In this document: positions 1 to 64,000 of the stretch, piece by piece
Position numbering within the stretch: the first letter of the stretch is position 1
Layout: every line of letters starts with the position of its first letter
NCBI GenBank assembly: GCA_944387225.1
Contig: CALXDY010000102.1
Span: 778 to 64,777, forward strand
Direction: 5' to 3'
Source: an uncultured Oscillospiraceae bacterium
Lineage (GTDB): Bacteria > Bacillota > Clostridia > Oscillospirales > Oscillospiraceae
Length of the DNA stretch: 64,000 nucleotides
Position numbers and translations under genes: made by a program
The notes under the pieces: generated by a model
Told to the model about the DNA's origin: nothing
The model's input: the letters and a program-made list of their open reading frames with translations, nothing else
The model's database searches: none

Positions 1-2
1 AA

Positions 3-1031
3 GATGATTTTTGGGCTCAGAAAAAGAATAGTAATTATGCAACGCTGATATCCATTTCAAACCTTTGTACTTTTTCACCATTTTCTTTACATATCAAGAA
101 TCGACAATCGTGGATCGACTTTTGCTATCCGCAGCTTGAATTTCAAGAGCCACGAGAGCCACGCCGGAGAATATCCACAGCAGTGATTTGTATTGCTGGT
201 AAAGCCGGGGCCGGAAAGACCACAGTGGCAAACTATCTGAAGGAACAGTACCTGTGTCAAAGGTATTCTGTGAGTGATTTTTTAAAGGCTGAGTTAAAGC
301 GAAGGGGTTTCACTGAAATGAACCGCTCCGATCTCCAAGATCTCGGGGAGGAGTATATTCGTTCTGGCTGGGATCATTTCTGCCATGATTTTATAGATTT
401 TGTCGATTGGGATAAACAGAATCCTCTTATTATTGACGGTGTGCGCCATACTGGATTTCTGCGAGCACTCTCATCTTGGACATATCCTGTGCCTGTCTGT
501 TGTATATATCTTTCTGCAAATGGGGAAACGATTGCCCGTAATATTCAAAATCGTGGGAGTGAAATCGTTGATAGCTCCCGCTTGGCAGAAGGGGATCAGC
601 TAAAATTAGAGCACAGTGCTGATTTAGTCATAGAAGTCAACGGAAAAAGTATTCCAGAAATTGGAGAGGAAATTGCCGTTTTTTTAAGTCAGCGTCTCCC
701 ACAGTATGGAAAGAACGACAATAATACTCTTATTTCTGATTTGTCGTCCTATTTAGACTTTTTTAACGAATTACGCGGGTGGAAAAAATTTCATAACCCA
801 AGAGATTTGTCGCTAAGTATTTCTCTTGAGGCTTCAGAATTGTTGGAGATATTTCAGTGGAGTGGTACTGGAAAGAACAAATTGACTCAGACGCAGATTG
901 AGAAAATCAGTGAAGAGCTGGCAGATGTCATGATTTACTGTATTGATTTAGCCAATGCATGTAATTTGGACATTACAAAAACTATTATGGATAAAGTGCA
1001 AAAGAATAGGTTAAAATATCCAGAAAAGTGA
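3..1031 (+). CDS. 5'-truncated fusion: putative ASCH/PUA-like C-terminal segment + P-loop nucleotide kinase + MazG-like nucleotide pyrophosphohydrolase
   Basis: Frame 3 is open from base 3 (DDFWAQKKNSNYATLISISNL...KNRQSW) into the listed ORF 183..1031, so the true start is outside the window. Walker A GKAGAGKTT and IIDGVR are NMP/dephospho-CoA-kinase-like. C-terminal W..FHNPRDL...EASELLEIFQW...EELADV...KN..KYP is MazG-like (dCTPase type). AT-rich. Confidence 0.8.
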   Translation, partial: DDFWAQKKNSNYATLISISNLCTFSPFSLHIKNRQSWIDFCYPQLEFQEPREPRRRISTAVICIAGKAGAGKTTVANYLKEQYLCQRYSVSDFLKAELKRRGFTEMNRSDLQDLGEEYIRSGWDHFCHDFIDFVDWDKQNPLIIDGVRHTGFLRALSSWTYPVPVCCIYLSANGETIARNIQNRGSEIVDSSRLAEGDQLKLEHSADLVIEVNGKSIPEIGEEIAVFLSQRLPQYGKNDNNTLISDLSSYLDFFNELRGWKKFHNPRDLSLSISLEASELLEIFQWSGTGKNKLTQTQIEKISEELADVMIYCIDLANACNLDITKTIMDKVQKNRLKYPEK

Positions 1032-1259
1032 AAAGAGAACGGGACATAATAATATATATGAGCCTGAATCTTTTTTGCTAACAGGAGACAAAAGAGGATA
1101 ATCCGAACTGTATCTTCCCTGTGGGGGATGCATTCGGATTTCTTCCTCCTAGCCAAAGGAAGTTCCCGTTTCCGATTTGTTTTTGTCGAATTTCGGAGTG
1201 TGATAGGGACCATAACAGTTCTTTTACAGCCCTCCTTCTATATTCGTTTTTGGTACAAA

Positions 1260-1400
1260 TCACTGCTTGCAGGCCCTCACTTCACCTTTTGCCTCCTGAC
1301 CTGCTCCGGCCTGCCACTGAGCAAATCGACGTTGCCCTTTTTCGCTGGCGTAAATTTTTTAATTTCCGGCAGGCGGCACACAGGCCAACGCCTCTATCTT
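1260..1400 (-). pseudogene. Frameshifted remnant of a small Clostridial mobile-element protein
   Basis: Minus strand reads IEALA.../LPEIKK/YASEKGQRRFAQWQA...* across frame breaks. It resembles, from memory, short ORFs seen on Clostridial mobilisable elements. Confidence 0.3.
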
Positions 1401-1900
1401 ATGTCAGTACCATATGTTCGGCCCACAACTCATGGCTGAAATTGGCGATGTGCGCCGTTTCCACCCCAAGAAGACTTTGGTGCCCTTTGTCGGGATTGAT
1501 GTCCCTCCTTACCAGTCTGGTCAAATGAACATCCATAGCCGTAGCATCTCCAAGCCCGGATCGGCTGCTCTGCGCAGAACTTTATTCCTTGTGGTGGGCA
1601 TTTATCTGCAAAACGCGCCTCTGGACAAACCTGTGCACCAATTCATGGACAAAAGTGTTCCAAAGAAAACCCTTACCGGGTCTACATGATGGCTTCCGCC
1701 AACAAGTTACTGCACATCTATTACGCCTCGATAACTACTTATCTAAATCTAAAGACACAGGCGGGGACCTGATCTCATACTAATCATTTCTTTGGCCGAC
1801 TGCCATTTCAGATTTGAATCGCTCAGCAGTCTGGTTTTATGTGGCCTTTTTCCCTAATTAGAAATCTTGAAATATCTACTTGACTTTTGTTAGCAGGTCT
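1400..1900 (+). mobile_element. IS110-family transposase remnant (C-terminal part, frameshifted) with right end
   Basis: GPQLMAEIGDVRRF...GIDVPPYQSG...SISKPGSAALRRTLF, then a frame break near 1660, then PYRVYMMASANKLLHIYY (stop 1770-1772). N-terminal DEDD domain absent. Ends TTGACTTTTGTTAGCAGGTCT, which resembles Clostridial IS110 termini as I recall them. Confidence 0.8.
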
Positions 1901-2032
1901 TTTCGTAGCTAAACTTGTCAGTGTGGTGGGTTCAGAAATGGCTTTAAAAAGCAGAAATATAAATCACTTAAAACATCAAATCCATTGGGGTACAAGGCTT
2001 TGGGGTGTGTATCTTTTTCGGCAACGAAAGAC

Positions 2033-2070
2033 AAAAATCCGTCAAAATCTTGTGATTTTGGCGGATTTTT
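2033..2070. terminator. Inverted repeat / terminator-like hairpin near the island boundary
   Basis: AAAAATCCGTCAAAATC-TTGT-GATTTTGGCGGATTTTT. Confidence 0.55.
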
Positions 2071-2145
2071 CTTAACTTTTATGATACTATATGTCCAAGA
2101 TAATTCCGAAACGTGCAAGGGCTTGATATGCGGGAGGACAGACGC

Positions 2146-2505
2146 ATGGTCTTTAAGGGATTTCCCTACTATTGGGGCGCGATTGCAACCACGAAATGTA
2201 TAAAGGCGATTCTGTTTGCGTTCCTGCCCAGGAAGGACAAGGACCAGGTTGCTCTGAATGCCTGCACCGGATGGGTCAGGCATATGGGAAGATTCTACGA
2301 AAACAGGACTTACGCATTTGTATTGGATATGCAGCTGACCAAAGGCGAGGCGGAAGTTTTGCTGCTGGATCAGAAAAAGCAGCAGATATTGAAACTCAGC
2401 AGCCAAGCTCCCTCTCAGTCGATTTATTTGGAGGGTAAAACCAGCCGATACTACCTGCAGTGGAAGTTTCAGCACGCTTCCGGGAAGTGTGAACTGCGCT
2501 GGTAA
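2146..2505 (+). CDS. Hypothetical protein
   Basis: ORF with GGAGG RBS ahead of ATG 2146; no motif recognised. Confidence 0.6.
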   Translation: MVFKGFPYYWGAIATTKCIKAILFAFLPRKDKDQVALNACTGWVRHMGRFYENRTYAFVLDMQLTKGEAEVLLLDQKKQQILKLSSQAPSQSIYLEGKTSRYYLQWKFQHASGKCELRW

Positions 2506-2571
2506 AACGTAACTGTCCGTGAATACCGGTGCCGATGTACCCCATTTTTGTTTTGATTGAGGTAACGAAGT

Positions 2572-3144
2572 ATGGTGATAGAGACAAAACGGCTGATCCT
2601 GCGTCCCTTTCTGGAGGGCGACGCGGCGGATGTCTATGAATATCTGAAAGCGCCTGCTGTCAACTGCTTTGTCAGTATGAAGCTGCACTCTCTGGACGAG
2701 GCCAGGAAAGAAATGAAGAAGCGCCTTGGTGAGACAGAGTACTATTTCGCCATCACCCTGAGAGACGGGGGCAAGGTAATTGGAGAGATCAACGCCTATC
2801 CAGAGACAGGCGAGCCTCACGGGGATGAGAACGCTGTGCGGGATACCTTCAGCCCCTGCTGGATGATGAACAAGAACTTTCAGGGCAAAGGGTATGCCTT
2901 CGAGGCAGCCCATGCGTTCTTTGACTACCTTTTCTCCCAAAAAGGCGCAAGGCGTATTTATGCCTATACCGAGGACTACAACCTTTCCAGTCAGCACTTA
3001 TGCGAAAAGTTGGGAATGCGCCGCGAGGGAACATTCCTGGAGTTTATCTCCTTCGTTTCAAATCCCGATGGCACACCCAAGTATGAAAACACCGTGCAGT
3101 ATGCCATCCTCAAAAAAGAATGGGAGTTACAGCGCTCCAATTAG
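2572..3144 (+). CDS. GNAT N-acetyltransferase (RimJ/RimL type)
   Basis: IETKRLILRPF, QGKGYAFEA acetyl-CoA motif, N..SQHLCEKLGMRREG. Confidence 0.9.
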   Translation: MVIETKRLILRPFLEGDAADVYEYLKAPAVNCFVSMKLHSLDEARKEMKKRLGETEYYFAITLRDGGKVIGEINAYPETGEPHGDENAVRDTFSPCWMMNKNFQGKGYAFEAAHAFFDYLFSQKGARRIYAYTEDYNLSSQHLCEKLGMRREGTFLEFISFVSNPDGTPKYENTVQYAILKKEWELQRSN

Positions 3145-3359
3145 ACCATACACCTGTCACGCTTCACTTCCCAGCTTGTCACGTCTGCTCAAGCAATCTA
3201 CAGCACTTGCTTCTCCCCTTTTAGGGGGAATCTATTCCATTCATAGACGCCAGAAACATTTCCCGGGAACAGATTACACCCCCTGAATTCCAAACAATTC
3301 AGAGGGTGCATCTTACAAGTATAAAACGGGTAAGACTGGTGAACAGAGGGGCTGGACCG

Positions 3360-3740
3360 TCACACACCGTTTCCCCCGGAGAACTCCACCTCCAGTTGTC
3401 GTTCGGGCTGTCCAATGTACTGCCGGGACTCCTGGAGCCGCTGCTCCATTTCCGCAATTTCTTTCTGGATCTGCCGGCGGTTTTTCCCACGGTTCATCTG
3501 CAAAAAGAGATGATACCGCTCCTGCAGGGTTTCTTTCCTGGGCGGAAATGTGATGACATCGTCCCCGATTCGATTCCCCTCCAGTTCGTTCCGACAGATT
3601 TCGTCGTCCATGACCGCCATATACAGGGCATACCGGGTAAATTCTTTAAGCGGCATACGGATCATCCAATTCCGCCAGAAGGCCGCGCCGACTACCACCG
3701 CCAGGCCGCTTAAGGCCGCAATTTTAGAACCGATTTTCAT
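3360..3740 (-). CDS. Hypothetical protein with N-terminal membrane anchor
   Basis: 126-aa ORF directly downstream of 3747..4262; hydrophobic N-terminus. Confidence 0.65.
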   Translation of the reverse strand: MKIGSKIAALSGLAVVVGAAFWRNWMIRMPLKEFTRYALYMAVMDDEICRNELEGNRIGDDVITFPPRKETLQERYHLFLQMNRGKNRRQIQKEIAEMEQRLQESRQYIGQPERQLEVEFSGGNGV

Positions 3741-3746
3741 CTTTCG

Positions 3747-4262
3747 TTATCCTCCAATATTCCGCAGCTTTAGCTCAGATTTTTGTTCTATGAATTGCCG
3801 GAATTCTGACAGACTGCCGCCCTTCAATGCCGCTTTCTCGATAGCCATAGCATGATTCTTTCCCATTACAAAAACCAGATAATCCCCGGTCTCCGCCAGG
3901 GCAAGAATGTTATCATACGTCCACTTGGATTCCGACACACCGGTTTTCACCAAGAAATAGTCCGAATAAAATTCCACATCTGCCAAATCCGTGCCCGGCA
4001 AAACCTTGCGTTTTGCAAAATAGCCGTTTAGTGCATCCTCTTTCCAGTTGATCAGCAGCAAAGCTGCAATCACCGCACAGCTTGCTCCTGTCCGCCAAAT
4101 ATTCCCCCAGGACAGCCAGAGAGTCACCAGGAGCAGGCCAATAATAATCCAGGCATAGATGTGAACCCTTCGGCTTGTTTTGGCCCGAACCGTCTTCCGA
4201 ACCGCCCGGGCCATGGCCTCCAACGCCTTTTGGTTGTATGTTATATGACTGGCAAATTCCAT
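3747..4262 (-). CDS. YcxB-family membrane protein
   Basis: Two TM helices, then FYSDYF...W.Y..I...ET.DYLVF...AIEK; GGAGG RBS before ATG 4262. Confidence 0.75.
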   Translation of the reverse strand: MEFASHITYNQKALEAMARAVRKTVRAKTSRRVHIYAWIIIGLLLVTLWLSWGNIWRTGASCAVIAALLLINWKEDALNGYFAKRKVLPGTDLADVEFYSDYFLVKTGVSESKWTYDNILALAETGDYLVFVMGKNHAMAIEKAALKGGSLSEFRQFIEQKSELKLRNIGG

Positions 4263-4410
4263 AGGCACCTCCCAGGTCGTCCCGCCGTCGATTTAGTCAT
4301 CTTTCTTACTACAATAGCAGACAGATATACATTTGAGATAAACATTTTCTTAAATATTCTTGAGATTACTCCGTCCGCACTGACTGAACACCGGTAAACA
4401 CGCTTCCCCG

Positions 4411-4439
4411 TTGTGCTTTGGTACCGTTCCGCTTATAAT
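4411..4439 (+). promoter_or_regulatory. sigma-A promoter of the cat operon
   Basis: TTGTGC-17bp-TATAAT. Confidence 0.6.
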
Positions 4440-4479
4440 GAACGCGAAGCCAACACAAAGGTAAGGAGGAGCAAAGCCG

Positions 4480-5109
4480 ATGACATTCACCCCCATTGAC
4501 CGGGAGCACTGGGCCCGGAAGGAATATTTTGACCACTACGTTTCCCAGATTCCCTGCACCTACAGCGCTGTGTTTCAGCTGGACATCACCCGCATCCGGC
4601 AGCTGGGACAGAAGCTGTATCCCACCATGCTGTACCACATCACCGGGGAGGTCAACCGCCGGGATGAGTTCCGCACCGCCTTCAATGGGGCGGGGCAACT
4701 GGGTATCTATGACCGGATGCACCCCTGCTACACCGTCTTTCACCCGGAGAGTGAGACCTTCTCCAACCTCTGGACGGAGTACGACCCCGATTATGAGACC
4801 TTTTGCGCCTCTTACCTGCGGGATGTAGCCGAGTATGGCAAAAATCCCGGTATGGAGGGCAAGCCGGGCACCCCGGAAAACACATTCCCGGTATCCATGC
4901 TCCCCTGGGCCAGCTTCCACGGGTTCAACCTGAATTTGCAGAAGGGCTATGACTTTCTGCTGCCCATCTTTACGATGGGGAAGTACCATGAAGAGGGCGG
5001 CAAACTTCTGCTGCCCCTGGCCGTGCAGGTACACCACGGGGTATGCGACGGATTTCATCTGTGTCGTTTTGTCAACAGCCTGCAGCAGCGGCTGGAAGGG
5101 AGAGGATAA
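4480..5109 (+). CDS. cat: Type A chloramphenicol O-acetyltransferase, CatP/CatD-like
   Basis: W.RKEYFDHY, SMLPW..F.GFNLNLQKGYD.L.PIFTMGKY, catalytic QVHHGVCDGFH. Confidence 0.92.
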   Translation: MTFTPIDREHWARKEYFDHYVSQIPCTYSAVFQLDITRIRQLGQKLYPTMLYHITGEVNRRDEFRTAFNGAGQLGIYDRMHPCYTVFHPESETFSNLWTEYDPDYETFCASYLRDVAEYGKNPGMEGKPGTPENTFPVSMLPWASFHGFNLNLQKGYDFLLPIFTMGKYHEEGGKLLLPLAVQVHHGVCDGFHLCRFVNSLQQRLEGRG

Positions 5110-5112
5110 ACC

Positions 5113-5856
5113 ATGATCTTCTATTTTTCCGGAACCGGCAACTCAGCGTGGGCAGCCCGGCAGTTGGCCAAACTCACCGGGGATACGGCCTATGATATCA
5201 CGAGCCTTAATGAACGACCGGACATAGACAACGCCAAGCAGATCGGTTTTGTATTCCCGGTCTACGCCTGGGGCGCGCCGGAGATCATGGCAGAGTTTGC
5301 GAAAAAGCTGCCCCAGCCCCAGGCGTTCACCTTCGGTGTCTGCACCTGCGGCGCAGACGCAGGCCTTGCCATGAAGCAGTTTTCCAAGGTGTACCCCCTC
5401 AGCAGCAGCTATAGCCTGGTGATGCCCAACAACTACATCATTGGCTCTGACACCGACAATGAAGATGAGATTCTTCCGAAGCTTACCGCCGCGCGTTCTG
5501 AACTGGAGCGGATTTCTGGGGAGATCCGGCGCCAGAATTGGGTGTACCGTGTCCATGAGGGCGGGCTGGCCGGTGTAAAATCCCACCTTGTCAACTTTGG
5601 GTTCAACAGATTTGCCCGAAGCACCAAGCCCTTCTTTGCCGAGGACAGCTGCAACGGCTGCGGCCTGTGTATGAGAAGCTGCCCGGCCCATGCCATTACC
5701 CTCCAAGATGGTAAGCCCGTCTGGGCGGTACAGTGCTACCAGTGCCTGCGCTGCATCAACCACTGCCCCCAACAGGCCATCCAATACGGAAAGTCTACGG
5801 CTGGACGGCGCCGCTACACCATCCATTCCTATTTACCCCAGGACGAGCAATTCTGA
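5113..5856 (+). CDS. EFR1-type flavodoxin/ferredoxin fusion
   Basis: YFSGTGNS flavodoxin motif; CNGCGLCMRSCP and CYQCLRCINHCP 4Fe-4S motifs. Confidence 0.9.
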   Translation: MIFYFSGTGNSAWAARQLAKLTGDTAYDITSLNERPDIDNAKQIGFVFPVYAWGAPEIMAEFAKKLPQPQAFTFGVCTCGADAGLAMKQFSKVYPLSSSYSLVMPNNYIIGSDTDNEDEILPKLTAARSELERISGEIRRQNWVYRVHEGGLAGVKSHLVNFGFNRFARSTKPFFAEDSCNGCGLCMRSCPAHAITLQDGKPVWAVQCYQCLRCINHCPQQAIQYGKSTAGRRRYTIHSYLPQDEQF

Positions 5857-5866
5857 GGAGCCCACA

Positions 5867-6310
5867 GTTAAGGATCTTTTATCAATTGCAATTCTCATTT
5901 TTATCCTCATGGAATCGGCCAATGTGGCCATTCTCTATTTCTGGCCGGGCAGCCGGCTGGGAAATGGCGTCGCTGTGTTCAACGCCTATTTCCATCCCGG
6001 GAGTGAGGAACAGCGGTTGTTCACCTCCTATCTGGTGAACTGGGTAGCCGGTGTGAAGCTGATTTTCATTTTCCTGCTGGCGGTAATCCTGGTTATCGGC
6101 ACAGAACGGGTAAAGCTATGGGCGGTGGTGGCCATGATTCTTTCCATCGCTACCTACTTTTGGCGGCTGCATCCCACCATCAAAAAGCTGGACGCCATGG
6201 GCTGCATCACTCCCAAGGGCTATTCCAAGGTCCTGGACTGGATGATCACTGGATTTCTCATCCTGTTTATCCTGGCCTTGATCGGGCATATCCTGATGGG
6301 GGTGATCTGA
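5867..6310 (+). CDS. Integral membrane protein (start uncertain)
   Basis: Four hydrophobic segments. RBS GAGGAG (5855-5860) precedes an in-frame GTT at 5867; first in-frame ATG is at 5909. Confidence 0.65.
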   Translation, partial: VKDLLSIAILIFILMESANVAILYFWPGSRLGNGVAVFNAYFHPGSEEQRLFTSYLVNWVAGVKLIFIFLLAVILVIGTERVKLWAVVAMILSIATYFWRLHPTIKKLDAMGCITPKGYSKVLDWMITGFLILFILALIGHILMGVI

Positions 6311-6312
6311 GT

Positions 6313-7026
6313 ATGAATGGAAGGCCAATGTCCCGGCGCAAAAAATGGCTTGCCGCCGGAGGAGCCCTTCTTCTGATCCTAGCCGTTCTGGCGGGAGCAT
6401 TTTTCTGGTATGTGTCCGATTACTACCGGGCAGAGGACGCAGCCCTTGAGGTGTTGGCCCAGGGCAGCGGCATCTCCCAGCAGGACAATCTGACCATCTT
6501 GTCCCCCACTGTTTCCACCGATACTGCCATCATTTTCTATCCCGGCGCCAAGGTGGAGGCGGAAGCCTACCTGCCTCTTCTGGATCAGATCCGTCAAACG
6601 GGAGTTGCCTGCATCTTAGTGCACATGCCTTTCCACATGGCGATTTTTGATGCCAACGCGGCGGAAGAGGTCATCGCCCGGTTCCCGGAGTACCAGCACT
6701 GGTACATGGCGGGGCACTCCATGGGCGGCGCCATGGCCTCCAAATTCGCCTCCGACCATCCCAATCTGGTCGACGGACTTATTTTGATGGGGGCCTACAT
6801 CTACGGCGACTATCCGGACGAAAAGGCCTTGACCATCTACGGCTCTCTCAACCAGAGCGTAGAGGATCACATCGACTACACAGAGAACATCGTGGAAATT
6901 GAGGGCGGCAATCATGCCCAATTTGGCAACTATGGTCCTCAAAAGGGAGATCTTCCCGCCGCTATTTCTTCGGAAGAACAGCAACGGCAGACCGTGGAGG
7001 CCATCGAGGCATTTCTGCGTGAGTAA
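6313..7026 (+). CDS. Alpha/beta-fold hydrolase with N-terminal anchor
   Basis: FYPGAKV, nucleophile GHSMGG, GGNHAQFG catalytic His. Confidence 0.88.
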   Translation: MNGRPMSRRKKWLAAGGALLLILAVLAGAFFWYVSDYYRAEDAALEVLAQGSGISQQDNLTILSPTVSTDTAIIFYPGAKVEAEAYLPLLDQIRQTGVACILVHMPFHMAIFDANAAEEVIARFPEYQHWYMAGHSMGGAMASKFASDHPNLVDGLILMGAYIYGDYPDEKALTIYGSLNQSVEDHIDYTENIVEIEGGNHAQFGNYGPQKGDLPAAISSEEQQRQTVEAIEAFLRE

Positions 7027-7042
7027 AATTCCCAACCTTGAG

Positions 7043-7078
7043 AACAGGTCGGATCCCATACCGGATCCGACCTGTTTT
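7043..7078. terminator. Bidirectional intrinsic terminator
   Basis: AACAGGTCGGATCC-N6-GGATCCGACCTGTT between convergent genes; second hairpin at 7088-7114. Confidence 0.75.
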
Positions 7079-7138
7079 ATGCAAAAATGTGGGTGCCCTT
7101 TTTGGGCACCCACATTCCAAACCTATTTTCTACAATGT

Positions 7139-8035
7139 CTAATGGTCATTTTCTTTTCCGCAATATGCCTGTTGGACATTTTTGATGTGCTGATGGAACG
7201 CCTCCACCACTGGGGTCAATGCCTGGTCCTTTTTCCAAACCAGCACTGTTCCCGTCTCCATAGCCGGAGAAAGGGGCAGAAACCGGAGATCGTCAAAGGC
7301 CAGGTTCAGGTCAAAGCCCAGGGCTGCCCCCACACCGCAGCGCACCATATTTGCGGCGTTGAGGATCAGGTTAAAGGTGGCGGCAATCCGCAGACGATCC
7401 CAGCCATCCCCAAACCAGTTGGCCAACTCCCGCTGTACGATCTCCCGCCCACTGACCAGCAGGGGGATTGATTCCAAATCCCGCGGCGTAACCGCTTCCA
7501 ACTCCGCCAAGGGAGAGTCCTTCCGCACCAGCACACCCCAGCGGTCCTTCTCGTGCATGCGGCAGAAGGCATATTTACCCACATCTACCGGCTCCGTCAG
7601 CAGCCCCATATCCAGCAACCCCATGTCCAGCCGGTCCTTTACATCGTCGGCGTTGGCGCTGAAAATCCGAAACGTGACCTTTGGGCAGCGTTCCTGGAAG
7701 GTACGGATGGCCTGAGAGAGGAAGGTCATGCTCCGGGTCTCCCCTGCACCGATGGCGATTTCCCCCATCAGTTCCTTCTCCCGGGAAGCAAACTCCCGGG
7801 CTGTTTTGTCCGCCAAGTCCACCAGTTCCTGTGCCCGGCGACGCAGCAGCATTCCCTCATCGGTCAAAACAATATGGTATCGGCTGCGAAAAAAAAGCTG
7901 TACCCCCAGCTCCTCCTCCAGCTGCATCAGCTGCCGGGACAGAGTGGGCTGGGTCAGATGGAGCAGAGCGGCGGCCTTGGTAATGTTCTCCTCCTGGGCG
8001 ACCGCCAGGAAGTATCTTAAAACACGAAGTTCCAT
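7139..8035 (-). CDS. LysR-family transcriptional regulator
   Basis: MELRVLRYFLAVAQEENITKAA..LHLTQPTLSRQL..LEEELG HTH; divergent from a flavodoxin gene. Confidence 0.95.
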   Translation of the reverse strand: MELRVLRYFLAVAQEENITKAAALLHLTQPTLSRQLMQLEEELGVQLFFRSRYHIVLTDEGMLLRRRAQELVDLADKTAREFASREKELMGEIAIGAGETRSMTFLSQAIRTFQERCPKVTFRIFSANADDVKDRLDMGLLDMGLLTEPVDVGKYAFCRMHEKDRWGVLVRKDSPLAELEAVTPRDLESIPLLVSGREIVQRELANWFGDGWDRLRIAATFNLILNAANMVRCGVGAALGFDLNLAFDDLRFLPLSPAMETGTVLVWKKDQALTPVVEAFHQHIKNVQQAYCGKENDH

Positions 8036-8189
8036 GCGAGATCCCTCCTGCCCTTATCCTACCATTCCCGCCCCCCTCCCGCAAGGCAGAAATACCCACG
8101 CCGAATAACTGCAAATTGAAAATGAGCATTTTACATTTCTGGTCACTGGATTTACAATGGTATTAACCATGCGTAAGGAGGTCGTTCAA

Positions 8190-8666
8190 ATGAATGCATT
8201 GGTTGCTTATTTTTCCGCTACCGGCACCACCGCCAAGGCGGCGAAGGCTCTGGCAAACGCTGTGGGCGGGGAGCTCTATGAGATCAAACCCGCCATCCCG
8301 TACACCAGTGCCGACCTGAACTGGATGGACAAGAACTCCCGCTCCAGTGTGGAAATGAAGGATGTCAATTCCCGCCCGGCTTTGGCCGACAAGGATGCCC
8401 CGGTATCCAAGTATGATGTGATCTTCCTGGGCTTCCCCGTATGGTGGTATGTGGCCCCCACCATTCTGAACACCTTCCTGGAGAACTATGACTTTGCCGG
8501 CAAGACCATCGTCCTCTTCGCCACCTCCGGCAGCAGCGGCCTGGGCAAGTCTGCGGCCGGTCTGCGTCCCAGCGCTCCCGGCGCCAAAATTGTGGATGGC
8601 CGAATGCTCAACGGCCCCCTGAACGAGGCGGAGCTGAAGACCTGGGCGGAAGGGCTGAAGCTGTAA
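8190..8666 (+). CDS. Flavodoxin
   Basis: LVAYFSATGTT, FLGFPVWWYVAP, FATSG; AAGGAGG RBS. Confidence 0.9.
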   Translation: MNALVAYFSATGTTAKAAKALANAVGGELYEIKPAIPYTSADLNWMDKNSRSSVEMKDVNSRPALADKDAPVSKYDVIFLGFPVWWYVAPTILNTFLENYDFAGKTIVLFATSGSSGLGKSAAGLRPSAPGAKIVDGRMLNGPLNEAELKTWAEGLKL

Positions 8667-8831
8667 GAATCCGGGTGTCTATCTCAGTCTGAGATGGGCA
8701 CCCGGTTTGTCATATTTTCCGTCTCATTTTTTGCAACCCGTAAGAGATATGGTTGAATATTGTGGCATGTTTTTGTATCATAAAAGTGTTTCCTATAGTT
8801 CTCACCCAAAAACATGTACCGGGAGTATAAA

Positions 8832-9317
8832 ATGAAAAAAACAATTCTTCACCCCGTAGGAATGCTGGTATGCGGTTTTACATTGGGGGTCCTCAGCCGC
8901 ATACTGGATCTATACACGGAAAATTGGGGAAACGTGTTTTCTCAGCTGGCCATCTGGATCCTATTGGGTGTTCTGATCTCCATATACAGTCCCAGCAAGG
9001 GGGCAGCCATGGCAAACATTCTCCCCTTCTGCCTGGGAATGCTGCTGACCTATTATGGGACAGCCATGTTGACCAATGGGGTTTACAGCCGAATCTATAT
9101 AGCAGGATGGACGGTTTTTGCTCTCTGCTCTCCTCTGTTTGCCTGCTTCGCCTGGATTACAAAGGAAAAGGGGCTGTTCCCCAAAATCATCGGCGCAGGT
9201 ATCGTTTTGGTATCGGCCTTATCCAGCATTCTTCTTTTTGACGGGTTTCGCTTTTATGATTGGATCATAGACGGACTTCTGATTTACTTTCTGTTTTTTG
9301 CGCGGGTGGAGCGATGA
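8832..9317 (+). CDS. Integral membrane protein (DUF6518-like)
   Basis: Multiple TM helices; GGGAG RBS before ATG 8832. Confidence 0.65.
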   Translation: MKKTILHPVGMLVCGFTLGVLSRILDLYTENWGNVFSQLAIWILLGVLISIYSPSKGAAMANILPFCLGMLLTYYGTAMLTNGVYSRIYIAGWTVFALCSPLFACFAWITKEKGLFPKIIGAGIVLVSALSSILLFDGFRFYDWIIDGLLIYFLFFARVER

Positions 9318-9484
9318 ATGGGACTCCTCCGTTTTTCCTTCCCCCTGGCCCCGCACATTGGGGATATCCCATCGGTTACCGGCGTGCTGCAATACCCGCA
9401 CCGCAGCGATTACCCTTGAAATTTTAGGCTCGGCCAGCACCCGAAAGGGACTGGCCATGATACCATGGACGGGAGGTGTCAGTC

Positions 9485-10216
9485 ATGGCAATTGAAAACG
9501 GAGAGTGGATCATGCACGGACTTCCCTGGGACGACCCCTACCGGATCCGCAGCTGGGAGGAATTGATTCATTGGGTGGATGAGGTGGGGTTTCTGCCCCT
9601 GTTCAAAAACGAAATTCAGGGATTTTCCGCTGAGGAGCACACCTCAGACCAATTCTGGTGGAGCGGCGATCCCCAGCAGGATCCCTGGGAATGGCGGCAG
9701 CTCATCGCCCGCAGCGGGCTGGTCGCATACGGAAAATTTTTTGACCGGAAAGCCGGCTTCATCTCCAAAGCCTGGTTTCCCCACTTTGCCAACTGGCGGC
9801 GGGACGGCTACGACTTTGACAGCCGCTGGGACGAGGAACTGGCCAGCCGACGGCAAAAACGAATTATGGACCAGTTTCTGTCCCAACCGGAGCAGTATTC
9901 CTTCCAGCTCAAACGCCTGGCCGGATTCGGCAAGGACGGGGAAAAAAACTTCGAGGGCACGGTGACCGATCTCCAGATGAGCGGGTACCTGCTGATCCGG
10001 GATTTTCGCCAGCGCCGCAACAAAAAGGGCCAGCCATACGGATGGCCCATCTCCGTCTATGCCACGCCGGAAGCGCTTTGGGGCTACGAGCATATCTCCT
10101 CCGCTTATGCCGCGCCTCCCGCCCAGTCCCGGCAGCTGGTTTATGAACAGGTACGCAGAAACTTTCCCTCCGCAACGGAGGCCGCCCTCCACCGGGTACT
10201 GGGGTGGGACAGATAA
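9485..10216 (+). CDS. Conserved hypothetical protein (possibly AlkZ-related winged helix)
   Basis: GFLPLF, DPWEWR, YGKFF..KAGFIS, T.LQM..Y, YGW motifs; GGAGGT RBS. Confidence 0.6.
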   Translation: MAIENGEWIMHGLPWDDPYRIRSWEELIHWVDEVGFLPLFKNEIQGFSAEEHTSDQFWWSGDPQQDPWEWRQLIARSGLVAYGKFFDRKAGFISKAWFPHFANWRRDGYDFDSRWDEELASRRQKRIMDQFLSQPEQYSFQLKRLAGFGKDGEKNFEGTVTDLQMSGYLLIRDFRQRRNKKGQPYGWPISVYATPEALWGYEHISSAYAAPPAQSRQLVYEQVRRNFPSATEAALHRVLGWDR

Positions 10217-10228
10217 AGGAGATGCACT

Positions 10229-10639
10229 ATGATTCGGGATATTTGTAAGGATCCGATCTTTCTGGCTCAGAAGGCAGAGCCCGCCACGCCGGCGGATCTT
10301 CCTGTGGCCGGCGACCTGCTGGACACGCTGACCCACCACAAGGACGGCTGTGTGGGTATGGCAGCCAACATGATCGGCGTAAACAAGCGCATCATCGCCT
10401 TCGACAACGAAGGCAGCTACATGGTCATGTTCAACCCTGAGATCATCAAAAAATCCGACCCCTATGACACGGAGGAGAGCTGTCTGTCCCTCACCGGCAT
10501 CCGTCCGGCCAAACGCTGGAAGGTCATCAAAGTGCGCTGGCAGAACGAAAAATTCCAGATCCGCCTGAAAACATTCACCGGCTGGACCGCTCAGATCATT
10601 CAGCACGAGATTGACCACTGTGAAGGGATCATCATCTGA
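10229..10639 (+). CDS. def: Peptide deformylase (short form)
   Basis: GVGxAA-like GCVGMAANMIG, EESCLS, QHEIDH. Confidence 0.9.
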   Translation: MIRDICKDPIFLAQKAEPATPADLPVAGDLLDTLTHHKDGCVGMAANMIGVNKRIIAFDNEGSYMVMFNPEIIKKSDPYDTEESCLSLTGIRPAKRWKVIKVRWQNEKFQIRLKTFTGWTAQIIQHEIDHCEGIII

Positions 10640-10694
10640 CCGAAACGCCCAGGCACTCTCCTTTCCCGTATGGAGACAGTGGAAATCCCATATT

Positions 10695-10750
10695 GCAACC
10701 GCCGGTTGACACAGTTTCCAGCCAACTTGGTGGCGTGCAACCGGACGGTC
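10695..10750 (+). promoter_or_regulatory. Three related imperfect palindromes, putative XRE operators
   Basis: CAACC-GCC-GGTTG (overlaps TTGACA), GCCAACTTGGTGGC, GCAACCGGACGGTC, upstream of an XRE gene. Confidence 0.5.
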
Positions 10751-10791
10751 TGTTATCCTGAACCCACCAAGGAATGAATGGAGGATGCACA

Positions 10792-11775
10792 ATGATCCTT
10801 GCGGAAAAAATCGTAAAACTGCGGAAGGAACAGGGTTGGTCTCAGGAGGAGCTGGCGATGCGGCTGAACGTCTCCCGGCAGTCCGTTTCGAAATGGGAGT
10901 CCATGGCGTCAATGCCTGATCTGGACAAAATTTTGAAGATGAGCGAGCTGTTCGGCGTCAGCACCGATTACCTGTTGAAGGATGAAGCGCCTGCGGAGGA
11001 CGGCTGCATCAACGGCGAGAGCCAGAGCCAGGAGGATGCCAGAAGCGTCACCCTGGAAGAGGCAAATCAATACCTTTCCACCGTGCGTGACGCCGGAGGA
11101 AAAATCGCCAACGGCGTCAGCCTGTGCATTTTGTCGCCGGTGCTGCTGATCCTGCTGTCGTCCGCAGCGGAGCGGAAAATTCTCCCCCTGTCGGAGGCTG
11201 CGGCAGAGTCCATGGGCATTTGCTGCCTGCTGCTTCTCGTATCGGCGGCGGTAGCTTTGTTTGTGTATCATGGGCTGCGGTTAAGCCGGTACGAATATTT
11301 GGAAAAAGAGCCCATTGTAACAGAATATGGCGTGGCCGGAATCGCCGAAACCAAGCAAGAGGAATACACGCAGCTCCACAGACAGCTGCTGGTGTCGGGC
11401 ATCGTTCTATGTATCGTCAGCATTTTCCCGCTGATGATCGCCGCGGCGACGGAGAATCTGTTTTGGGAGGATATCTCAGCGGCCTGTATTTTTCTGTTTG
11501 TGGCCGTGGGCGTCAACCTGATCGTGCGCACATCGTTCATCTGGGGCAGCTTTCAGAAGCTATTGGAAGAAGGCGACTTTACAAGGGAAAAGAAGGCGGA
11601 GGAGCGAAGGAACGAACCTTTTACCGTCTTTTACTGGTGCCTTGTGCTGGCCGTCTACCTTGGCGTAAGTTTCGTGACCCGCTGCTGGGACTACACCTGG
11701 ATTATCTGGCCGGTAGCTGCGGTACTGTTTGCCGCGGCCCTGGCCCTCAGACAGATGCTGTATAACCGACCCTGA
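10792..11775 (+). CDS. XRE-family HTH regulator with multi-pass membrane domain
   Basis: LRKEQGWSQEELA.RLNVSRQSVSKWE, then ~6 TM helices. Confidence 0.9.
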   Translation: MILAEKIVKLRKEQGWSQEELAMRLNVSRQSVSKWESMASMPDLDKILKMSELFGVSTDYLLKDEAPAEDGCINGESQSQEDARSVTLEEANQYLSTVRDAGGKIANGVSLCILSPVLLILLSSAAERKILPLSEAAAESMGICCLLLLVSAAVALFVYHGLRLSRYEYLEKEPIVTEYGVAGIAETKQEEYTQLHRQLLVSGIVLCIVSIFPLMIAAATENLFWEDISAACIFLFVAVGVNLIVRTSFIWGSFQKLLEEGDFTREKKAEERRNEPFTVFYWCLVLAVYLGVSFVTRCWDYTWIIWPVAAVLFAAALALRQMLYNRP

Positions 11776-11835
11776 CCGAAGGGCCCCTATCCGGCGGGCG
11801 CGCCGTCCGCAAGTCATCCAAAAAGGAAGGTTACC

Positions 11836-12150
11836 ATGAAAAAATGCAGGATCACCGTAATGCGGAAGAGTGAATATAAGGATCTGATGGCCAGATATGA
11901 AAATCCAATCTCCCACGCCTGCGACATGGAGGTGGGACAGGTTTTCATCGCCAACGGCTGGGAAAAGCCCAGCGGCTTCTGCCAAAGTGCCTGGGACACC
12001 CTCTCCCCCTTTGTGCTGGCCCTGAGCCACGGAGGCGAAAACTTTTACGACGGCTGGATGAAGAATCCCAAATCCGCCATGCTCTCCTGCAACGACGGTT
12101 TCCGCCCGGTGAGTTTTCTGGTAGAAGCCCTGGATGAGGACGCAGACTGA
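11836..12150 (+). CDS. TIGR04076-family protein
   Basis: C.M.VGQVF, P.GFC.SAW, SCNDGFRPVSF. Confidence 0.8.
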   Translation: MKKCRITVMRKSEYKDLMARYENPISHACDMEVGQVFIANGWEKPSGFCQSAWDTLSPFVLALSHGGENFYDGWMKNPKSAMLSCNDGFRPVSFLVEALDEDAD

Positions 12151-12162
12151 GGAGGATCGGCT

Positions 12163-12879
12163 ATGTTTGAACATAAAATTGCTGTGGTGACCGGCGGGGC
12201 CAAAGGCATTGGCAAAGCTATTTCAGAGGAATTTCGCAAGGTGGGGGCCCAGGTATGCGTCATTGACCTACTGCCCAACGATTACTACATTGGCGATCTG
12301 GCCGACCAGGCCGTTTTGGAGGACTTTGCCGCCAAGGTCATCGCCGACTGGGGCCATGTGGATTTTCTCATCAACAACGCCCTGCCCCTGATGAAGGGCA
12401 TTGACAGCTGCACCTACGAGGAATTTAACTATGCCCTGCGGGTGGGGGTGGCCGCCCCCTTCTACCTGGCAAAGCTGTTTGCCCCGCATTTTGCGCCCGG
12501 CGGGGCCATTGTAAACATCTCCTCCTCCCGGGATCGGATGAGCCAGCCCCAGACAGAAAGCTACACAGCGGCCAAGGGCGGCATTTCCGCCCTGACCCAC
12601 GCTCTGGCGGTGAGTCTGGCAGGCCGGGTGCGGGTCAACTCCATCTCCCCCGGCTGGATCGACACCGACTATACCGTGTACCACGGCCCGGACGCCGTCC
12701 AGCAGCCCGCGGGCCGGGTGGGCACCCCCCTGGACATCGCCCACATGGTGCTTTACCTCTGCTCGGACAAGGCGGGCTTTATTACCGGGGAAAACATCTG
12801 CATTGACGGCGGTATGACCCGCCAGATGATCTATCACAACGACTATGGCTGGACACTGCAAGGAGGAAACCGCCCATGA
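12163..12879 (+). CDS. Short-chain dehydrogenase/reductase
   Basis: TGGAKGIG, INNA, YTAAK, VNSISPG. Confidence 0.93.
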   Translation: MFEHKIAVVTGGAKGIGKAISEEFRKVGAQVCVIDLLPNDYYIGDLADQAVLEDFAAKVIADWGHVDFLINNALPLMKGIDSCTYEEFNYALRVGVAAPFYLAKLFAPHFAPGGAIVNISSSRDRMSQPQTESYTAAKGGISALTHALAVSLAGRVRVNSISPGWIDTDYTVYHGPDAVQQPAGRVGTPLDIAHMVLYLCSDKAGFITGENICIDGGMTRQMIYHNDYGWTLQGGNRP

Positions 12880-13331
12880 AAACCGCTGTCTGCTACTACT
12901 CCCGCCACCACGGAAACACCAGAAAGGTTCTGGAGGCCATGGCCGAAGAAGGCGGGATGGACCTCATTGACGTAACCACCCGACAGGCGGTTCGGCTGGA
13001 GGACTATGACTGTGTGGGCTTTGCCTCCGGCATCTACGGCTTCGAATTTCACAAGGCGGTGACCGCCTTTGCCCGGCAATACCTGCCCCAGGGAAAGCCC
13101 GTGTTCTTTGTCTATACCTATGGTGGGGCCAAGGGGACCGGGGCCAAGACCGTTGCAGAAGTGGCCAAGGAAAAGGGCTGCCCCGTTCTGGGTACGTTTT
13201 CCTGTAAGGGGTACGACACCTTCGGCCCCTTCCGGCTGGTGGGCGGCATCGCCAAAGGCCATCCAAATAAGCGGGACCTGGAGAACGCCCGCAAATTCTA
13301 TCAGGACATCCAAAGAAAAATGAACCTGTGA
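12876..13331 (+). CDS. Flavodoxin-domain protein
   Basis: YYSRHHGNT, GFASGIY; ATGA overlap with the SDR. Confidence 0.85.
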   Translation: MKTAVCYYSRHHGNTRKVLEAMAEEGGMDLIDVTTRQAVRLEDYDCVGFASGIYGFEFHKAVTAFARQYLPQGKPVFFVYTYGGAKGTGAKTVAEVAKEKGCPVLGTFSCKGYDTFGPFRLVGGIAKGHPNKRDLENARKFYQDIQRKMNL

Positions 13332-13412
13332 AGGCAACGGGAAACACCGTTTGAACAATCAGGCTACATGCCTGAGAGCGGCACAGGAATAAGGAATGGA
13401 GGATGTATAGAC

Positions 13413-14513
13413 GTGCCAGCAGAAGAATGCCTGATCTGTAAGGCCCCTTTGGAGTATCTGGTGCAGGACGAGGTGATGGAGTGCGCCCTCTGCCACAAGA
13501 AAGAACGCAGCAAGACCCGCTGCGTAAAGGGCCACTATGTATGCAGCGACTGCCACACCCAGGGTATGGACAGCATTTTCGGTCTGTGCCTGGCTGAGAC
13601 CTCCTCCGATCCTATCGCCATTCTTCGCCGGATGATGGATCTGCCCTTCTGCCACATGCACGGCCCGGAGCACCACGTCATGGTGGGAGCCGCCCTGCTC
13701 ACCGCCTACCGAAACGCCGGTGGCCGGTTGGACCTGGAGCAGGCCCTCCGTGAGATATACAGCCGGGGCAAGGCGGTTCCCGGCGGGGCCTGCGGTTTTT
13801 GGGGCGCCTGCGGTGCGGGGATCAGCGCCGGGCAGTTCTTTGCCATCGCCACGGAGTCTACTCCCCTTGCCCGGCAGCCCTGGGGGCTGAGCAATCAGAT
13901 GACCGCTAAGGCTCTGGACCGCATCGGCAGGGCGGGCGGCCCCCGCTGCTGCAAGCGGGACTCCTTTTTGTCCATTCTGGCCGCCGTAGATTTTGCCCGG
14001 GAGCATCTGGGCGTGGAGATGACACGGACAATCCCCGTCTGCTCCTACAGCATCCGGAACGGTCAATGCCTGGGGAAGGACTGTCCCTTCTCCCCACTCC
14101 GACGGAAAAAGCCTACGGTAGCCTTTCTTTGCGTCCACAATTCCTGCCGCAGCCAGATGGCGGAGGCCCTGGGCAGGGCACTGGCTGAGGATGTCTTTAT
14201 CAGCTGCTCCGCCGGAACCCACCCAGGTAAGGAGATCAACCCCGACGCCGTGCGTCTGATGAAGCAGACCTATGGCATCGACATGGCACAGACCCAGTAC
14301 AACAAACCGCTCAGCCAGCTGCCGCCGGTAGACATTGTGGTCACCATGGGCTGCAACGTCCAGTGCCCCTCCCTGCCCTGCTCCCACCGGGAGGATTGGG
14401 GGCTGGAGGATCCCAGCGGAAAAGAGGATGGGGCGTTCCTTGCCGTGATGAAACAGATTGAGGAGAAGGTGCTGGATTTAAAGCACCGCATCCAGACAGG
14501 CAGGCTGGAGTAA
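13413..14513 (+). CDS. DUF5714 Cys-rich domain fused to ArsC/LMWP arsenate reductase
   Basis: CxxC-rich N-terminus, MHGPEHH, GGACG.WG.CGA, GPRCCKR; C-terminal FLCVHNSCRSQMAE and WGLEDP; GTG start after GGAGG. Confidence 0.85.
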   Translation: MPAEECLICKAPLEYLVQDEVMECALCHKKERSKTRCVKGHYVCSDCHTQGMDSIFGLCLAETSSDPIAILRRMMDLPFCHMHGPEHHVMVGAALLTAYRNAGGRLDLEQALREIYSRGKAVPGGACGFWGACGAGISAGQFFAIATESTPLARQPWGLSNQMTAKALDRIGRAGGPRCCKRDSFLSILAAVDFAREHLGVEMTRTIPVCSYSIRNGQCLGKDCPFSPLRRKKPTVAFLCVHNSCRSQMAEALGRALAEDVFISCSAGTHPGKEINPDAVRLMKQTYGIDMAQTQYNKPLSQLPPVDIVVTMGCNVQCPSLPCSHREDWGLEDPSGKEDGAFLAVMKQIEEKVLDLKHRIQTGRLE

Positions 14514-14527
14514 GTCCGCAGACAACA

Positions 14528-14561
14528 GGCCCGGGGCTTCCCCATTGGGAAGCCCCGGGCC
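14528..14561. terminator. Intrinsic terminator hairpin
   Basis: GGCCCGGGGCTTCC-loop-GGAAGCCCCGGGCC between convergent genes. Confidence 0.7.
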
Positions 14562-14634
14562 GTTTCCCGTTATTCGCCCCGGCGCCGCCGGGTTCCCTGT
14601 TTGCCCTTCCGGATTGTCCGTGCCCGCTTCATCG

Positions 14635-15150
14635 TCATTCCTCCAGCAGCAGTGTCTGCCGCGAAGAACATCCCAACGCCTTGAAATCAGAGAACAGGCA
14701 CTCGATGCGGGTGGGTCGGACGCGGATCAGATGCATGGGGCTGGGCAGTCCCCGAAGTGCCTCCAAAGAGATCTTTTTCCAGGCCGCATGGGCACAATAC
14801 GCCTCACTGAACGGCTCTATCACGTCCGCCACTCCCATGACCTGCATTCCATGGAGCTGCCCAAAGCCCTCATACCGGTCATAAATAGCCAGGCACACGT
14901 GGGGATTGTGTTCAAGGCCGATAAACTTCCGACCACCCTCGCTGAACATCCAGAAGCAGCCGTCATGCCAGCCGTACTCGATGGGCGTGCAGCGCACATA
15001 GTCCCCTGTTCCGGTGGCCAACGCGCAGGTGTTGTTGGCCTGAATGTATGCCTCCGCCATGGACCACAGCCGCTCCCGATCCAGTTTGACGCCTTGGGCG
15101 TCTTTCTCCTCCCAGTAACGGGCAGCCGCTTGGTACTCCTCCCTTGTCAT
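14635..15150 (-). CDS. Pyridoxamine 5'-phosphate oxidase-like FMN-binding protein
   Basis: CALAT..VRCTPIEY, FSEGG.K...L..NP.VCLAI; GGAGG RBS. Confidence 0.82.
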   Translation of the reverse strand: MTREEYQAAARYWEEKDAQGVKLDRERLWSMAEAYIQANNTCALATGTGDYVRCTPIEYGWHDGCFWMFSEGGRKFIGLEHNPHVCLAIYDRYEGFGQLHGMQVMGVADVIEPFSEAYCAHAAWKKISLEALRGLPSPMHLIRVRPTRIECLFSDFKALGCSSRQTLLLEE

Positions 15151-15339
15151 GTCCATTCCTCCCAGCTCATCATTGTTGCCTACAGGGCAGAACCGGATGC
15201 CATTCCCATCCCCCAATCATTATAGCACGGCGGCGGGAAACATGGCAGGAAAACGGGCGAAACCGGCGGGTTTCCTGGATAGATTTTTCGTCCTTCCGGC
15301 GGTATACTGAGAAGCAGAATACATCAGGAGGAAGCTGCC

Positions 15340-15774
15340 ATGAGTTTGGGAAGCAGTTTATACCACGCCCGGAAAAAGAGCGGACTCTCCCAGGAAAATG
15401 TGGCTGAAAAGCTGGGAGTCAGCCGCCAAACCATTTCCAAATGGGAGACCAACGAAACCCTGCCTGACATCCGTCAATCCAAAGGTCTGGCCATGCTCTA
15501 TCATATGACGCTGGACGAGCTGATCGAGTACGATTTTGACGAGGAGCAGGCCCGGCAAATGATTGACAGCGTCAGCGAGGAGGTCCAGGCCCGGATTGAC
15601 TGGAACAAGGTCTGGAGCAAGAAATACCCGGTGCTGGCGCAATACCACAAAACGGTACGGATCGACGACTACGCCCCCGCACTGCGGGAGCTGCTTACCC
15701 AGCTGCGGGTGGACTACGGCTACAACCACACCGATGCCCTGCTGGTGCTCAAGGATATTCTGGCCCGGGTATAG
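15340..15774 (+). CDS. XRE-family HTH regulator
   Basis: RKKSGLSQENVAEKLGVSRQTISKWE..ETLPD. Confidence 0.9.
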   Translation: MSLGSSLYHARKKSGLSQENVAEKLGVSRQTISKWETNETLPDIRQSKGLAMLYHMTLDELIEYDFDEEQARQMIDSVSEEVQARIDWNKVWSKKYPVLAQYHKTVRIDDYAPALRELLTQLRVDYGYNHTDALLVLKDILARV

Positions 15775-15907
15775 AAGGGACAGATGTGACCGCCCGTCAA
15801 ATTTTGATTTCGAATAAAATCCCCCTATTCTGTGTTGTATGGTCTGCATCCACAGAATGGGGGATTTTTCGGTTTATTGGGTCGCCCGTCAGGGAACAAA
15901 TCCGCTC

Positions 15908-16180
15908 TCACCCACGGGTCAGAATTCGGATCAGCACGATCAGCCCAAGGGCGGCGACAGCGGCTGCCCACAAGTACCGCCTCTCCTTCACACCCTTATA
16001 GATTTCCCGCACCCAGTCGACGATCAACAAAACCACACTGACAAAAACAAACGCAAGCCCCAGCGGAGCGCCCACCCGAAACATTGGATGGGGGTATGCC
16101 GTTCCCGACAATAGAACGGCAATCAGAATCCCCAGGCCTACAGCGGCTGAAATACCCGCATATTTCCCGGTGTTTCTCAC
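15908..16180 (-). CDS. Small membrane protein
   Basis: 90 aa, three TM segments, follows the DUF2200 gene. Confidence 0.6.
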   Translation of the reverse strand: MRNTGKYAGISAAVGLGILIAVLLSGTAYPHPMFRVGAPLGLAFVFVSVVLLIVDWVREIYKGVKERRYLWAAAVAALGLIVLIRILTRG

Positions 16181-16187
16181 GAAGCGG

Positions 16188-16541
16188 TCACCCCTTTCTC
16201 AGGATTTCCTCCAGCGCCTTTCCCTTGGCCAGCTCATCCACCAGCTTGTCCAGGCGGCGGATCTCCTGCATCAGCGGATCTGGAATGTCCTCCACCCGGA
16301 TCCCACAGATTTTTCCGGTGATCAGGGTCCGGTTTGGATGCATGGCGGGGGCGTTTCGGAAAAAATCCCCATAGCTGATCTCCGATTCTTCCATCTCCGC
16401 CAGGTCCTGGGCAGTATATCCGGTGAGCCACGCGGTCACCTGATCCACCTCGTCCCGGGTTCGGCCCTTCCGCTCCGCTTTCTGGATCAGCAGAGGATAG
16501 AGTTTGGCAAAGGGCATTTGGGTCACATCGGCACGGGGCAT
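16188..16541 (-). CDS. DUF2200-family protein
   Basis: FAKLYPLL.QKAERKGRT..EVD....WLTGY...ITG.ICG.RVE.I.DPLM..IR.LDKLVDELAKGK. Confidence 0.88.
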   Translation of the reverse strand: MPRADVTQMPFAKLYPLLIQKAERKGRTRDEVDQVTAWLTGYTAQDLAEMEESEISYGDFFRNAPAMHPNRTLITGKICGIRVEDIPDPLMQEIRRLDKLVDELAKGKALEEILRKG

Positions 16542-16545
16542 GGCA

Positions 16546-16635
16546 TCAACCTCCCAGCATTTTCTTGTTGGCCGCGTTGACGATGGCGTCCACCTTCACG
16601 GTCGTGATATCATTCTGTACAATGGAAAAGGGCAT
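16546..16635 (-). pseudogene. Truncated macrodomain (ADP-ribose-binding) gene, 29 aa
   Basis: GGGAGGT RBS, then MPFSIVQNDITTVKVDAIVNAANKKMLGG*; DIT and DAIVNAAN..LGG are macrodomain N-terminal motifs; promoter TTGTCA-17bp-TATGAT upstream on the minus strand. Confidence 0.8.
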
Positions 16636-16743
16636 AGAAACACCTCCCGCATGTTCGTGGCTCCATCATACCACGATGCCTCCCCTCTTGACAATCGGAA
16701 CGCAAAGCAGCCCCATATCCCCCTGGCAAAACAACACAGCCTC

Positions 16744-16783
16744 TTGACAAGCGGTCCGAAATCCTTATAATGAACGTTGTTCA
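16744..16783 (+). promoter_or_regulatory. sigma-A promoter with TetR operator
   Basis: TTGACA-16bp-TATAAT overlapped by palindrome TGAAC-GTT-GTTCA (16771-16783). Confidence 0.75.
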
Positions 16784-16798
16784 GATTGAGGTGATGGA

Positions 16799-17371
16799 AT
16801 GAATACCGTGGTCACGTCCAGGGAAGAAATTCTGAAAACCAGCCGGGAACTGATCCAGCGGGAGGGCTGGGCCGCGGTCAACATCCGCTCAGTGGCGGGA
16901 GCCTGCGGGGTGTCGGTAGGCTCCATTTACAACTATTTTGATTCCAAAGCCGCCTTGATGGCCGCCACGGTGGAAAGCGTCTGGTGTGAGATATTCCATC
17001 GCCCGGAGGACGACACCGTCTTTCAGGACACTGTGGCCTGCATTACCTGGCTGTATAAACGGATGGAGCTGGGCTGTAAGCAGTACCCCGGTTTCTTCTC
17101 TCTCCACTCCCTTGGCTTTCTGGGCGAAGACAAACCCCATGGGAAGCGGCAGATGGAGCAAACCTGGCAGCACATTTTGGATGGGCTCTCTTCCGTCCTC
17201 CATCGGGACGCCAGGATCCGCCCGGACGCCTTTACCCAAACCTTCACAGCAGAGAAATTTGCGGATGTTTTGTTCTCCCTGATGCTGTCGGCGCTGGTGC
17301 GGCAGGATTACGACCCCACAGCTGTGCTGGAGCTGATCCGCAGAACGCTTTATGAAAATTCCCGCCCATAA
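16799..17371 (+). CDS. TetR/AcrR-family regulator
   Basis: G...VNIRSVA.ACGVSVGSIYNYF.SK HTH. Confidence 0.93.
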   Translation: MNTVVTSREEILKTSRELIQREGWAAVNIRSVAGACGVSVGSIYNYFDSKAALMAATVESVWCEIFHRPEDDTVFQDTVACITWLYKRMELGCKQYPGFFSLHSLGFLGEDKPHGKRQMEQTWQHILDGLSSVLHRDARIRPDAFTQTFTAEKFADVLFSLMLSALVRQDYDPTAVLELIRRTLYENSRP

Positions 17372-17395
17372 GCGGGAATTTTTCACCCAGGAAAT

Positions 17396-17408
17396 TGAAC
17401 ATCGTTCA
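17396..17408 (+). promoter_or_regulatory. Second copy of the TetR operator
   Basis: TGAAC-ATC-GTTCA just upstream of the RBS of the next gene. Confidence 0.65.
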
Positions 17409-17425
17409 TTCAGAGGAGGAATGAA

Positions 17426-17878
17426 ATGAAAGTAAAACGGAATACCTTGCTGCTTCTGGCCTGACTGGTATGGAGCGCAGCGGGATTTAACATCCTTCGC
17501 ATCGGCCTGACGGCTTATCCGGCCTATGTCACGGCGCTGAATGTGCTGCTGTCGGTTCTGGTGTTTACCGTGTTCCACCGGTTCATTTTCGGGAAGCTGG
17601 TCAAGCGGCATACGGCCAGGATCCATGCCTATCTGGAGGAGCGGCATTTCTTCCTGAAATTCTTTGACCGGAAGGCCTTTCTCATTATGGCTATCATGAT
17701 GACCGGCGGGATTGGTCTGCGGGCCAGCGGCCTTGCGCCGGAGCGGTTTATCGCCGTCTTCTATACCGGTCTGGGTGCGGCTCTTTTGCTGGCAGGGCTG
17801 CTGTTCGGCCGCAGCTACGGAAGGGCGGTTCTCGCCCCGGCCAGCCTAACATACAACGCTGAGGAAAGAGGAGGATAA
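17426..17878 (+). pseudogene. Membrane protein gene interrupted by an in-frame TGA at codon 13
   Basis: GAGGAGG RBS; MKVKRNTLLLLA*LVWSAAGFNILRIG... continues in frame into ORF 17543..17878; TGA at 17462-17464. Confidence 0.75.
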
Positions 17879-17881
17879 CAC

Positions 17882-18547
17882 ATGCAGACAATTATGGAGA
17901 CGCTGTTTGACGCCGTCTATCTGATTTCGGTCATTACCATCGGCATGCTGATGATTCGGGGCAGCAAGGGGAACCCCCAGTTCCGTTTGTTCGGTTTCAT
18001 GGCGGTTTTGCTGGGCGCGGGTGACGCCTTTCATCTGGTTCCCCGGGCGGTAGCCCTGTGTACCACCGGTCTGGAAGATTACACCGTGGCACTGGGGCTG
18101 GGAAAATGGATCACCTCCGTCACCATGACCATTTTCTATGTGCTGCTTTACTATGTGTGGCGGCAGCGGTACCGGATCCATGGACGGCCGGGACTGACCG
18201 CCGGGGTGTATGTTCTGGCCGGACTGCGGATTCTCCTGTGCATGATGCCCCAGAATCAATGGCTCAGCGCCGACGCCCCTCTCTCCTGGGGCATTTACCG
18301 CAACATCCCCTTTGCCCTGCTGGGGCTGCTGATCATTGTCCTGTTTTATCGCAGCTCCAGGGCGCATGGAGATCGTGGGTTCCGCTGGATGTGGCTGACC
18401 ATTGTGCTCAGCTTCGGTTTTTACATCCCGGTGGTGCTGTGGGCAGACGCTGTTCCCATGATCGGCATGCTGATGATCCCCAAGACCTGCGCCTATGTCT
18501 GGACGGTGCTCATCGGGTACTCCGCCATGAAGCGGGAGTGCAGATAA
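17882..18547 (+). CDS. Conserved multi-pass membrane protein
   Basis: GAGDAFHLVPR, RNIPF, MIPKT; about 7 TM; strong RBS. Confidence 0.8.
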   Translation: MQTIMETLFDAVYLISVITIGMLMIRGSKGNPQFRLFGFMAVLLGAGDAFHLVPRAVALCTTGLEDYTVALGLGKWITSVTMTIFYVLLYYVWRQRYRIHGRPGLTAGVYVLAGLRILLCMMPQNQWLSADAPLSWGIYRNIPFALLGLLIIVLFYRSSRAHGDRGFRWMWLTIVLSFGFYIPVVLWADAVPMIGMLMIPKTCAYVWTVLIGYSAMKRECR

Positions 18548-18649
18548 TCCCCATTCCCCAGGCAATAAGCCCCTCACATGGCGGAAAACCGGCGTTGCTC
18601 AGCCATACAGGCTGAACAACGCCGGTTTGTTATCGGGTTTATGGAAGGT

Positions 18650-19042
18650 TCAGAAGCTGACGGTACGACTGGGCTCCGTAAAGGAGGAGAAGGTGGCCGT
18701 TGCCTCTGTCAGGGCAAAAATCATGGTATTGCCGTCCCCAGGGGTATAAGCACTCCGAAGATGAGAGTAGTCGTTCAGCATATGCTCCTGAGCGGCAACC
18801 TCGGGCACCTCCACCGCTTTGGCGGTCACCCGCAGCCAGTGCTGTCCGTCAAAGGCACAGACCTCCACCCTGGGATTGACCAGCATCTGCTGGGCCACAT
18901 CTTTTTTCCGGCCGGTCTGAATGGTCAGCTGACCGTTATACACATCAATGGTGCCGAAGGGGCGCACGCGGGGCTGATCCCCATCCATGGTAGCCAGGTA
19001 ATAGGTGCCGCAGGTTTTCAGGAATTTGTAGACTTCTTCCAT
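18650..19042 (-). CDS. Pyridoxamine 5'-phosphate oxidase-family (NimC/NimA-like) protein
   Basis: YLAT.DGDQPRVRPFG...QTG.KK.V..Q...NP.VE. Confidence 0.85.
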   Translation of the reverse strand: MEEVYKFLKTCGTYYLATMDGDQPRVRPFGTIDVYNGQLTIQTGRKKDVAQQMLVNPRVEVCAFDGQHWLRVTAKAVEVPEVAAQEHMLNDYSHLRSAYTPGDGNTMIFALTEATATFSSFTEPSRTVSF

Positions 19043-19271
19043 GGGATATCCCTCCTTTTTTCTTCATTTTATACCCGGCGCCGGAGAAGCGTCAAGGGCT
19101 CCCCCATGCCCTGGCGGTATTCAAATCTGGGGCAACTATAGACCGCAGGCATAGAAAGGCATGCAAACCAAGTATTTGTGATGATCCGGCTGGGCTGATA
19201 TAATAAACAATAGATCCACCCCCCATTTGGCGGGATGGAACAAGCATATGGAATCAGGAGGTGCCAGCAGC

Positions 19272-20024
19272 ATGGCAGTAAAGCAGACAGCGGGTCGGGA
19301 CGCCCTGGGAACCTTCGCCCCCAAATTCGCCCAGTTGAATGACGACGTATTGTTTGGGCAGGTGTGGAGCCGGGAGGACAGGCTATCCCTCCGGGACCGC
19401 TCCCTGGTCACTGTGGTGGCCCTTATGGCTCAGGGTCTGGTGGACAGCTCCTTCCAGTATCACCTGACCACCGCCCGCAAAAACGGTATCACCCGCCAGG
19501 AGATTGCCGAGATTCTGACCCATGCCGCCTTTTACGCTGGCTGGCCCAAGGCTTGGGCGGCCTTCCGCATGGCCAAGGAGGTTTGGGCGGAGGAGGATGC
19601 CGAAGATGACAGAGCACGGCACCAGCAGCAAATGGTTTTCCCCATCGGCGCGCCCAACGACGGCTTCGCCCGGTATTTTGTGGGACAAAGCTATCTCCAG
19701 CCTCTTTCCAGTGGTAATCCCGGTGTATACAACGTAACCTTTGAGCCGGGCTGTCGGAACAACTGGCACATCCACCACGCCGACCAGGGCGGCGGACAGC
19801 TGCTGATCTGCGTTGCCGGCCGCGGCTACTACCAGGAATGGGGACAGGAAGCTCGGGCCCTGCGCCCCGGAGACGTGGTCACCATTCCTTCCGGGGTTAA
19901 GCACTGGCACGGCGCCGCTCCGGACAGCTGGTTCTCCCACCTGGCCATGGACATCCCGGGGGTAAACTGCTCCAATGAGTGGCTGGAGGCGGTATCGGAG
20001 GAAGCTTACGCTTCTCTGACCTAA
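19272..20024 (+). CDS. Carboxymuconolactone decarboxylase-family domain fused to a cupin
   Basis: DVLFGQVWSR..LS.RDRSLVT, AFYAGWP; cupin NVTFEPGCRNNWHIH...VKHWHGA. Confidence 0.88.
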   Translation: MAVKQTAGRDALGTFAPKFAQLNDDVLFGQVWSREDRLSLRDRSLVTVVALMAQGLVDSSFQYHLTTARKNGITRQEIAEILTHAAFYAGWPKAWAAFRMAKEVWAEEDAEDDRARHQQQMVFPIGAPNDGFARYFVGQSYLQPLSSGNPGVYNVTFEPGCRNNWHIHHADQGGGQLLICVAGRGYYQEWGQEARALRPGDVVTIPSGVKHWHGAAPDSWFSHLAMDIPGVNCSNEWLEAVSEEAYASLT

Positions 20025-20151
20025 CCCACCGTTTCCTTCCTGTCCTGCCTGTGGTACAATGGAGCTGCGGCAGTTTTCACGCGCCGATTTCCAACAGGGA
20101 GCCCGTACCCACATCGGGAAAACAGGCCCTCCAAGGCAGGAGGAATCCACC

Positions 20152-20508
20152 ATGCGGTTAGAATCTCTATGCCCCGTCAATCCCCTGGAGCAGCCGGATG
20201 AGGATTATAAGTCCGCCCTCCGGGTGGAGCAATACCGGGTCAGCCCACAGGCCATCTATTTTGGTCCCTTTTTCTCTGTCCAGTATCTCCCCTTCCAGTC
20301 CGTGCGCCGGGCATGGGTACAGGACTCAACCCTGTCCCTGACAGGATGCTGCGGCAGACAGCTGCCGGTAACGGTATTGCGGGTACAGTATGGGGAGCAC
20401 AGCCATGAAAATTTTGTGTTCCAGCGGGAATCGTCCGCCCTGCGGGTGCTGTCTATGATCGCACAATGCCGCCCTGACATTCCTCTGGAGCCGGAGAAAA
20501 AATCCTGA
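20152..20508 (+). CDS. Hypothetical protein
   Basis: AGGAGG RBS before ATG 20152; followed by a terminator. Confidence 0.6.
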   Translation: MRLESLCPVNPLEQPDEDYKSALRVEQYRVSPQAIYFGPFFSVQYLPFQSVRRAWVQDSTLSLTGCCGRQLPVTVLRVQYGEHSHENFVFQRESSALRVLSMIAQCRPDIPLEPEKKS

Positions 20509-20530
20509 TGGCTCCGCCTCAAAACACATC

Positions 20531-20568
20531 AACCGCCTCAGACAGCGCTGTGTCTGGGGCGGTTTTTT
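20531..20568 (+). terminator. Intrinsic terminator
   Basis: AACCGCCTCAGACA...TGTCTGGGGCGGTTTTTT. Confidence 0.75.
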
Positions 20569-20662
20569 ATCTGCGGCACCCACGGACGTCCAATATTCTC
20601 TCCTTCTCATCAACACACCCGCCAAGCCCTGCCCCATACTGTCTGCCTGCTATAACTTTTCC

Positions 20663-20712
20663 TTGACACTTTGCTTCTACAGTTGTAGTATAATATTGTA
20701 CTACAACTGTAG
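20663..20712 (+). promoter_or_regulatory. Promoter with two BlaI/CopY-type operator boxes
   Basis: TTGACA-17bp-TAGTAT; CTACAGTTGTAG (20677-20688) and CTACAACTGTAG (20701-20712), each with a TACA..TGTA core. Confidence 0.8.
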
Positions 20713-20722
20713 GAGGTTCCAT

Positions 20723-21085
20723 ATGTCTCTTTTAACAGACCGAGAGTGGAAGGTCATGTCCGCCCTGTGGGATGGGGGTGCGCAGACCCTGGGAGATGTA
20801 ATGGATCGGCTGGCCCCGGAAACGGGGTGGAGCCGCACCACCGTACACACCTACCTCACCCGGATGGCAGCCAAGGGCCTGGTGGAGGCGTTGGGGGAGA
20901 CCCCCAAGCACTACCGGGCGGCCCTCAGCCGGGAGGACTGCGTCCGTCAGGAAGAGCGCACCCTGGTAGACCGGGCCTACGGAGGGTCGGCGGGAAAACT
21001 GGTGGCCGCCTTTGTCCGCTCCGGATCCCTGAGCAAGGAGGAGCGGGAGCAGCTGAAACAGCTGCTGGATGAGATGGAGGTGTAA
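20723..21085 (+). CDS. BlaI/MecI/CopY-family repressor
   Basis: LT..EW.VM..LW, W...TV.T.L.RM..KGLV, LS.EE...LK. Confidence 0.92.
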   Translation: MSLLTDREWKVMSALWDGGAQTLGDVMDRLAPETGWSRTTVHTYLTRMAAKGLVEALGETPKHYRAALSREDCVRQEERTLVDRAYGGSAGKLVAAFVRSGSLSKEEREQLKQLLDEMEV

Positions 21086-21088
21086 TCC

Positions 21089-23158
21089 ATGGGCAATATC
21101 TGGGCCTTTCTCCAACAGACAGGGGCGGCGGCCATTACCGCCCTGTTTCTGCTGGTTTTGCAGCGGATCTTCCTCCGGCACCTGTCCCCCCGGTGGCAGT
21201 ATGGGGTGTGGTCGGTGCTGCTTCTGCGCCTGGTGGTGCCTGTGAGAGTGGGGTACCGCTCCGCCTATCTGGACATCGCGCCCTGGATCGAGCGGCTGCG
21301 AACCTGGACGGAACTGCGGCTATCCTCCCGATATGCCTCTCCCTGGCAAGAGACCCTGCCCAGGTTTCCCTGGCCGGAGCTGCCTGTACAAGCGCCCGCC
21401 TCGGTCACCGACTGGCTGTTTGTCCTGTATACTGCCGGCGTGGTTCTTTGCGTCATCTGGTATGGGCTGCAGGCCCTGCGTCTCCATCTGCGGGTGAGAG
21501 AGGGCGTCCCGGTGGCCGGGGAACGGCTGCAGCGAATGAAGGAAACCGCCCAGGGGTACGGCCTGTCTATGCCCCAACGGGTGGTGGAATGCCGGTGGAC
21601 GGCCACCCCCTTTCTTATGGGGGTATTCCGTCCCACCCTGGTCCTGCCCATGGAGTGGGACATGGAGGAGAAAGTGCTGCTCCACGAACTGCTGCATCTA
21701 AAATACCAGGATGTGTTGGCGGGATGGGTCACCACCCTCTTCCGGTGCCTCCACTGGTGCAATCCCATTTTGTGGCTGGCATTTGATAAGATCGGAAATG
21801 ACCGGGAGTGCCTGTGTGACCAGCGGGTGCTGGAGCGGCTGGAAGGCGAGGAGCGCCGGGACTACGGGCGGGTTCTCCTGTCCATGGCGGACAACCGCTC
21901 CATCCGCATCCCCGGCGCCACCACCATGGCCAACGGCGCCCGGTCGGTGGCCGCCCGGATCCAGGCCATCGCCCGGTTCAAACGCTATCCCCAGGGGATG
22001 ACTCTGGTTTCCGTATGCATTACCCTTTCTCTTGCATATGCTTTGGTGGCGGGCACTCCCATACAGGCGCTTGTCCAGGAGTCCGGCGGAACCGTTTCCG
22101 CTCCCTCTTCCATGGCCGGGGCTCTGTCCACCGGCCAGCTGAACCGTCCCACCACGGTGGCCGGGGCCCTGGACACCTACGGCAAGGGGGTGCTGCTGAA
22201 ATATGATGACCCCTATACCGCCCTGCTGTGCGCCGCCATGACTGCCCCGGAAGAAAACCTGCCCGCCCTGGTGGAGGAGTGGAAAAAAACAGACGATTTC
22301 CAGCGCTCCAGATGGACCACCGGCCCCCAGTTCCGGGGCCTGGTGAGCGACGGCTCCGGCGGCTACCTGTGTCAGGCATTGTGGTACCGGGATATGCCCG
22401 AAGCCTTGCTGGGCACGGAGGAACATCCGCTTCCGGAGGAGGGCGAGCCCTGGCCGGCGGAGTACCTGTGTCACACCCTTTGGATTCGGCCGGACGGGCA
22501 ATTCTGGACAGTTGCCTGCCTGGATGAGGCCCAGGGGGATCTGCCCGCAGCGCCCCTGTCCATGGAGCCTAGCTACAATGTTTTTCCCGGCCCGGTAACC
22601 TGGGTCGGCGAAGCAGACGGTGTGAAGCTGTCTCTCTCCCCCGCCCAGCTGCTGGAAACGGGGGATGGAATTCTGGGAAAGGAATACATGGTGGACTGGA
22701 GCTCCTCCGATGCAGGGGGCTTCTGGATGTTCGGCGACAGCAAGACGGCCCCAAATAAAGAGCCCATACCCGGAGCAGATTTTTGCTCCGTATATACCGG
22801 AACCTACTGGGCCGCAGAGGAAACCGGCGGCCAACCTATCTCCATAACCTGGATGGCCACGCCCCTCTGGAATACTCCGGATGGCCCAGCCCCCGCTCAG
22901 CCTGGCCGGCGAATTGCCGCAGGCAAGCTGGATGAGGTGGTAACCCTGGCGGCAGGGGGCAGTCAGCAGGGGGCCGATGGAGGAGGTGGCTCTATGGGCA
23001 ATCTGGGCAGTGACCTGGGCTATATGCTGGGTCCCGACGCCGTTCAGGTAACGGTGGTTTTGGACGGCAGAACAGAACAGACGATCCCCATGACCCTCAC
23101 CTACACCACCCCCGACGGGGGCACCTATACCTTACCCGGAGAGGAGGATACGCCATGA
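21089..23158 (+). CDS. M56-family (BlaR1/MecR1-like) metallopeptidase sensor-transducer
   Basis: TM N-terminus, PFLMG..RP.LVLP, HELLH zinc motif, HWCNP, RECLCD; C-terminal domain not PBP-like. Confidence 0.9.
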   Translation: MGNIWAFLQQTGAAAITALFLLVLQRIFLRHLSPRWQYGVWSVLLLRLVVPVRVGYRSAYLDIAPWIERLRTWTELRLSSRYASPWQETLPRFPWPELPVQAPASVTDWLFVLYTAGVVLCVIWYGLQALRLHLRVREGVPVAGERLQRMKETAQGYGLSMPQRVVECRWTATPFLMGVFRPTLVLPMEWDMEEKVLLHELLHLKYQDVLAGWVTTLFRCLHWCNPILWLAFDKIGNDRECLCDQRVLERLEGEERRDYGRVLLSMADNRSIRIPGATTMANGARSVAARIQAIARFKRYPQGMTLVSVCITLSLAYALVAGTPIQALVQESGGTVSAPSSMAGALSTGQLNRPTTVAGALDTYGKGVLLKYDDPYTALLCAAMTAPEENLPALVEEWKKTDDFQRSRWTTGPQFRGLVSDGSGGYLCQALWYRDMPEALLGTEEHPLPEEGEPWPAEYLCHTLWIRPDGQFWTVACLDEAQGDLPAAPLSMEPSYNVFPGPVTWVGEADGVKLSLSPAQLLETGDGILGKEYMVDWSSSDAGGFWMFGDSKTAPNKEPIPGADFCSVYTGTYWAAEETGGQPISITWMATPLWNTPDGPAPAQPGRRIAAGKLDEVVTLAAGGSQQGADGGGGSMGNLGSDLGYMLGPDAVQVTVVLDGRTEQTIPMTLTYTTPDGGTYTLPGEEDTP

Positions 23159-23709
23159 TTTCTCCCCATCAGCTCCACCCCATCGCCCGCAAAGCCTTTT
23201 GGGGGTATATCCTCATTCTGTTTAACTTTCAATTCACCTTCGGCGATTTCTTTGCCCTCCAATTTCTGCCCAACTCCCTGGGCTGGTGGATGCTAGCCGA
23301 GGTTTCGGAGGCGGGAGCGGACTATCGTCCCTCCCTGGGGCTGCTGCGCACCTTCTGCCTGGGACTGGCGGTGTGGAACCTCACGCAGTTTTTCCCATGG
23401 ATGGACAGATGGATTCCCGGAGCGGTCTCTCTTCTGATCACACTGGTGATTCTATATACCCACTTCCAGTTTTTCACCGATCTGGCCGCCCTGGCCGATG
23501 AGGCCCTTCCCGACAGCGGACGGGGGCACGCTCTTCGTACCGCCCGCATCGTCATTGTGGTGGTCTCCCTTCTCTTTTCTTGGACGGATCTGATGCTGAC
23601 CTGGCCCTATCTGACCATGGTCATTGCCGCAGTGGGCCTGTGCGCCTACACCGCAGTGGTGTGGCAGCTGTGGCGGCTGTATAAGGAGACAGGGGCACCC
23701 CTTCTCTGA
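23155..23709 (+). CDS. Membrane protein
   Basis: About 5 TM; ATGA overlap with the M56 gene. Confidence 0.7.
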   Translation: MISPHQLHPIARKAFWGYILILFNFQFTFGDFFALQFLPNSLGWWMLAEVSEAGADYRPSLGLLRTFCLGLAVWNLTQFFPWMDRWIPGAVSLLITLVILYTHFQFFTDLAALADEALPDSGRGHALRTARIVIVVVSLLFSWTDLMLTWPYLTMVIAAVGLCAYTAVVWQLWRLYKETGAPLL

Positions 23710-23880
23710 AAAGCGCCCGTTTGGGGCAGGAAACCCACCTTTTCCACTCCCCCGTTTCGCCTTGACGAGACGGGGGAGTTGGAGTAAACTGGTGGCGTTA
23801 TATGGATTTGTAAGCCCCCCTCCTTTCCGGTGCGGGGGCAATCTCCCGTTGTCTCACAACGGTAAAAAGGAGGAGAGACT

Positions 23881-26800
23881 ATGCATCTGCTTGCCGGGGC
23901 GCTGACCCGGATGGAAGAATTTCAGCAGCTGGCAGCCGCTTTGGAAGGCGGACAGTCCCCCGCGGCGGTATCCGGTTTGTCCGCTGTGCACCGGGCCCAT
24001 GTTGCCGCTGCCCTGGGCCAGGAGACCGGCCGTCCCATTGTGGTGGTATGCGCCGACGAAAGCGAAGGGGAACGGATGGCCAGAGATCTGGCCTTTTTTA
24101 CCGGGGCGTCCGTGCCGGTCCTTACCCCCCGCTCCTTCACCTTCCAGCCCATCGCCACCGTCTCCCGTCAATGGGAGCACCGCAGGCTGGCCCTGTTCCA
24201 CCGTCTGCTTCAGGGGGAGATTCCCTGCCTGGTAGCCACAGTGGAGGCCCTGCAGCAGCGCACCCTCCCCCCTGATATTCTGCGCCGGTCCGTGCGAACC
24301 GTGCGGGTGGGGCAGGTGCTGGATCTGAACCAATTGACGGAGGACCTGGCGGCGGCTGGCTACGTCCGCTGCCAGCAGGTGGAAGGCGTAGGCCAGTTTG
24401 CCCTCCGCGGCGGCATTCTGGACGTCTTCTCCCCCGCCATGGAGTCCCCCGTCCGGGTGGAATTCTTCGGGGATGAGGTAGACGCCATGGGCGTTTTCGA
24501 TCCCTCCACCCAGCGGCGCACCGGAAACCTGGAGGAGGCTCTGCTCCTCCCCGCTTCCGAGGTGCTGCCCCACATGGCTCCGGACGGACTGCCCGGCCTG
24601 CTGGCCGCGGTGGAACGGCTGGCTGCCCAGGCTGGGAAGAAGGGCAACACCGCCCTGGAGGCCACCCTGCTCCGGGACCGGGACGCTCTGGCCCAGGAGG
24701 GCTCCTTCCCCGCCATTGACCGCTACCTGGCTTTGATCTATCCCACCATGACCACGGGGCTGGATTACCTGCCCTACGACGCCTGCGTCCTCTTTTCCGA
24801 AAGCAGCCGTGTGGCCGAGCGGGCCAAGACGGTACAGTGGCAGCTGGAGGAGGACGGAAAAGCCCTGCTGGAGCGGGGTGAGATGGCGGGGGAGTGCCTG
24901 GAGGTATTCCGCACCCCGGATCAGCTGTATCAGGCCCTGGCCGACTGGCCGGTGGCCTACCTGGACTCCTTCACCCTGTCCGCCTATCCCATGGCCCCAA
25001 GGGCCGTCCTGTCCGTTTCCGCCAAGCAGCTGCCCTCCTTCGGCGCCAGCCTGGAGACGGCGGTACAGGATCTCACCCACTTCCAGCGGTCCGGTTATTC
25101 CACCCTGGTGCTGGTGTCCAGCGAGCAGCGGGCCCTGAACCTCCAGACCCTGCTGCGGGAGGAAAAGGTGCTGTCCGCCGTGGAATTCTCTCCCAAACAG
25201 CTGCCTCCTCCCGGCCAGACCTACATCACGGTGGGCGGCCTGTCCGGCGGCATGGAGTACCCGGAGCTGAAGCTGGCGGTGGTGACGGAGGGCTCCGTCA
25301 ACGCCCCCCGGAAACCCCGGCCCCAGAAGAAGGGGGCCACCAACCGGCAGAAGCTCAGCTCCTACGCCGACCTGACCCCCGGCGACCTGGTGGTACACGA
25401 GCACCACGGAGTGGGCCGGTATGACGGGCTGGTGAAAATGCGTACCGACGGGGTGGAAAAGGACTATGTGAAAATCGCCTACGCCGGAACGGACGTGCTT
25501 TACGTCCCCGCCACCCAGCTGGATCTCATCTCCAAATACATCGGCGGCGGAGAGGAGGCCCAGCAGGTCAAGAAGCTGTCCCGCCTGGGCGGCACCGACT
25601 GGGAACGGGCCAAGACCCGGGCCAGAAGGGCGGTGGCCGATCTGGCCAAGGGACTGATTCAGCTCTATGCCCAGCGTCAGCGCCAGCCCGGCTATGCCTT
25701 CTCCCCCGACTCCCCCTGGCAGGTGGAATTTGAGGAGCAGTTCCCCTACGCGGAGACGGAGGATCAGCTGCGGTGCATTCAGGAGGTCAAGGGCGACATG
25801 GAGCGCCCCGTCCCCATGGACCGGCTGCTGTGCGGCGATGTGGGCTACGGCAAGACGGAGGTGGCCTTCCGGGCCATTATGAAGTGCGTGCTGGACGGCA
25901 AGCAAGCCGCCATTCTGGTGCCCACCACCGTCCTGGCACGGCAGCACTACCTGAACGCTCTGAACCGGTTTGCCAAATACCCAGTGAACATCGATGTGGT
26001 ATCCCGGTTCCGCACCCCAGCCCAGATGAAGGAAACCCTTCGCCGGGTGGAAGAGGGCGGTGTGGATATTCTCATCGGCACCCACCGTCTGTTTAATAAG
26101 GATGTAAAGTTCAAGGATCTGGGGCTGTTGGTGGTGGATGAGGAGCAGCGCTTCGGCGTGCAGCACAAGGAAAAGCTGAAGGAAACCTTCCGCCAGGTGG
26201 ACGTCCTCACCCTGTCCGCCACCCCCATTCCCCGTACCCTGAACATGGCTCTGTCCGGCATCCGGGATATGTCCACCCTGGAAGAGCCGCCGGCGGATCG
26301 TGTCCCTGTCCAGACCTATGTGCTGGAGCACAACTGGTCGGTGCTGGTGGACGCCATGCGCCGGGAGCTGGCCCGGGGCGGCCAGGTCTATTACCTCCAC
26401 AACCGGGTGGAAACCATCGACCGCACCGCCGCCCGCCTTCAGGAGATGCTTGGGGAGGACGCCGCCATCGGGGTGGCTCACGGCCGAATGAGCCAGGAGG
26501 CCATTGACAATGTGATGAGCCGGATGACCGACGGCGACCTGAATGTGCTGGTGTGCACCACCATTATCGAAACGGGCATCGACCTGCCCAACGCCAACAC
26601 CCTGATTATTGAGGACGCCGACCAGATGGGACTGGCCCAGCTCCACCAGATCCGGGGACGGGTGGGCCGCTCCAACCGAAGGGCCTACGCCTACCTCACC
26701 TACCGCCGGGGCAAGGTGCTCACCGAGGTGGCGGCCAAACGGCTGTCCGCCATCCGGGAATTCGCGGAATTCGGCTCCGGCTTCAAGATTGCCATGCGGG

Positions 26801-27390
26801 ATCTGGAGATCCGGGGCGCCGGCATCGTGCTGGGCCCGGAGCAGTCGGGCTTTCTGCTGCCGGTGGGCTGTGACATGTATCTGAAGCTGCTGGAGGAAGC
26901 CGTGCTCACCGAGCAGGGCCTGCCTCTGCCCCAGCGCACGGAGTGTTCCGCCGACCTGAGCGTGGCCGCCTCTATCCCCGACCGGTATGTGCCCACCGCC
27001 GAGCAGCGGATGGACCTGTACCGGCGCATCGCCTCCATCCGCAGCGAGGCGGACGCCGACGACCTGGTAGATGAGCTCATTGACCGGTACGGCGAGCCCC
27101 CCAGGCCGGTGAATAACCTGATCTCCGTGGCTCTGCTCCGGGCCGCCGCGGCCCAGCTGTCCATCACCGATATTTCCCAGAAAAAGGGGCAGCTGCTCTT
27201 TACCCTGGCCCAGTTCTCTCTGGAGCCCTTCTCCCTGCTGTGCCAGAATCCCCGGTATGTCAACCGCCTTGTTCTGACGCCGGGAGACGTTCCACGCTTC
27301 TCCCTGCGTCTGAGAGCCAACGACGACCCCCTGCGGACAGCCCAGAACCTGGTGGAGGACTTTTCCAAAGCGGTGGAACAATGCTCGTGA
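23881..27390 (+). CDS. mfd: Transcription-repair coupling factor
   Basis: RGGILDVF, CarD/RID domain, GDVGYGKTEVA, DEEQRFG, LSATPIPRT, QIRGRVGRS, TRCF C-terminus; promoter TTGACG-17bp-TAAACT at 23762-23790. Confidence 0.97.
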   Translation: MHLLAGALTRMEEFQQLAAALEGGQSPAAVSGLSAVHRAHVAAALGQETGRPIVVVCADESEGERMARDLAFFTGASVPVLTPRSFTFQPIATVSRQWEHRRLALFHRLLQGEIPCLVATVEALQQRTLPPDILRRSVRTVRVGQVLDLNQLTEDLAAAGYVRCQQVEGVGQFALRGGILDVFSPAMESPVRVEFFGDEVDAMGVFDPSTQRRTGNLEEALLLPASEVLPHMAPDGLPGLLAAVERLAAQAGKKGNTALEATLLRDRDALAQEGSFPAIDRYLALIYPTMTTGLDYLPYDACVLFSESSRVAERAKTVQWQLEEDGKALLERGEMAGECLEVFRTPDQLYQALADWPVAYLDSFTLSAYPMAPRAVLSVSAKQLPSFGASLETAVQDLTHFQRSGYSTLVLVSSEQRALNLQTLLREEKVLSAVEFSPKQLPPPGQTYITVGGLSGGMEYPELKLAVVTEGSVNAPRKPRPQKKGATNRQKLSSYADLTPGDLVVHEHHGVGRYDGLVKMRTDGVEKDYVKIAYAGTDVLYVPATQLDLISKYIGGGEEAQQVKKLSRLGGTDWERAKTRARRAVADLAKGLIQLYAQRQRQPGYAFSPDSPWQVEFEEQFPYAETEDQLRCIQEVKGDMERPVPMDRLLCGDVGYGKTEVAFRAIMKCVLDGKQAAILVPTTVLARQHYLNALNRFAKYPVNIDVVSRFRTPAQMKETLRRVEEGGVDILIGTHRLFNKDVKFKDLGLLVVDEEQRFGVQHKEKLKETFRQVDVLTLSATPIPRTLNMALSGIRDMSTLEEPPADRVPVQTYVLEHNWSVLVDAMRRELARGGQVYYLHNRVETIDRTAARLQEMLGEDAAIGVAHGRMSQEAIDNVMSRMTDGDLNVLVCTTIIETGIDLPNANTLIIEDADQMGLAQLHQIRGRVGRSNRRAYAYLTYRRGKVLTEVAAKRLSAIREFAEFGSGFKIAMRDLEIRGAGIVLGPEQSGFLLPVGCDMYLKLLEEAVLTEQGLPLPQRTECSADLSVAASIPDRYVPTAEQRMDLYRRIASIRSEADADDLVDELIDRYGEPPRPVNNLISVALLRAAAAQLSITDISQKKGQLLFTLAQFSLEPFSLLCQNPRYVNRLVLTPGDVPRFSLRLRANDDPLRTAQNLVEDFSKAVEQCS

Positions 27391-27472
27391 GCTATTGCCC
27401 CCGTATCTGTTTTGTGCTATGATGGCACCAGCCGTATAAACACGGCAGTGTAAGAAAGAAAGGAAAACTGCT

Positions 27473-28741
27473 ATGAATCAGATAACCCGACTGGGAGCCC
27501 TCTCCCTGTCTGTTGTGATGGCCCTGTCCGCTCTGACCGGCTGCCAGAACAACTCCGACCCCGGCAGCTCCGAGCCTCAGCTGGAGCCTCTGGATGTTGC
27601 CACCATCACCGATCCCTACCTGGCTACTTCCGGCGTGGCCGGCGACGAGGTAGTCGCCACCATCAACGGCTGCGACATTACCGCTGACTGGCTGCTGTAC
27701 TGGCTGGCCTTCGCCACCGACAGCGCCGTTCAGTACTCTTCCATGCTGGGCTCCGGGGATATTCAGTGGGACGCCGATGTGGATGGCACCACTCTGGAGG
27801 AGTCCATCCTGAACTCCGCCCTGAAGACCGCCGCCCTGTACGCCCTGCTGCCTAAGTTTGCCCAGGAGGAGGGCCTGACCGTCTCCACCGAGGTGGGCGA
27901 ATATGTCACCTCCACCATCGACGGCATTCGGGAGCAGGCCGGCAGCCAGCAGCTGCTGGATCATATGCTTTGGAGAAGCGCCCTCACCGAGCCGCTGTAC
28001 CTGGCTCTGTTTGAGGCCAACGACTACAACACCCAGCTCCAGGAGCGCTGGTACGGCGAGGGTTCGGAAGGGGATCCCACCGAGCAGCAGCTGGAGGACT
28101 TCGCCACCAATGAGCTGGGCATTGCCTACCGCGTCAAGCACATCCTGCTGAAGACCGTGGACACCAACAAGCCCATTACCGACGACAGCGGCGCCTATAC
28201 CGGAGAGTATGAGTCCCTGGACGCCGACACCGTGGCGGAGAAGAAGGCCCTGGCCGAGGACATCGCCCTGCAGCTGCAGGCCGCTTCCGACAAGGAGACC
28301 CTGTTTGACCAGCTGATGGAGGAGTACAGCGAGGATACCGATTCCAGCGGCACCGTCCTCAACCCCGACGGCTATGAGGCCCAGCTGGGCCAGATGGTAG
28401 AGCCCTTTGAGCAGGCCTCCCTGGCTCTGGAGCCCGGCCAGGTCAGCGACGTGGTGGAGAGCCCCTACGGCTATCACATCATTCTCCGCCTGCCTCTCCA
28501 GCCCGAGAATTACCGCTCCAGCTATGTGTCTGCTCAGATGCAGCAGCGCCAGGAGGGCTGGCTGGAGGAATATCCCATCGAGACCACCGATGCCTTTGAC
28601 CGCATCGATCCCTCCGTGTACTATGAGCGCCTGTCCTCCCTCCGCACCACGGTAGACGCTGAGGTTTCCGCCCAGGACAGCGCCAATCAGTCTTCCTCCT
28701 CCGACAGCGGCAGCAGCAGCTCCGCTCCGGCTGAGGGTTGA
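27473..28741 (+). CDS. PrsA-like parvulin PPIase lipoprotein
   Basis: Lipobox LTGC; KHIL, YSED, MVEPFE, VS.VVESPYGYHII; follows mfd. Confidence 0.88.
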   Translation: MNQITRLGALSLSVVMALSALTGCQNNSDPGSSEPQLEPLDVATITDPYLATSGVAGDEVVATINGCDITADWLLYWLAFATDSAVQYSSMLGSGDIQWDADVDGTTLEESILNSALKTAALYALLPKFAQEEGLTVSTEVGEYVTSTIDGIREQAGSQQLLDHMLWRSALTEPLYLALFEANDYNTQLQERWYGEGSEGDPTEQQLEDFATNELGIAYRVKHILLKTVDTNKPITDDSGAYTGEYESLDADTVAEKKALAEDIALQLQAASDKETLFDQLMEEYSEDTDSSGTVLNPDGYEAQLGQMVEPFEQASLALEPGQVSDVVESPYGYHIILRLPLQPENYRSSYVSAQMQQRQEGWLEEYPIETTDAFDRIDPSVYYERLSSLRTTVDAEVSAQDSANQSSSSDSGSSSSAPAEG

Positions 28742-28769
28742 TCCCGTCCCTGGATATGATCCCCCTTCT

Positions 28770-28799
28770 GAACAGCCGGTTCCTCAGAACCGGCTGTTC
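28770..28799 (+). terminator. Hairpin after the PPIase gene
   Basis: GAACAGCCGGTTC-CTCA-GAACCGGCTGTTC. Confidence 0.6.
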
Positions 28800-28829
28800 C
28801 ACCTATAAGAGAAAAGGAGACGTGTATTT

Positions 28830-31043
28830 ATGAAATCAGGATGGAAACGACTGACCGCCCTGGCCCTGACCGGCACGCTGATCTCCGGTCTGTGTGTAAC
28901 AGCCTCCGCCTTTACCATCCCCAACGCCTATTGGCCCCTGCAGGCTGCCTGGCAAGAAGCGGTTGCCGCCCAGAACATGGATCAGACCATCTCTGTAGCC
29001 CAGCAAACCTATAACCTGTACCATGGTCAGCCCCTGTGCAAGGAGATCTGCGAGATCATGGAGCCCTATTGCAACCGGGCTGCCTGGTGCTACGAGATCA
29101 AGGGTGACCTGGACAACGCCATCTTGTGGCGGGAGCGCCAGCTGATGTATGCCCAGTGGCTCAACGACAACGTCCGCAGCTATCGGGACACTTTGCTCAA
29201 CGTCAACGCCCAGCTGAACCACCTGAACACCGACATGGCCATCTACGCCCTGGTGGATGATCCCGCCGATGTGCCCTACTACGGCTCCGTGGGTGAGCCG
29301 GAATCGGGCGTATACTACGGCACCGTGTCCTCCGGCACCCATATCAATGACTCCGCCGCCCTGATCTATGTAACCTTCGGCGATCCCTACGGCATGGAGT
29401 ATTGGCTGGACTACTACTGCAAGCTGGATCCGGTCACCGACCGGGCCGTCAACAATGGCGGCGTGGTGGAACTGGCCTGGAACTTCCAGGAGAGCAACAG
29501 CGGCCTGCAGACCGTTCTGTCCTCCGACTCCTATATCTCCCAGAGCCTGGCTGAGCTGGGCAGCCGGGATTGCACCGTGCTGCTGCGGATCGGCGCGGAG
29601 ATGAACTGCTGGACCAACCTGCCCGATGCCCAGACCTACATCCAGGCCTACCGGAAGATCGCCCAGGAGGCCCGCCGGTATGACAACATCGCCCTTGTCT
29701 TCTCCCCCAACGACGTGTCTAACCGCACGGTGGATTACGAAACCTATTACCCCGGCGACGAGTATGTGGACTGGATCGGTGTATCCTCCTATAAGTGTAA
29801 CCTGGCCGGCTACGGCAGCGCCTACACCTACGGCAACACCGGCTATTCCAACGACGCCTTCTACTGCACCGGTATTTACGGCAACGATCCCACGGTCATT
29901 TTGGAGGATCTGGCCCAGCTGGCTGCCGACCACAAAAAGCCCATGATGATCAGCGAGTGCGGCGCGGCCTACTACAACAGCTCCACCGGCGTACAGCAGA
30001 CGGACTATGCCGTGGACCAGCTGCGGAAGTTCTACTCCTATCTCCCCATGGTGTACCCCCAGATCAAGGCTATTTTCTACTTTGACGTAAATTATGCAGG
30101 CAGCGATTTCGACTATCTCCTGGCGGGCAACTCCTCCGTAGCCTCTACCTACACGGGTATCGTCTCCCAGGATCCCTTCCTCCAGTGGGGTGAGGATGAG
30201 GGCGCCGGCTACACGGAGCTGAACACCGCCATTGGCAAGGCCGGAGAGACGAAGCTGAGCACCTACATCATCTTCCCCGGTTCCGGTTCCGCCACCTGCA
30301 CCTACTATCTGGACGGCGCCGTGATGGCCACCGTCAATCAGGAGCCCTTTACCTGCACCCTGCCCAGCCAGCTGTCCGCCGGCGTCCACACCATTGAGGC
30401 CCGGGCCGTCCGGGGCGCCTTCTCCGATTCGGTGAAGTACACCATCTATGTGGACAACGACGGCAACGTCTACGGCGCCGATCAGCTGCCCCTGGATCTG
30501 TCCTCCGCCGATCCCTGGGCCGCCGGCCTGATCCTGTCCGCCTACGACAACAACCTGGTGACCGACCGCACGGACTCCAACTTCCGTACCAACATCACCC
30601 GGCTGCAGTTCGCCGAGCTGGCCGTCAATCTGATTGAGCAGGCCACCGGCTCCACCCTGTCCACCGGCAGCCAGACCTTCACGGACACCACCGATCCTGT
30701 CGCTCTGAAGGCCGCCGAGGCGGGCGTTGCCTCCGGCAAGGGCGATGGACGCTTCGCCCCCAATGATCCCATCACCCGTCAGGAGATCTGTGTTATGCTC
30801 CGTCAGGTTATCCGCTGCGTGGATGAGGCCAACGGCACCAACACCCTGACCAACCAGAGCACCACCGTCTCCCCCACCTTCACCGATGCCGGTCAGATCG
30901 CCCCCTGGGCCACCGAGCACATGGCTGTGATTACCAACAACGGTCTCATGAGCGGCAAGGGCGACGGTATCCTGGCCCCCCTGAGCAACACCACCATTCA
31001 GGAGGCCATCACCCTGATTCTTGCGCTGAACAACAAGTTCTGA
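28830..31043 (+). CDS. Secreted GH26-like glycoside hydrolase with Ig-like and SLH domains
   Basis: Signal peptide; LRIGAEMN, YYPGDEYVDWIGVSSY, MISECG; SLH motifs GDGRFAPNDPITRQE and APLSNTTIQEA. Confidence 0.82.
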   Translation: MKSGWKRLTALALTGTLISGLCVTASAFTIPNAYWPLQAAWQEAVAAQNMDQTISVAQQTYNLYHGQPLCKEICEIMEPYCNRAAWCYEIKGDLDNAILWRERQLMYAQWLNDNVRSYRDTLLNVNAQLNHLNTDMAIYALVDDPADVPYYGSVGEPESGVYYGTVSSGTHINDSAALIYVTFGDPYGMEYWLDYYCKLDPVTDRAVNNGGVVELAWNFQESNSGLQTVLSSDSYISQSLAELGSRDCTVLLRIGAEMNCWTNLPDAQTYIQAYRKIAQEARRYDNIALVFSPNDVSNRTVDYETYYPGDEYVDWIGVSSYKCNLAGYGSAYTYGNTGYSNDAFYCTGIYGNDPTVILEDLAQLAADHKKPMMISECGAAYYNSSTGVQQTDYAVDQLRKFYSYLPMVYPQIKAIFYFDVNYAGSDFDYLLAGNSSVASTYTGIVSQDPFLQWGEDEGAGYTELNTAIGKAGETKLSTYIIFPGSGSATCTYYLDGAVMATVNQEPFTCTLPSQLSAGVHTIEARAVRGAFSDSVKYTIYVDNDGNVYGADQLPLDLSSADPWAAGLILSAYDNNLVTDRTDSNFRTNITRLQFAELAVNLIEQATGSTLSTGSQTFTDTTDPVALKAAEAGVASGKGDGRFAPNDPITRQEICVMLRQVIRCVDEANGTNTLTNQSTTVSPTFTDAGQIAPWATEHMAVITNNGLMSGKGDGILAPLSNTTIQEAITLILALNNKF

Positions 31044-31053
31044 TCCTTCAAAC

Positions 31054-31088
31054 AAATTGCCCCCGGCCCAATGGCCGGGGGCAATTTT
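31054..31088. terminator. Bidirectional terminator
   Basis: AAATTGCCCCCGGCC-CAAT-GGCCGGGGGCAATTTT. Confidence 0.8.
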
Positions 31089-33745
31089 CATTTCGTGATG
31101 GGGATTTGTTCCGCCTCCTCTCTTTCTCTGTGGGTATGGGCGGCGCTCCGATCCGCGGCCTTGGCCGCCTCACAGATGGGAATGGGCGCCGCTGCCAGTC
31201 CCAGCACGGCGGCCCACTGGCTGAGGTTCATGGGAACAACGGAAAACACCCCCTGCAGCGGCGGAAGGAGCAGCACAGACATCTGCAGCGCCAGGCCCAC
31301 CAGAAAGGCCCGATTCATCGTCGGGTTGGAAAGCACGCCCTGAGCAAACAAGGACCGCTTCTCACTGCGGATATTGAACGCATGGAACAGCTGACTGAGG
31401 GTGAGGGTAGCAAAGGCCATGGTATTGGCCGATGCCCCTTCCATACCCGGAGTGGCCAGAAGGGTAAAGCCCAGACAGTAAGCGCACAGGGTCAGCCCAC
31501 CCACCATAATACCCTGCCACAGCAGGCGGAGGGAAAACCGACGGTCAAACAAGGACTCCCCCGCACCCCGGGGCGGCTCGTCCATCACGCCCGGCTCCAC
31601 CGGCTCTACCCCCAGTGCCAGGGCGGGCAGGGAGTCGGTAACCAGATTCAGCCACAGCAGCTGCACGGGAACCAGAGGCATCTGCCCCAGATTGAGCAGG
31701 GTTGCGGTAAAGATGGTAAAAATCTCCCCGATGTTGCAGGAAAGTAAGTAATGGATGGCCTTTCGGATGTTGGCGTATATCCCGCGGCCTTCCCGGATAG
31801 CCTGAACGATGGTGGAAAAATGGTCGTCGGTCAGGATCATATCCGCCGCGCCCTTGGCCACGTCCGTACCGGATTTTCCCATAGCGCAGCCAATGTCCGC
31901 AGCCTTTAGGGCGGGGGCATCGTTGACCCCGTCCCCGGTCATGGCAACCACCATTCCCCGGGACTGCCAGGCCCGGACAATCCGCATTTTATGTTCCGGC
32001 GTCACCCGGGCGAATACGGAGAACTGATGGATATCCTCCTCCAGCACCTCCTGGGGCATGAAATCCAGCTCCGCTCCCGTCACGGCCAGGTCCCCGGAAC
32101 GGTAGATATCCAGGTCCCGGGCGATGGCTACGGCGGTGTCCCGGTGATCCCCTGTGATCATCACCGGCCGGACGCCGGCCCGGTGGCATTGTTCCACCGC
32201 CTCCTTCGCCTCCGGCCGGGGCGGATCCAGCAGCCCGAACAGACCGAGGAAGGTCAGCTCTCCCTCCACATCCTCCGGGGAAAGACCGGCGGGCAGGACT
32301 GTCATATCCCGGCAGGCCACCCCCAGCACCCGCAGCGCCTGTTGGGCCATGGCCTGGTTGGCTGCCAGGATGCGGCTCCGCTCCTGTTGGCTCAGGGGCC
32401 CTCTGGGGCCAAACCGGCACCGCTCCAGCAGCAGATCCGGCGCTCCCTTCACATACACCCGATACCCCCCGTCCGGCCCGGGGTGAATGGTGGACATCCG
32501 CTTCCGGTTGGAATCAAAGGGCAGGTCGGCCACCCGGGGAAACGCCTCCTCCAGCTGGTTGCGATCCACGCCCTCCCGGGCGGCGGCCACCACCAGTGCC
32601 CCTTCGGTGGGATCACCCTGAGCCATGGGGGCGCCTGCCCGCCACTCCAACTGGGCGTCGCCGCACAGAGCCGCCGCTGTCAGGGCATCCCGCCGGTGTC
32701 CCCCGGCAGGCAGCCAAAGCTCCCGCACCGTCATTTTATTCTGGGTCAGCGTACCCGTTTTGTCGGAGCAGATCACGCCGGCGCAGCCCAGGGTCTCCAC
32801 TGCGGGCAGCCGTTTGACGATGGCTCCCCGTCCCGCCATTCTGCCCACACCCAGGGCAAGGACAATGGTGACAATGGCGGGAAGGCCCTCGGGAATGGCG
32901 GCTACGGCCAGAGACACGGCGGTTAAAAACATGCCCAGCAGATCCTTCCCCTGGATCAGGCCCACCCCGAACATAACCCCGCAGACACACAGGCAGATAA
33001 AAGAAAGCGTTTTGGAGATCTCCCCCATCCGCTGCTGCAACGGCGTGTCCGTCTGTCCGCCCTCCAGCAGCATCCCGGCAATATGGCCCATCTGGGTATC
33101 CATTCCCGTGGCGCACACCACGGCCCGACCCCGCCCGGCGGTGATCAGCGTGCCCGACAGCACCATATTGTGCCAGTCTCCCACAGGAGCGTCCCGCTCC
33201 ACCCGTTCCCCCACCTGCTTCTCCACTGGAACGGATTCCCCGGTCATAGGGGACTCGTCCGCCTGCAGACGGCTGCACTCCAGGATCCGGCCGTCAGCGG
33301 GCACCAGATCCCCCGCCTCCAGCAGCATTACGTCCCCGGGCACCAGGCAGCTAGCCGGCAGCTTCACCGCCCGTCCATCCCGCAGGACAGACGCCTGGGG
33401 CGCGGTGAGCCGGCGCAGCTCATCCAGCGCCTGCTGGGCCCGATCCTCCTGGGTGATGGAGATGATATTATTTACCACCACAATCACCAGGATAATGGCC
33501 GCATCCAGCCAGTCCCGTCCGCCGCTGGCCGCCAAAGACAAAACCGCCGCTGCCAGCAGCACAAGCACCATGGGGTCGGCCATCTGCCGGATGATTCGCC
33601 GGAGCATTCCCTCTCCCGGCGGGGGCTGCAGTTCGTTTGGCCCGTGGCGCTTCAGCCGCTCCTCCGCCTGGCGGCTGCTCAGCCCCTCCCGACGGCTGCT
33701 CAGCTCCCGCAGCACCTCCTCTACCGGCTCACTATGCCAGTTCAT
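31088..33745 (-). CDS. P-type cation (Ca2+-type, P2A) ATPase
   Basis: TGES, IPEGL, CSDKTGTLT, KGAPD, MITGD, TGDGVNDAPALK, NLVTD. Confidence 0.95.
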   Translation of the reverse strand: MNWHSEPVEEVLRELSSRREGLSSRQAEERLKRHGPNELQPPPGEGMLRRIIRQMADPMVLVLLAAAVLSLAASGGRDWLDAAIILVIVVVNNIISITQEDRAQQALDELRRLTAPQASVLRDGRAVKLPASCLVPGDVMLLEAGDLVPADGRILECSRLQADESPMTGESVPVEKQVGERVERDAPVGDWHNMVLSGTLITAGRGRAVVCATGMDTQMGHIAGMLLEGGQTDTPLQQRMGEISKTLSFICLCVCGVMFGVGLIQGKDLLGMFLTAVSLAVAAIPEGLPAIVTIVLALGVGRMAGRGAIVKRLPAVETLGCAGVICSDKTGTLTQNKMTVRELWLPAGGHRRDALTAAALCGDAQLEWRAGAPMAQGDPTEGALVVAAAREGVDRNQLEEAFPRVADLPFDSNRKRMSTIHPGPDGGYRVYVKGAPDLLLERCRFGPRGPLSQQERSRILAANQAMAQQALRVLGVACRDMTVLPAGLSPEDVEGELTFLGLFGLLDPPRPEAKEAVEQCHRAGVRPVMITGDHRDTAVAIARDLDIYRSGDLAVTGAELDFMPQEVLEEDIHQFSVFARVTPEHKMRIVRAWQSRGMVVAMTGDGVNDAPALKAADIGCAMGKSGTDVAKGAADMILTDDHFSTIVQAIREGRGIYANIRKAIHYLLSCNIGEIFTIFTATLLNLGQMPLVPVQLLWLNLVTDSLPALALGVEPVEPGVMDEPPRGAGESLFDRRFSLRLLWQGIMVGGLTLCAYCLGFTLLATPGMEGASANTMAFATLTLSQLFHAFNIRSEKRSLFAQGVLSNPTMNRAFLVGLALQMSVLLLPPLQGVFSVVPMNLSQWAAVLGLAAAPIPICEAAKAADRSAAHTHREREEAEQIPITK

Positions 33746-33927
33746 TGGTTCATCACACTCCTTCCGGTTCCGTCAGTATAGCAGAGGGCCCGTCCCATTT
33801 TTTAGGGAATACAGGGAGATGCCATTTTTTCTTCCCGTCCCCACCACCCCCATTCCCCCTCGACAATTTGGGGAAAACCTGATACAATGGCCCCGAAAGG
33901 TACCACAATAAAAAAGGAGATTACCAT

Positions 33928-35031
33928 ATGAAACTGCTTCGCTCCATCCTTGCCGCGGGGATGGCTTTCGCCATGTCCGTCACGCTGCTTGCCGGCTGCG
34001 CCTCCGGCCCGGATGGCTCCGCTTCCTCCGGCGGCAGCGTGTCCGCCTCCCAGTCCACCCCTGACGGCAGCGTTCAGCAGGATGGGCCCATCACGCTGAA
34101 CGATCACGCGGGCCGCACCGTCACCCTGGAGGAGCCTGCCCAGCGGATTGTCTCTTCCTACTACCTGTCTACCTCTCTGCTGATTGCCCTGGGTTTGAAG
34201 GACAACCTGGTGGGCATTGAGATGAAGGCCGACACCCGGCAGCTGTTCAAGCTGGCCGCCCCGGAGCTCCTTGACCTGCCCGCTGTGGGCAGCGGCAAGG
34301 GCATCAATGTGGAGGAGACCGCCGCCCTGGAACCCGACCTGGTGGTGATCCCCATGAATCTGGCCGAGTCCGCCGCCCAGTTCGACGCTCTGAACATCCC
34401 CTGTATCGTCATCGAGCCCGAAACCCTGGACAACTTCCTGGATACCATTGACCTTCTGGGCCAGGCCACCGGAACCCAGGATCGTGCCGCCCAGCTGGCC
34501 GATTTCCACCGCTCCGCCATGGAGGACGTGACCCAGCGCTGCGCCCAAGTGGAGGAGAAGCCCCTGGTGTATTTGGCCGGCTCCGACTTCCTTCGCACCG
34601 CCCCCTCCGGCATGTACCAGAACGGGATGATCGAGGCCGCCGGCGGTGTCAACGCCGCAGGCGAGCTTACCGGCTCCGACTGGGTGGACATCTCCGCTGA
34701 GGAGCTGATGGACTGGAATCCCCAGCGAATCTTCATGGTGTCCTACTCCGACTTTACCGAGGCGGATATCCTCAGCGACAGCCGCTTCGCCTCCCTGGAT
34801 GCCGTAAAAAACGGCCAGATTTTCCTCTTCCCCAGCCCCATCGAGCCTTGGGACTACCCCACCGCCTCCAGCGCTCTGGGCTTCTACTGGCTGGCCGCCC
34901 AGCTTCACCCCGATGTCATTACTCCCGAGGAGTATGTGACCATCGCCGAGGATTTCTACCGCACCTTCTTCAACATATCCGTTACCGATGACGATCTGGG
35001 CGTGCTCAGCCTGATGCAGCCCGCCGCGTAA
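33928..35031 (+). CDS. ABC substrate-binding lipoprotein (Fe-siderophore/B12/MolA-like class)
   Basis: Lipobox LAGC; D.AGRTVTL..PAQRIV, NVEE..ALEPDLV, L.AVKNGQ; no permease adjacent. Confidence 0.85.
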   Translation: MKLLRSILAAGMAFAMSVTLLAGCASGPDGSASSGGSVSASQSTPDGSVQQDGPITLNDHAGRTVTLEEPAQRIVSSYYLSTSLLIALGLKDNLVGIEMKADTRQLFKLAAPELLDLPAVGSGKGINVEETAALEPDLVVIPMNLAESAAQFDALNIPCIVIEPETLDNFLDTIDLLGQATGTQDRAAQLADFHRSAMEDVTQRCAQVEEKPLVYLAGSDFLRTAPSGMYQNGMIEAAGGVNAAGELTGSDWVDISAEELMDWNPQRIFMVSYSDFTEADILSDSRFASLDAVKNGQIFLFPSPIEPWDYPTASSALGFYWLAAQLHPDVITPEEYVTIAEDFYRTFFNISVTDDDLGVLSLMQPAA

Positions 35032-35075
35032 CCAAAATTTCAACGATTCAACTACAGAAAGGAGTGTGAGGCGCA

Positions 35076-35840
35076 TTGTATACAGCTCGTAATTATGTTG
35101 TCGCCGCCTCTCCGGAAGAGGCCTGGGAATTGAACCAAAAAAAGGCCAACGCCATCCTGGGCGGCGGGTGCTGGCTGCGCCTGGGTCGCCGCCGTTATGA
35201 CACACTGATCGACCTGTCCGGCCTTAGCCTGGATGAGATCCGTCTGGAGGGGGATACCATCTCTCTGGGCGCCATGGTCACCCTGCGCCAGGTGGAGACC
35301 TCTCCCCTGCTCCGGGAGTCCTTCGGCGACTATTTCTCCCGCTGCACCCGCCACATTGTGGGCGTGCAGTTCCGCAACTGCGCCACGGTGGGGGGCAGCG
35401 TGGCCGCCCGATTTGGATTTTCCGATCCCGTCACTGCCCTGCTGCCTCTGGGCTGCCAGGTGGAGCTGGTAAAGGCGGGCCGGATCCCTCTGGAGCAGTA
35501 CGCCGCTATGCCTTACGACCGGGATGTGCTCACTCACATCCACATCCCCCTGCCCAAGTATGGCCGCCCCGTCTATGAGAGTGTCCGCAACACCCAGACC
35601 GATCTGCCCGTTCTCACCTGCGCCGTGGCCCGGGAGGAGAACGGTCTGGCCGCCGCCCTGGGCGGCCGCAGCGGACGGCCCTCTCTGCTGCGGGGCGCTG
35701 ACCGGGACGGCCTGGTTGAACAGGCCATGAAGCTGTCCTATGTGGATAACCTCCGGGCAGGCGCCGATTACCGGCGTCATCTGGCCAAGGTTCTGCTGAA
35801 CCGGGCCTGTGCCCAACTGGAAGGAGGGGAGCAACTGTGA
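35076..35840 (+). CDS. Xanthine-dehydrogenase-family FAD-binding subunit
   Basis: ILGGG.WL, QFRNCATVGGS, FSD, DYRRHLA. Confidence 0.88.
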   Translation: MYTARNYVVAASPEEAWELNQKKANAILGGGCWLRLGRRRYDTLIDLSGLSLDEIRLEGDTISLGAMVTLRQVETSPLLRESFGDYFSRCTRHIVGVQFRNCATVGGSVAARFGFSDPVTALLPLGCQVELVKAGRIPLEQYAAMPYDRDVLTHIHIPLPKYGRPVYESVRNTQTDLPVLTCAVAREENGLAAALGGRSGRPSLLRGADRDGLVEQAMKLSYVDNLRAGADYRRHLAKVLLNRACAQLEGGEQL

Positions 35841-36298
35841 AACTGACCCTGACACTCAACGGCGTCCGTCGGACCGACGAGGTGGCCGCCGACACCACCC
35901 TTTTCTCCTATCTGCGGGATCGGGGCTGCCTGTCTGTAAAGTGCGGCTGCGAAACCAGCAACTGCGGCCTGTGTACCGTTTGGCTGGAGGGAAAGCCGGT
36001 GCTGTCCTGCTCCGTGCCCGCCCTCCGGGCCCAGGGCAAGTCCGTCACCACCCTGGAGGGGCTCCAGGAGGAGGCCGCGCAGTTCGGCGCCTATCTGGCC
36101 GATGAAGGAGCGGAGCAGTGCGGCTACTGCTCCCCCGGCTTTGTGATGAATGTGCTGTCCATGGTGCGGGAGCTGGACAACCCCACCGACGAAGAGATCA
36201 AGGAGTACCTGGCGGGCAACCTGTGCCGCTGCACCGGCTATCAGGGCCAGCTGCGGGCCATCCGCCGGTATCTGCAGGAGAAGGGAGGGGCCAAATGA
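35837..36298 (+). CDS. Xanthine-dehydrogenase-family [2Fe-2S] subunit
   Basis: GCETSNCGLCTV...SC, QCGYCSPG, GNLCRCTGY. Confidence 0.92.
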   Translation: MKLTLTLNGVRRTDEVAADTTLFSYLRDRGCLSVKCGCETSNCGLCTVWLEGKPVLSCSVPALRAQGKSVTTLEGLQEEAAQFGAYLADEGAEQCGYCSPGFVMNVLSMVRELDNPTDEEIKEYLAGNLCRCTGYQGQLRAIRRYLQEKGGAK

Positions 36299-38586
36299 AG
36301 ACCAAGTATGTGTCCACCGGTGTGCGGAAAAAGGACGCCATGAGCCTGGTCACGGGCAAGCCGGTATATACCGGCGACATGGTTCCCCCCAACGCCCTGC
36401 GGCTGAAGCTGCTCCGTTCCCCCCACGCCCGGGCCTATATCCGCTCCATTGACACCTCCAAGGCCAAGCTGGTGCCCGGTGTGGTGTGCGTTCTCACCTG
36501 GGAAGACGCCCCCCAGAGCCGCTTTACCACCGCCGGCCAGACCTGGCCGGAACCCAGCCCCTACGACCGTCTGATTCTGGACCGGCAGCTGCGCTGCTGC
36601 GGCGACCCGGTGGCTATCGTGGCCGCGGAAACGGAGCAAGCCGCCCAGCAGGCCCTGAAGCTGATCCAGGTGGACTATGAGGTGCAGACGCCCCTGCTGG
36701 ACTTTACCCAGGCCAAAGACAATCCCATTCTGGTCCATCCGGAGGACAACTTCCGGGCCCTGTGCGACGTAGGCACCGACGCCAAACGAAACCTGGTTTC
36801 CACCGACTGCTGTGAAGTGGGAGATGTGGATGAGGAGCTGAAGCGCTGTGACGTAGTGCTGGAGCGCACCTACAACACCCTGGCCAACAGCCAGGCCATG
36901 ATGGAGACCTTCTGCACCTTCACCTATCTGGACGAATACGGCCGCCTGACCGTAGTCTCCTCCACTCAGGTGCCCTTCCACGCCCGCCGGATCCTGTCCA
37001 ATGCTTTGGAAATCCCCAAGGGTCAGATCCGGGTGGTCAAGCCCCGGATCGGCGGCGGCTTCGGCGCTAAGCAGAGTGTGGTCAGCGAGCTTTTCCCCGC
37101 CCTGGTGACCAAGGTCACCGGCCGGGCCGCCTATATCTGCTACACCCGGCAGGAGTCCATGACCAACGGCTCCCCCCGCCATCAGATGCAGATGCGGGTA
37201 CGCATCGGCGCCGATCGGGACGGTACCATCCGCGCCATTGACCTGCACGCCCTGTCCAACGCCGGAGCCTACGGCGACCACGGTCCCACCACGGTGGGGC
37301 TTGTGGGTCACAAGTCCCTGGCCCTGTACGGCAGTCTGATTGCCAGCCGCTTTACCTCCGACGTGGTTTACACCAACACCATGGGCGGCGGTGCTTACCG
37401 TGGCTACGGCGCCACCCAGGGCATCTACGCCGTAGAATCCGCCGTCAATGAGCTGGCCGCTCAGCTGGGGATGGATCCCACTGTGATCCGGGAAAAGAAC
37501 ATGGTCCGTCAGGGCCAGACTATGCCCAACTACTACGGGGAGCCCTGCAACAGCTGCACTCTGGATCAGTGCATGGCCGCCGCCAAGGAGCACATGGACT
37601 GGGACAACAAGTTCCCCCGCCGGGTGCTGCCCAACGGCCATATCCGGGCGGTTGGTGTGGCCATGGCCATGCAGGGCAGCGGCATCTCCGCCGTGGATAC
37701 CGCCAGCGTGGAGATCCGCCTGAACGACGGCGGCTTCTATACCCTGCTGGTAGGCTGCACCGATATGGGCACCGGCTGCGACACCATTTTGGCTCAGATG
37801 GCCGCCGACTGTCTGGACTGCGACATTGCCGACATCTCCGTCCGGGGGGTGGACACCGACCAGTCTCCCTACGATACCGGTTCTTACGCCTCCTCCACCA
37901 CCTACGTCACCGGCGGCGCCGTGGTCAAGACCTGCGCCCAGCTGCGGGAAAAGATCCTGGCCGAGGGCGCCCGGCTGCTGGGAGTGTCCCCGGAAGAGGC
38001 GGAGTTCGACGGGGACAAGGTTTTTGTCCCCGGTACAGACCGCTGCATCACCCGGAAGGAACTGGGCTGGGCCAGCTTTGAGGGCCACAGCCGTACCCTG
38101 TCCGCCAGCCAGTCCCACTCCTCCCCCATTTCGCCGCCCCCCTTCATGGTGGGCATGGCGGAAATCGACCTGGATCCGGAGACAGGCACGGTGGAGGTGG
38201 TGGACTATGTGGCCGAGGTAGACTGCGGCACGGTCATCAACACCAATCTGGCCCGAGTACAGACGGAGGGCGGCATCGTCCAGGGCATCGGCATGGCGCT
38301 GTATGAGAATGTGCAGTACAACGCCGCCGGGAAGCTGCTCAACGACTCCTTCCTCCAGTATAAGATCCCCACCCGCCTGGAGGCCGGCACCATCCGGGTC
38401 GCCTTCCATCCCAGCTATGAACCCACCGGCCCCTTTGGCGCAAAATCCATCGGTGAGCTGGTCATCAACACCCCCGCCCCCGCTATTACGGAGGCCATCC
38501 GCAACGCAACCGGCCTGTCCTTCCACAGCCTGCCCATCCGGGCGGAGGATATCGCCATGGCACTGGAGAAACAAAACCATGATTGA
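36295..38586 (+). CDS. Xanthine-dehydrogenase-family molybdopterin-binding subunit
   Basis: RSPHARA, STQVP, IGGGFGAKQ, AYRGYGATQ, DMGTG, ASSTT, GAKSIGE. Confidence 0.93.
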   Translation: MKTKYVSTGVRKKDAMSLVTGKPVYTGDMVPPNALRLKLLRSPHARAYIRSIDTSKAKLVPGVVCVLTWEDAPQSRFTTAGQTWPEPSPYDRLILDRQLRCCGDPVAIVAAETEQAAQQALKLIQVDYEVQTPLLDFTQAKDNPILVHPEDNFRALCDVGTDAKRNLVSTDCCEVGDVDEELKRCDVVLERTYNTLANSQAMMETFCTFTYLDEYGRLTVVSSTQVPFHARRILSNALEIPKGQIRVVKPRIGGGFGAKQSVVSELFPALVTKVTGRAAYICYTRQESMTNGSPRHQMQMRVRIGADRDGTIRAIDLHALSNAGAYGDHGPTTVGLVGHKSLALYGSLIASRFTSDVVYTNTMGGGAYRGYGATQGIYAVESAVNELAAQLGMDPTVIREKNMVRQGQTMPNYYGEPCNSCTLDQCMAAAKEHMDWDNKFPRRVLPNGHIRAVGVAMAMQGSGISAVDTASVEIRLNDGGFYTLLVGCTDMGTGCDTILAQMAADCLDCDIADISVRGVDTDQSPYDTGSYASSTTYVTGGAVVKTCAQLREKILAEGARLLGVSPEEAEFDGDKVFVPGTDRCITRKELGWASFEGHSRTLSASQSHSSPISPPPFMVGMAEIDLDPETGTVEVVDYVAEVDCGTVINTNLARVQTEGGIVQGIGMALYENVQYNAAGKLLNDSFLQYKIPTRLEAGTIRVAFHPSYEPTGPFGAKSIGELVINTPAPAITEAIRNATGLSFHSLPIRAEDIAMALEKQNHD

Positions 38587-39151
38587 TCTCATCTTACTGG
38601 CCGCCGGAGCCTCCCGCCGCTTCGGCAGTCAAAAGCTGCTGGCGGATTTTCAGGGCAAGCCCCTGTACCGGTATGCCTTTCAGGCTGCCCGGGAAACCGC
38701 CGACGCCATGCAGGGCCTCCGGGTGATTGTGGTCACCCGGGCCGGTCTTCTGGATGACGCCATCCGGGAATTCAGCTTCAACAAGGTACTGGTAGCCGAT
38801 GATCTGCCCCTGAGCCAATCGGTGGCAGCGGGCTGCCGCGCCGCCCGGCCCGGCTCCAGCCGGTGCTTCCTGGTGTGCGACCAGCCCGGACTCACCGGCG
38901 AGCTGCTCACCGGCTTCCTCCGGGACTACCTCCTCAGCGGACGGCCCCTGGGCCGGGTACACGCCGGGGAACAAATGGGCAGCCCCTGCATCTTTTCCCC
39001 CATCTTCATTCCCCAGCTGCTGTCCCTCACCGGTGACGAAGGCGGCCGCACCATTTTCCAGAGCCGGGAACGGGAGACCTTCCTTTATGAGGTACCCGCC
39101 CAGGCCATCCAGGATTACGACACCCCCTGGCAAACGGAACCTGAAGCATAA
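38579..39151 (+). CDS. Molybdenum cofactor cytidylyltransferase-like (MocA) nucleotidyltransferase
   Basis: ILLAAGASRRFG..KLL, CDQP, L.GDEGGR, D.DTP; end of the XDH operon. Confidence 0.85.
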   Translation: MIDLILLAAGASRRFGSQKLLADFQGKPLYRYAFQAARETADAMQGLRVIVVTRAGLLDDAIREFSFNKVLVADDLPLSQSVAAGCRAARPGSSRCFLVCDQPGLTGELLTGFLRDYLLSGRPLGRVHAGEQMGSPCIFSPIFIPQLLSLTGDEGGRTIFQSRERETFLYEVPAQAIQDYDTPWQTEPEA

Positions 39152-39155
39152 ACTT

Positions 39156-39186
39156 ACGGGACTGACCCTTTGGGTCAGTCCCGTTT
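39156..39186 (+). terminator. Intrinsic terminator
   Basis: ACGGGACTGACCC-TTT-GGGTCAGTCCCGTTT. Confidence 0.75.
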
Positions 39187-39190
39187 GCTG

Positions 39191-39219
39191 TGATATCCCC
39201 CTATCCTCCCTCATACAGT
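39191..39219 (+). promoter_or_regulatory. Putative sigma-E-type sporulation promoter
   Basis: tgATAt...16bp...CATACAGT upstream of spoIIP. Confidence 0.45.
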
Positions 39220-39254
39220 AAAAGGGAACGGTACAGAGGATAAGGAGGGATTCC

Positions 39255-40430
39255 ATGAGACATGATCCCGGCCCCTGGCAGTGGCCCAAGGTGATCCGAA
39301 GGGGCGTGGGCCTAGGCCTGGCATTTGTAGCGGTATGGGGCATGGCGCTGACCGCCGACACCGGCGCGGTATCCGCCGCGTTTACCCAGTGGATGGATCA
39401 GCCGGCCCAGGTGGTTGGGCTGCTGGCAAACCAGATGGGGCAGCCACCCCAGGCCCAATCCCCGGCCAGCCTGGACGGCTGGGGGCAGCTTCTGGTGGGC
39501 CAGTCCGCCCTGCTGTCCGCCGCTCGGGAGGAAATTGAACGTCTTTCCCGCCAGGAGGAAGATGAGGAACAGCCCGCCCCCCTGGAGCAGGACGACGATG
39601 ACGAAAGCAAGCCCTCCCTCCAGCCACCGGAGGAGCTGGACGACGTCATCGAAATGACGGGGGTTGGACAAAACGGAAGTCAGTACCTCCATCGGGATCA
39701 GGTATATCTCTACAACCGCACGGGGAAAAGCCTGACAGACGCTGTTTTTGATCAGGGAGAAGTAAACCTCTCCCAACAGGATGGGCCCCAGATTTTAATT
39801 CTGCACTCCCACGGCAGCGAGGCCTACTCCCAGAATGACGGCAACCTATACCAGGAGACGGACCCCTTCCGCACCACCGACTGCACCAAAAATGTGGTGC
39901 GGGTAGGAGAAGAAATTGCCCAGGTGTTCCGCTCCTACGGGCTGCAGGTACTGCATGACACCAATGTGTACGACTATCCCTCCTACAATGAAGCCTACAC
40001 CCGCTCCAAACAGGCGGTGGAGGACTGGCTGGCCAAATATCCCTCCATCCAGGTGATTCTGGACGTCCACCGGGATGCTCTGGTGGGGACGGACGGCTCC
40101 ATTTACAAGCTGATCACCGAGGAAGAGGGGCAAAAAGTGGCCCAGGTCATGCTGGTGGTGGGAACAGACGACGGCGGCGCCGACCATCCCAACTGGGATG
40201 ACAATCTGGCCCTTGGCCTGACGCTGCAGAAGGCACTGACGGAGGATTACAATGCCCTGGCCCGCCCCCTGGTGCTTCGCAGCAGCAGCTATAACCAACA
40301 GCTTTCCCCCGGATTCCTTCTGCTGGAGGTAGGCGGTCACGGCAACACCCTGACCGAGGCGGTGGCCGGAGCCAGAATGTTTGCCGATACAGCTGCCCAG
40401 ACCCTGCTTGGACTGATGAGCGGAAAATAA
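39255..40430 (+). CDS. spoIIP: Stage II sporulation protein P
   Basis: ILILHSHGSEAY, V.RVGE, Y.RS, LDVHRDA, YNQQL....LLLEVG..GNT. Confidence 0.9.
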   Translation: MRHDPGPWQWPKVIRRGVGLGLAFVAVWGMALTADTGAVSAAFTQWMDQPAQVVGLLANQMGQPPQAQSPASLDGWGQLLVGQSALLSAAREEIERLSRQEEDEEQPAPLEQDDDDESKPSLQPPEELDDVIEMTGVGQNGSQYLHRDQVYLYNRTGKSLTDAVFDQGEVNLSQQDGPQILILHSHGSEAYSQNDGNLYQETDPFRTTDCTKNVVRVGEEIAQVFRSYGLQVLHDTNVYDYPSYNEAYTRSKQAVEDWLAKYPSIQVILDVHRDALVGTDGSIYKLITEEEGQKVAQVMLVVGTDDGGADHPNWDDNLALGLTLQKALTEDYNALARPLVLRSSSYNQQLSPGFLLLEVGGHGNTLTEAVAGARMFADTAAQTLLGLMSGK

Positions 40431-40472
40431 AACAGGTGCCCCGCTGCCATATGGCAGCGGGGCACCTGTTTT
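40429..40472. terminator. Bidirectional terminator
   Basis: AAAACAGGTGCCCCGCTGCC-ATAT-GGCAGCGGGGCACCTGTTTT. Confidence 0.85.
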
Positions 40473-40475
40473 GAT

Positions 40476-41249
40476 TCAAAGCACAAGGTCATAGACCAGC
40501 CGGATCACCAGGATGGCCAGCACCACGAAAAACATAGGCCGGATGATCTTGGCGCCCTTTTTCAGCGCCAGCCCGGAGCCAAGGTAGCCCCCGGCGATTC
40601 CGCACAGTCCCGCGGGAATGCCAACCGCCCATACCACCTGTCCCGCCATGGCGAAGGTGACCAGGGACGCGATGTTGGAGGCGGAGTTTGCCACCTTGGT
40701 ATTTCCGGAGGCCGTCAACAGATCATACTTGCACAGACCGGTGTAAGCCAGCATCAGCAGCGTACCCGCCCCCGGGCCGAAGAATCCGTCATAGGCACCG
40801 ATGACCAGGCCGATCCCGGCAGACAGGAACATCAGCGTGGGCTTTCCCAACTCATCCGCGTGATTTTCCTGGCCAAATTCCCGCTTAAACAGAAGGAACA
40901 CCGCCATCAAGGGCACGAACACCAGCATCACATAGTAAAGCACTCGCTCCGGCAGGATCAGGTTCAGCTTTACCCCGATCCAGGCCCCTACCAGCGCCGC
41001 GGCGCCGCCGCACAGAGCATTGGGAAGATCTACATTCCCCCGGCGGAGAAAGCGGGCTGTAGCCAGCAGCGTTCCCCACACGTTTCCGCACTTGTTGGTG
41101 GCGGAGGCCGCATGGGGCGGCATACCAGCCAGCAGGTAGGCGGGCAGTGTAATCAACCCTCCGCCGCCGGCCACCGCGTCAATCAGCCCGCCAAGGAATA
41201 CCAGGGGGCACACAATGATCCAAATGTGAATCAGAGATTCCCAATCCAT
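40476..41249 (-). CDS. TauE/SafE (TSUP) family transporter
   Basis: G.IDAVAGGGGLITLP, ATNK, YDGFFGPGAG. Confidence 0.9.
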   Translation of the reverse strand: MDWESLIHIWIIVCPLVFLGGLIDAVAGGGGLITLPAYLLAGMPPHAASATNKCGNVWGTLLATARFLRRGNVDLPNALCGGAAALVGAWIGVKLNLILPERVLYYVMLVFVPLMAVFLLFKREFGQENHADELGKPTLMFLSAGIGLVIGAYDGFFGPGAGTLLMLAYTGLCKYDLLTASGNTKVANSASNIASLVTFAMAGQVVWAVGIPAGLCGIAGGYLGSGLALKKGAKIIRPMFFVVLAILVIRLVYDLVL

Positions 41250-41491
41250 ATCCGATCCTCCTCCCCCGGATGGAAGATAAAAACAGCCGCCTGGCACATT
41301 GGCGGCGAAAAAAGGGGGTTCGGCACCTATTTTATCATATCGACACACAAAATGCTATCCTCTTATTTATACAAAATCCGGCGGCAAGTCTCGTCAGAGG
41401 ATTCTACGGAAAATCCCTTGACGGGGTGGGTTTTCCTGCGTAAAATAAGGAAATAGTTTGATTGATTTAGACAGAAAAAAGGGGTGACGTC

Positions 41492-42979
41492 ATGGGCAGA
41501 CAAGGCTTTGACAACCAGAAATACCTCAGCCTTCAATCCCAGCATATTCAAGAACGCATCGCCCAGTTCGGCGGAAAGCTGTACCTGGAGTTTGGCGGAA
41601 AGCTGTTTGACGATTTTCACGCCAGCCGGGTGCTGCCCGGCTTCGAGCCGGACAGCAAGATCCGCATGCTGGCCCAGATGAAGGATAAGGCGGAGATTAT
41701 CATCGCCATCAACGCCTCCGACATTGAGAAAAACAAGGTGCGGGGCGATTTGGGCATCACATACGACAGCGATGTGCTGCGTCTGATCGACGCCTTCCGG
41801 TCCATGGACCTGTTTGTGGGCAGCGTAGTAGTGACCCAGTACGCCGGGCAGCCCGCCGCCGACCTGTTCCAGCAGCGGCTGGAGACCCTGGGTGTACGGG
41901 TATACCGTCACTACCCCATCGCGGGCTATCCCCACAACATCACCCACATCGTCTCCGACGAGGGATATGGCAAGAACGACTACATTGAAACCAGCCGTCC
42001 CCTGGTGGTCGTCACCGCCCCCGGTCCCGGCAGCGGCAAGATGGCCACCTGCCTCAGCCAGCTCTATCATGAGCACAAGCGGAGCATTACCGCGGGCTAT
42101 GCCAAGTTTGAGACCTTCCCCATCTGGAACCTGCCCCTGAAACACCCGGTCAACCTGGCCTACGAAGCGGCCACCGCTGACCTGGACGACGTGAACATGA
42201 TCGACCCCTTCCATCTCCAGGCCTACGGCGAAACCACCGTCAACTATAACCGGGACGTAGAGGTCTTCCCTGTGCTGTCCGCCATGTTCCAGCAGATTCT
42301 GGGCTCCTGTCCCTATAAATCCCCCACGGACATGGGCGTAAACATGGCCGGCAAGTGCATTTATGACGATGAGGCCGTTCAGGACGCCGCCAAGCAGGAG
42401 ATCGTCCGCCGGTACTACGACGCCTTGTGCGAGCGCCGCCAGGGCAAGGGCTCTGAGCATGCGGTGTACAAGCTGGAGCTTCTGATGCAGCAGGCCGGTG
42501 TGTCCAGCCAGATCCGGCCTGTGGTGGCCGCCGCCAATGAGACGGCGGAGCTGACCGGCGAGCCGGCTATGGCCATTCAGCTTGACGATGGTCAGATCGT
42601 GCTGGGCAAAACCTCTGAACTTATGGGCTGCTCCGCCGCTGCCCTGCTCAACGCCCTGAAGGCTCAGGCTAAGCTGGGCGGCCACGGCGTGCATCTGATC
42701 GCCCAATCGGCCATTGAGCCCATCCAGACGGTAAAGGTAAAGCATCTGGGTTCCAACAATCCCCGGCTGCACAGTGATGAGGTGCTGATTGCCCTGGCAT
42801 CCTCCGCCAACGCCGATGAGAAGGCGGCCAAGGCCCTCAGCTGCCTGTCCGCGCTCCGGGGCTGTCAGGCCCACTCCTCCGTGATCCTGTCCCCCGCGGA
42901 CGAGGTCACATACCGAAAGCTGGGCATTCAGCTGACCTGCGAGCCCCAGTACCAGACCAATAACCTCTACCACCGGTGA
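41492..42979 (+). CDS. DUF1846 (UPF0371) P-loop protein
   Basis: [61 protein letters not shown]. Confidence 0.92.
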
Positions 42980-42989
42980 GGATGGAGCC

Positions 42990-44519
42990 GTGAACGGAAA
43001 GCGCCTGGGCACGGCCGTGCTGATGGCCGCCGTCCTCCTGTTTGACCTGGCGATTGCCTGGGCGGTGCCCTACAGCGCCACGGATGACTTTCTCTGGGGT
43101 ATGGAAGAGGGCCTGCACTGGTGGCTGGACGGCACTCTGAACGGACGGTACGCCGGCAATTTTCTGGCGGTTGTCCTGTGCCGCTCTGTGCTTGCCAAGA
43201 CGGTGTTTATGGGCGGTGTTATGTTTGCCCTCCCTCTGGCCATGGCTGTTTTGGCTGCGGGAGACCGGAAGGAGCGTATTCCCGCCCTGTTCGCCCTCTC
43301 CCATCTTGGCCTTTTATGGATGCCGGCGGTCGTCTGGCAGGAAACCTACGGCTGGGTATCGGGATTTGGAAACTATGTGGCCCCCACACTGTTATTTCTC
43401 TGCTGGCTGCTGCTGATCCGGCGTTTGGCCGCGCAGTCTTCTCCCCGAATACTGTGGGCTGTTCCAGTGGGCCTTTTGTCCCTGTGCATGGGGCTGTTTG
43501 TGGAAAATCTGGCTCTGCTGTTTCTGTTGGCAGCACTGGCACTGGCCGTGTGGTTTGCCCGGACGCCGGGTCTGCGGTTCATTTTGCTGGCCGCTGCTGC
43601 GGGCGCGCTGGCTGCCGCCGCCGTCATTTATTCCAGCGGTACGGTGGACGAGCTGACGGAAACCGGCACGGCCATCAATGGCCTGCGTGAGCTTACCTTC
43701 TCCCTGGCGGACGGACTCCCCGCCGCCATTTGGGATATTTTTTCCTGGTATGTGGGCCGTCTGCTGCCCATCGCCTTCCTGCGGGGACTGCATTTTGCCG
43801 TTCCCATGGCGGTGATTACCGCCATGGCCTTTTGGCACAGCTCTCTGCGCCCCCTGTCTGTCCTGGGCCTGATTCCCCTGGGCTGTGGATTGTATATCTA
43901 CATCACGGAGGAATTTCTTACGCCCCTGCTGGCTGCCCTCAGCCTTCTGTCCTGGTGCCTGCCTGCCGTGGCTCTGCTTGTCCGACGGGGCAGCTTCCAT
44001 ACCCGCCTTGCCCAGACGGCGCTGTACCTGACAGCTCCCCTGTCCCTGGCTCCTATGGCTGCGGTAACCACCCTGGGCCAGCGACTGTACTTCTTCCCCA
44101 TGGTCATGGTGCTCCTCTGCGCCGTGGTTCAGCTGGCCCCTCTTCTGGAGCGTCAAGTGGCGGCAAGGATCGTTTCACTGTGCCTGCTGGCTGCCATGGT
44201 TGTGTGGGGTTGGCGGTATTGGACGGTAGCCGGATGCACTCTGCTTCGCGCCGAGTTGATTCATCAGTATACGGCAGACAGCACGGAGCCCCTGATTTTA
44301 CCCACTGACCGGTATGAACGGGTGGTTTGGCAGACCAGAAACCCCTGGAATCAGGAGTACGGTGTGTACTACCGCCGCTTCTACCACCTGGATCCACAAA
44401 TTACCCTGGTGTTTCTGCCCGCCGGCTCCTATGAGGCGTGGCCGGAAAGCCGCCTAACCTGGCAGGAAGATGGGGTCCTTCTGGCCCCGACGGACGACTT
44501 TGCTCCGTCCCTGCCCTGA
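42990..44519 (+). CDS. Multi-pass membrane protein, DUF6056/GT-C-like
   Basis: TDDF.W, NGRY.GN, W.SG..NY, many TM helices. Confidence 0.65.
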   Translation: MNGKRLGTAVLMAAVLLFDLAIAWAVPYSATDDFLWGMEEGLHWWLDGTLNGRYAGNFLAVVLCRSVLAKTVFMGGVMFALPLAMAVLAAGDRKERIPALFALSHLGLLWMPAVVWQETYGWVSGFGNYVAPTLLFLCWLLLIRRLAAQSSPRILWAVPVGLLSLCMGLFVENLALLFLLAALALAVWFARTPGLRFILLAAAAGALAAAAVIYSSGTVDELTETGTAINGLRELTFSLADGLPAAIWDIFSWYVGRLLPIAFLRGLHFAVPMAVITAMAFWHSSLRPLSVLGLIPLGCGLYIYITEEFLTPLLAALSLLSWCLPAVALLVRRGSFHTRLAQTALYLTAPLSLAPMAAVTTLGQRLYFFPMVMVLLCAVVQLAPLLERQVAARIVSLCLLAAMVVWGWRYWTVAGCTLLRAELIHQYTADSTEPLILPTDRYERVVWQTRNPWNQEYGVYYRRFYHLDPQITLVFLPAGSYEAWPESRLTWQEDGVLLAPTDDFAPSLP

Positions 44520-44633
44520 AAACTGATGTGATTGCGCAACGAGGCGCTCCTGGGAGAGAGTTCTCCCAGGGGCGCCTGTCTCATTTTTTTCAGTAATTTA
44601 GCCATACTGGCTATATAATGGAGGGATTTCATC

Positions 44634-46244
44634 ATGCAAACCAAATTTATCTTTGTCACCGGTGGTGTGGTGTCCGGCCTGGGCAAAGGCATCGCCGCCG
44701 CCTCCCTGGGACGCCTGCTGAAGCAGCGAGGCCTGCGGGTTAAGGTACAGAAGCTGGACCCTTACCTGAACGTAGATCCCGGCACCATGAGCCCCTACCA
44801 GCACGGGGAGGTGTTTGTCACCGACGACGGCGCTGAGACAGACCTGGACCTGGGCCACTATGAACGGTTCATTGACGAAAACCTTACCGGCTCCTCTTCC
44901 GTATCCTCCGGACGCATTTACTGGAACGTTCTGAATCGGGAACGGCAGGGCGATTATCTGGGGGGCACCGTTCAGATTATTCCTCATATCACCAACGAAA
45001 TCAAATCCCACATCTATGCCCTGGAGGGGCCGGACACCGACGTGGCCATTGTGGAGATTGGCGGTACGGTGGGCGACATTGAAAGCCAGCCCTTTTTGGA
45101 GTCCATCCGTCAGGTGGCAGCGGAAAAGGGCCGCCAAAATGTCATGTTTATCCACGTCTCCCTCATTGTTTCCATCCCCGGCAGCGGTGAGCTGAAAAGC
45201 AAGCCCACTCAGCACTCTGCCAAGGAGCTTCTGTCCCTGGGCATCCAGCCCGATGTGATCCTCTGCCGCAGCGACGCGCCGGTTTCCCGGGAGATTCTGG
45301 AGAAAATTTCCCTGTTCTGCAACATTCCCGTGGAAAATGCCATTCCCAACCTCACGGCTCAGAGTTTGTACGAGGTGCCCCTCATGCTGGAACGAGAGGG
45401 CCTGGGGGATGTGACGGTGCGCCGGCTGGGTCTGATCTGCCCCAGCCCTGATCTCACCGAGTGGGCCAACATGGTGCAGCGGGCCAAGAACCCCACCGGA
45501 CAGGTGGAAATTGCCATTGTGGGCAAGTATGTAGCCCTGCACGACGCCTATCTGTCGGTTGTGGAGGCCCTTACCCACGGCGGCATTGAGAACCAGGTAA
45601 AGGTGGCCATCCGTTGGGTGGACTCCCAGCAGGTGACCGACCAAAACGCGGCGGAAATATTGGCCGGGGTTCACGGCATTCTGGTTCCCGGCGGCTTCGG
45701 CGACCGGGGCATTGAAGGAATGATTTCCGCCGTACACTACGCCAGAGAGCACCAGATTCCCTTCCTGGGTATCTGCCTGGGGATGCAGATGGCGGTGATC
45801 GAGACGGCCCGCCATCTGTGCGGCATGGCCGACGCCCAGTCCGGAGAATTCCTCCCCGGCGGCCCCCACCCCGTGATCGACCTGATGCCCGACCAGGTGG
45901 GCATTACCGCCAAGGGCGGCACCATGAGGCTGGGCAGCTACCCCTGCCGGATCACCAGCCGGGACACCCACGCCTACCAGGCCTATGGCTCCGATGAGAT
46001 CCAGGAGCGGCACCGCCACCGCTATGAGTTCAACAACGCCTTCCGCGACGCGCTGGAGGCAGGTGGGCTGTTGCTGTCCGGCCTGTCCCCCGACGGTCGT
46101 CTGGTGGAAATGGTGGAGCGCCGGGATCACCCCTGGTTCGTGGGCGTGCAGTTCCACCCGGAGCTGAAAAGCCGCCCCAATAAAGCCCATCCCCTGTTTC
46201 GTGAGCTCGTCCATGCAGCTTTGGAATACAGTCAAACCCGATAA
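44634..46244 (+). CDS. pyrG: CTP synthase
   Basis: [53 protein letters not shown]. Confidence 0.98.
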
Positions 46245-46257
46245 CCCAACTTTCCTA

Positions 46258-46336
46258 AGCGGCGTCCCATTAGGGACGCCGCTTCTCTCTTTCCAGACAA
46301 AAAAATCCCCCGGCGGTATTCCGCCGAGGGATTTTT
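46258..46336. terminator. Two terminator hairpins between convergent genes
   Basis: AAGCGGCGTCCC-ATTA-GGGACGCCGCTT and AAAAATCCCCCGGCGG-TATT-CCGCCGAGGGATTTTT. Confidence 0.75.
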
Positions 46337-46346
46337 CAATCCGATC

Positions 46347-47846
46347 TTACTTGGAAGCCTTGTCAGCCTCGATGCGCTTGGCATTGATGCTCTTCCACAG
46401 AGCCACGTCAACACCCTTCCAGGAGATCTTGTCGGGATCGTAGTAGGGATCCTTGCCGGCCTTAACCTGCGCCACATAGTCGTTGTACAGAACAACGCAC
46501 TTGGGGAACAGGCCGATGACCACGATCATGTTGATGAAGGTGATGCTGCCCAGAGCCAGGTCGGACAGGTTCCAAGCCATGGAAGCCTCGATAATGCCGA
46601 ACAGGAAGATCAGCACAGGCATACCAAACTGCAGGATGCGGGTGACAACCTTACGGATGCCAGCCTGCTCGGGCTTCTGGAACAGGTAGGTGGAAGCGGT
46701 CTCAGCCTCGTAGTAGTAGCTGATCAGGCAGGTGAAGGAGAACAGGAACAGCATGATGGCGATGAACAGCTCAGCAAAGCCGCCCATGATGGTACGGGTA
46801 GCATACTGCACGAACAGCACGCCGCCGCCCTCGCCGGCAGCAGCCATCTCGGCCAGCTCGGGAGCGCCGGAACCCACATAACCGAAGTCAGTGTTGAAGC
46901 AGTCGGTCATCAGGATCAGCAGGCCGGAGCAGGTGCAGACGATAACGGTGTCCAGCCACACGCCAGCGGCATTGGCCAGGCCGACCTTCACGGGGTGGCT
47001 GGTCTCAGCAGCGGCAGCAGTGGGGGTGGACTCGCCCATGCCGGAAGCGGAGGAGAAGGTACCTCTCTTGAAGCCCTGCTGGATGGCGATACCGATACCG
47101 CCGCCGATGAGAGCCTCCTGGCCGAAGGCGTTCTTGACAACCATGGCGATCATGGCGGGAACCTCGGCGATGTTGATCACCACAACGGCGATGGTGACCA
47201 GGATGTAGATGGCGCACATCACAGGCACGATGGCGGAAGCCACGGCGGAGATACGCTTAATGCCGCCCAGAACGGTGATCAGCATGACCACGGCAACAAC
47301 GGCGGCCACAGCAGCCATGGGGATACCGGTGGCAGCGTTGAAGGCCTCGCAGATGGTGTAGGTGGCAGCGGCGGGCATGAAGGCGCCGATACCGATCAGG
47401 GAGATCGCAGCCAGGAACGCGCCGTAGGCCTTCCAGCCCAGGCCGCGCTCAGCGCAGTAGTAACCGCCGCCGCGATACTCGCCGTCCACGCGGATCTTAT
47501 ACAGAGAACCCAGAGTGGTCTCGGCAAAGCACACCGCGGAGTTGGTCATGCCGGCGCAGATCATCCAGAACAGAGCGCCAGGGCCGCCGGAGTAGATGGC
47601 CACGGCCACGCCGGCCACGTTACCGGTGCCGACACGCATTGCCATGGTGGTACAGAAGGAAGCGAAGGAAGAAACGCCGGACTCAGAATCACCAGAGTCC
47701 AGGATCCGCTTCCACATGTCCGTGAACCGGACGAACTGGAAGCCTCTCAGAGCCAAGGTGAAGCAAACGCCGGAGCCGATGATGACTACCAGCATGGGCA
47801 GGCCCCAAAGGAAACCGTTCGCCCAATTGACGAAATCTGCCAACAT
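46347..47846 (-). CDS. Alanine/glycine:cation symporter (AGCS) family amino-acid transporter
   Basis: RVGTGNVAGVAVAI..GGPGALFWM, FAE.TL...Y, KRG.FSS..GMG, DTVIVCT; GAGGGG RBS. Confidence 0.92.
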   Translation of the reverse strand: MLADFVNWANGFLWGLPMLVVIIGSGVCFTLALRGFQFVRFTDMWKRILDSGDSESGVSSFASFCTTMAMRVGTGNVAGVAVAIYSGGPGALFWMICAGMTNSAVCFAETTLGSLYKIRVDGEYRGGGYYCAERGLGWKAYGAFLAAISLIGIGAFMPAAATYTICEAFNAATGIPMAAVAAVVAVVMLITVLGGIKRISAVASAIVPVMCAIYILVTIAVVVINIAEVPAMIAMVVKNAFGQEALIGGGIGIAIQQGFKRGTFSSASGMGESTPTAAAAETSHPVKVGLANAAGVWLDTVIVCTCSGLLILMTDCFNTDFGYVGSGAPELAEMAAAGEGGGVLFVQYATRTIMGGFAELFIAIMLFLFSFTCLISYYYEAETASTYLFQKPEQAGIRKVVTRILQFGMPVLIFLFGIIEASMAWNLSDLALGSITFINMIVVIGLFPKCVVLYNDYVAQVKAGKDPYYDPDKISWKGVDVALWKSINAKRIEADKASK

Positions 47847-48192
47847 ATGAATTTCCCCTCTCTTTTCATGATTGCTTTCATGATATTCCGTTCGCGGAGC
47901 CAAACAGGAGAATCGCGTCACCCGCCACGGGATATACGCATAAAAAAACAACCGATTGCAGGATCATGCACCTGAAACTTCATTACGCATTTCCCGCGGT
48001 TCTGGTTTCCCTCCTTCTCACTTTGGTTTAGGCAAAAGGTCTTGCCGCACTTTGCATAAGAGTCAGAAATTTGACGGTAGCTCTCCATGCACAGTAGACA
48101 AATCCCTTGACCATTCCTGTTGTCCCGCGAATTAGAATCTGTTCCGGTCATATCACCGATTTGCTAGTAGACCGGGGTACGAATTCATATGC

Positions 48193-48221
48193 ATTTTAAC
48201 AATTCATTCATATATTGTCAA
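48193..48221 (-). promoter_or_regulatory. sigma-A promoter of the symporter (leader ~340 nt)
   Basis: Minus strand TTGACA-17bp-TAAAAT with extended -10 TG. Confidence 0.7.
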
Positions 48222-48258
48222 GCCATACTTGTGAAAAACTTATTGCCGCACTGATTCA

Positions 48259-48696
48259 CTAGGAAATTATTATTGGGCAATTTGTTGTAATTTCGCCGCT
48301 TTGAAGCACTTTCAAGTAGATTACGCCCTGTTTGAGTGGACATAATTTTTTTTGCTGCAGAAGCTCGCATTGTGGGAAGCATTCCTTCCCCTGACCCGAT
48401 ATTTCCAGGACGGCTTCCCCGCAGGTCACCGTTTCTCCCGGCTGCAGGCAGGAGAAATCCAGCCCTTCTATCTCTATGTTTGCCTTGAATTTTTTATAAC
48501 AAAGTCCGCTGTCCGGATGGGTCCGCACCCATTCCGCTGCCGCCGCGTCCACGGCGGTCATCTGGGTCTCGCCTCCCTTGGCAAAGCGATCCCCCTCCAT
48601 GCCCAAGTGGGCAAGGCACATGGCCTTGCCCACTTCTTCTCCAGGCTGTCCCTTGGCGGGAAAGCGCATGAGTTTCGTAATTTTTCCTGTCATCAT
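48259..48696 (-). CDS. MOSC-domain protein
   Basis: G.EGD.FA, F.ANI..EG.D, GKECFPQC...CP, VLQSGEI. Confidence 0.8.
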   Translation of the reverse strand: MMTGKITKLMRFPAKGQPGEEVGKAMCLAHLGMEGDRFAKGGETQMTAVDAAAAEWVRTHPDSGLCYKKFKANIEIEGLDFSCLQPGETVTCGEAVLEISGQGKECFPQCELLQQKKLCPLKQGVIYLKVLQSGEITTNCPIIIS

Positions 48697-48699
48697 GGC

Positions 48700-50613
48700 T
48701 CACCCCTCGTCGATGTAGAGGATGGTTCCGGCCTGGGTGGTCTCATACCCGCCCAGAGCCTCCACCTTCTCCCGGAACAAGTCGCTTTTCAGGATGGAGA
48801 TAAAATTCTGCACATGCTCCAGCTCCAGATAGGCCACTGGGACGGCAAAATCATACTCCTCATTCCCCACGGGCAGAAAATCCAGGCCCAGGGCGTTGGC
48901 GGCAGACAGAATGCCCATACCCGCATCAGCGCTGTCCCCCTGGATGGCGGCGGCCACCGCCATGTGGGTGGCAGCCTCCCGGTCATAGCCCTTGATCTCC
49001 TCCGGTGCGATCCCCTGCTTTTTCAGCAGATAGTCCAGCAGCACCCGGGTACCGGCGCCCCGCTGGCGGTTGATATAGCTCACCCGGGTCAGGTCGCCGA
49101 TCCCCTGGATGTTCAGAGGATTGCCCTTTTTCACAAGGATTCCCTGGACCCGGTTGACCCCCTTGATGAGGGCCATAGGCTGGCGGAAGAGCTTTTTCAG
49201 GTAGGAAATGTTATAAATTCCCGTCTCCTCATCCAGCAGATGGGTGGGCGCAATATGGGCCTCTCCCCGCTTCAGCGCCATCAGGCCGCCCATGCTGCCC
49301 AGATGGGTACTGGACAGGAAGGTACCAGGGTACAGGGTAGGCATCAGATCAGCCATCACGTCCAGAATCAGGTCGTGACTGCCGATGGCCACCACCGTGC
49401 GGTCGATCTCCGCCAGATCCCGGTAGAGCTCTACCTCCACCGTCTGTCCGGCCTCCACACCCTCGCTGTTCTGGGGAATGACGCAGAAGCCGTCGGCCCG
49501 TACCAAGCTCATGGCCGCGCCCGCACCTCTGGCCAGAGGAGAGGCAACCAGCTTCTCCCCCACCTTGCCCACCTTGACCCGTACATACTCCCGGTGCTTC
49601 AGGGAGGACACCAGCCGCTTGGACACCACGGCATCCACCCGGCTGCCCTGACGGCTGCACTCGCCGTTCATCCGCTCCAACACCGGAATAACGAAATTCT
49701 CAAAGTTAATATAGGCGGACACAGGATAACCGGGCAGACCGATCACCGGCTTGCCCCTGACGATGGCCAGAATCACCGGTTTGCCCGGCTTAATGGCCAC
49801 GCCGTGAACCAGCACCTGGCCCAGCTCCCGGAGAATATGGACGGTAAAGTCCTCCGTCCCGGCGCTGGAGCCGGCATTGACAATGACCATGTCGAAGTCG
49901 TCCACCGCCTTGTCAATGGCCGCCTTCAGCTTCTCATAGTCGTCGGCGATGGGGGCAAAGCGGGTGGGCTCCCCCCCATGCTCGGTCACCATGGCCTGGA
50001 ACATGCGGGAGTTGGATTCAATAATGTCCCCTTCCTTGGGCTCCTGACCCGGCTCAATGATCTCCGTACCGGTAGGAAAAATTGCTACTCTGGGACGCTT
50101 CACCACCGGGATATGGGTGATGCCTCCCGCCAGGAGCACCCCCAGATCAATGGGACGGATCTTGTGGAAGGAGGGCAGGATCATCTCCCCCGCCACAATG
50201 TCCTCTCCAATGGGACGGACATGCTGCCAGGGGGCGGCGGGCTGGACGATGGACAGTGTGCCGTCTGGCAGCTCCGTCAGATCCTCCGCCATAATGACCG
50301 CGTCATAGGGGTGCTTGATGGGATCCCCCGTATCCACCACCAGAAAATCCCGCTCCGGGTGCAGAATCACCGGCGCGCCCTCCCTGGCTCCCCTGGTGAT
50401 CTCGCTGCACACAGCCACCCCATCCATAGCGGCGGCATTGTAAAGGGGAGAGCAGTATTTGGCAAATACCGCCCTGTGGGTGATCCGGTGAAGGCTCTCC
50501 GTCACCGGGATCTCCTCCTCCCGGGGCGTGATCAAATCCTTCAGCGCCTCCAAGTAGAGGGCTTGGGCTTCGTCCACCGGAGTATTGCTCAGATATAGAT
50601 TTCTCTTTGCCAT
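48700..50613 (-). CDS. moeA: MoeA fused to a periplasmic-binding (PBP/LysR-type) domain, tungsten-locus type
   Basis: AAMDGVAV, PTGTE, AGSSAG.ED, KPGKP, LPGYPVSA; C-terminal IGSHD, GSMGGL, INRQRGAGTR, TH.AVA. Confidence 0.9.
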   Translation of the reverse strand: MAKRNLYLSNTPVDEAQALYLEALKDLITPREEEIPVTESLHRITHRAVFAKYCSPLYNAAAMDGVAVCSEITRGAREGAPVILHPERDFLVVDTGDPIKHPYDAVIMAEDLTELPDGTLSIVQPAAPWQHVRPIGEDIVAGEMILPSFHKIRPIDLGVLLAGGITHIPVVKRPRVAIFPTGTEIIEPGQEPKEGDIIESNSRMFQAMVTEHGGEPTRFAPIADDYEKLKAAIDKAVDDFDMVIVNAGSSAGTEDFTVHILRELGQVLVHGVAIKPGKPVILAIVRGKPVIGLPGYPVSAYINFENFVIPVLERMNGECSRQGSRVDAVVSKRLVSSLKHREYVRVKVGKVGEKLVASPLARGAGAAMSLVRADGFCVIPQNSEGVEAGQTVEVELYRDLAEIDRTVVAIGSHDLILDVMADLMPTLYPGTFLSSTHLGSMGGLMALKRGEAHIAPTHLLDEETGIYNISYLKKLFRQPMALIKGVNRVQGILVKKGNPLNIQGIGDLTRVSYINRQRGAGTRVLLDYLLKKQGIAPEEIKGYDREAATHMAVAAAIQGDSADAGMGILSAANALGLDFLPVGNEEYDFAVPVAYLELEHVQNFISILKSDLFREKVEALGGYETTQAGTILYIDEG

Positions 50614-50614
50614 T

Positions 50615-51853
50615 TCAAATTCCCAGCCGGAAAATTTCAACCGGCTCTCCTTTTCGGAGTCCTTCCTTGTTGCGATCCAACACAAGATATCCGTCCGCGT
50701 TCACCAACGTCCCCATCAGGCCGGACTTGCCCAAAACGGGAATGGCAGTCTGCCGCCCGTCCTCATCCTTCTGGATTTTCACCCACACAAAGGTGGTCTT
50801 GCCCGGAGCGCCGGGGATATTCAGCGCCATCTCCGCCTGCAGCGGCTTTTGCTCCCGCTGGCCTGTCAGCCGCTTCCACAGCCAGACGCCCAGCGCCTGA
50901 AAGATCATCAGCGCAGCCACCGGGTGGCCGGGCAGGCCGATCATCACCGTCTGGGAGGCGCCGTCAAAGGCCAGGATGGTGGGTTTGCCCGGCTTAACAC
51001 TCAGTCCGTGGGTCATAACCCCCCGGTCACACACCCGATCCATCAGCCGACAGGTATAATCTGCCTTCCCCTGGCTGCTGCCTCCCGACGTGAGCACCAA
51101 ATCCGCCTGTTCCTTCGCCTGGGTCAGCACCTGTTCCAGCAGTTCCTCCCGGTCAGGCAGAGTCTTGCGCAGGATGAGCTGGAATCCGCAGGCCTCGGCC
51201 AGAGCCGACAGGGCCCAGGTATTCACATCCCGCACCTGAGCCGGGCCGGCGGGCTGGGCAGGGTGCACCAGCTCGTCACCTGTGGACAGAATCGCCACTC
51301 GCCAGGGACGGAACACCTTCACTTCCCAGATTCCGGCGGCGGCCAGTGCCCCCACATGGGCTGGATTGAGCACGGTCCCTCTGGGGATCAGCACCGCCCC
51401 CTTCCGCACCTCTTCCCCAGGCACCACCACACTGGCGCCCTGGGCCACAGACTGGTACACCGCCACCTCGTCACCGTGGAAGTTTTCCGTGTATTCCACC
51501 ATTACCATGGCGTCCGCTCCCTTGGGAAGCATCCCCCCCGTAGGTACATAGGCGCAAGTACCGGAGCAGACCGTTGCCCGAGCCGGCCGGCCCATCACCA
51601 CCTCTTCCACCACCGTAAGGAAGGTGGGGATGCTCTCGCTGGCTCCCTGGGTGTCGGCAGCCACCACCGCGTATCCGTCCACTGTGGAGCGGTAAAAGTT
51701 GGGCACGTCGTCGGGCGCCAGCACATCCTCCGCCGTCACCCGGCCAAGGGCCTCCTCCAGAGAGACCACGGTGGTAGGCATGGGCCTGCCCTGCCAGCAG
51801 GCCAAGAGCTTTTCCCTGGCCTGCTCCAGGGTGTCAACTGTAAGCAGATTCAC
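50615..51853 (-). CDS. moeA: Molybdopterin molybdo/tungstotransferase MoeA
   Basis: RSTVDGYAV, TGG.LP.GADA.VMVE, STGDEL, SGGSS.G..D, KPGKPT, LPGHP. Confidence 0.93.
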   Translation of the reverse strand: MNLLTVDTLEQAREKLLACWQGRPMPTTVVSLEEALGRVTAEDVLAPDDVPNFYRSTVDGYAVVAADTQGASESIPTFLTVVEEVVMGRPARATVCSGTCAYVPTGGMLPKGADAMVMVEYTENFHGDEVAVYQSVAQGASVVVPGEEVRKGAVLIPRGTVLNPAHVGALAAAGIWEVKVFRPWRVAILSTGDELVHPAQPAGPAQVRDVNTWALSALAEACGFQLILRKTLPDREELLEQVLTQAKEQADLVLTSGGSSQGKADYTCRLMDRVCDRGVMTHGLSVKPGKPTILAFDGASQTVMIGLPGHPVAALMIFQALGVWLWKRLTGQREQKPLQAEMALNIPGAPGKTTFVWVKIQKDEDGRQTAIPVLGKSGLMGTLVNADGYLVLDRNKEGLRKGEPVEIFRLGI

Positions 51854-51859
51854 AACATC

Positions 51860-52549
51860 TCATCCTTTGAACGATACTTCTGTGTTTGCCAGATACTGGA
51901 TCACGCTGGGGTTGGTAGGGTGCTTGAGCACCTGCTCAGGCGTCCCACTTTGCACCAGCCGCCCCTGCTCCATAAAGTGCACCTCATCACACAGCTTGCT
52001 GATATGCACCAGCTGATGGCTGATGGTGATCCAGGTGATGGGGTTTTCCCGCTGCTGCTGCTCCATGATGGATTCAAACAGCCGCACCCCGTCGGGGGCA
52101 AGGTTGGAAAGGGTCTCGTCCACAATGACCAGCTTGGGGCCGAAGATCAGCGCCCGGGCAAAGGACAGCCGCTGCTGTTCACCGCTGCTGAGGGAGAGGG
52201 CATACTGCTTCCGCTTGTGCTGCAGCCCTGCCTTCTCCAGCCACTGATCCACCAGCTCTGCCCTGGGCTCAATCCCCCGGATTTTCAGGGGATAGATCAG
52301 GTTCTGATACACGCTGGAATGAAGCAGGTAGGGCTTCTGTCCGGTCATGGTGATGTCCCGGGGAGTCAAGCCCTCATAGTCAATGCAGCCGCTGTCGGCA
52401 GGAATAATACCCATGATCAGCTTGGCCAGGGTGGACTTTCCGCTTCCGTTGCTGCCTATCATACCATGGATTTTTCCCGGTTCAAAGTAGGCATTGTCAA
52501 TTTTCAGCAGAAAATCCCCCTGCCGCCGGGTCAGATCAGTAATTCTCAT
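51860..52549 (-). CDS. tupC: Tungstate ABC transporter ATPase
   Basis: GSNGSGKST, LSSGEQQR, IVDE, SH; in operon with tupAB. Confidence 0.82.
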   Translation of the reverse strand: MRITDLTRRQGDFLLKIDNAYFEPGKIHGMIGSNGSGKSTLAKLIMGIIPADSGCIDYEGLTPRDITMTGQKPYLLHSSVYQNLIYPLKIRGIEPRAELVDQWLEKAGLQHKRKQYALSLSSGEQQRLSFARALIFGPKLVIVDETLSNLAPDGVRLFESIMEQQQRENPITWITISHQLVHISKLCDEVHFMEQGRLVQSGTPEQVLKHPTNPSVIQYLANTEVSFKG

Positions 52550-53222
52550 CCTCTCTCACCTCTTTCCGGAACCAGTCGGCCAACGTCTGAACCACAAAGG
52601 CCATGAGCATCAGGATAATGCCCAAAAAGACTCCTTCATAGTAGTCTCCTGCCCCCTTCAGCGTGGAGATGGCGGTGGTCATGGTACGGGTGACATTTTT
52701 GATGTTGCCGCCCACCAGAAACACGGCGCCCACCTCGCTGATGCTGCGGCCATAACCGGAGACCACGGAGAAATAAACCTCATTCCGGATCTCCCGGAGA
52801 ATCAGCAGGTTGGTCTGCATCCGGTTGGCTCCCATGGTATGGGCAAAAGCCCGGATCCTGGGAGCCTCCCGCACCAGATAGGAGTATACCATGCCGCAGA
52901 TAATGGGGGTAATAATCAACGTCTGGGCTGTCACCATACCCTGAATAGTAAACACCCACCCCAAAAAGCCCAGTGGGCCCCGCTTTCTCAGAAGCATATA
53001 GGTCAATAGGCCCATTACCACCGGGGGAGCCCCCATCATCGTGCGGTTGATCCGTACCACCAGCCGTTTCATGGGAAACGTGCTCCGCTCCAGCAAAATG
53101 GCAAGGGTAACGCCCAGTATGGAGGAGATCAGGGTGGAAAAAAAGGACATGATAATGGTCACCCGGATGGAATCCAGCATTCCGATGGTGCCGAAAAATT
53201 CGGAGAAAAACGGTTCGTTCAT
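52536..53222 (-). CDS. tupB: Tungstate ABC transporter permease
   Basis: PPVVMGL, GPLG, GR.ISEVGA...VGGNI...TRTMTTAI. Confidence 0.88.
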   Translation of the reverse strand: MNEPFFSEFFGTIGMLDSIRVTIIMSFFSTLISSILGVTLAILLERSTFPMKRLVVRINRTMMGAPPVVMGLLTYMLLRKRGPLGFLGWVFTIQGMVTAQTLIITPIICGMVYSYLVREAPRIRAFAHTMGANRMQTNLLILREIRNEVYFSVVSGYGRSISEVGAVFLVGGNIKNVTRTMTTAISTLKGAGDYYEGVFLGIILMLMAFVVQTLADWFRKEVREDENY

Positions 53223-53301
53223 GGAATCACCCTATCTGTTCATGATTGGTCTGTTGGTTTATTGAGAAGAAGAAACAGGCCGCGCCGGACAGTATAAAAG
53301 C

Positions 53302-53335
53302 GGCCTACCGGAGGGCGCGCTCCCTCCGGTAGGCC
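53302..53335 (-). other. Strong intercistronic hairpin after tupA (mRNA stabiliser or partial terminator)
   Basis: GGCCTACCGGAGGG-CGCGCT-CCCTCCGGTAGGCC. Confidence 0.6.
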
Positions 53336-53351
53336 TGGGAATGAGGCGAAG

Positions 53352-54245
53352 TTACTTCGCGTTGGGGAAGAACAGGGGCTCACCGTACTCTTCCACACCG
53401 TACTGGCCGATGACCTCCTGGATCTCGTCAGAGGTGATCCACTCGATGAAGGCATTGGCGCCGTCGATGTTGGTGTCGGGGTACTTCTCAGGGTTGACAG
53501 CGATCACGCCATACTGGTTCAGCAGGTTGTCGTCGCCCTCACAGACAATGGACATCTGGGGGAAGTCAGCCTTCTTGGCCAGCCAGGTACCCCGGTCGGT
53601 GAGACAATAGCCGCCCATCTCGTCAGCCATCACCAGCGTATCGGCCATACCGGCACCGGCGGAGACGTAGTTGGGATTGGACTCATAATCCTCCACACCG
53701 ATGGCGGACCAAACGCCCAGCTCCTTGGTGTGGGTTCCGGAGTTGTCGCCCCGGGAGACGAAGGTCAGCTCGTCATTTCTAATCTGGGAGAAGGCGGCAT
53801 TGACGTCCTCGGTATAGGCCACAGGACCGTCGGTGGGGCCAACGATGACAAAGTCGTTGTACATAACCTCCACGCGCTCCACGCCGTAGCCGTCGTTGAC
53901 GAAGGCCTCCTCCTTGGCCTTGGCGTGAACCAGCAGCACGCTGACCTCGCCGTCCATACCCTTCTGGATGGCGTCGCCGGTGCCCACTGCGGTCCACTGC
54001 AGCTCATAGCCAGTGTCTTCCTTGAACATGGGGGCCAGATAATCCAGCAGGCCGGTATCATCGGTGCTGGTGGTGGTGGCCATCAGCAGGATGGGATCCT
54101 CAGGGGTCTTGACTTCATTCTGCGAGCTGGAGCCGGACGCAGAGGACTGCTGGGACTGGGAGCCGGAAGTGGTGTCCCCGCCGCAGGCAACCAGAGACAG
54201 GGCCATAAGCGCAGCAAGAGACGCGGTAAGCAGCTTGTTCATCAT
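53352..54245 (-). CDS. tupA: Tungstate-binding lipoprotein
   Basis: Lipobox LVAC; ATTTST.DTGLL tungstate motif, VGTG.A, MYNDFVIVGP, FVSRGDNSGTH.KE, LTDRGT, NQY. Confidence 0.93.
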   Translation of the reverse strand: MMNKLLTASLAALMALSLVACGGDTTSGSQSQQSSASGSSSQNEVKTPEDPILLMATTTSTDDTGLLDYLAPMFKEDTGYELQWTAVGTGDAIQKGMDGEVSVLLVHAKAKEEAFVNDGYGVERVEVMYNDFVIVGPTDGPVAYTEDVNAAFSQIRNDELTFVSRGDNSGTHTKELGVWSAIGVEDYESNPNYVSAGAGMADTLVMADEMGGYCLTDRGTWLAKKADFPQMSIVCEGDDNLLNQYGVIAVNPEKYPDTNIDGANAFIEWITSDEIQEVIGQYGVEEYGEPLFFPNAK

Positions 54246-54368
54246 TTCTTTCCTCCTACACAAATCTTTCTGTCAGGTGCCCGCGGGCACCCCATTGTGG
54301 TCTTGGAAAGACGGCGACAAGCACACCATATCCGCATCTCTTGGTAAAACGGCTATATAGTTCACTGT

Positions 54369-54524
54369 GTGCGTTTCTTTCCAAACGGGAGGCACGTCCG
54401 TTTCCAGACATACCCTCTGTGCCAGCCGCAAAATCCAGCCAGCACACCGGGGCAAACGCCATACGCAATCGCCGATCTTGCAAAATACCGGTTTTTGCGG
54501 TTAGATGTTCGCCCTCGAAACCAC
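54369..54524 (-). ncRNA. Moco/Tuco RNA motif (molybdenum/tungsten cofactor riboswitch)
   Basis: Minus strand: GUGGUUUCGAG-P2(GGGCGAACAUCUAA...UAUGGCGUUUGCCC)-P3(GUGCUGGCUG/CGGCUGGCAC)-AGAGG-P4(GUAUGUCUG-GAAA-CGGACGUGC)-CUCCCGUUUGGAAAG-AAACGCAC; lies in the tupA leader. Confidence 0.88.
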
Positions 54525-54551
54525 ATTCTCCCTGCTTGGGAGCTTATTGAG

Positions 54552-54580
54552 ATTGTACCACCCATAGACCCCCCTGTCAA
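54552..54580 (-). promoter_or_regulatory. sigma-A promoter of the tup-moeA operon
   Basis: Minus strand TTGACA-17bp-TACAAT. Confidence 0.75.
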
Positions 54581-54636
54581 TATAGATTGAAACCCCTCTT
54601 CATTTTTGTGCAACTTGCCGTTTTTCATTTTATGAA

Positions 54637-54710
54637 TTGCATTTCCTTCATGGTTGTAGTAGAATGATATCAGAAAAGACTAGAACGCAGTCTAGGCCAC
54701 GGTCTAGTTT
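54637..54710 (+). promoter_or_regulatory. Promoter of the hypD operon with a triple CTAG operator
   Basis: TTGCAT-17bp-TAGAAT; CTAG at 54680, 54692, 54704 (12-bp period). Confidence 0.65.
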
Positions 54711-54744
54711 CAAAAACGTTCTGAAAGAAACGAGGTGCCCCACG

Positions 54745-55662
54745 GTGGAGACGCCACTGGTATTCAACATTCAAAAGTACTCCATTCATGATGGAGACGG
54801 CATCCGCACCAGTATCTTTTTTAAAGGATGTCCTCTGGACTGCGCCTGGTGCCACAACCCGGAGAGCCAGCGTTATTACCACGAGCTGATGTTCTTTGAC
54901 AGCCGATGCACCGGCTGCGGCGCCTGTGTTGCCCGGTGTCCTCAGAAGGCTGTTTCCATTGTGGACGGCAAGGCGGTAACCGACCGTAATCTGTGCAACG
55001 CCTGCGGCGTGTGTACAGACTGGTGCTACAACAGCGCCCGGGAAGTGGCCGGCAAGACCTACACGGTGGAGCAGCTGGTCAAGGAGGCCGAGAAAGACCG
55101 GATGTTCTATGAAAACTCCGGCGGCGGTATCACTCTCTCCGGCGGCGAAGTCATGGATCAGAACATGGATTACATCGAGCAGCTGTGCAAGACCCTGTAC
55201 GACAAGGGCTACAGCGTGGACATTGACACCTGCGGATATGCTCCTTACGAGAACTTCCAGCGGATCCTCCCCTACGTGGACACCTTCCTGTACGACATCA
55301 AGGCCATGGATCCCAAGATCCACAAGGAGTTCATCGGAACCGACAATCAGTTGATTCTGGAAAATCTGATCAAACTCAGCCGGGACGGCGCGAAAATCAA
55401 TATCCGCATTCCCGTTGTTATGGGCGTCAATGCTGACGACGCCTTTATGCAGGATGTGATCTCCTTCCTGAAGGAGAACAGCATCAGCGTGACTCAGGTG
55501 AATTTGCTGCCATATCACAACACCGGCATGCATAAGTATAGAAAGTTGGATCGTGCCTATCTCAAGGAAGAAGAGATGGGCGTCCCGTCCGGTGAGCTGA
55601 TGGAGCATTTTCAGGCACTATTCGTAGAGAACGGGTATTCGAACACAAACATAGGAGGGTAA
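54745..55662 (+). CDS. Glycyl-radical enzyme activase (HypD activating enzyme)
   Basis: HDGDGIRT..F.KGCPLDCAWCHNPE radical SAM motif, ferredoxin insert CTGCGACVARCP / CNACGVC, SGGE, LLPYH; GTG start. Confidence 0.93.
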   Translation: METPLVFNIQKYSIHDGDGIRTSIFFKGCPLDCAWCHNPESQRYYHELMFFDSRCTGCGACVARCPQKAVSIVDGKAVTDRNLCNACGVCTDWCYNSAREVAGKTYTVEQLVKEAEKDRMFYENSGGGITLSGGEVMDQNMDYIEQLCKTLYDKGYSVDIDTCGYAPYENFQRILPYVDTFLYDIKAMDPKIHKEFIGTDNQLILENLIKLSRDGAKINIRIPVVMGVNADDAFMQDVISFLKENSISVTQVNLLPYHNTGMHKYRKLDRAYLKEEEMGVPSGELMEHFQALFVENGYSNTNIGG

Positions 55663-55667
55663 AAGTT

Positions 55668-58061
55668 ATGGCACAGGTATTTGATCCCGTCAAAGAGCGC
55701 GGCATGAACGACCGCGTCAAGCGGCTGAGAAAGGAAAGCATGACCACTCAGCCCCACATCTACATGGAGCGCGCCATTCTGGAGACCGAGGCCTATAAGA
55801 TGTACGAGGGCAGCGTGTCCGTCCCCGAGCTGCGTGCCCTGGTTCTGAAGCACTTCTTCACCAACAAGACCATCTCCATCGGCCCCGACGAGCTGATCGT
55901 CGGTGAGAAGGGTGACGGCCCCCAGTCCGCCCCCACCTTCCCCGAGCTGTGCTGCCACACTCTGCAGGACATGCACAACATGAACGACCGTAAGATCGTC
56001 AACTTCTCCGTCACCGAGCAGGATCTGAAGACTCAGGAAGAGCTGATCATCCCCTTCTGGGAGAAGCGCTCCATGCGTAAGAAGATTCTGGACAGCATGA
56101 CCGATGAGTGGAAGGAAGCCTATGCCGCCGGTATCTTCACCGAGTTCATGGAGCAGCGCGGCCCCGGCCACACCGTTGGTTCCAGCAAGGCCTATGAGAA
56201 GGGCTATCTGGACTACAAGGCCGACATTCAGGAGTCCCTGGCCAAGCTGGACTACATGAACGATCCCGAGGCCATTGACAAGCGCAACCAGCTCAACGCT
56301 ATGAGCATCTGCTGCGACGCCATCATGATCCTGGGCGAGCGCTACGCCAAGCTGGCCCGTGAGATGGCCGCCAAGGAGACCGACGAGAAGCGTAAGGCCG
56401 AGCTGCTGCAGATCGCCGCCAACTGCGACGTGGTGCCCGCTCACAAGCCCCAGACCTTCTATCAGGCTGTTCAGTCCTACTGGTTCACCCACCTGGCTGT
56501 TACCACCGAGCTGAACCCCTGGGACGCTTATTCTCCCGGTCACTTCGACCAGCACCTGGGTCCCTTCTATGAGAGAGACACCAAGGCCGGTATCCTCACC
56601 CGCGATCAGGCTCAGGAGATCCTGGAGTGCCTGTGGGTAAAGTTCAACAACCAGCCCGCTCCTCCCAAGGTGGGTATCACCCTGAAGGAGAGCTCCACCT
56701 ACACCGACTTCGCCAACATCAACACCGGCGGCGTGACCCCCGAGGGTGAAGACGGCGTCAACGAGGTGTCCTACATCATCCTGGACTGCATGGATGATAT
56801 GCGTCTGGTTCAGCCCAACTCCAACGTGCAGATCAGCCGCAAGAATCCCCAGAAGTTCCTGAAGCGCGCCTGCGAGATCGCCCGTCAGGGTTGGGGCCAG
56901 CCTTGCTTCTACAACACCGAGGCCATTATCCAGGAGCTGCTGAATGCCGGCAAGACCATTGAGGATGCCCGTCGCGGCGGCTGCTCTGGCTGCGTTGAGA
57001 CCGGCGCCTTCGGCAACGAGGCTTACATTCTCCAGGGTTACTTCAACCTGCCCAAGATCTTCGAGCTGACTCTGTTCAACGGCGTGGATCAGATGACCGG
57101 CAAGCAGCTGGGCCTGCAGACCGGCAACGCCGAGGACTTCGAGACCTTCGAGCAGCTGTGGGATGCCTTCGCCAAGCAGGTGAAGCACTTCGTGGACGTC
57201 AAGGTTCAGGGCTCCAATGTTATTGAGGGTCTGTTCGCCCGCTACATGCCCGTGCCCTTCCTGTCCATCCTGACCAACGACTGCATCGAGCGCGGCAAGG
57301 ACTACAACGCCGGCGGCGCCCGCTACAACGTCAACTACATCCAGGGCGTGGGCATCGGCACCATCACCGACAGCATTGCCGCTGTGAAGTACAATGTGTA
57401 CGACAACAAGAAGTTCACCATGAAGGAGCTGCTGGATGCCATGAAGGCCAACTTCGTGGGCTACGAGAACATCCTGAACCTGGTGAAGAACAAGACTCCT
57501 AAGTACGGCAATGACGACGACTACGCTGACGACCTGATGAAGAAGGTGTTCTACCTCTATCAGGAGGAGGTCACCGGCCGTCCCAACATGAAGGGCGGTA
57601 CCTATCGTGTCGACATGCTGCCCACCACCTGCCACGTCTACTTCGGCAGCGTGATGATCGCCTCCCCCAACGGACGTCTGGCCAACAAGCCTGTTTCCGA
57701 GGGTATCTCCCCCGAGAAGGGCGCCGACATCAACGGCCCCACCGCCGTCATCAAGTCCTGCGCCAAGATGGACCACCTGAAGACCGGCGGCACCCTGCTG
57801 AACCAGAAGTTCACTCCCGATGTGCTGGCTGGCGAGAGCGGCCTGGATCACCTGGCTGACTACATCCGCACCTACTTCAACATGGACGGACACCATGTCC
57901 AGTTCAACGTGGTCAACCGTGACCTGCTCATCGACGCTCAGAACAATCCCGAGGAGTATCGTGACCTGATTGTCCGCGTGGCCGGCTACAGCGACTACTT
58001 CCGTAACCTGGATCGTCCTCTGCAGGATGAGATCATCGAGAGAACCGAGCAGCACTTCTAA
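55668..58061 (+). CDS. hypD: trans-4-hydroxy-L-proline dehydratase (glycyl radical enzyme)
   Basis: Matches C. difficile HypD signature segments as I recall them: FTEFMEQR.PGHT, TELN.WD, NNQPAPPKVGITLKESSTYTDFAN, SGCVETG, GY.N, MLPTTCH, RVAGYS. Confidence 0.93.
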   Translation: MAQVFDPVKERGMNDRVKRLRKESMTTQPHIYMERAILETEAYKMYEGSVSVPELRALVLKHFFTNKTISIGPDELIVGEKGDGPQSAPTFPELCCHTLQDMHNMNDRKIVNFSVTEQDLKTQEELIIPFWEKRSMRKKILDSMTDEWKEAYAAGIFTEFMEQRGPGHTVGSSKAYEKGYLDYKADIQESLAKLDYMNDPEAIDKRNQLNAMSICCDAIMILGERYAKLAREMAAKETDEKRKAELLQIAANCDVVPAHKPQTFYQAVQSYWFTHLAVTTELNPWDAYSPGHFDQHLGPFYERDTKAGILTRDQAQEILECLWVKFNNQPAPPKVGITLKESSTYTDFANINTGGVTPEGEDGVNEVSYIILDCMDDMRLVQPNSNVQISRKNPQKFLKRACEIARQGWGQPCFYNTEAIIQELLNAGKTIEDARRGGCSGCVETGAFGNEAYILQGYFNLPKIFELTLFNGVDQMTGKQLGLQTGNAEDFETFEQLWDAFAKQVKHFVDVKVQGSNVIEGLFARYMPVPFLSILTNDCIERGKDYNAGGARYNVNYIQGVGIGTITDSIAAVKYNVYDNKKFTMKELLDAMKANFVGYENILNLVKNKTPKYGNDDDYADDLMKKVFYLYQEEVTGRPNMKGGTYRVDMLPTTCHVYFGSVMIASPNGRLANKPVSEGISPEKGADINGPTAVIKSCAKMDHLKTGGTLLNQKFTPDVLAGESGLDHLADYIRTYFNMDGHHVQFNVVNRDLLIDAQNNPEEYRDLIVRVAGYSDYFRNLDRPLQDEIIERTEQHF

Positions 58062-58133
58062 TCCGCGATACCGTCCGGCCTCGGAGCATTGTCTCCTCCC
58101 GGCACCGGGATCGTCCCTGTTTAGAACCTGACG

Positions 58134-58172
58134 ACAACGAGGCCAGTGAGGAATCACTGGCCTCGTTGTGTT
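58134..58172 (+). terminator. Terminator after hypD
   Basis: ACAACGAGGCCAGTGA-GGAA-TCACTGGCCTCGTTGT-GTT. Confidence 0.75.
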
Positions 58173-58205
58173 ACTGTACCTCAGTCTAATATTTTTTCAG
58201 TCAGG

Positions 58206-58234
58206 TTGACAATGGGAAACGGTGCTGATATACT
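58206..58234 (+). promoter_or_regulatory. sigma-A promoter of the AOR operon
   Basis: TTGACA-17bp-TATACT with extended -10 TG. Confidence 0.75.
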
Positions 58235-58365
58235 CTTCTTTAAGGTACAATGACGGATTGTCCGTCGTTGGCTCCATTGATCCGCGGCCTTCGGTTCCCT
58301 GACGCGCAGGGGGATCGGGGGAAAAAGAGAAATCCAAATGCTACAGGAATGAGGGGGAAGTAAGT

Positions 58366-58752
58366 TTGAAACGCTTAGTAAAAGATGAATCTCTGTGTAT
58401 CGGCTGCCGCTCCTGTGAGCGGGCCTGTTCCACCGCCTATTATAAGGTAGACGACCGGGACAAGTCCTGTATCAAGATCAACGAGAAGCCCGAGGGCGGC
58501 TTTGAGATCAAGGTCTGCACCCAGTGCGGAATCTGCTACCAGGTGTGCAACACCGGTGTGATCCAGCCCAACCCCAAGGGTGTGTACATGCTCAACAAGA
58601 AAGAGTGCGTAGGCTGCCTGATGTGCGTGGGCTACTGCCCTGAGCAGGTGATGGTGCAGGATGACAGCCGCTCCGAGCCCTCCAAGTGCACCGCCTGCGG
58701 ACTGTGCGTGAAGGCCTGCCCCACCGGCGCCATCAAGATCGAAGACTGCTGA
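58366..58752 (+). CDS. Multi-[4Fe-4S] ferredoxin-like subunit of AOR
   Basis: CIGCRSCERAC, CTQCGIC..VC, CVGCLMC..YCP, CTACGLC..ACP; TTG start after GAGGGGG. Confidence 0.9.
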   Translation: MKRLVKDESLCIGCRSCERACSTAYYKVDDRDKSCIKINEKPEGGFEIKVCTQCGICYQVCNTGVIQPNPKGVYMLNKKECVGCLMCVGYCPEQVMVQDDSRSEPSKCTACGLCVKACPTGAIKIEDC

Positions 58753-58765
58753 GGAGGGATTTATC

Positions 58766-60988
58766 ATGATTATGATGTGTGATGTGCCCCGTTATAAAGA
58801 CGTGGACATGGAAGAAATCAACAAGATCCGCGATGCTCACGTCCTGCTGAACAAAGTGGAGTATGAGCCCAAGCAGATCTACCGCGGCTACACCGACAAG
58901 CTGCTGACCATTGACGTGTCCGACTCCTCCATCAAGATCTCCGACATCCCCGCCGAGGTCAAGGAGAAGTTCGTGGGCGGCAAGGGCTACTGCCTGCGCT
59001 ACCTGTGGGACGCCACCAACCCCAACACCAAGTGGGATTCCCCCGAGAACGAGATCGTCATGTCCGCCGGCCCCATCGCCGGTATCACCCAGTATGCCGG
59101 TACCGGCAAGATGCTGGTGTGTACCATCTCTCCCCTGACCGGTATTCCCATCGACTCCAACGTGGGCGGCTTCTTCGGCCCCTACCTGAAGTTCTCCGGC
59201 TTCGACGCCCTGGAGCTGAAGGGCCAGGCTGAGGAGGACGTGATCATCGTCATCGACGGCAACAAGGGCACCATCGAGATCGATAAGGCTCCCCTGGAGC
59301 ACCTGGACGCCCATGTGATCGGTGAGGAGCTCACCGCCATGTACGCCGACAATGAGAACGACCGCAAGCATGTGGCCGTGGTGTGCGCCGGTTCCGCCGC
59401 CGACCACTGCGACCTGTCCATGCTGAACTTCACCTTCTACGATCCCCGCCGTGGCGTGGTGCGTCTGAAGCAGGCCGGCCGCGGCGGCATCGGCCGTGTG
59501 TTCCGTCACAAGAGAGTCAAGGCCATCGTGTGTAAGTATCAGGGCATCAAGAACGACCTGAACCACGTGTATGATATCTCCATCATCAACAAGACCGGTG
59601 TGAAGTATCACCGTGAGATGGCCACCCAGGATCCCAAGCAGAACAACATGAGAAAGATTGGTACCGCCAATACCATGAAGATTCTCAATGACTACGATAT
59701 TCTGCCCACCCACAACTTCAAGTTCGGCGGCACCCCCAACATCAGCGAGATGGAGCCCAAGGTATTCATCGAGAACTGGCTGACCCAGGGCGGCGCTGAC
59801 GGCTGCTGGTATGGCTGCTCCATGGCCTGCGCCAAGGCTGCCGACCACTTCAAGCTGAAGACCGGCCCTTATGCCGGACAGTGTGTGGTGGTTGACGGCC
59901 CCGAGTACGAGACCGCTGCCGGTGTAGGCCCCAACTGCGGCATCACCGATCCTCAGGTCATTCTGGAGCTGAACTTCTACTGCGATACTTACGGCATCGA
60001 CACCATCTCCTGGGGCACCATGGTGGCCTTCCTCATGGAGTGCTATGAGAACGGCATCCTGAACAAGGAGCGCACCGGCGGCCTGGAGCTGAACTTCGGC
60101 AACGCCGCTGCCGACCTGGAGCTGCTGCACATGACCGCCCGGAACGAGGGCTTCGGCAAGATCGCCGGCATGGGCACCCACAAGCAGAAGGAGTACTTCG
60201 CCGCTCAGGGCTGGGGCGACATCAACTTCATGAACGACATCGCCATGGAGCAGAAGGGCCTGGAGTATTCTGAGTACGGCTCCAAGGAGTCCCTGGCTCA
60301 GCAGGGCGGCTACGGCCTGACCAACAAGGGCCCCCAGCACGACGAGGCCTGGCTGATCTTCATGGATCAGGTCAACAACCAGATCCCCACCTTCGAGGAC
60401 AAGGCTGAGGCTCTGTACTACTATCCCCGGTTCCGTACCTGGTTCGGCCTGGTGGGTCTGTGCAAGCTGCCCTGGAACGACGTGGTGCCGGAGAACAACG
60501 CCCTTACCGACGAGCCCGCCAAGGTGCCTGAGCACGTGGACAACTACCTGAACCTGTTCTACGGCGTGACCGGCCGGAAGATCGACCGTGAGGACCTGCT
60601 GGTCATGTCCGAGCGTGTGTATAACTTCCAGCGTATCTTCAACATCCGTCTGGGCAAGGGTCTGAGAAAGCACGACGCCATCCCCTACCGTTCCGTGGGC
60701 CCTGTTACCGAGGAGGAGTATCTCTCCCGTCAGGAGCGCTATGACGGCCAGCTGGTGGAGAAGGCCGGCTATACCAAGGAGCAGATGGAGGCCATGTCCC
60801 TCCAGGAGAAGATGGCTGCCACCCGTAAGTACCGCGAGGGTGAGTACGAGAAGCTGATCGACGCTGTGTACCCCAAGCGTGGCTGGACCATGAACGGCGT
60901 GCCCAAGGTGGAGCACCTGAAGAAGATCGGCATGGACCTGCCCGAGCTGCTTGAGATTGTGGAGCCTCTGCAGGATCTGCAGCCCTAA
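58766..60988 (+). CDS. aor: Tungsten-dependent aldehyde:ferredoxin oxidoreductase family (AOR/WOR) catalytic subunit
   Basis: GGKG, SPLTG...DSNVGG.FGP.LK..GFDAL, AGRGG.G, CWYGCSMAC, GPEYET, CDTYGIDTIS, GLCK, RGW..NGVP. Confidence 0.92.
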   Translation: MIMMCDVPRYKDVDMEEINKIRDAHVLLNKVEYEPKQIYRGYTDKLLTIDVSDSSIKISDIPAEVKEKFVGGKGYCLRYLWDATNPNTKWDSPENEIVMSAGPIAGITQYAGTGKMLVCTISPLTGIPIDSNVGGFFGPYLKFSGFDALELKGQAEEDVIIVIDGNKGTIEIDKAPLEHLDAHVIGEELTAMYADNENDRKHVAVVCAGSAADHCDLSMLNFTFYDPRRGVVRLKQAGRGGIGRVFRHKRVKAIVCKYQGIKNDLNHVYDISIINKTGVKYHREMATQDPKQNNMRKIGTANTMKILNDYDILPTHNFKFGGTPNISEMEPKVFIENWLTQGGADGCWYGCSMACAKAADHFKLKTGPYAGQCVVVDGPEYETAAGVGPNCGITDPQVILELNFYCDTYGIDTISWGTMVAFLMECYENGILNKERTGGLELNFGNAAADLELLHMTARNEGFGKIAGMGTHKQKEYFAAQGWGDINFMNDIAMEQKGLEYSEYGSKESLAQQGGYGLTNKGPQHDEAWLIFMDQVNNQIPTFEDKAEALYYYPRFRTWFGLVGLCKLPWNDVVPENNALTDEPAKVPEHVDNYLNLFYGVTGRKIDREDLLVMSERVYNFQRIFNIRLGKGLRKHDAIPYRSVGPVTEEEYLSRQERYDGQLVEKAGYTKEQMEAMSLQEKMAATRKYREGEYEKLIDAVYPKRGWTMNGVPKVEHLKKIGMDLPELLEIVEPLQDLQP

Positions 60989-61007
60989 GGAAAAAGAGGT
61001 GAGCATT

Positions 61008-61205
61008 ATGATGTTGAATGACCGTCCCTATCCCGATTGGCATGAGGGGCTGACCATCCAGGGTGTCATCGAGCACATGAATTTCACATGGCCGAAGCTG
61101 GTGACCAAGGTAAATGGACAGCTGGTCTGGCCGGAGGACTACCCCAACGTGGTGTTGGCGGAGGACGACGACCTGAAAATTCATCATCTGCTCGCCGGCG
61201 GATAA
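61008..61205 (+). CDS. ThiS/MoaD-like sulfur carrier
   Basis: 65 aa, VNG, C-terminal AGG. Confidence 0.88.
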   Translation: MMLNDRPYPDWHEGLTIQGVIEHMNFTWPKLVTKVNGQLVWPEDYPNVVLAEDDDLKIHHLLAGG

Positions 61206-61215
61206 GAAACAACAG

Positions 61216-61253
61216 ACACAGGCGATTACCCCCGTGGTAATCGCCTGTGTTTT
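61216..61253 (+). terminator. Terminator of the AOR operon
   Basis: ACACAGGCGATTACC-CCCGT-GGTAATCGCCTGTGTTTT. Confidence 0.8.
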
Positions 61254-61302
61254 ATGTTATAATTCTGCCAGACGCCTAGGTAAAGGAAAGGAGCGTATTT
61301 CC

Positions 61303-62061
61303 ATGGAGGATCAGCAGCGGTACCACCGTCACTACATTCTGCCTCAGATCGGGAAAGAGGGCCAGGAGAAATTCCGCCGCAGCAAGGTATTGATCATCGG
61401 CGTAGGCGGGCTGGGCTGCCCGGTAGCCATGCAGCTGGCCGCCGCCGGCATCGGCACCATCGGACTGGTGGATTACGACGTGGTGGAGGCTTCCAACCTG
61501 CAGCGACAGGTTCTTTACACGGAACGCGATCTGGGCAAGCCCAAGGCGGAATGCGCCGCCCGACGGTTGAAGGAAATGAACAGCGAATGTGAGGTTCTTG
61601 TTTATCCGTGGAAATTAACCCAGGAGAACTGTGTGCAATTGTTCGCGGAATATGATATAATAGTGGACGCGACCGACAACTTTGACACACGCTACCTGAT
61701 TAGTGACGCCTGCGTGGAGCTGAACAAGCCCCATGTCTACGGCGCGATCTATGAGTTTTATGGCCAGGTGGCCATCCTTGGGGGCCAGGGCCCCTGTCTG
61801 CGGTGCCTCAGCGACCCGGAACGGGATCCCAGGCAGCCCATCAGCGCCCGAAAGGTGGGCGTACTGGCCCCGGTACCCGGGGTAATCGGCTCCCTTCAGG
61901 CCTGCGAGGTGCTGAAATATATTGCCGGGGCCGGGCAGTGCCTCACCGGCAGCATGATTTTTCTGGACATGCTGACCATGCAGTTTGACCGGGTGGAGCT
62001 GTCCAAAAACCCCAGATGCCCCCTGTGTGGGAACGGAGGAACACAATGGAAGAAAAACTGA
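61303..62061 (+). CDS. moeB: MoeB/ThiF-family sulfur-carrier adenylyltransferase
   Basis: [37 protein letters not shown]. Confidence 0.9.
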
Positions 62062-62522
62062 CTCACTTCGATGCCAACGGCAAGGCCATTATGGTGGATG
62101 TATCCGGCAAAGCGGAAACCTCCCGCACCGCCATCGCCTCCGGCATCATTCAGGTCAATGACAAGGTGATGCGCGCGGTGGTTGAAGGCACGGCGGAGAA
62201 GGGCGACGTCCTGGGTGTGGCCCGGGTAGCCGGGATCATGGCTGCCAAGCAGACGCCCCATCTGATCCCTATGTGCCATCCCCTGCTTTTGTCCAAGTGC
62301 GCCGTTGACTTTGAGCTTGACCAGGCGCATAATCAAATCAAAGCCCTGTGCACGGTCAAAATCAGCGGCCAGACCGGGGTGGAAATGGAAGCCCTTACCG
62401 GCGTGTCCGTGGCTCTGCTGACCATTTATGACATGTGCAAGGCCATTGACAAGCGCATGGAGCTGTCCCAAATCCACCTGGAGTACAAGTCCGGCGGAAA
62501 GAGCGGAGAGTTCGTACGATGA
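62046..62522 (+). CDS. moaC: Cyclic pyranopterin monophosphate synthase
   Basis: [43 protein letters not shown]. Confidence 0.96.
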
Positions 62523-63496
62523 AAGACAGCTTTGGCAGAACAATTGATTATCTCCGCGTTTCCGTCACCGACCGGTGCAACCTGCGCTGCGTCTACTGCA
62601 TGCCGGAGGAAGGCGTGGAAAGCATCCCTCACAGCCAGATCCTCACCTTTGATGAGATCCATGCCCTGTGCGCCTTTATGGCCCGGTACGGGTTAAAGAA
62701 AATCAAGATCACCGGCGGCGAGCCCCTGGTGCGGAAGGGAATTCCCAACCTGATCGCTCAGCTGAAATCCATTCCCGGCATTTCCAGCGTGACCATCACC
62801 ACCAACGGAGTGCTGCTGGATTCGTACTATCATCCGCTGGTGGAGGCGGGCGTGGACTGCATCACCGTCAGCCTGGATACCCTGAGCCGGGAGAAGTATC
62901 AGGCCCTCACCCGCCGGGACCAGCTGGACGCGGTGCTCCGGGGAATTCATCTGGCCCAGGAAGAGAACCTGGTGAAACTGAAGATTAACGCCGTGCCCAC
63001 CGCCCCCCTGGACGGAGACGAGGTCATCCGCCTGGCGCAATTCGCCCAGAACCATGACACGGACGTCCGGTTTATTGAGGTCATGCCCATCGGTATGGGC
63101 ACCCAGTTCCAGGCGGTTGGTGAAAACCAGGTGCGGAGCATTCTGGAGGAACGGTTCGGTCCCATGACCATTTGTCATGAGGTGCGGGGCAACGGCCCGT
63201 CGGTATACTACTCTCTGGATGGTTTTCTGGGGAAAATCGGCTTTATCAGCGCCGTCAGTCACAAATTCTGCGATACCTGCAATCGGGTACGGCTGACCGC
63301 CGACGGCTATTTGAAGACCTGCCTGCAGTACGACACCGGCGTGATGCTCCGGCCCTACCTGCGGGACTGGGACGAGGCCGGCCTGTTCGATGCCCTGACC
63401 CGTGGGATCCAGGCCAAGCCCAAGGGCCATCACTTTGAGGCCCATGAAGAGTTTACAGATCGTGAACATCGAAAGATGTCACAGATTGGAGGATAG
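62519..63496 (+). CDS. moaA: GTP 3',8-cyclase
   Basis: [47 protein letters not shown]. Confidence 0.96.
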
Positions 63497-63497
63497 T

Positions 63498-64000
63498 ATG
63501 GGAAAGGTAATCGCCACCTGCATCAGCGAGATCAAGGGTGTGCAGAAGAGAAACGTACATCAGGTGACCCTGCGGGAAAATCACGGCATTGAGGGAGACG
63601 CCCACGCCGGCAACTGGCACCGCCAGGTCAGCCTGCTCTCCTGGGATAAGATCGAGGAATTCCGCCGCCGGGGCGCTGTGGTGGAAGACGGCGCCTTCGG
63701 AGAAAACCTGGTTGTGGAAGGGATTGACTTCAAAACCCTGCCCATCGGGACCCAGTTCACCTGCGGCGAGGTGGTATTGGAGCTGACCCAGATCGGCAAG
63801 GAGTGCCATCAGGGCTGTGCCATCTATCAGCAGATGGGCGACTGCATCATGCCCCGGGAAGGGGTATTTACCCGGGTGCTCCGCGGCGGCGTGATCCAGG
63901 AAGGAGACGATCTGGAAATCAGCTTTCTCCCCTTTCGGGTAGCCATTATCACTTCCAGCGACTCCGGCTATCAGGGGCAGCGTGAGGACAAAAGCGCCCC
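63498..64000 (+). CDS. MOSC domain fused to a MogA/MoaB-like domain (runs off the window)
   Basis: MGKVIATCIS..KG..K, GIEGDAHAG.WHRQVSLLS, GAFGEN, TQIGKECH.GC...CIMPREG.F; then RVAIITSSD.GY.G.REDKS (MogA start). Confidence 0.88.
   Translation, partial: MGKVIATCISEIKGVQKRNVHQVTLRENHGIEGDAHAGNWHRQVSLLSWDKIEEFRRRGAVVEDGAFGENLVVEGIDFKTLPIGTQFTCGEVVLELTQIGKECHQGCAIYQQMGDCIMPREGVFTRVLRGGVIQEGDDLEISFLPFRVAIITSSDSGYQGQREDKSA

Follow-up and report, generated by a model that had tools for sequence, protein, structure and literature searches.

Trans-4-hydroxy-L-proline dehydratase (HypD) makes P5C from trans-4-hydroxy-L-proline, and P5C, the main form of the two in solution, hydrolyzes to glutamate-5-semialdehyde. 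Class II WORs use ferredoxin. PMC13328260 defines this class by a large and a small subunit (WorL and WorS) and assigns a defined physiological role to only 5 of 92 WOR clades. Huang et al. 2018 (PMC6219649) leave open what becomes of P5C in most anaerobes that carry HypD, and propose that a neighboring "putative dehydrogenase" converts HypD-derived P5C to glutamate. The first-pass annotation of the present locus, which knew of no described pathway like this, was thus worded too strongly, since a hydroxyproline-to-glutamate route was proposed in 2018. We found no description of a tungsten- and ferredoxin-linked version of this step in the literature searched, and both the hypD link and the shared control site described below appear to be new for the WorL clade.

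The locus lies in a 64,000-nucleotide stretch of DNA that was analyzed as a whole (the window). We propose, with a probability of roughly 0.65, that WorSL is a P5C/glutamate-semialdehyde:ferredoxin oxidoreductase; gene neighbors and a control site shared in close relatives make it likely that WorL oxidizes the HypD product to glutamate. ORF and profile annotation bore out the gene content and order first reported (activase-hypD-ferredoxin-aor-thiS/moaD amid tungsten and pterin genes; Table 1), with tupABC, two moeA genes and a MOSC gene divergent from the activase-hypD-worSL side. A WorX-like gene follows the AOR in most loci compared. The first-pass annotation had overlooked the riboswitch, the tandem palindromes at the activase promoter, the AgcS symporter and the TetR gene. 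The last two both travel with hypD, and AgcS orthologues adjoin hypD in several other loci (L014-16, L095, L097, L135, L224). From the enzyme family and the tup-like genes we infer tungsten, not molybdenum, in the cofactor; TupB and TupC, like TupA, score below their profile cut-offs, TupA contains a TTTS motif, and the riboswitch family RF01055 spans both metals (Mo/W).

Table 1. Features of the hypD-worSL locus, in window coordinates unless a contig is named
Feature	Position	Strand	Evidence or remark
AgcS Na+/amino-acid symporter, candidate hydroxyproline importer	46347..47846	-	TIGR00835 326 > 273
MOSC-domain protein	48259..48696	-	PF03473 weak, E 5e-6
MoeA fused to PBP-like domain (metal insertion)	48700..50610	-	NF011068 763 > 534; PF12727
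MoeA	50615..51853	-	MoeA_N, MoCF_biosynth, MoeA_C
tupABC-type oxyanion ABC transporter	51860..54245	-	TupA best family NF041772, 261 bits, below cut-off 400
Moco/tungsten-cofactor riboswitch before tupA	54358..54532	-	RF01055 56.4 bits, gathering 36
Two tandem palindromic sites, TAGA-N6-TCTA type	54680..54707	.	just 3' of activase promoter
HypD activating enzyme (radical SAM)	54745..55662	+	NF043069 442 bits > cut-off 425
Trans-4-hydroxy-L-proline dehydratase HypD	55668..58061	+	NF043068 1484 > cut-off 1100; best solved match 6VXC
Strong hairpin after hypD	58130..58172 (about)	+	-35.2 kcal/mol, z -6.9, no U-tract
Degenerate palindromic copy before worS-aor promoter	58174..58189	.	5.6 bits, shuffle p = 0.05
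worS-aor promoter, sigma-70 type, TTGACA-17-TATACT	58206..58234	+	11/12 consensus matches
4x[4Fe-4S] polyferredoxin, likely WorS small subunit	58366..58752	+	four CxxCxxCxxxC motifs
WorL, AOR/WOR-family large subunit, proposed P5C/glutamate-5-semialdehyde oxidoreductase	58766..60988	+	PF02730 (AFOR_N) + PF01314 (AFOR_C)
ThiS/MoaD-like sulfur carrier (WorX), Gly-Gly end	~61008..61205	+	TIGR01683 31 bits, below cut-off 37
moeB, moaC, moaA, MOSC-mogA, pterin synthesis	61303..64000	+	profile matches
TetR gene	contig C102:65248-65841, past window end		after MOSC-mogA

The dehydratase gene encodes HypD with its cognate activase adjoining, and dehydration of hydroxyproline to P5C is predicted. All 12 active-site residues checked against the C. 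difficile enzyme are kept (H160, D278, S334, D339, F340, C434, E436, Y450, T645, G765, F152 and L643, in C. difficile numbering). We take F152, L643 and G765 to be active-site positions. The roles of eight residues plus C434 come from PMC7077986.

The small protein labeled a ferredoxin at first pass carries motifs for four [4Fe-4S] clusters and most probably serves as WorS, the small-subunit partner of WorL, which would make the enzyme a class II WOR of an uncharacterized clade. The locus has the class II layout, an adjoining four-cluster small subunit and no N or ABC subunits; some distant clade members have no detectable WorS neighbor. Domain content, a predicted structure with the AOR fold (pLDDT 88), and second-shell residues (T300, E382, Y504 and H525) and cluster cysteines (C347, C351, C355 and C566) invariant in 55/55 aligned homologues place WorL in the AOR/WOR family. 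An assignment to AOR sensu stricto (clade 87) was rejected, as WorL is only 23-25% identical to PfAOR, AaAOR and CaAOR and 54-99% identical inside its own clade. We saw no sign that WorL belongs to clade 81 (Eubacterium limosum WOR2), and the name E. limosum is absent among the two sets of 120 matches listed. The WorL clade is widespread: at E <= 1e-100 it numbers no fewer than 7,995 protein clusters, whose members span Clostridia, Anaerolineae, Bacteroidota and Asgard archaea. The invariant WorL residues H525-x-E-x-W, R557 and C566-K567-x-x-W570 align with H-K-E-A-W, R481 and C-R492-L-P-W of FOR, while broad-range AORs have no basic residue aligned at the R557 and K567 positions. The WorL pocket appears narrow and FOR-like, with residues invariant across phyla. 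WorL has these basic residues in common with FOR, a glutarate-binding enzyme in which the role of R481 and R492 is presumed. FOR itself has been proposed to oxidize glutaric semialdehyde (PMC12096430).

We scored control sites with a matrix built from activase promoters and trained without the window; background scans gave 2 hits over 462 kb and 5 over 639 kb. The tandem palindromes before the activase (24.7 and 18.3 bits) are the two best sites in the 2.0-Mb genome, the dyad is present in 21 of 23 activase upstream regions, and the pair is likely a repressor operator. The degenerate copy before worS is the best site of the hypD-worS intergenic region, and its counterparts at the equivalent position in two relatives (L019 and L020) are intact, scoring 21.0 and 17.8 bits. 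Among 12 Oscillospiraceae-subclade loci, nine have a site before worS at p < 0.005 and the other three at p = 0.04, 0.05 and 0.075; outside the subclade the count is 0/12. The site lies upstream of the AgcS symporter in L014, L015, L016, L022 and L135, with none upstream of the symporter in the window. Seven of the nine strong worS-upstream sites are in a terminator stem or resemble one by eye, and such stems favor palindromic matches, which weakens the shared-site evidence. The terminator and separate promoter first reported between hypD and aor fared differently: the promoter stands, and the "terminator" is a hairpin that lacks a U-tract and is absent from the terminator scan's list. The strong codon bias noted by eye held up, as the effective number of codons is 26.7 for aor (lowest 1.2% of the genome's 568 long ORFs) and 27.9 for hypD (lowest 3.9%). 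AgcS symporter codons are biased too, and the bias is of a catabolic type that suggests high flux.

The AOR repeatedly neighbors hypD, a check that the first-pass annotation had proposed. In 24 loci with an AOR 77-99% identical to WorL, hypD or its activase falls within the fetched flank in 13, both are absent in 4, each with the full 10 kb upstream, and 7 are too short; 13/17 informative close loci thus show linkage, which takes one form in Oscillospiraceae and another in Lachnospiraceae. Of the four unlinked cases, two (L131 and L132) have hypD on another contig, where it points away from moaC-moaA-MOSC-mogA-TetR in a divergent arrangement. A separate branch (L038) carries AOR, pruA, proC and hypD inside ~9 kb. 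Two isolate genomes, Clostridium fessum and Otoolea muris, carry the WOR clade with hypD tied to its genes. By genome, hypD occurs in 33/40 and 26/40 AOR genomes (fragments included) versus 4/36 in the genus. The Anaerolineae co-occurrence counts for hypD and AOR are 28/38/19/136, and 38 of 66 Anaerolineae AOR genomes lack hypD, 16 of the 66 lacking both hypD and the dehydrogenase-like subunit. Family f33 shows no association (7/4/4/2). Within the same genus, hypD accompanies pruA (G028) or proC (G005) in genomes where this AOR was not found. A single inheritance could account for most of the linkage, the tree node that joins the Oscillospiraceae and Lachnospiraceae subclades having a support of 0.62.

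Adjacency could be a historical accident of one transferred island, with a WOR substrate unrelated to hydroxyproline. Consistent with this, AOR, tup or moe genes occur in 0/80 other hypD loci from metagenomes (31 with at least 3 kb downstream and 25 with at least 9 kb upstream), hypD and AOR are both present but unlinked in a genome of the same genus (G006), worS-aor has its own promoter, and the site in the window is weak. An accident is nevertheless very improbable, since the link is kept through two arrangements and a cluster split, the site is common upstream of worS, and five other kinds of proline/P5C neighbor occur across the clade.

An even draw from the wider class gave 26 AOR copies, of which 22 have another proline/P5C gene next to them. 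A proline-dehydrogenase-like operon precedes 17 of these and proC, occupying that operon's slot, precedes 3; one stands divergent from pruA, and one (L101) comes after pxpABC (oxoprolinase). Because most clade members adjoin the dehydrogenase-like operon instead of hypD, the AOR of this clade is, judged by its neighbors, not hydroxyproline-specific. A P5C neighbor is found in only 1/40 distant loci (pruA, L071) and in only 1/14 further Anaerolineae loci (proBA, L261). Among solved structures, the dehydrogenase-like beta subunit matches 1Y56_B best (E 1e-89), whereas sarcosine oxidase gives 1e-49. We take 1Y56 to be the Pyrococcus horikoshii dye-linked L-proline dehydrogenase, although the structure file itself says sarcosine oxidase. 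A subfamily near this neighbor is inactive on proline, and opine, D-hydroxyproline and HCN enzymes belong to the family as well (PMC4575208).

These neighbors bear on what the enzyme does with P5C. It might hydroxylate the cyclic imine directly to 5-oxoproline, which an ATP-dependent oxoprolinase would open to glutamate; P5C dominates in solution, pxpABC is directly upstream of worS-worL in L101, and pxpB is present in 3/3 linked relatives tested. We regard this route as extremely doubtful, given that pxpABC accompanies just one class copy, pxpB was not found in the source genome (81% complete), and WorL retains all four second-shell residues associated with oxidizing aldehydes. The reaction might also run in reverse. 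The semialdehyde is mostly cyclized and the aldehyde/acid couple lies near the ferredoxin potential (PMC13328260), so the direction is not guaranteed. Reduced ferredoxin could drive glutamate to the semialdehyde without ATP and feed ProC where ProBA is lacking. AORs can reduce acids (PMC12096430), proC-worS-worL operons exist (L116, L117 and L247), no proB scored above cut-off in 5/5 genomes tested, and the source genome has no proA-type match. A common control site is, however, unexpected for two P5C makers, which this enzyme run in reverse and HypD would be, and the predominance of dehydrogenase-like operons together with a codon bias suggesting high flux makes reductive function quite improbable.

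The source organism is anaerobic and likely gut-dwelling. The first-pass annotation argued from the absence of proC, proline reductase and P5C dehydrogenase in the window. This absence stands for the ORFs from 40479 to the window end, which were profiled (ORFs in 1-40000 were listed without annotation), but the argument fails because whole-genome profile searches found both proC (contig C129, TIGR00112 235 > 197) and NAD-dependent P5C dehydrogenase, PruA (contig C18, TIGR01236 746 > 614), on other contigs. A C. difficile-type hypD-proC-prd system was considered and rejected, as proC is unlinked to hypD and no D-proline reductase was found in the source genome (81% complete; a positive control genome was run alongside); 24/24 close genomes likewise gave no proline-reductase-like match. 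PruA is also encoded in 24/40 related AOR genomes, so WOR and PruA are not complementary. The WOR may be an auxiliary or broad aldehyde remover co-induced with HypD, with most P5C passing through NAD-dependent PruA and ProC, so that hydroxyproline would yield NADH or proline, not ferredoxin. Most characterized WORs are assigned to aldehyde detoxification (PMC13328260), and one title cited in PMC12041015 has a tungsten AOR and an NAD dehydrogenase simultaneously involved in one pathway. Against this reading, which we consider unlikely, the control site precedes the AOR but precedes pruA in just 1/17 genomes (2 without upstream DNA), the codon bias of aor is among the strongest in the genome, the residues that suggest a narrow, FOR-like pocket do not vary between phyla, and in the class draw the AOR is an operon partner of proline/P5C genes.

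The first-pass proposal that the AOR acts on P5C/semialdehyde after HypD gains independent comparative support, from linkage, the shared site, interchangeable neighbors and FOR-like basic residues. In the mechanism we favor, the AgcS symporter would import hydroxyproline, and the TetR protein would bind the palindrome and release hypD, worSL and the symporter together. HypD and its activase would yield P5C, which WorSL, with a probable tungsten cofactor, would oxidize as glutamate-5-semialdehyde to glutamate. Electrons would pass via the four-cluster WorS to ferredoxin, which may feed Rnf (rnfC is present in 5/5 genomes tested), and glutamate may be fermented further. The unlinked NAD-dependent PruA would provide a route that needs no tungsten, and part of the P5C would go to proline through ProC. 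Elsewhere in the clade, P5C would come from the proline-dehydrogenase-like complex or ProC; here, in gut lineages, from HypD. Because oxidation of the HypD product would reduce ferredoxin, hydroxyproline, a collagen amino acid, would be an electron donor. More broadly, we lean slightly toward viewing the clade as the anaerobes' P5C dehydrogenase, a tungsten enzyme that would link the breakdown of proline, hydroxyproline and ornithine to the reduction of ferredoxin. Gut Oscillospiraceae and Lachnospiraceae would have placed the WOR and HypD under a hydroxyproline-responsive TetR operator. Hydroxyproline from collagen would then power Rnf as a tungsten-dependent electron donor, opposite to the part it plays in the textbook Stickland reaction.

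With a specific substrate proposed for a large clade, candidates for its regulator and operator, and two isolates at hand, both the role of this WOR and the fate of P5C can be tested directly. Should the proposal hold, gut commensals that may compete with C. difficile for hydroxyproline would use it as an electron donor, and hydroxyproline flux would respond to tungsten in the diet.

Compared with known systems, the locus shares with the C. difficile HypD/HypD-AE/ProC Stickland route (PDB 6VXC; PMC7077986 and PMC6219649) an orthologous HypD and activase with all checked residues kept. It differs in having no adjoining proC and no proline reductase found, and its HypD partner is a WOR, which would turn hydroxyproline from an electron acceptor into a donor. 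The proposal for Oscillibacter valericigenes, hypD with a "putative dehydrogenase" (PMC6219649, section 5), involves the same oxidation of P5C to glutamate, and a pruA-activase-hypD order with NAD-type PruA is seen in the relative G028; here, instead, a pterin-metal enzyme would reduce ferredoxin. NAD-dependent PruA/RocA (TIGR01236/TIGR01237) have the same proposed net reaction, semialdehyde to glutamate, whereas the WOR has an unrelated fold and cofactor, and both coexist in the source genome. Pyrococcus furiosus FOR (PDB 1B25/1B4N) has in common with WorL the AOR fold, H-x-E-A-W, C-[RK]-L-P-W and an upstream Arg. WorL, however, is only 26% identical to it, is 120 residues longer, has a WorS subunit, matches FOR best neither in sequence nor in fold, and has a proposed substrate that bears an alpha-amino group. 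The described class II WORs (Caldicellulosiruptor bescii GOR, P. furiosus ASOR/WOR5 and E. limosum WOR2; PMC13328260 and PMC11725836) share the WorS + WorL (+ WorX) layout, but WorL probably belongs to a different clade and has different neighbors, at 22% identity to WOR5. As a precedent, C. bescii GOR is a tungsten enzyme that works with ferredoxin in a task otherwise performed by an NAD dehydrogenase.

Annotation of the open reading frames bears out the gene content that the first-pass annotation had listed for the window, which lies on contig C102 of a 2.0-Mb, 81% complete genome (G000). The trans-4-hydroxy-L-proline dehydratase, HypD, has a profile score of 1484 (cut-off, 1100) and keeps 12 of the 12 residues checked from the Clostridioides difficile enzyme, and its radical-SAM activase scores 442 (cut-off, 425). 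HypD yields P5C, which opens to glutamate-5-semialdehyde. The neighboring AOR-family large subunit (WorL) contains both AFOR domains and is 94% identical to Oscillospiraceae AORs; its second-shell residues T300, E382, Y504, and H525 and four cluster cysteines are invariant in all 55 aligned homologs. Its predicted model (pLDDT 88) adopts the AOR fold at only 20-26% identity to any solved member. The "ferredoxin" gene beside aor is present, but its product has 128 residues with four cluster motifs, which under the classification of PMC13328260 identifies the system as a class II WOR (WorS-WorL, plus a ThiS-like WorX). Clade 81, the most abundant gut clade and one with no assigned function, has the same S-L-X order, but we found no support for placing this enzyme there. 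Computed codon usage and a promoter scan confirm the strong codon bias of hypD and aor and the separate promoter between them, while the supposed terminator after hypD is a hairpin that lacks a U-tract. A Moco/W riboswitch lies upstream of tupA.

To assess how often this arrangement recurs, we scanned species-representative genomes, which yielded 154 relatives, and kept the best 80. Among these best 80 of 154, 24 loci carry an AOR 77-99% identical to that of the window, and 13 of them have hypD or the activase in the flank; of the other 11, 4 are unlinked across a complete 10-kb upstream flank and 7 have too little flanking sequence. Three linked loci (L013, L019, and L020) share the gene order of the window, and in ten linked loci tupABC-moeA-moeA-MOSC-worS-worL and hypD-activase diverge from each other. 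Two of the four unlinked genomes (L131 and L132) have hypD on another contig, divergent from moaC-moaA-MOSC-mogA-TetR, so its tie to the pterin genes outlasts the splitting of the cluster. A TetR gene and an AgcS symporter accompany hypD, also in L097, which yielded no copy of this AOR. We then built a FastTree phylogeny from 96 full-length loci, the window, and two outgroups, with partial matches and duplicates excluded. In this tree the linked AORs fall into two groups, one Oscillospiraceae (support 1.0) and one Lachnospiraceae-type (0.99); both are nested among dehydrogenase-linked AORs, and the node that joins them has a support of 0.62. A separate branch is L038, which has AOR, pruA, proC, and hypD. 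This grouping indicates that the hypD-AOR link may have only about two origins. Side observations at these and other loci are collected in the table; in addition, two Clostridia (L108 and L109) encode a YjjI-type glycyl-radical enzyme and activase immediately after the AOR.

The expectation that this AOR clade would repeatedly neighbor hypD thus holds among close relatives, but not at 80 metagenome hypD loci, where AOR or cofactor genes were found in none and proC in 20. Two class draws contained no adjacent hypD-AOR pair, the closest being 67 kb apart, and together these results rule out a general linkage. A genus draw of 36 genomes contained one with the AOR and four with hypD matches (three over the cut-off, one a contig-end fragment); in the only genome with both, the genes are unlinked. 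That the adjacency is a chance island would fit the metagenome loci and the unlinked genome of the genus draw, and would sit poorly with a link that persists through two arrangements and through the splitting of the cluster; we regard it as very unlikely.

The wider clade is large, with at least 7,995 of 7,999 scored candidates at E 1e-100, and its named members include peptide-fermenting genera. An even class draw, in which 398 genomes were scored besides G000, gave 24 genomes with 26 AOR copies, and all 26 loci were fetched. Seventeen copies lie behind a five-part operon resembling those of dye-linked proline dehydrogenases, three have proC in that same slot, one is divergent from pruA, and one has pxpABC upstream; no such neighbor was found for the remaining four, two of which are 47-48% outliers and two close to contig ends. 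The beta subunit of the operon has 1Y56_B as its best solved match (E 1e-89; sarcosine oxidase, 1e-49), and we take 1Y56 to be the P. horikoshii proline dehydrogenase. The dehydrogenase-like family includes enzymes inactive on proline (PMC4575208). In the genus of the window, hypD is flanked by pruA in one genome (G028) and by proC in another (G005). P5C is the one metabolite common to the proline-dehydrogenase-like operon, proC, pruA, and hypD. The pxpABC neighbor would accord with 5-oxoproline as the WOR product, a reading that is hard to credit beside the other 21 copies with a P5C-related neighbor. An enzyme specific to HypD is ruled out by the other neighbors of most clade members.

In distant groups the pattern of P5C neighbors is weak: among 40 distant loci a single one (pruA) shows it, as does one (proBA) among 14 further Anaerolineae loci. 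At the level of whole genomes, hypD was detected in 33 of the 40 near AOR genomes and 26 of the 40 distant ones, counts that include 7 and 2 contig-end fragments, respectively, whose scores are HypD-like. Of 221 Anaerolineae, 28 have both genes, 38 the AOR only, 19 hypD only, and 136 neither, and 50 of the 66 AOR genomes have hypD or a dehydrogenase-like subunit. The class table (17/7/22/352) gives an odds ratio of 39. This ratio is not treated as a test, since most of it comes from two families, one of which (f33) shows no internal association. Since the genomes are kin and not independent, all of these tables are descriptions.

The substrate pocket offers a further clue. Clade-invariant H525-x-E-x-W, R557, and C566-K567-x-x-W570 match H-K-E-A-W, R481, and C-R492-L-P-W of Pyrococcus furiosus FOR, the motifs being paired by eye where the profile alignment is gapped. 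In PfAOR and AaAOR, unlike the clade and FOR, no basic residue follows the cysteine. R481 and R492 of FOR presumably hold the distal carboxylate. FOR was crystallized with glutarate, and glutaric semialdehyde is its proposed substrate (PMC12096430), although the glutarate-bound structure is elsewhere said to have given no insight into function (PMC12318220). The motif match fits glutamate-5-semialdehyde, which is the 2-amino derivative of glutaric semialdehyde. The fold search did not place FOR above other AORs (TM 0.67-0.73) and thus holds no clue to the substrate.

The proposal that the AOR acts downstream of HypD is partly supported and probably right at its core, but its argument from missing proC and NAD-dependent P5C dehydrogenase fails: G000 has proC (contig C129) and pruA (C18), both above cut-off. 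Nor can the absence of PruA support an AOR role, as PruA is not complementary to the AOR among relatives. The WOR could accordingly be auxiliary or detoxifying, with PruA carrying the flux; this is unlikely, and the hypD control site described below precedes pruA in only 1 of 17 genomes. No proline reductase was found in G000 at 81% completeness in a search that included a positive control genome, nor any proline-reductase-like match in 24 close genomes; in families f61 and f62, six of seven genomes with hypD only have weak long-frame matches, candidate PrdA. Neither proB nor ornithine aminotransferase passed the cut-off in any of five genomes (G000, G067, G072, G077, and G079 for proB; G000 among them for the aminotransferase, rejected as a P5C source), and no proline-dehydrogenase-like subunit passed in G000. 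HypD is therefore the sole P5C source found in this incomplete genome. G000 also has no proA-type match, although proC is there. Reductive proline synthesis by the WOR, replacing ProBA, would suit these gaps, and we consider it quite improbable. Proline in genomes without proB may come from hydroxyproline or uptake. G000 has two rnfC genes.

A probable control site is shared between hypD and worS in related loci. When dyads were counted without bias upstream of the activase gene, TAGA-N6-TCTA turned up in 21 of 23 regions, and we trained a matrix on 19 such sites with the window left out. Background matches numbered 2 in 462 kb and 5 in 639 kb. Among 12 Oscillospiraceae-subclade loci, which like all those scored are kin, 9 have the site upstream of worS at p < 0.005; the other three are marginal, the window among them (5.6 bits, p = 0.05). 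It precedes worS in 0 of 12 other loci; in many of these, worS immediately follows MOSC and lacks its own promoter. By eye, seven of the nine strong worS sites lie within or resemble a terminator stem, and in L019 and L020 the site is free-standing, 7-8 bases 5' of the -35 box. Five loci have it upstream of agcS. An operator at pruA of G000 was rejected (9.5 bits, overlapping the start, one of 14 genomic sites that reach 9 bits, and not conserved). We infer that a TetR protein binds the palindrome, and the TetR-family gene after mogA is a candidate hydroxyproline regulator. Its orthologs stand beside hypD whether the AOR is there or not (L097 and L130-L134); L026 and L028, in which hypD is unlinked, have none after mogA.

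Contig pieces nearly identical to hypD and agcS, and a few to worS-aor, occur in animal-gut RNA data (four runs, two studies). At 99% identity or more, 26, 15, 12, and 14 contigs fall on the locus versus 32, 3, 0, and 1 on a control stretch, under differing thresholds. Level, strand, and co-transcription are not readable from contigs, so we do not count them as evidence.

Coordinates of individual features in the window, its genome, and related loci
Location	Feature	Remarks
Window 41492-42979 and 44634-46244	DUF1846-type conserved hypothetical gene (NF010184); CTP synthase	Left flank of the island; ordinary
Window 54680, 54692	Tandem control sites	Top two matrix scores in G000
Window 58240-58370	worS leader	Two hairpins; folding overall not above shuffles (z -1.2); no Rfam match
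G000:C102:65248-65841 (L099:5249-5842)	TetR-family gene after MOSC-mogA	Just beyond the window end
G000:C40:13913 (L237:5914)	Palindrome 5' of aminotransferase and NhaC/ArcD-like transporter	Third best in G000, 16.1 bits; may be chance or a further regulon member
G000:C50:13591-15374 (L244); also L243	2-Hydroxyacyl-CoA dehydratase genes, then biotin-carrier genes	Resembles a glutamate fermentation (hydroxyglutarate) locus; C50 copy cut by contig end; scores below named cut-offs
L017:7418, L018:4193, L072:6252, L239:14902	Second palindrome, inside MOSC gene	Exactly 353 bases upstream of the worS-proximal copy in all four genomes
L024:16502-19326; also L031, L053	BCCT-family transporter, orphan glycyl-radical activase, UvrA-like gene	Downstream of AOR cluster (Lachnospiraceae-type)
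L134:6113-7006	Proline iminopeptidase	Immediately 3' of hypD; fits collagen-peptide use
L139:9982-11187 (G186, Anaerolineae)	Proline-dehydrogenase-like beta subunit gene	Immediately 5' of activase-hypD
L265:8391-12418 (G081:C25)	Sarcosine-reductase-type grdG (880 > 780) and grdF-like frame	About 4 kb from hypD; frame stops at residue 349 (model length, 435 positions), probably at a selenocysteine; might provide hydroxyproline oxidation with an acceptor branch

Class II WORs are ferredoxin-linked enzymes. In the reading that we favor, at a probability of roughly 0.65, AgcS would import hydroxyproline, TetR would be released from its site, and WorSL would oxidize the semialdehyde formed from HypD-derived P5C to glutamate. 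The reduced ferredoxin would be reoxidized at Rnf, and glutamate would be fermented through the hydroxyglutarate-type locus of which C50 may hold a fragment. PruA, beyond the reach of the control site in 16 of 17 genomes, would provide a tungsten-independent route, and ProC would supply proline.

The first-pass annotation knew of no such pathway. Huang et al. (2018), however, had suggested that a putative dehydrogenase near hypD oxidizes P5C to glutamate, and the same article calls the downstream fate of P5C unclear in most hypD carriers (PMC6219649). The tungsten- and ferredoxin-linked step appears to be new: a search largely confined to non-subscription journals found no paper joining HypD or P5C with a WOR, and proline, HypD, and the semialdehyde go unmentioned in PMC13328260, as far as its main text and three of its supplements were searched by term. 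The first step of the pathway is known and its end product had already been proposed; what would be new is the proposed second step, linked to tungsten and ferredoxin, with its candidate regulator.
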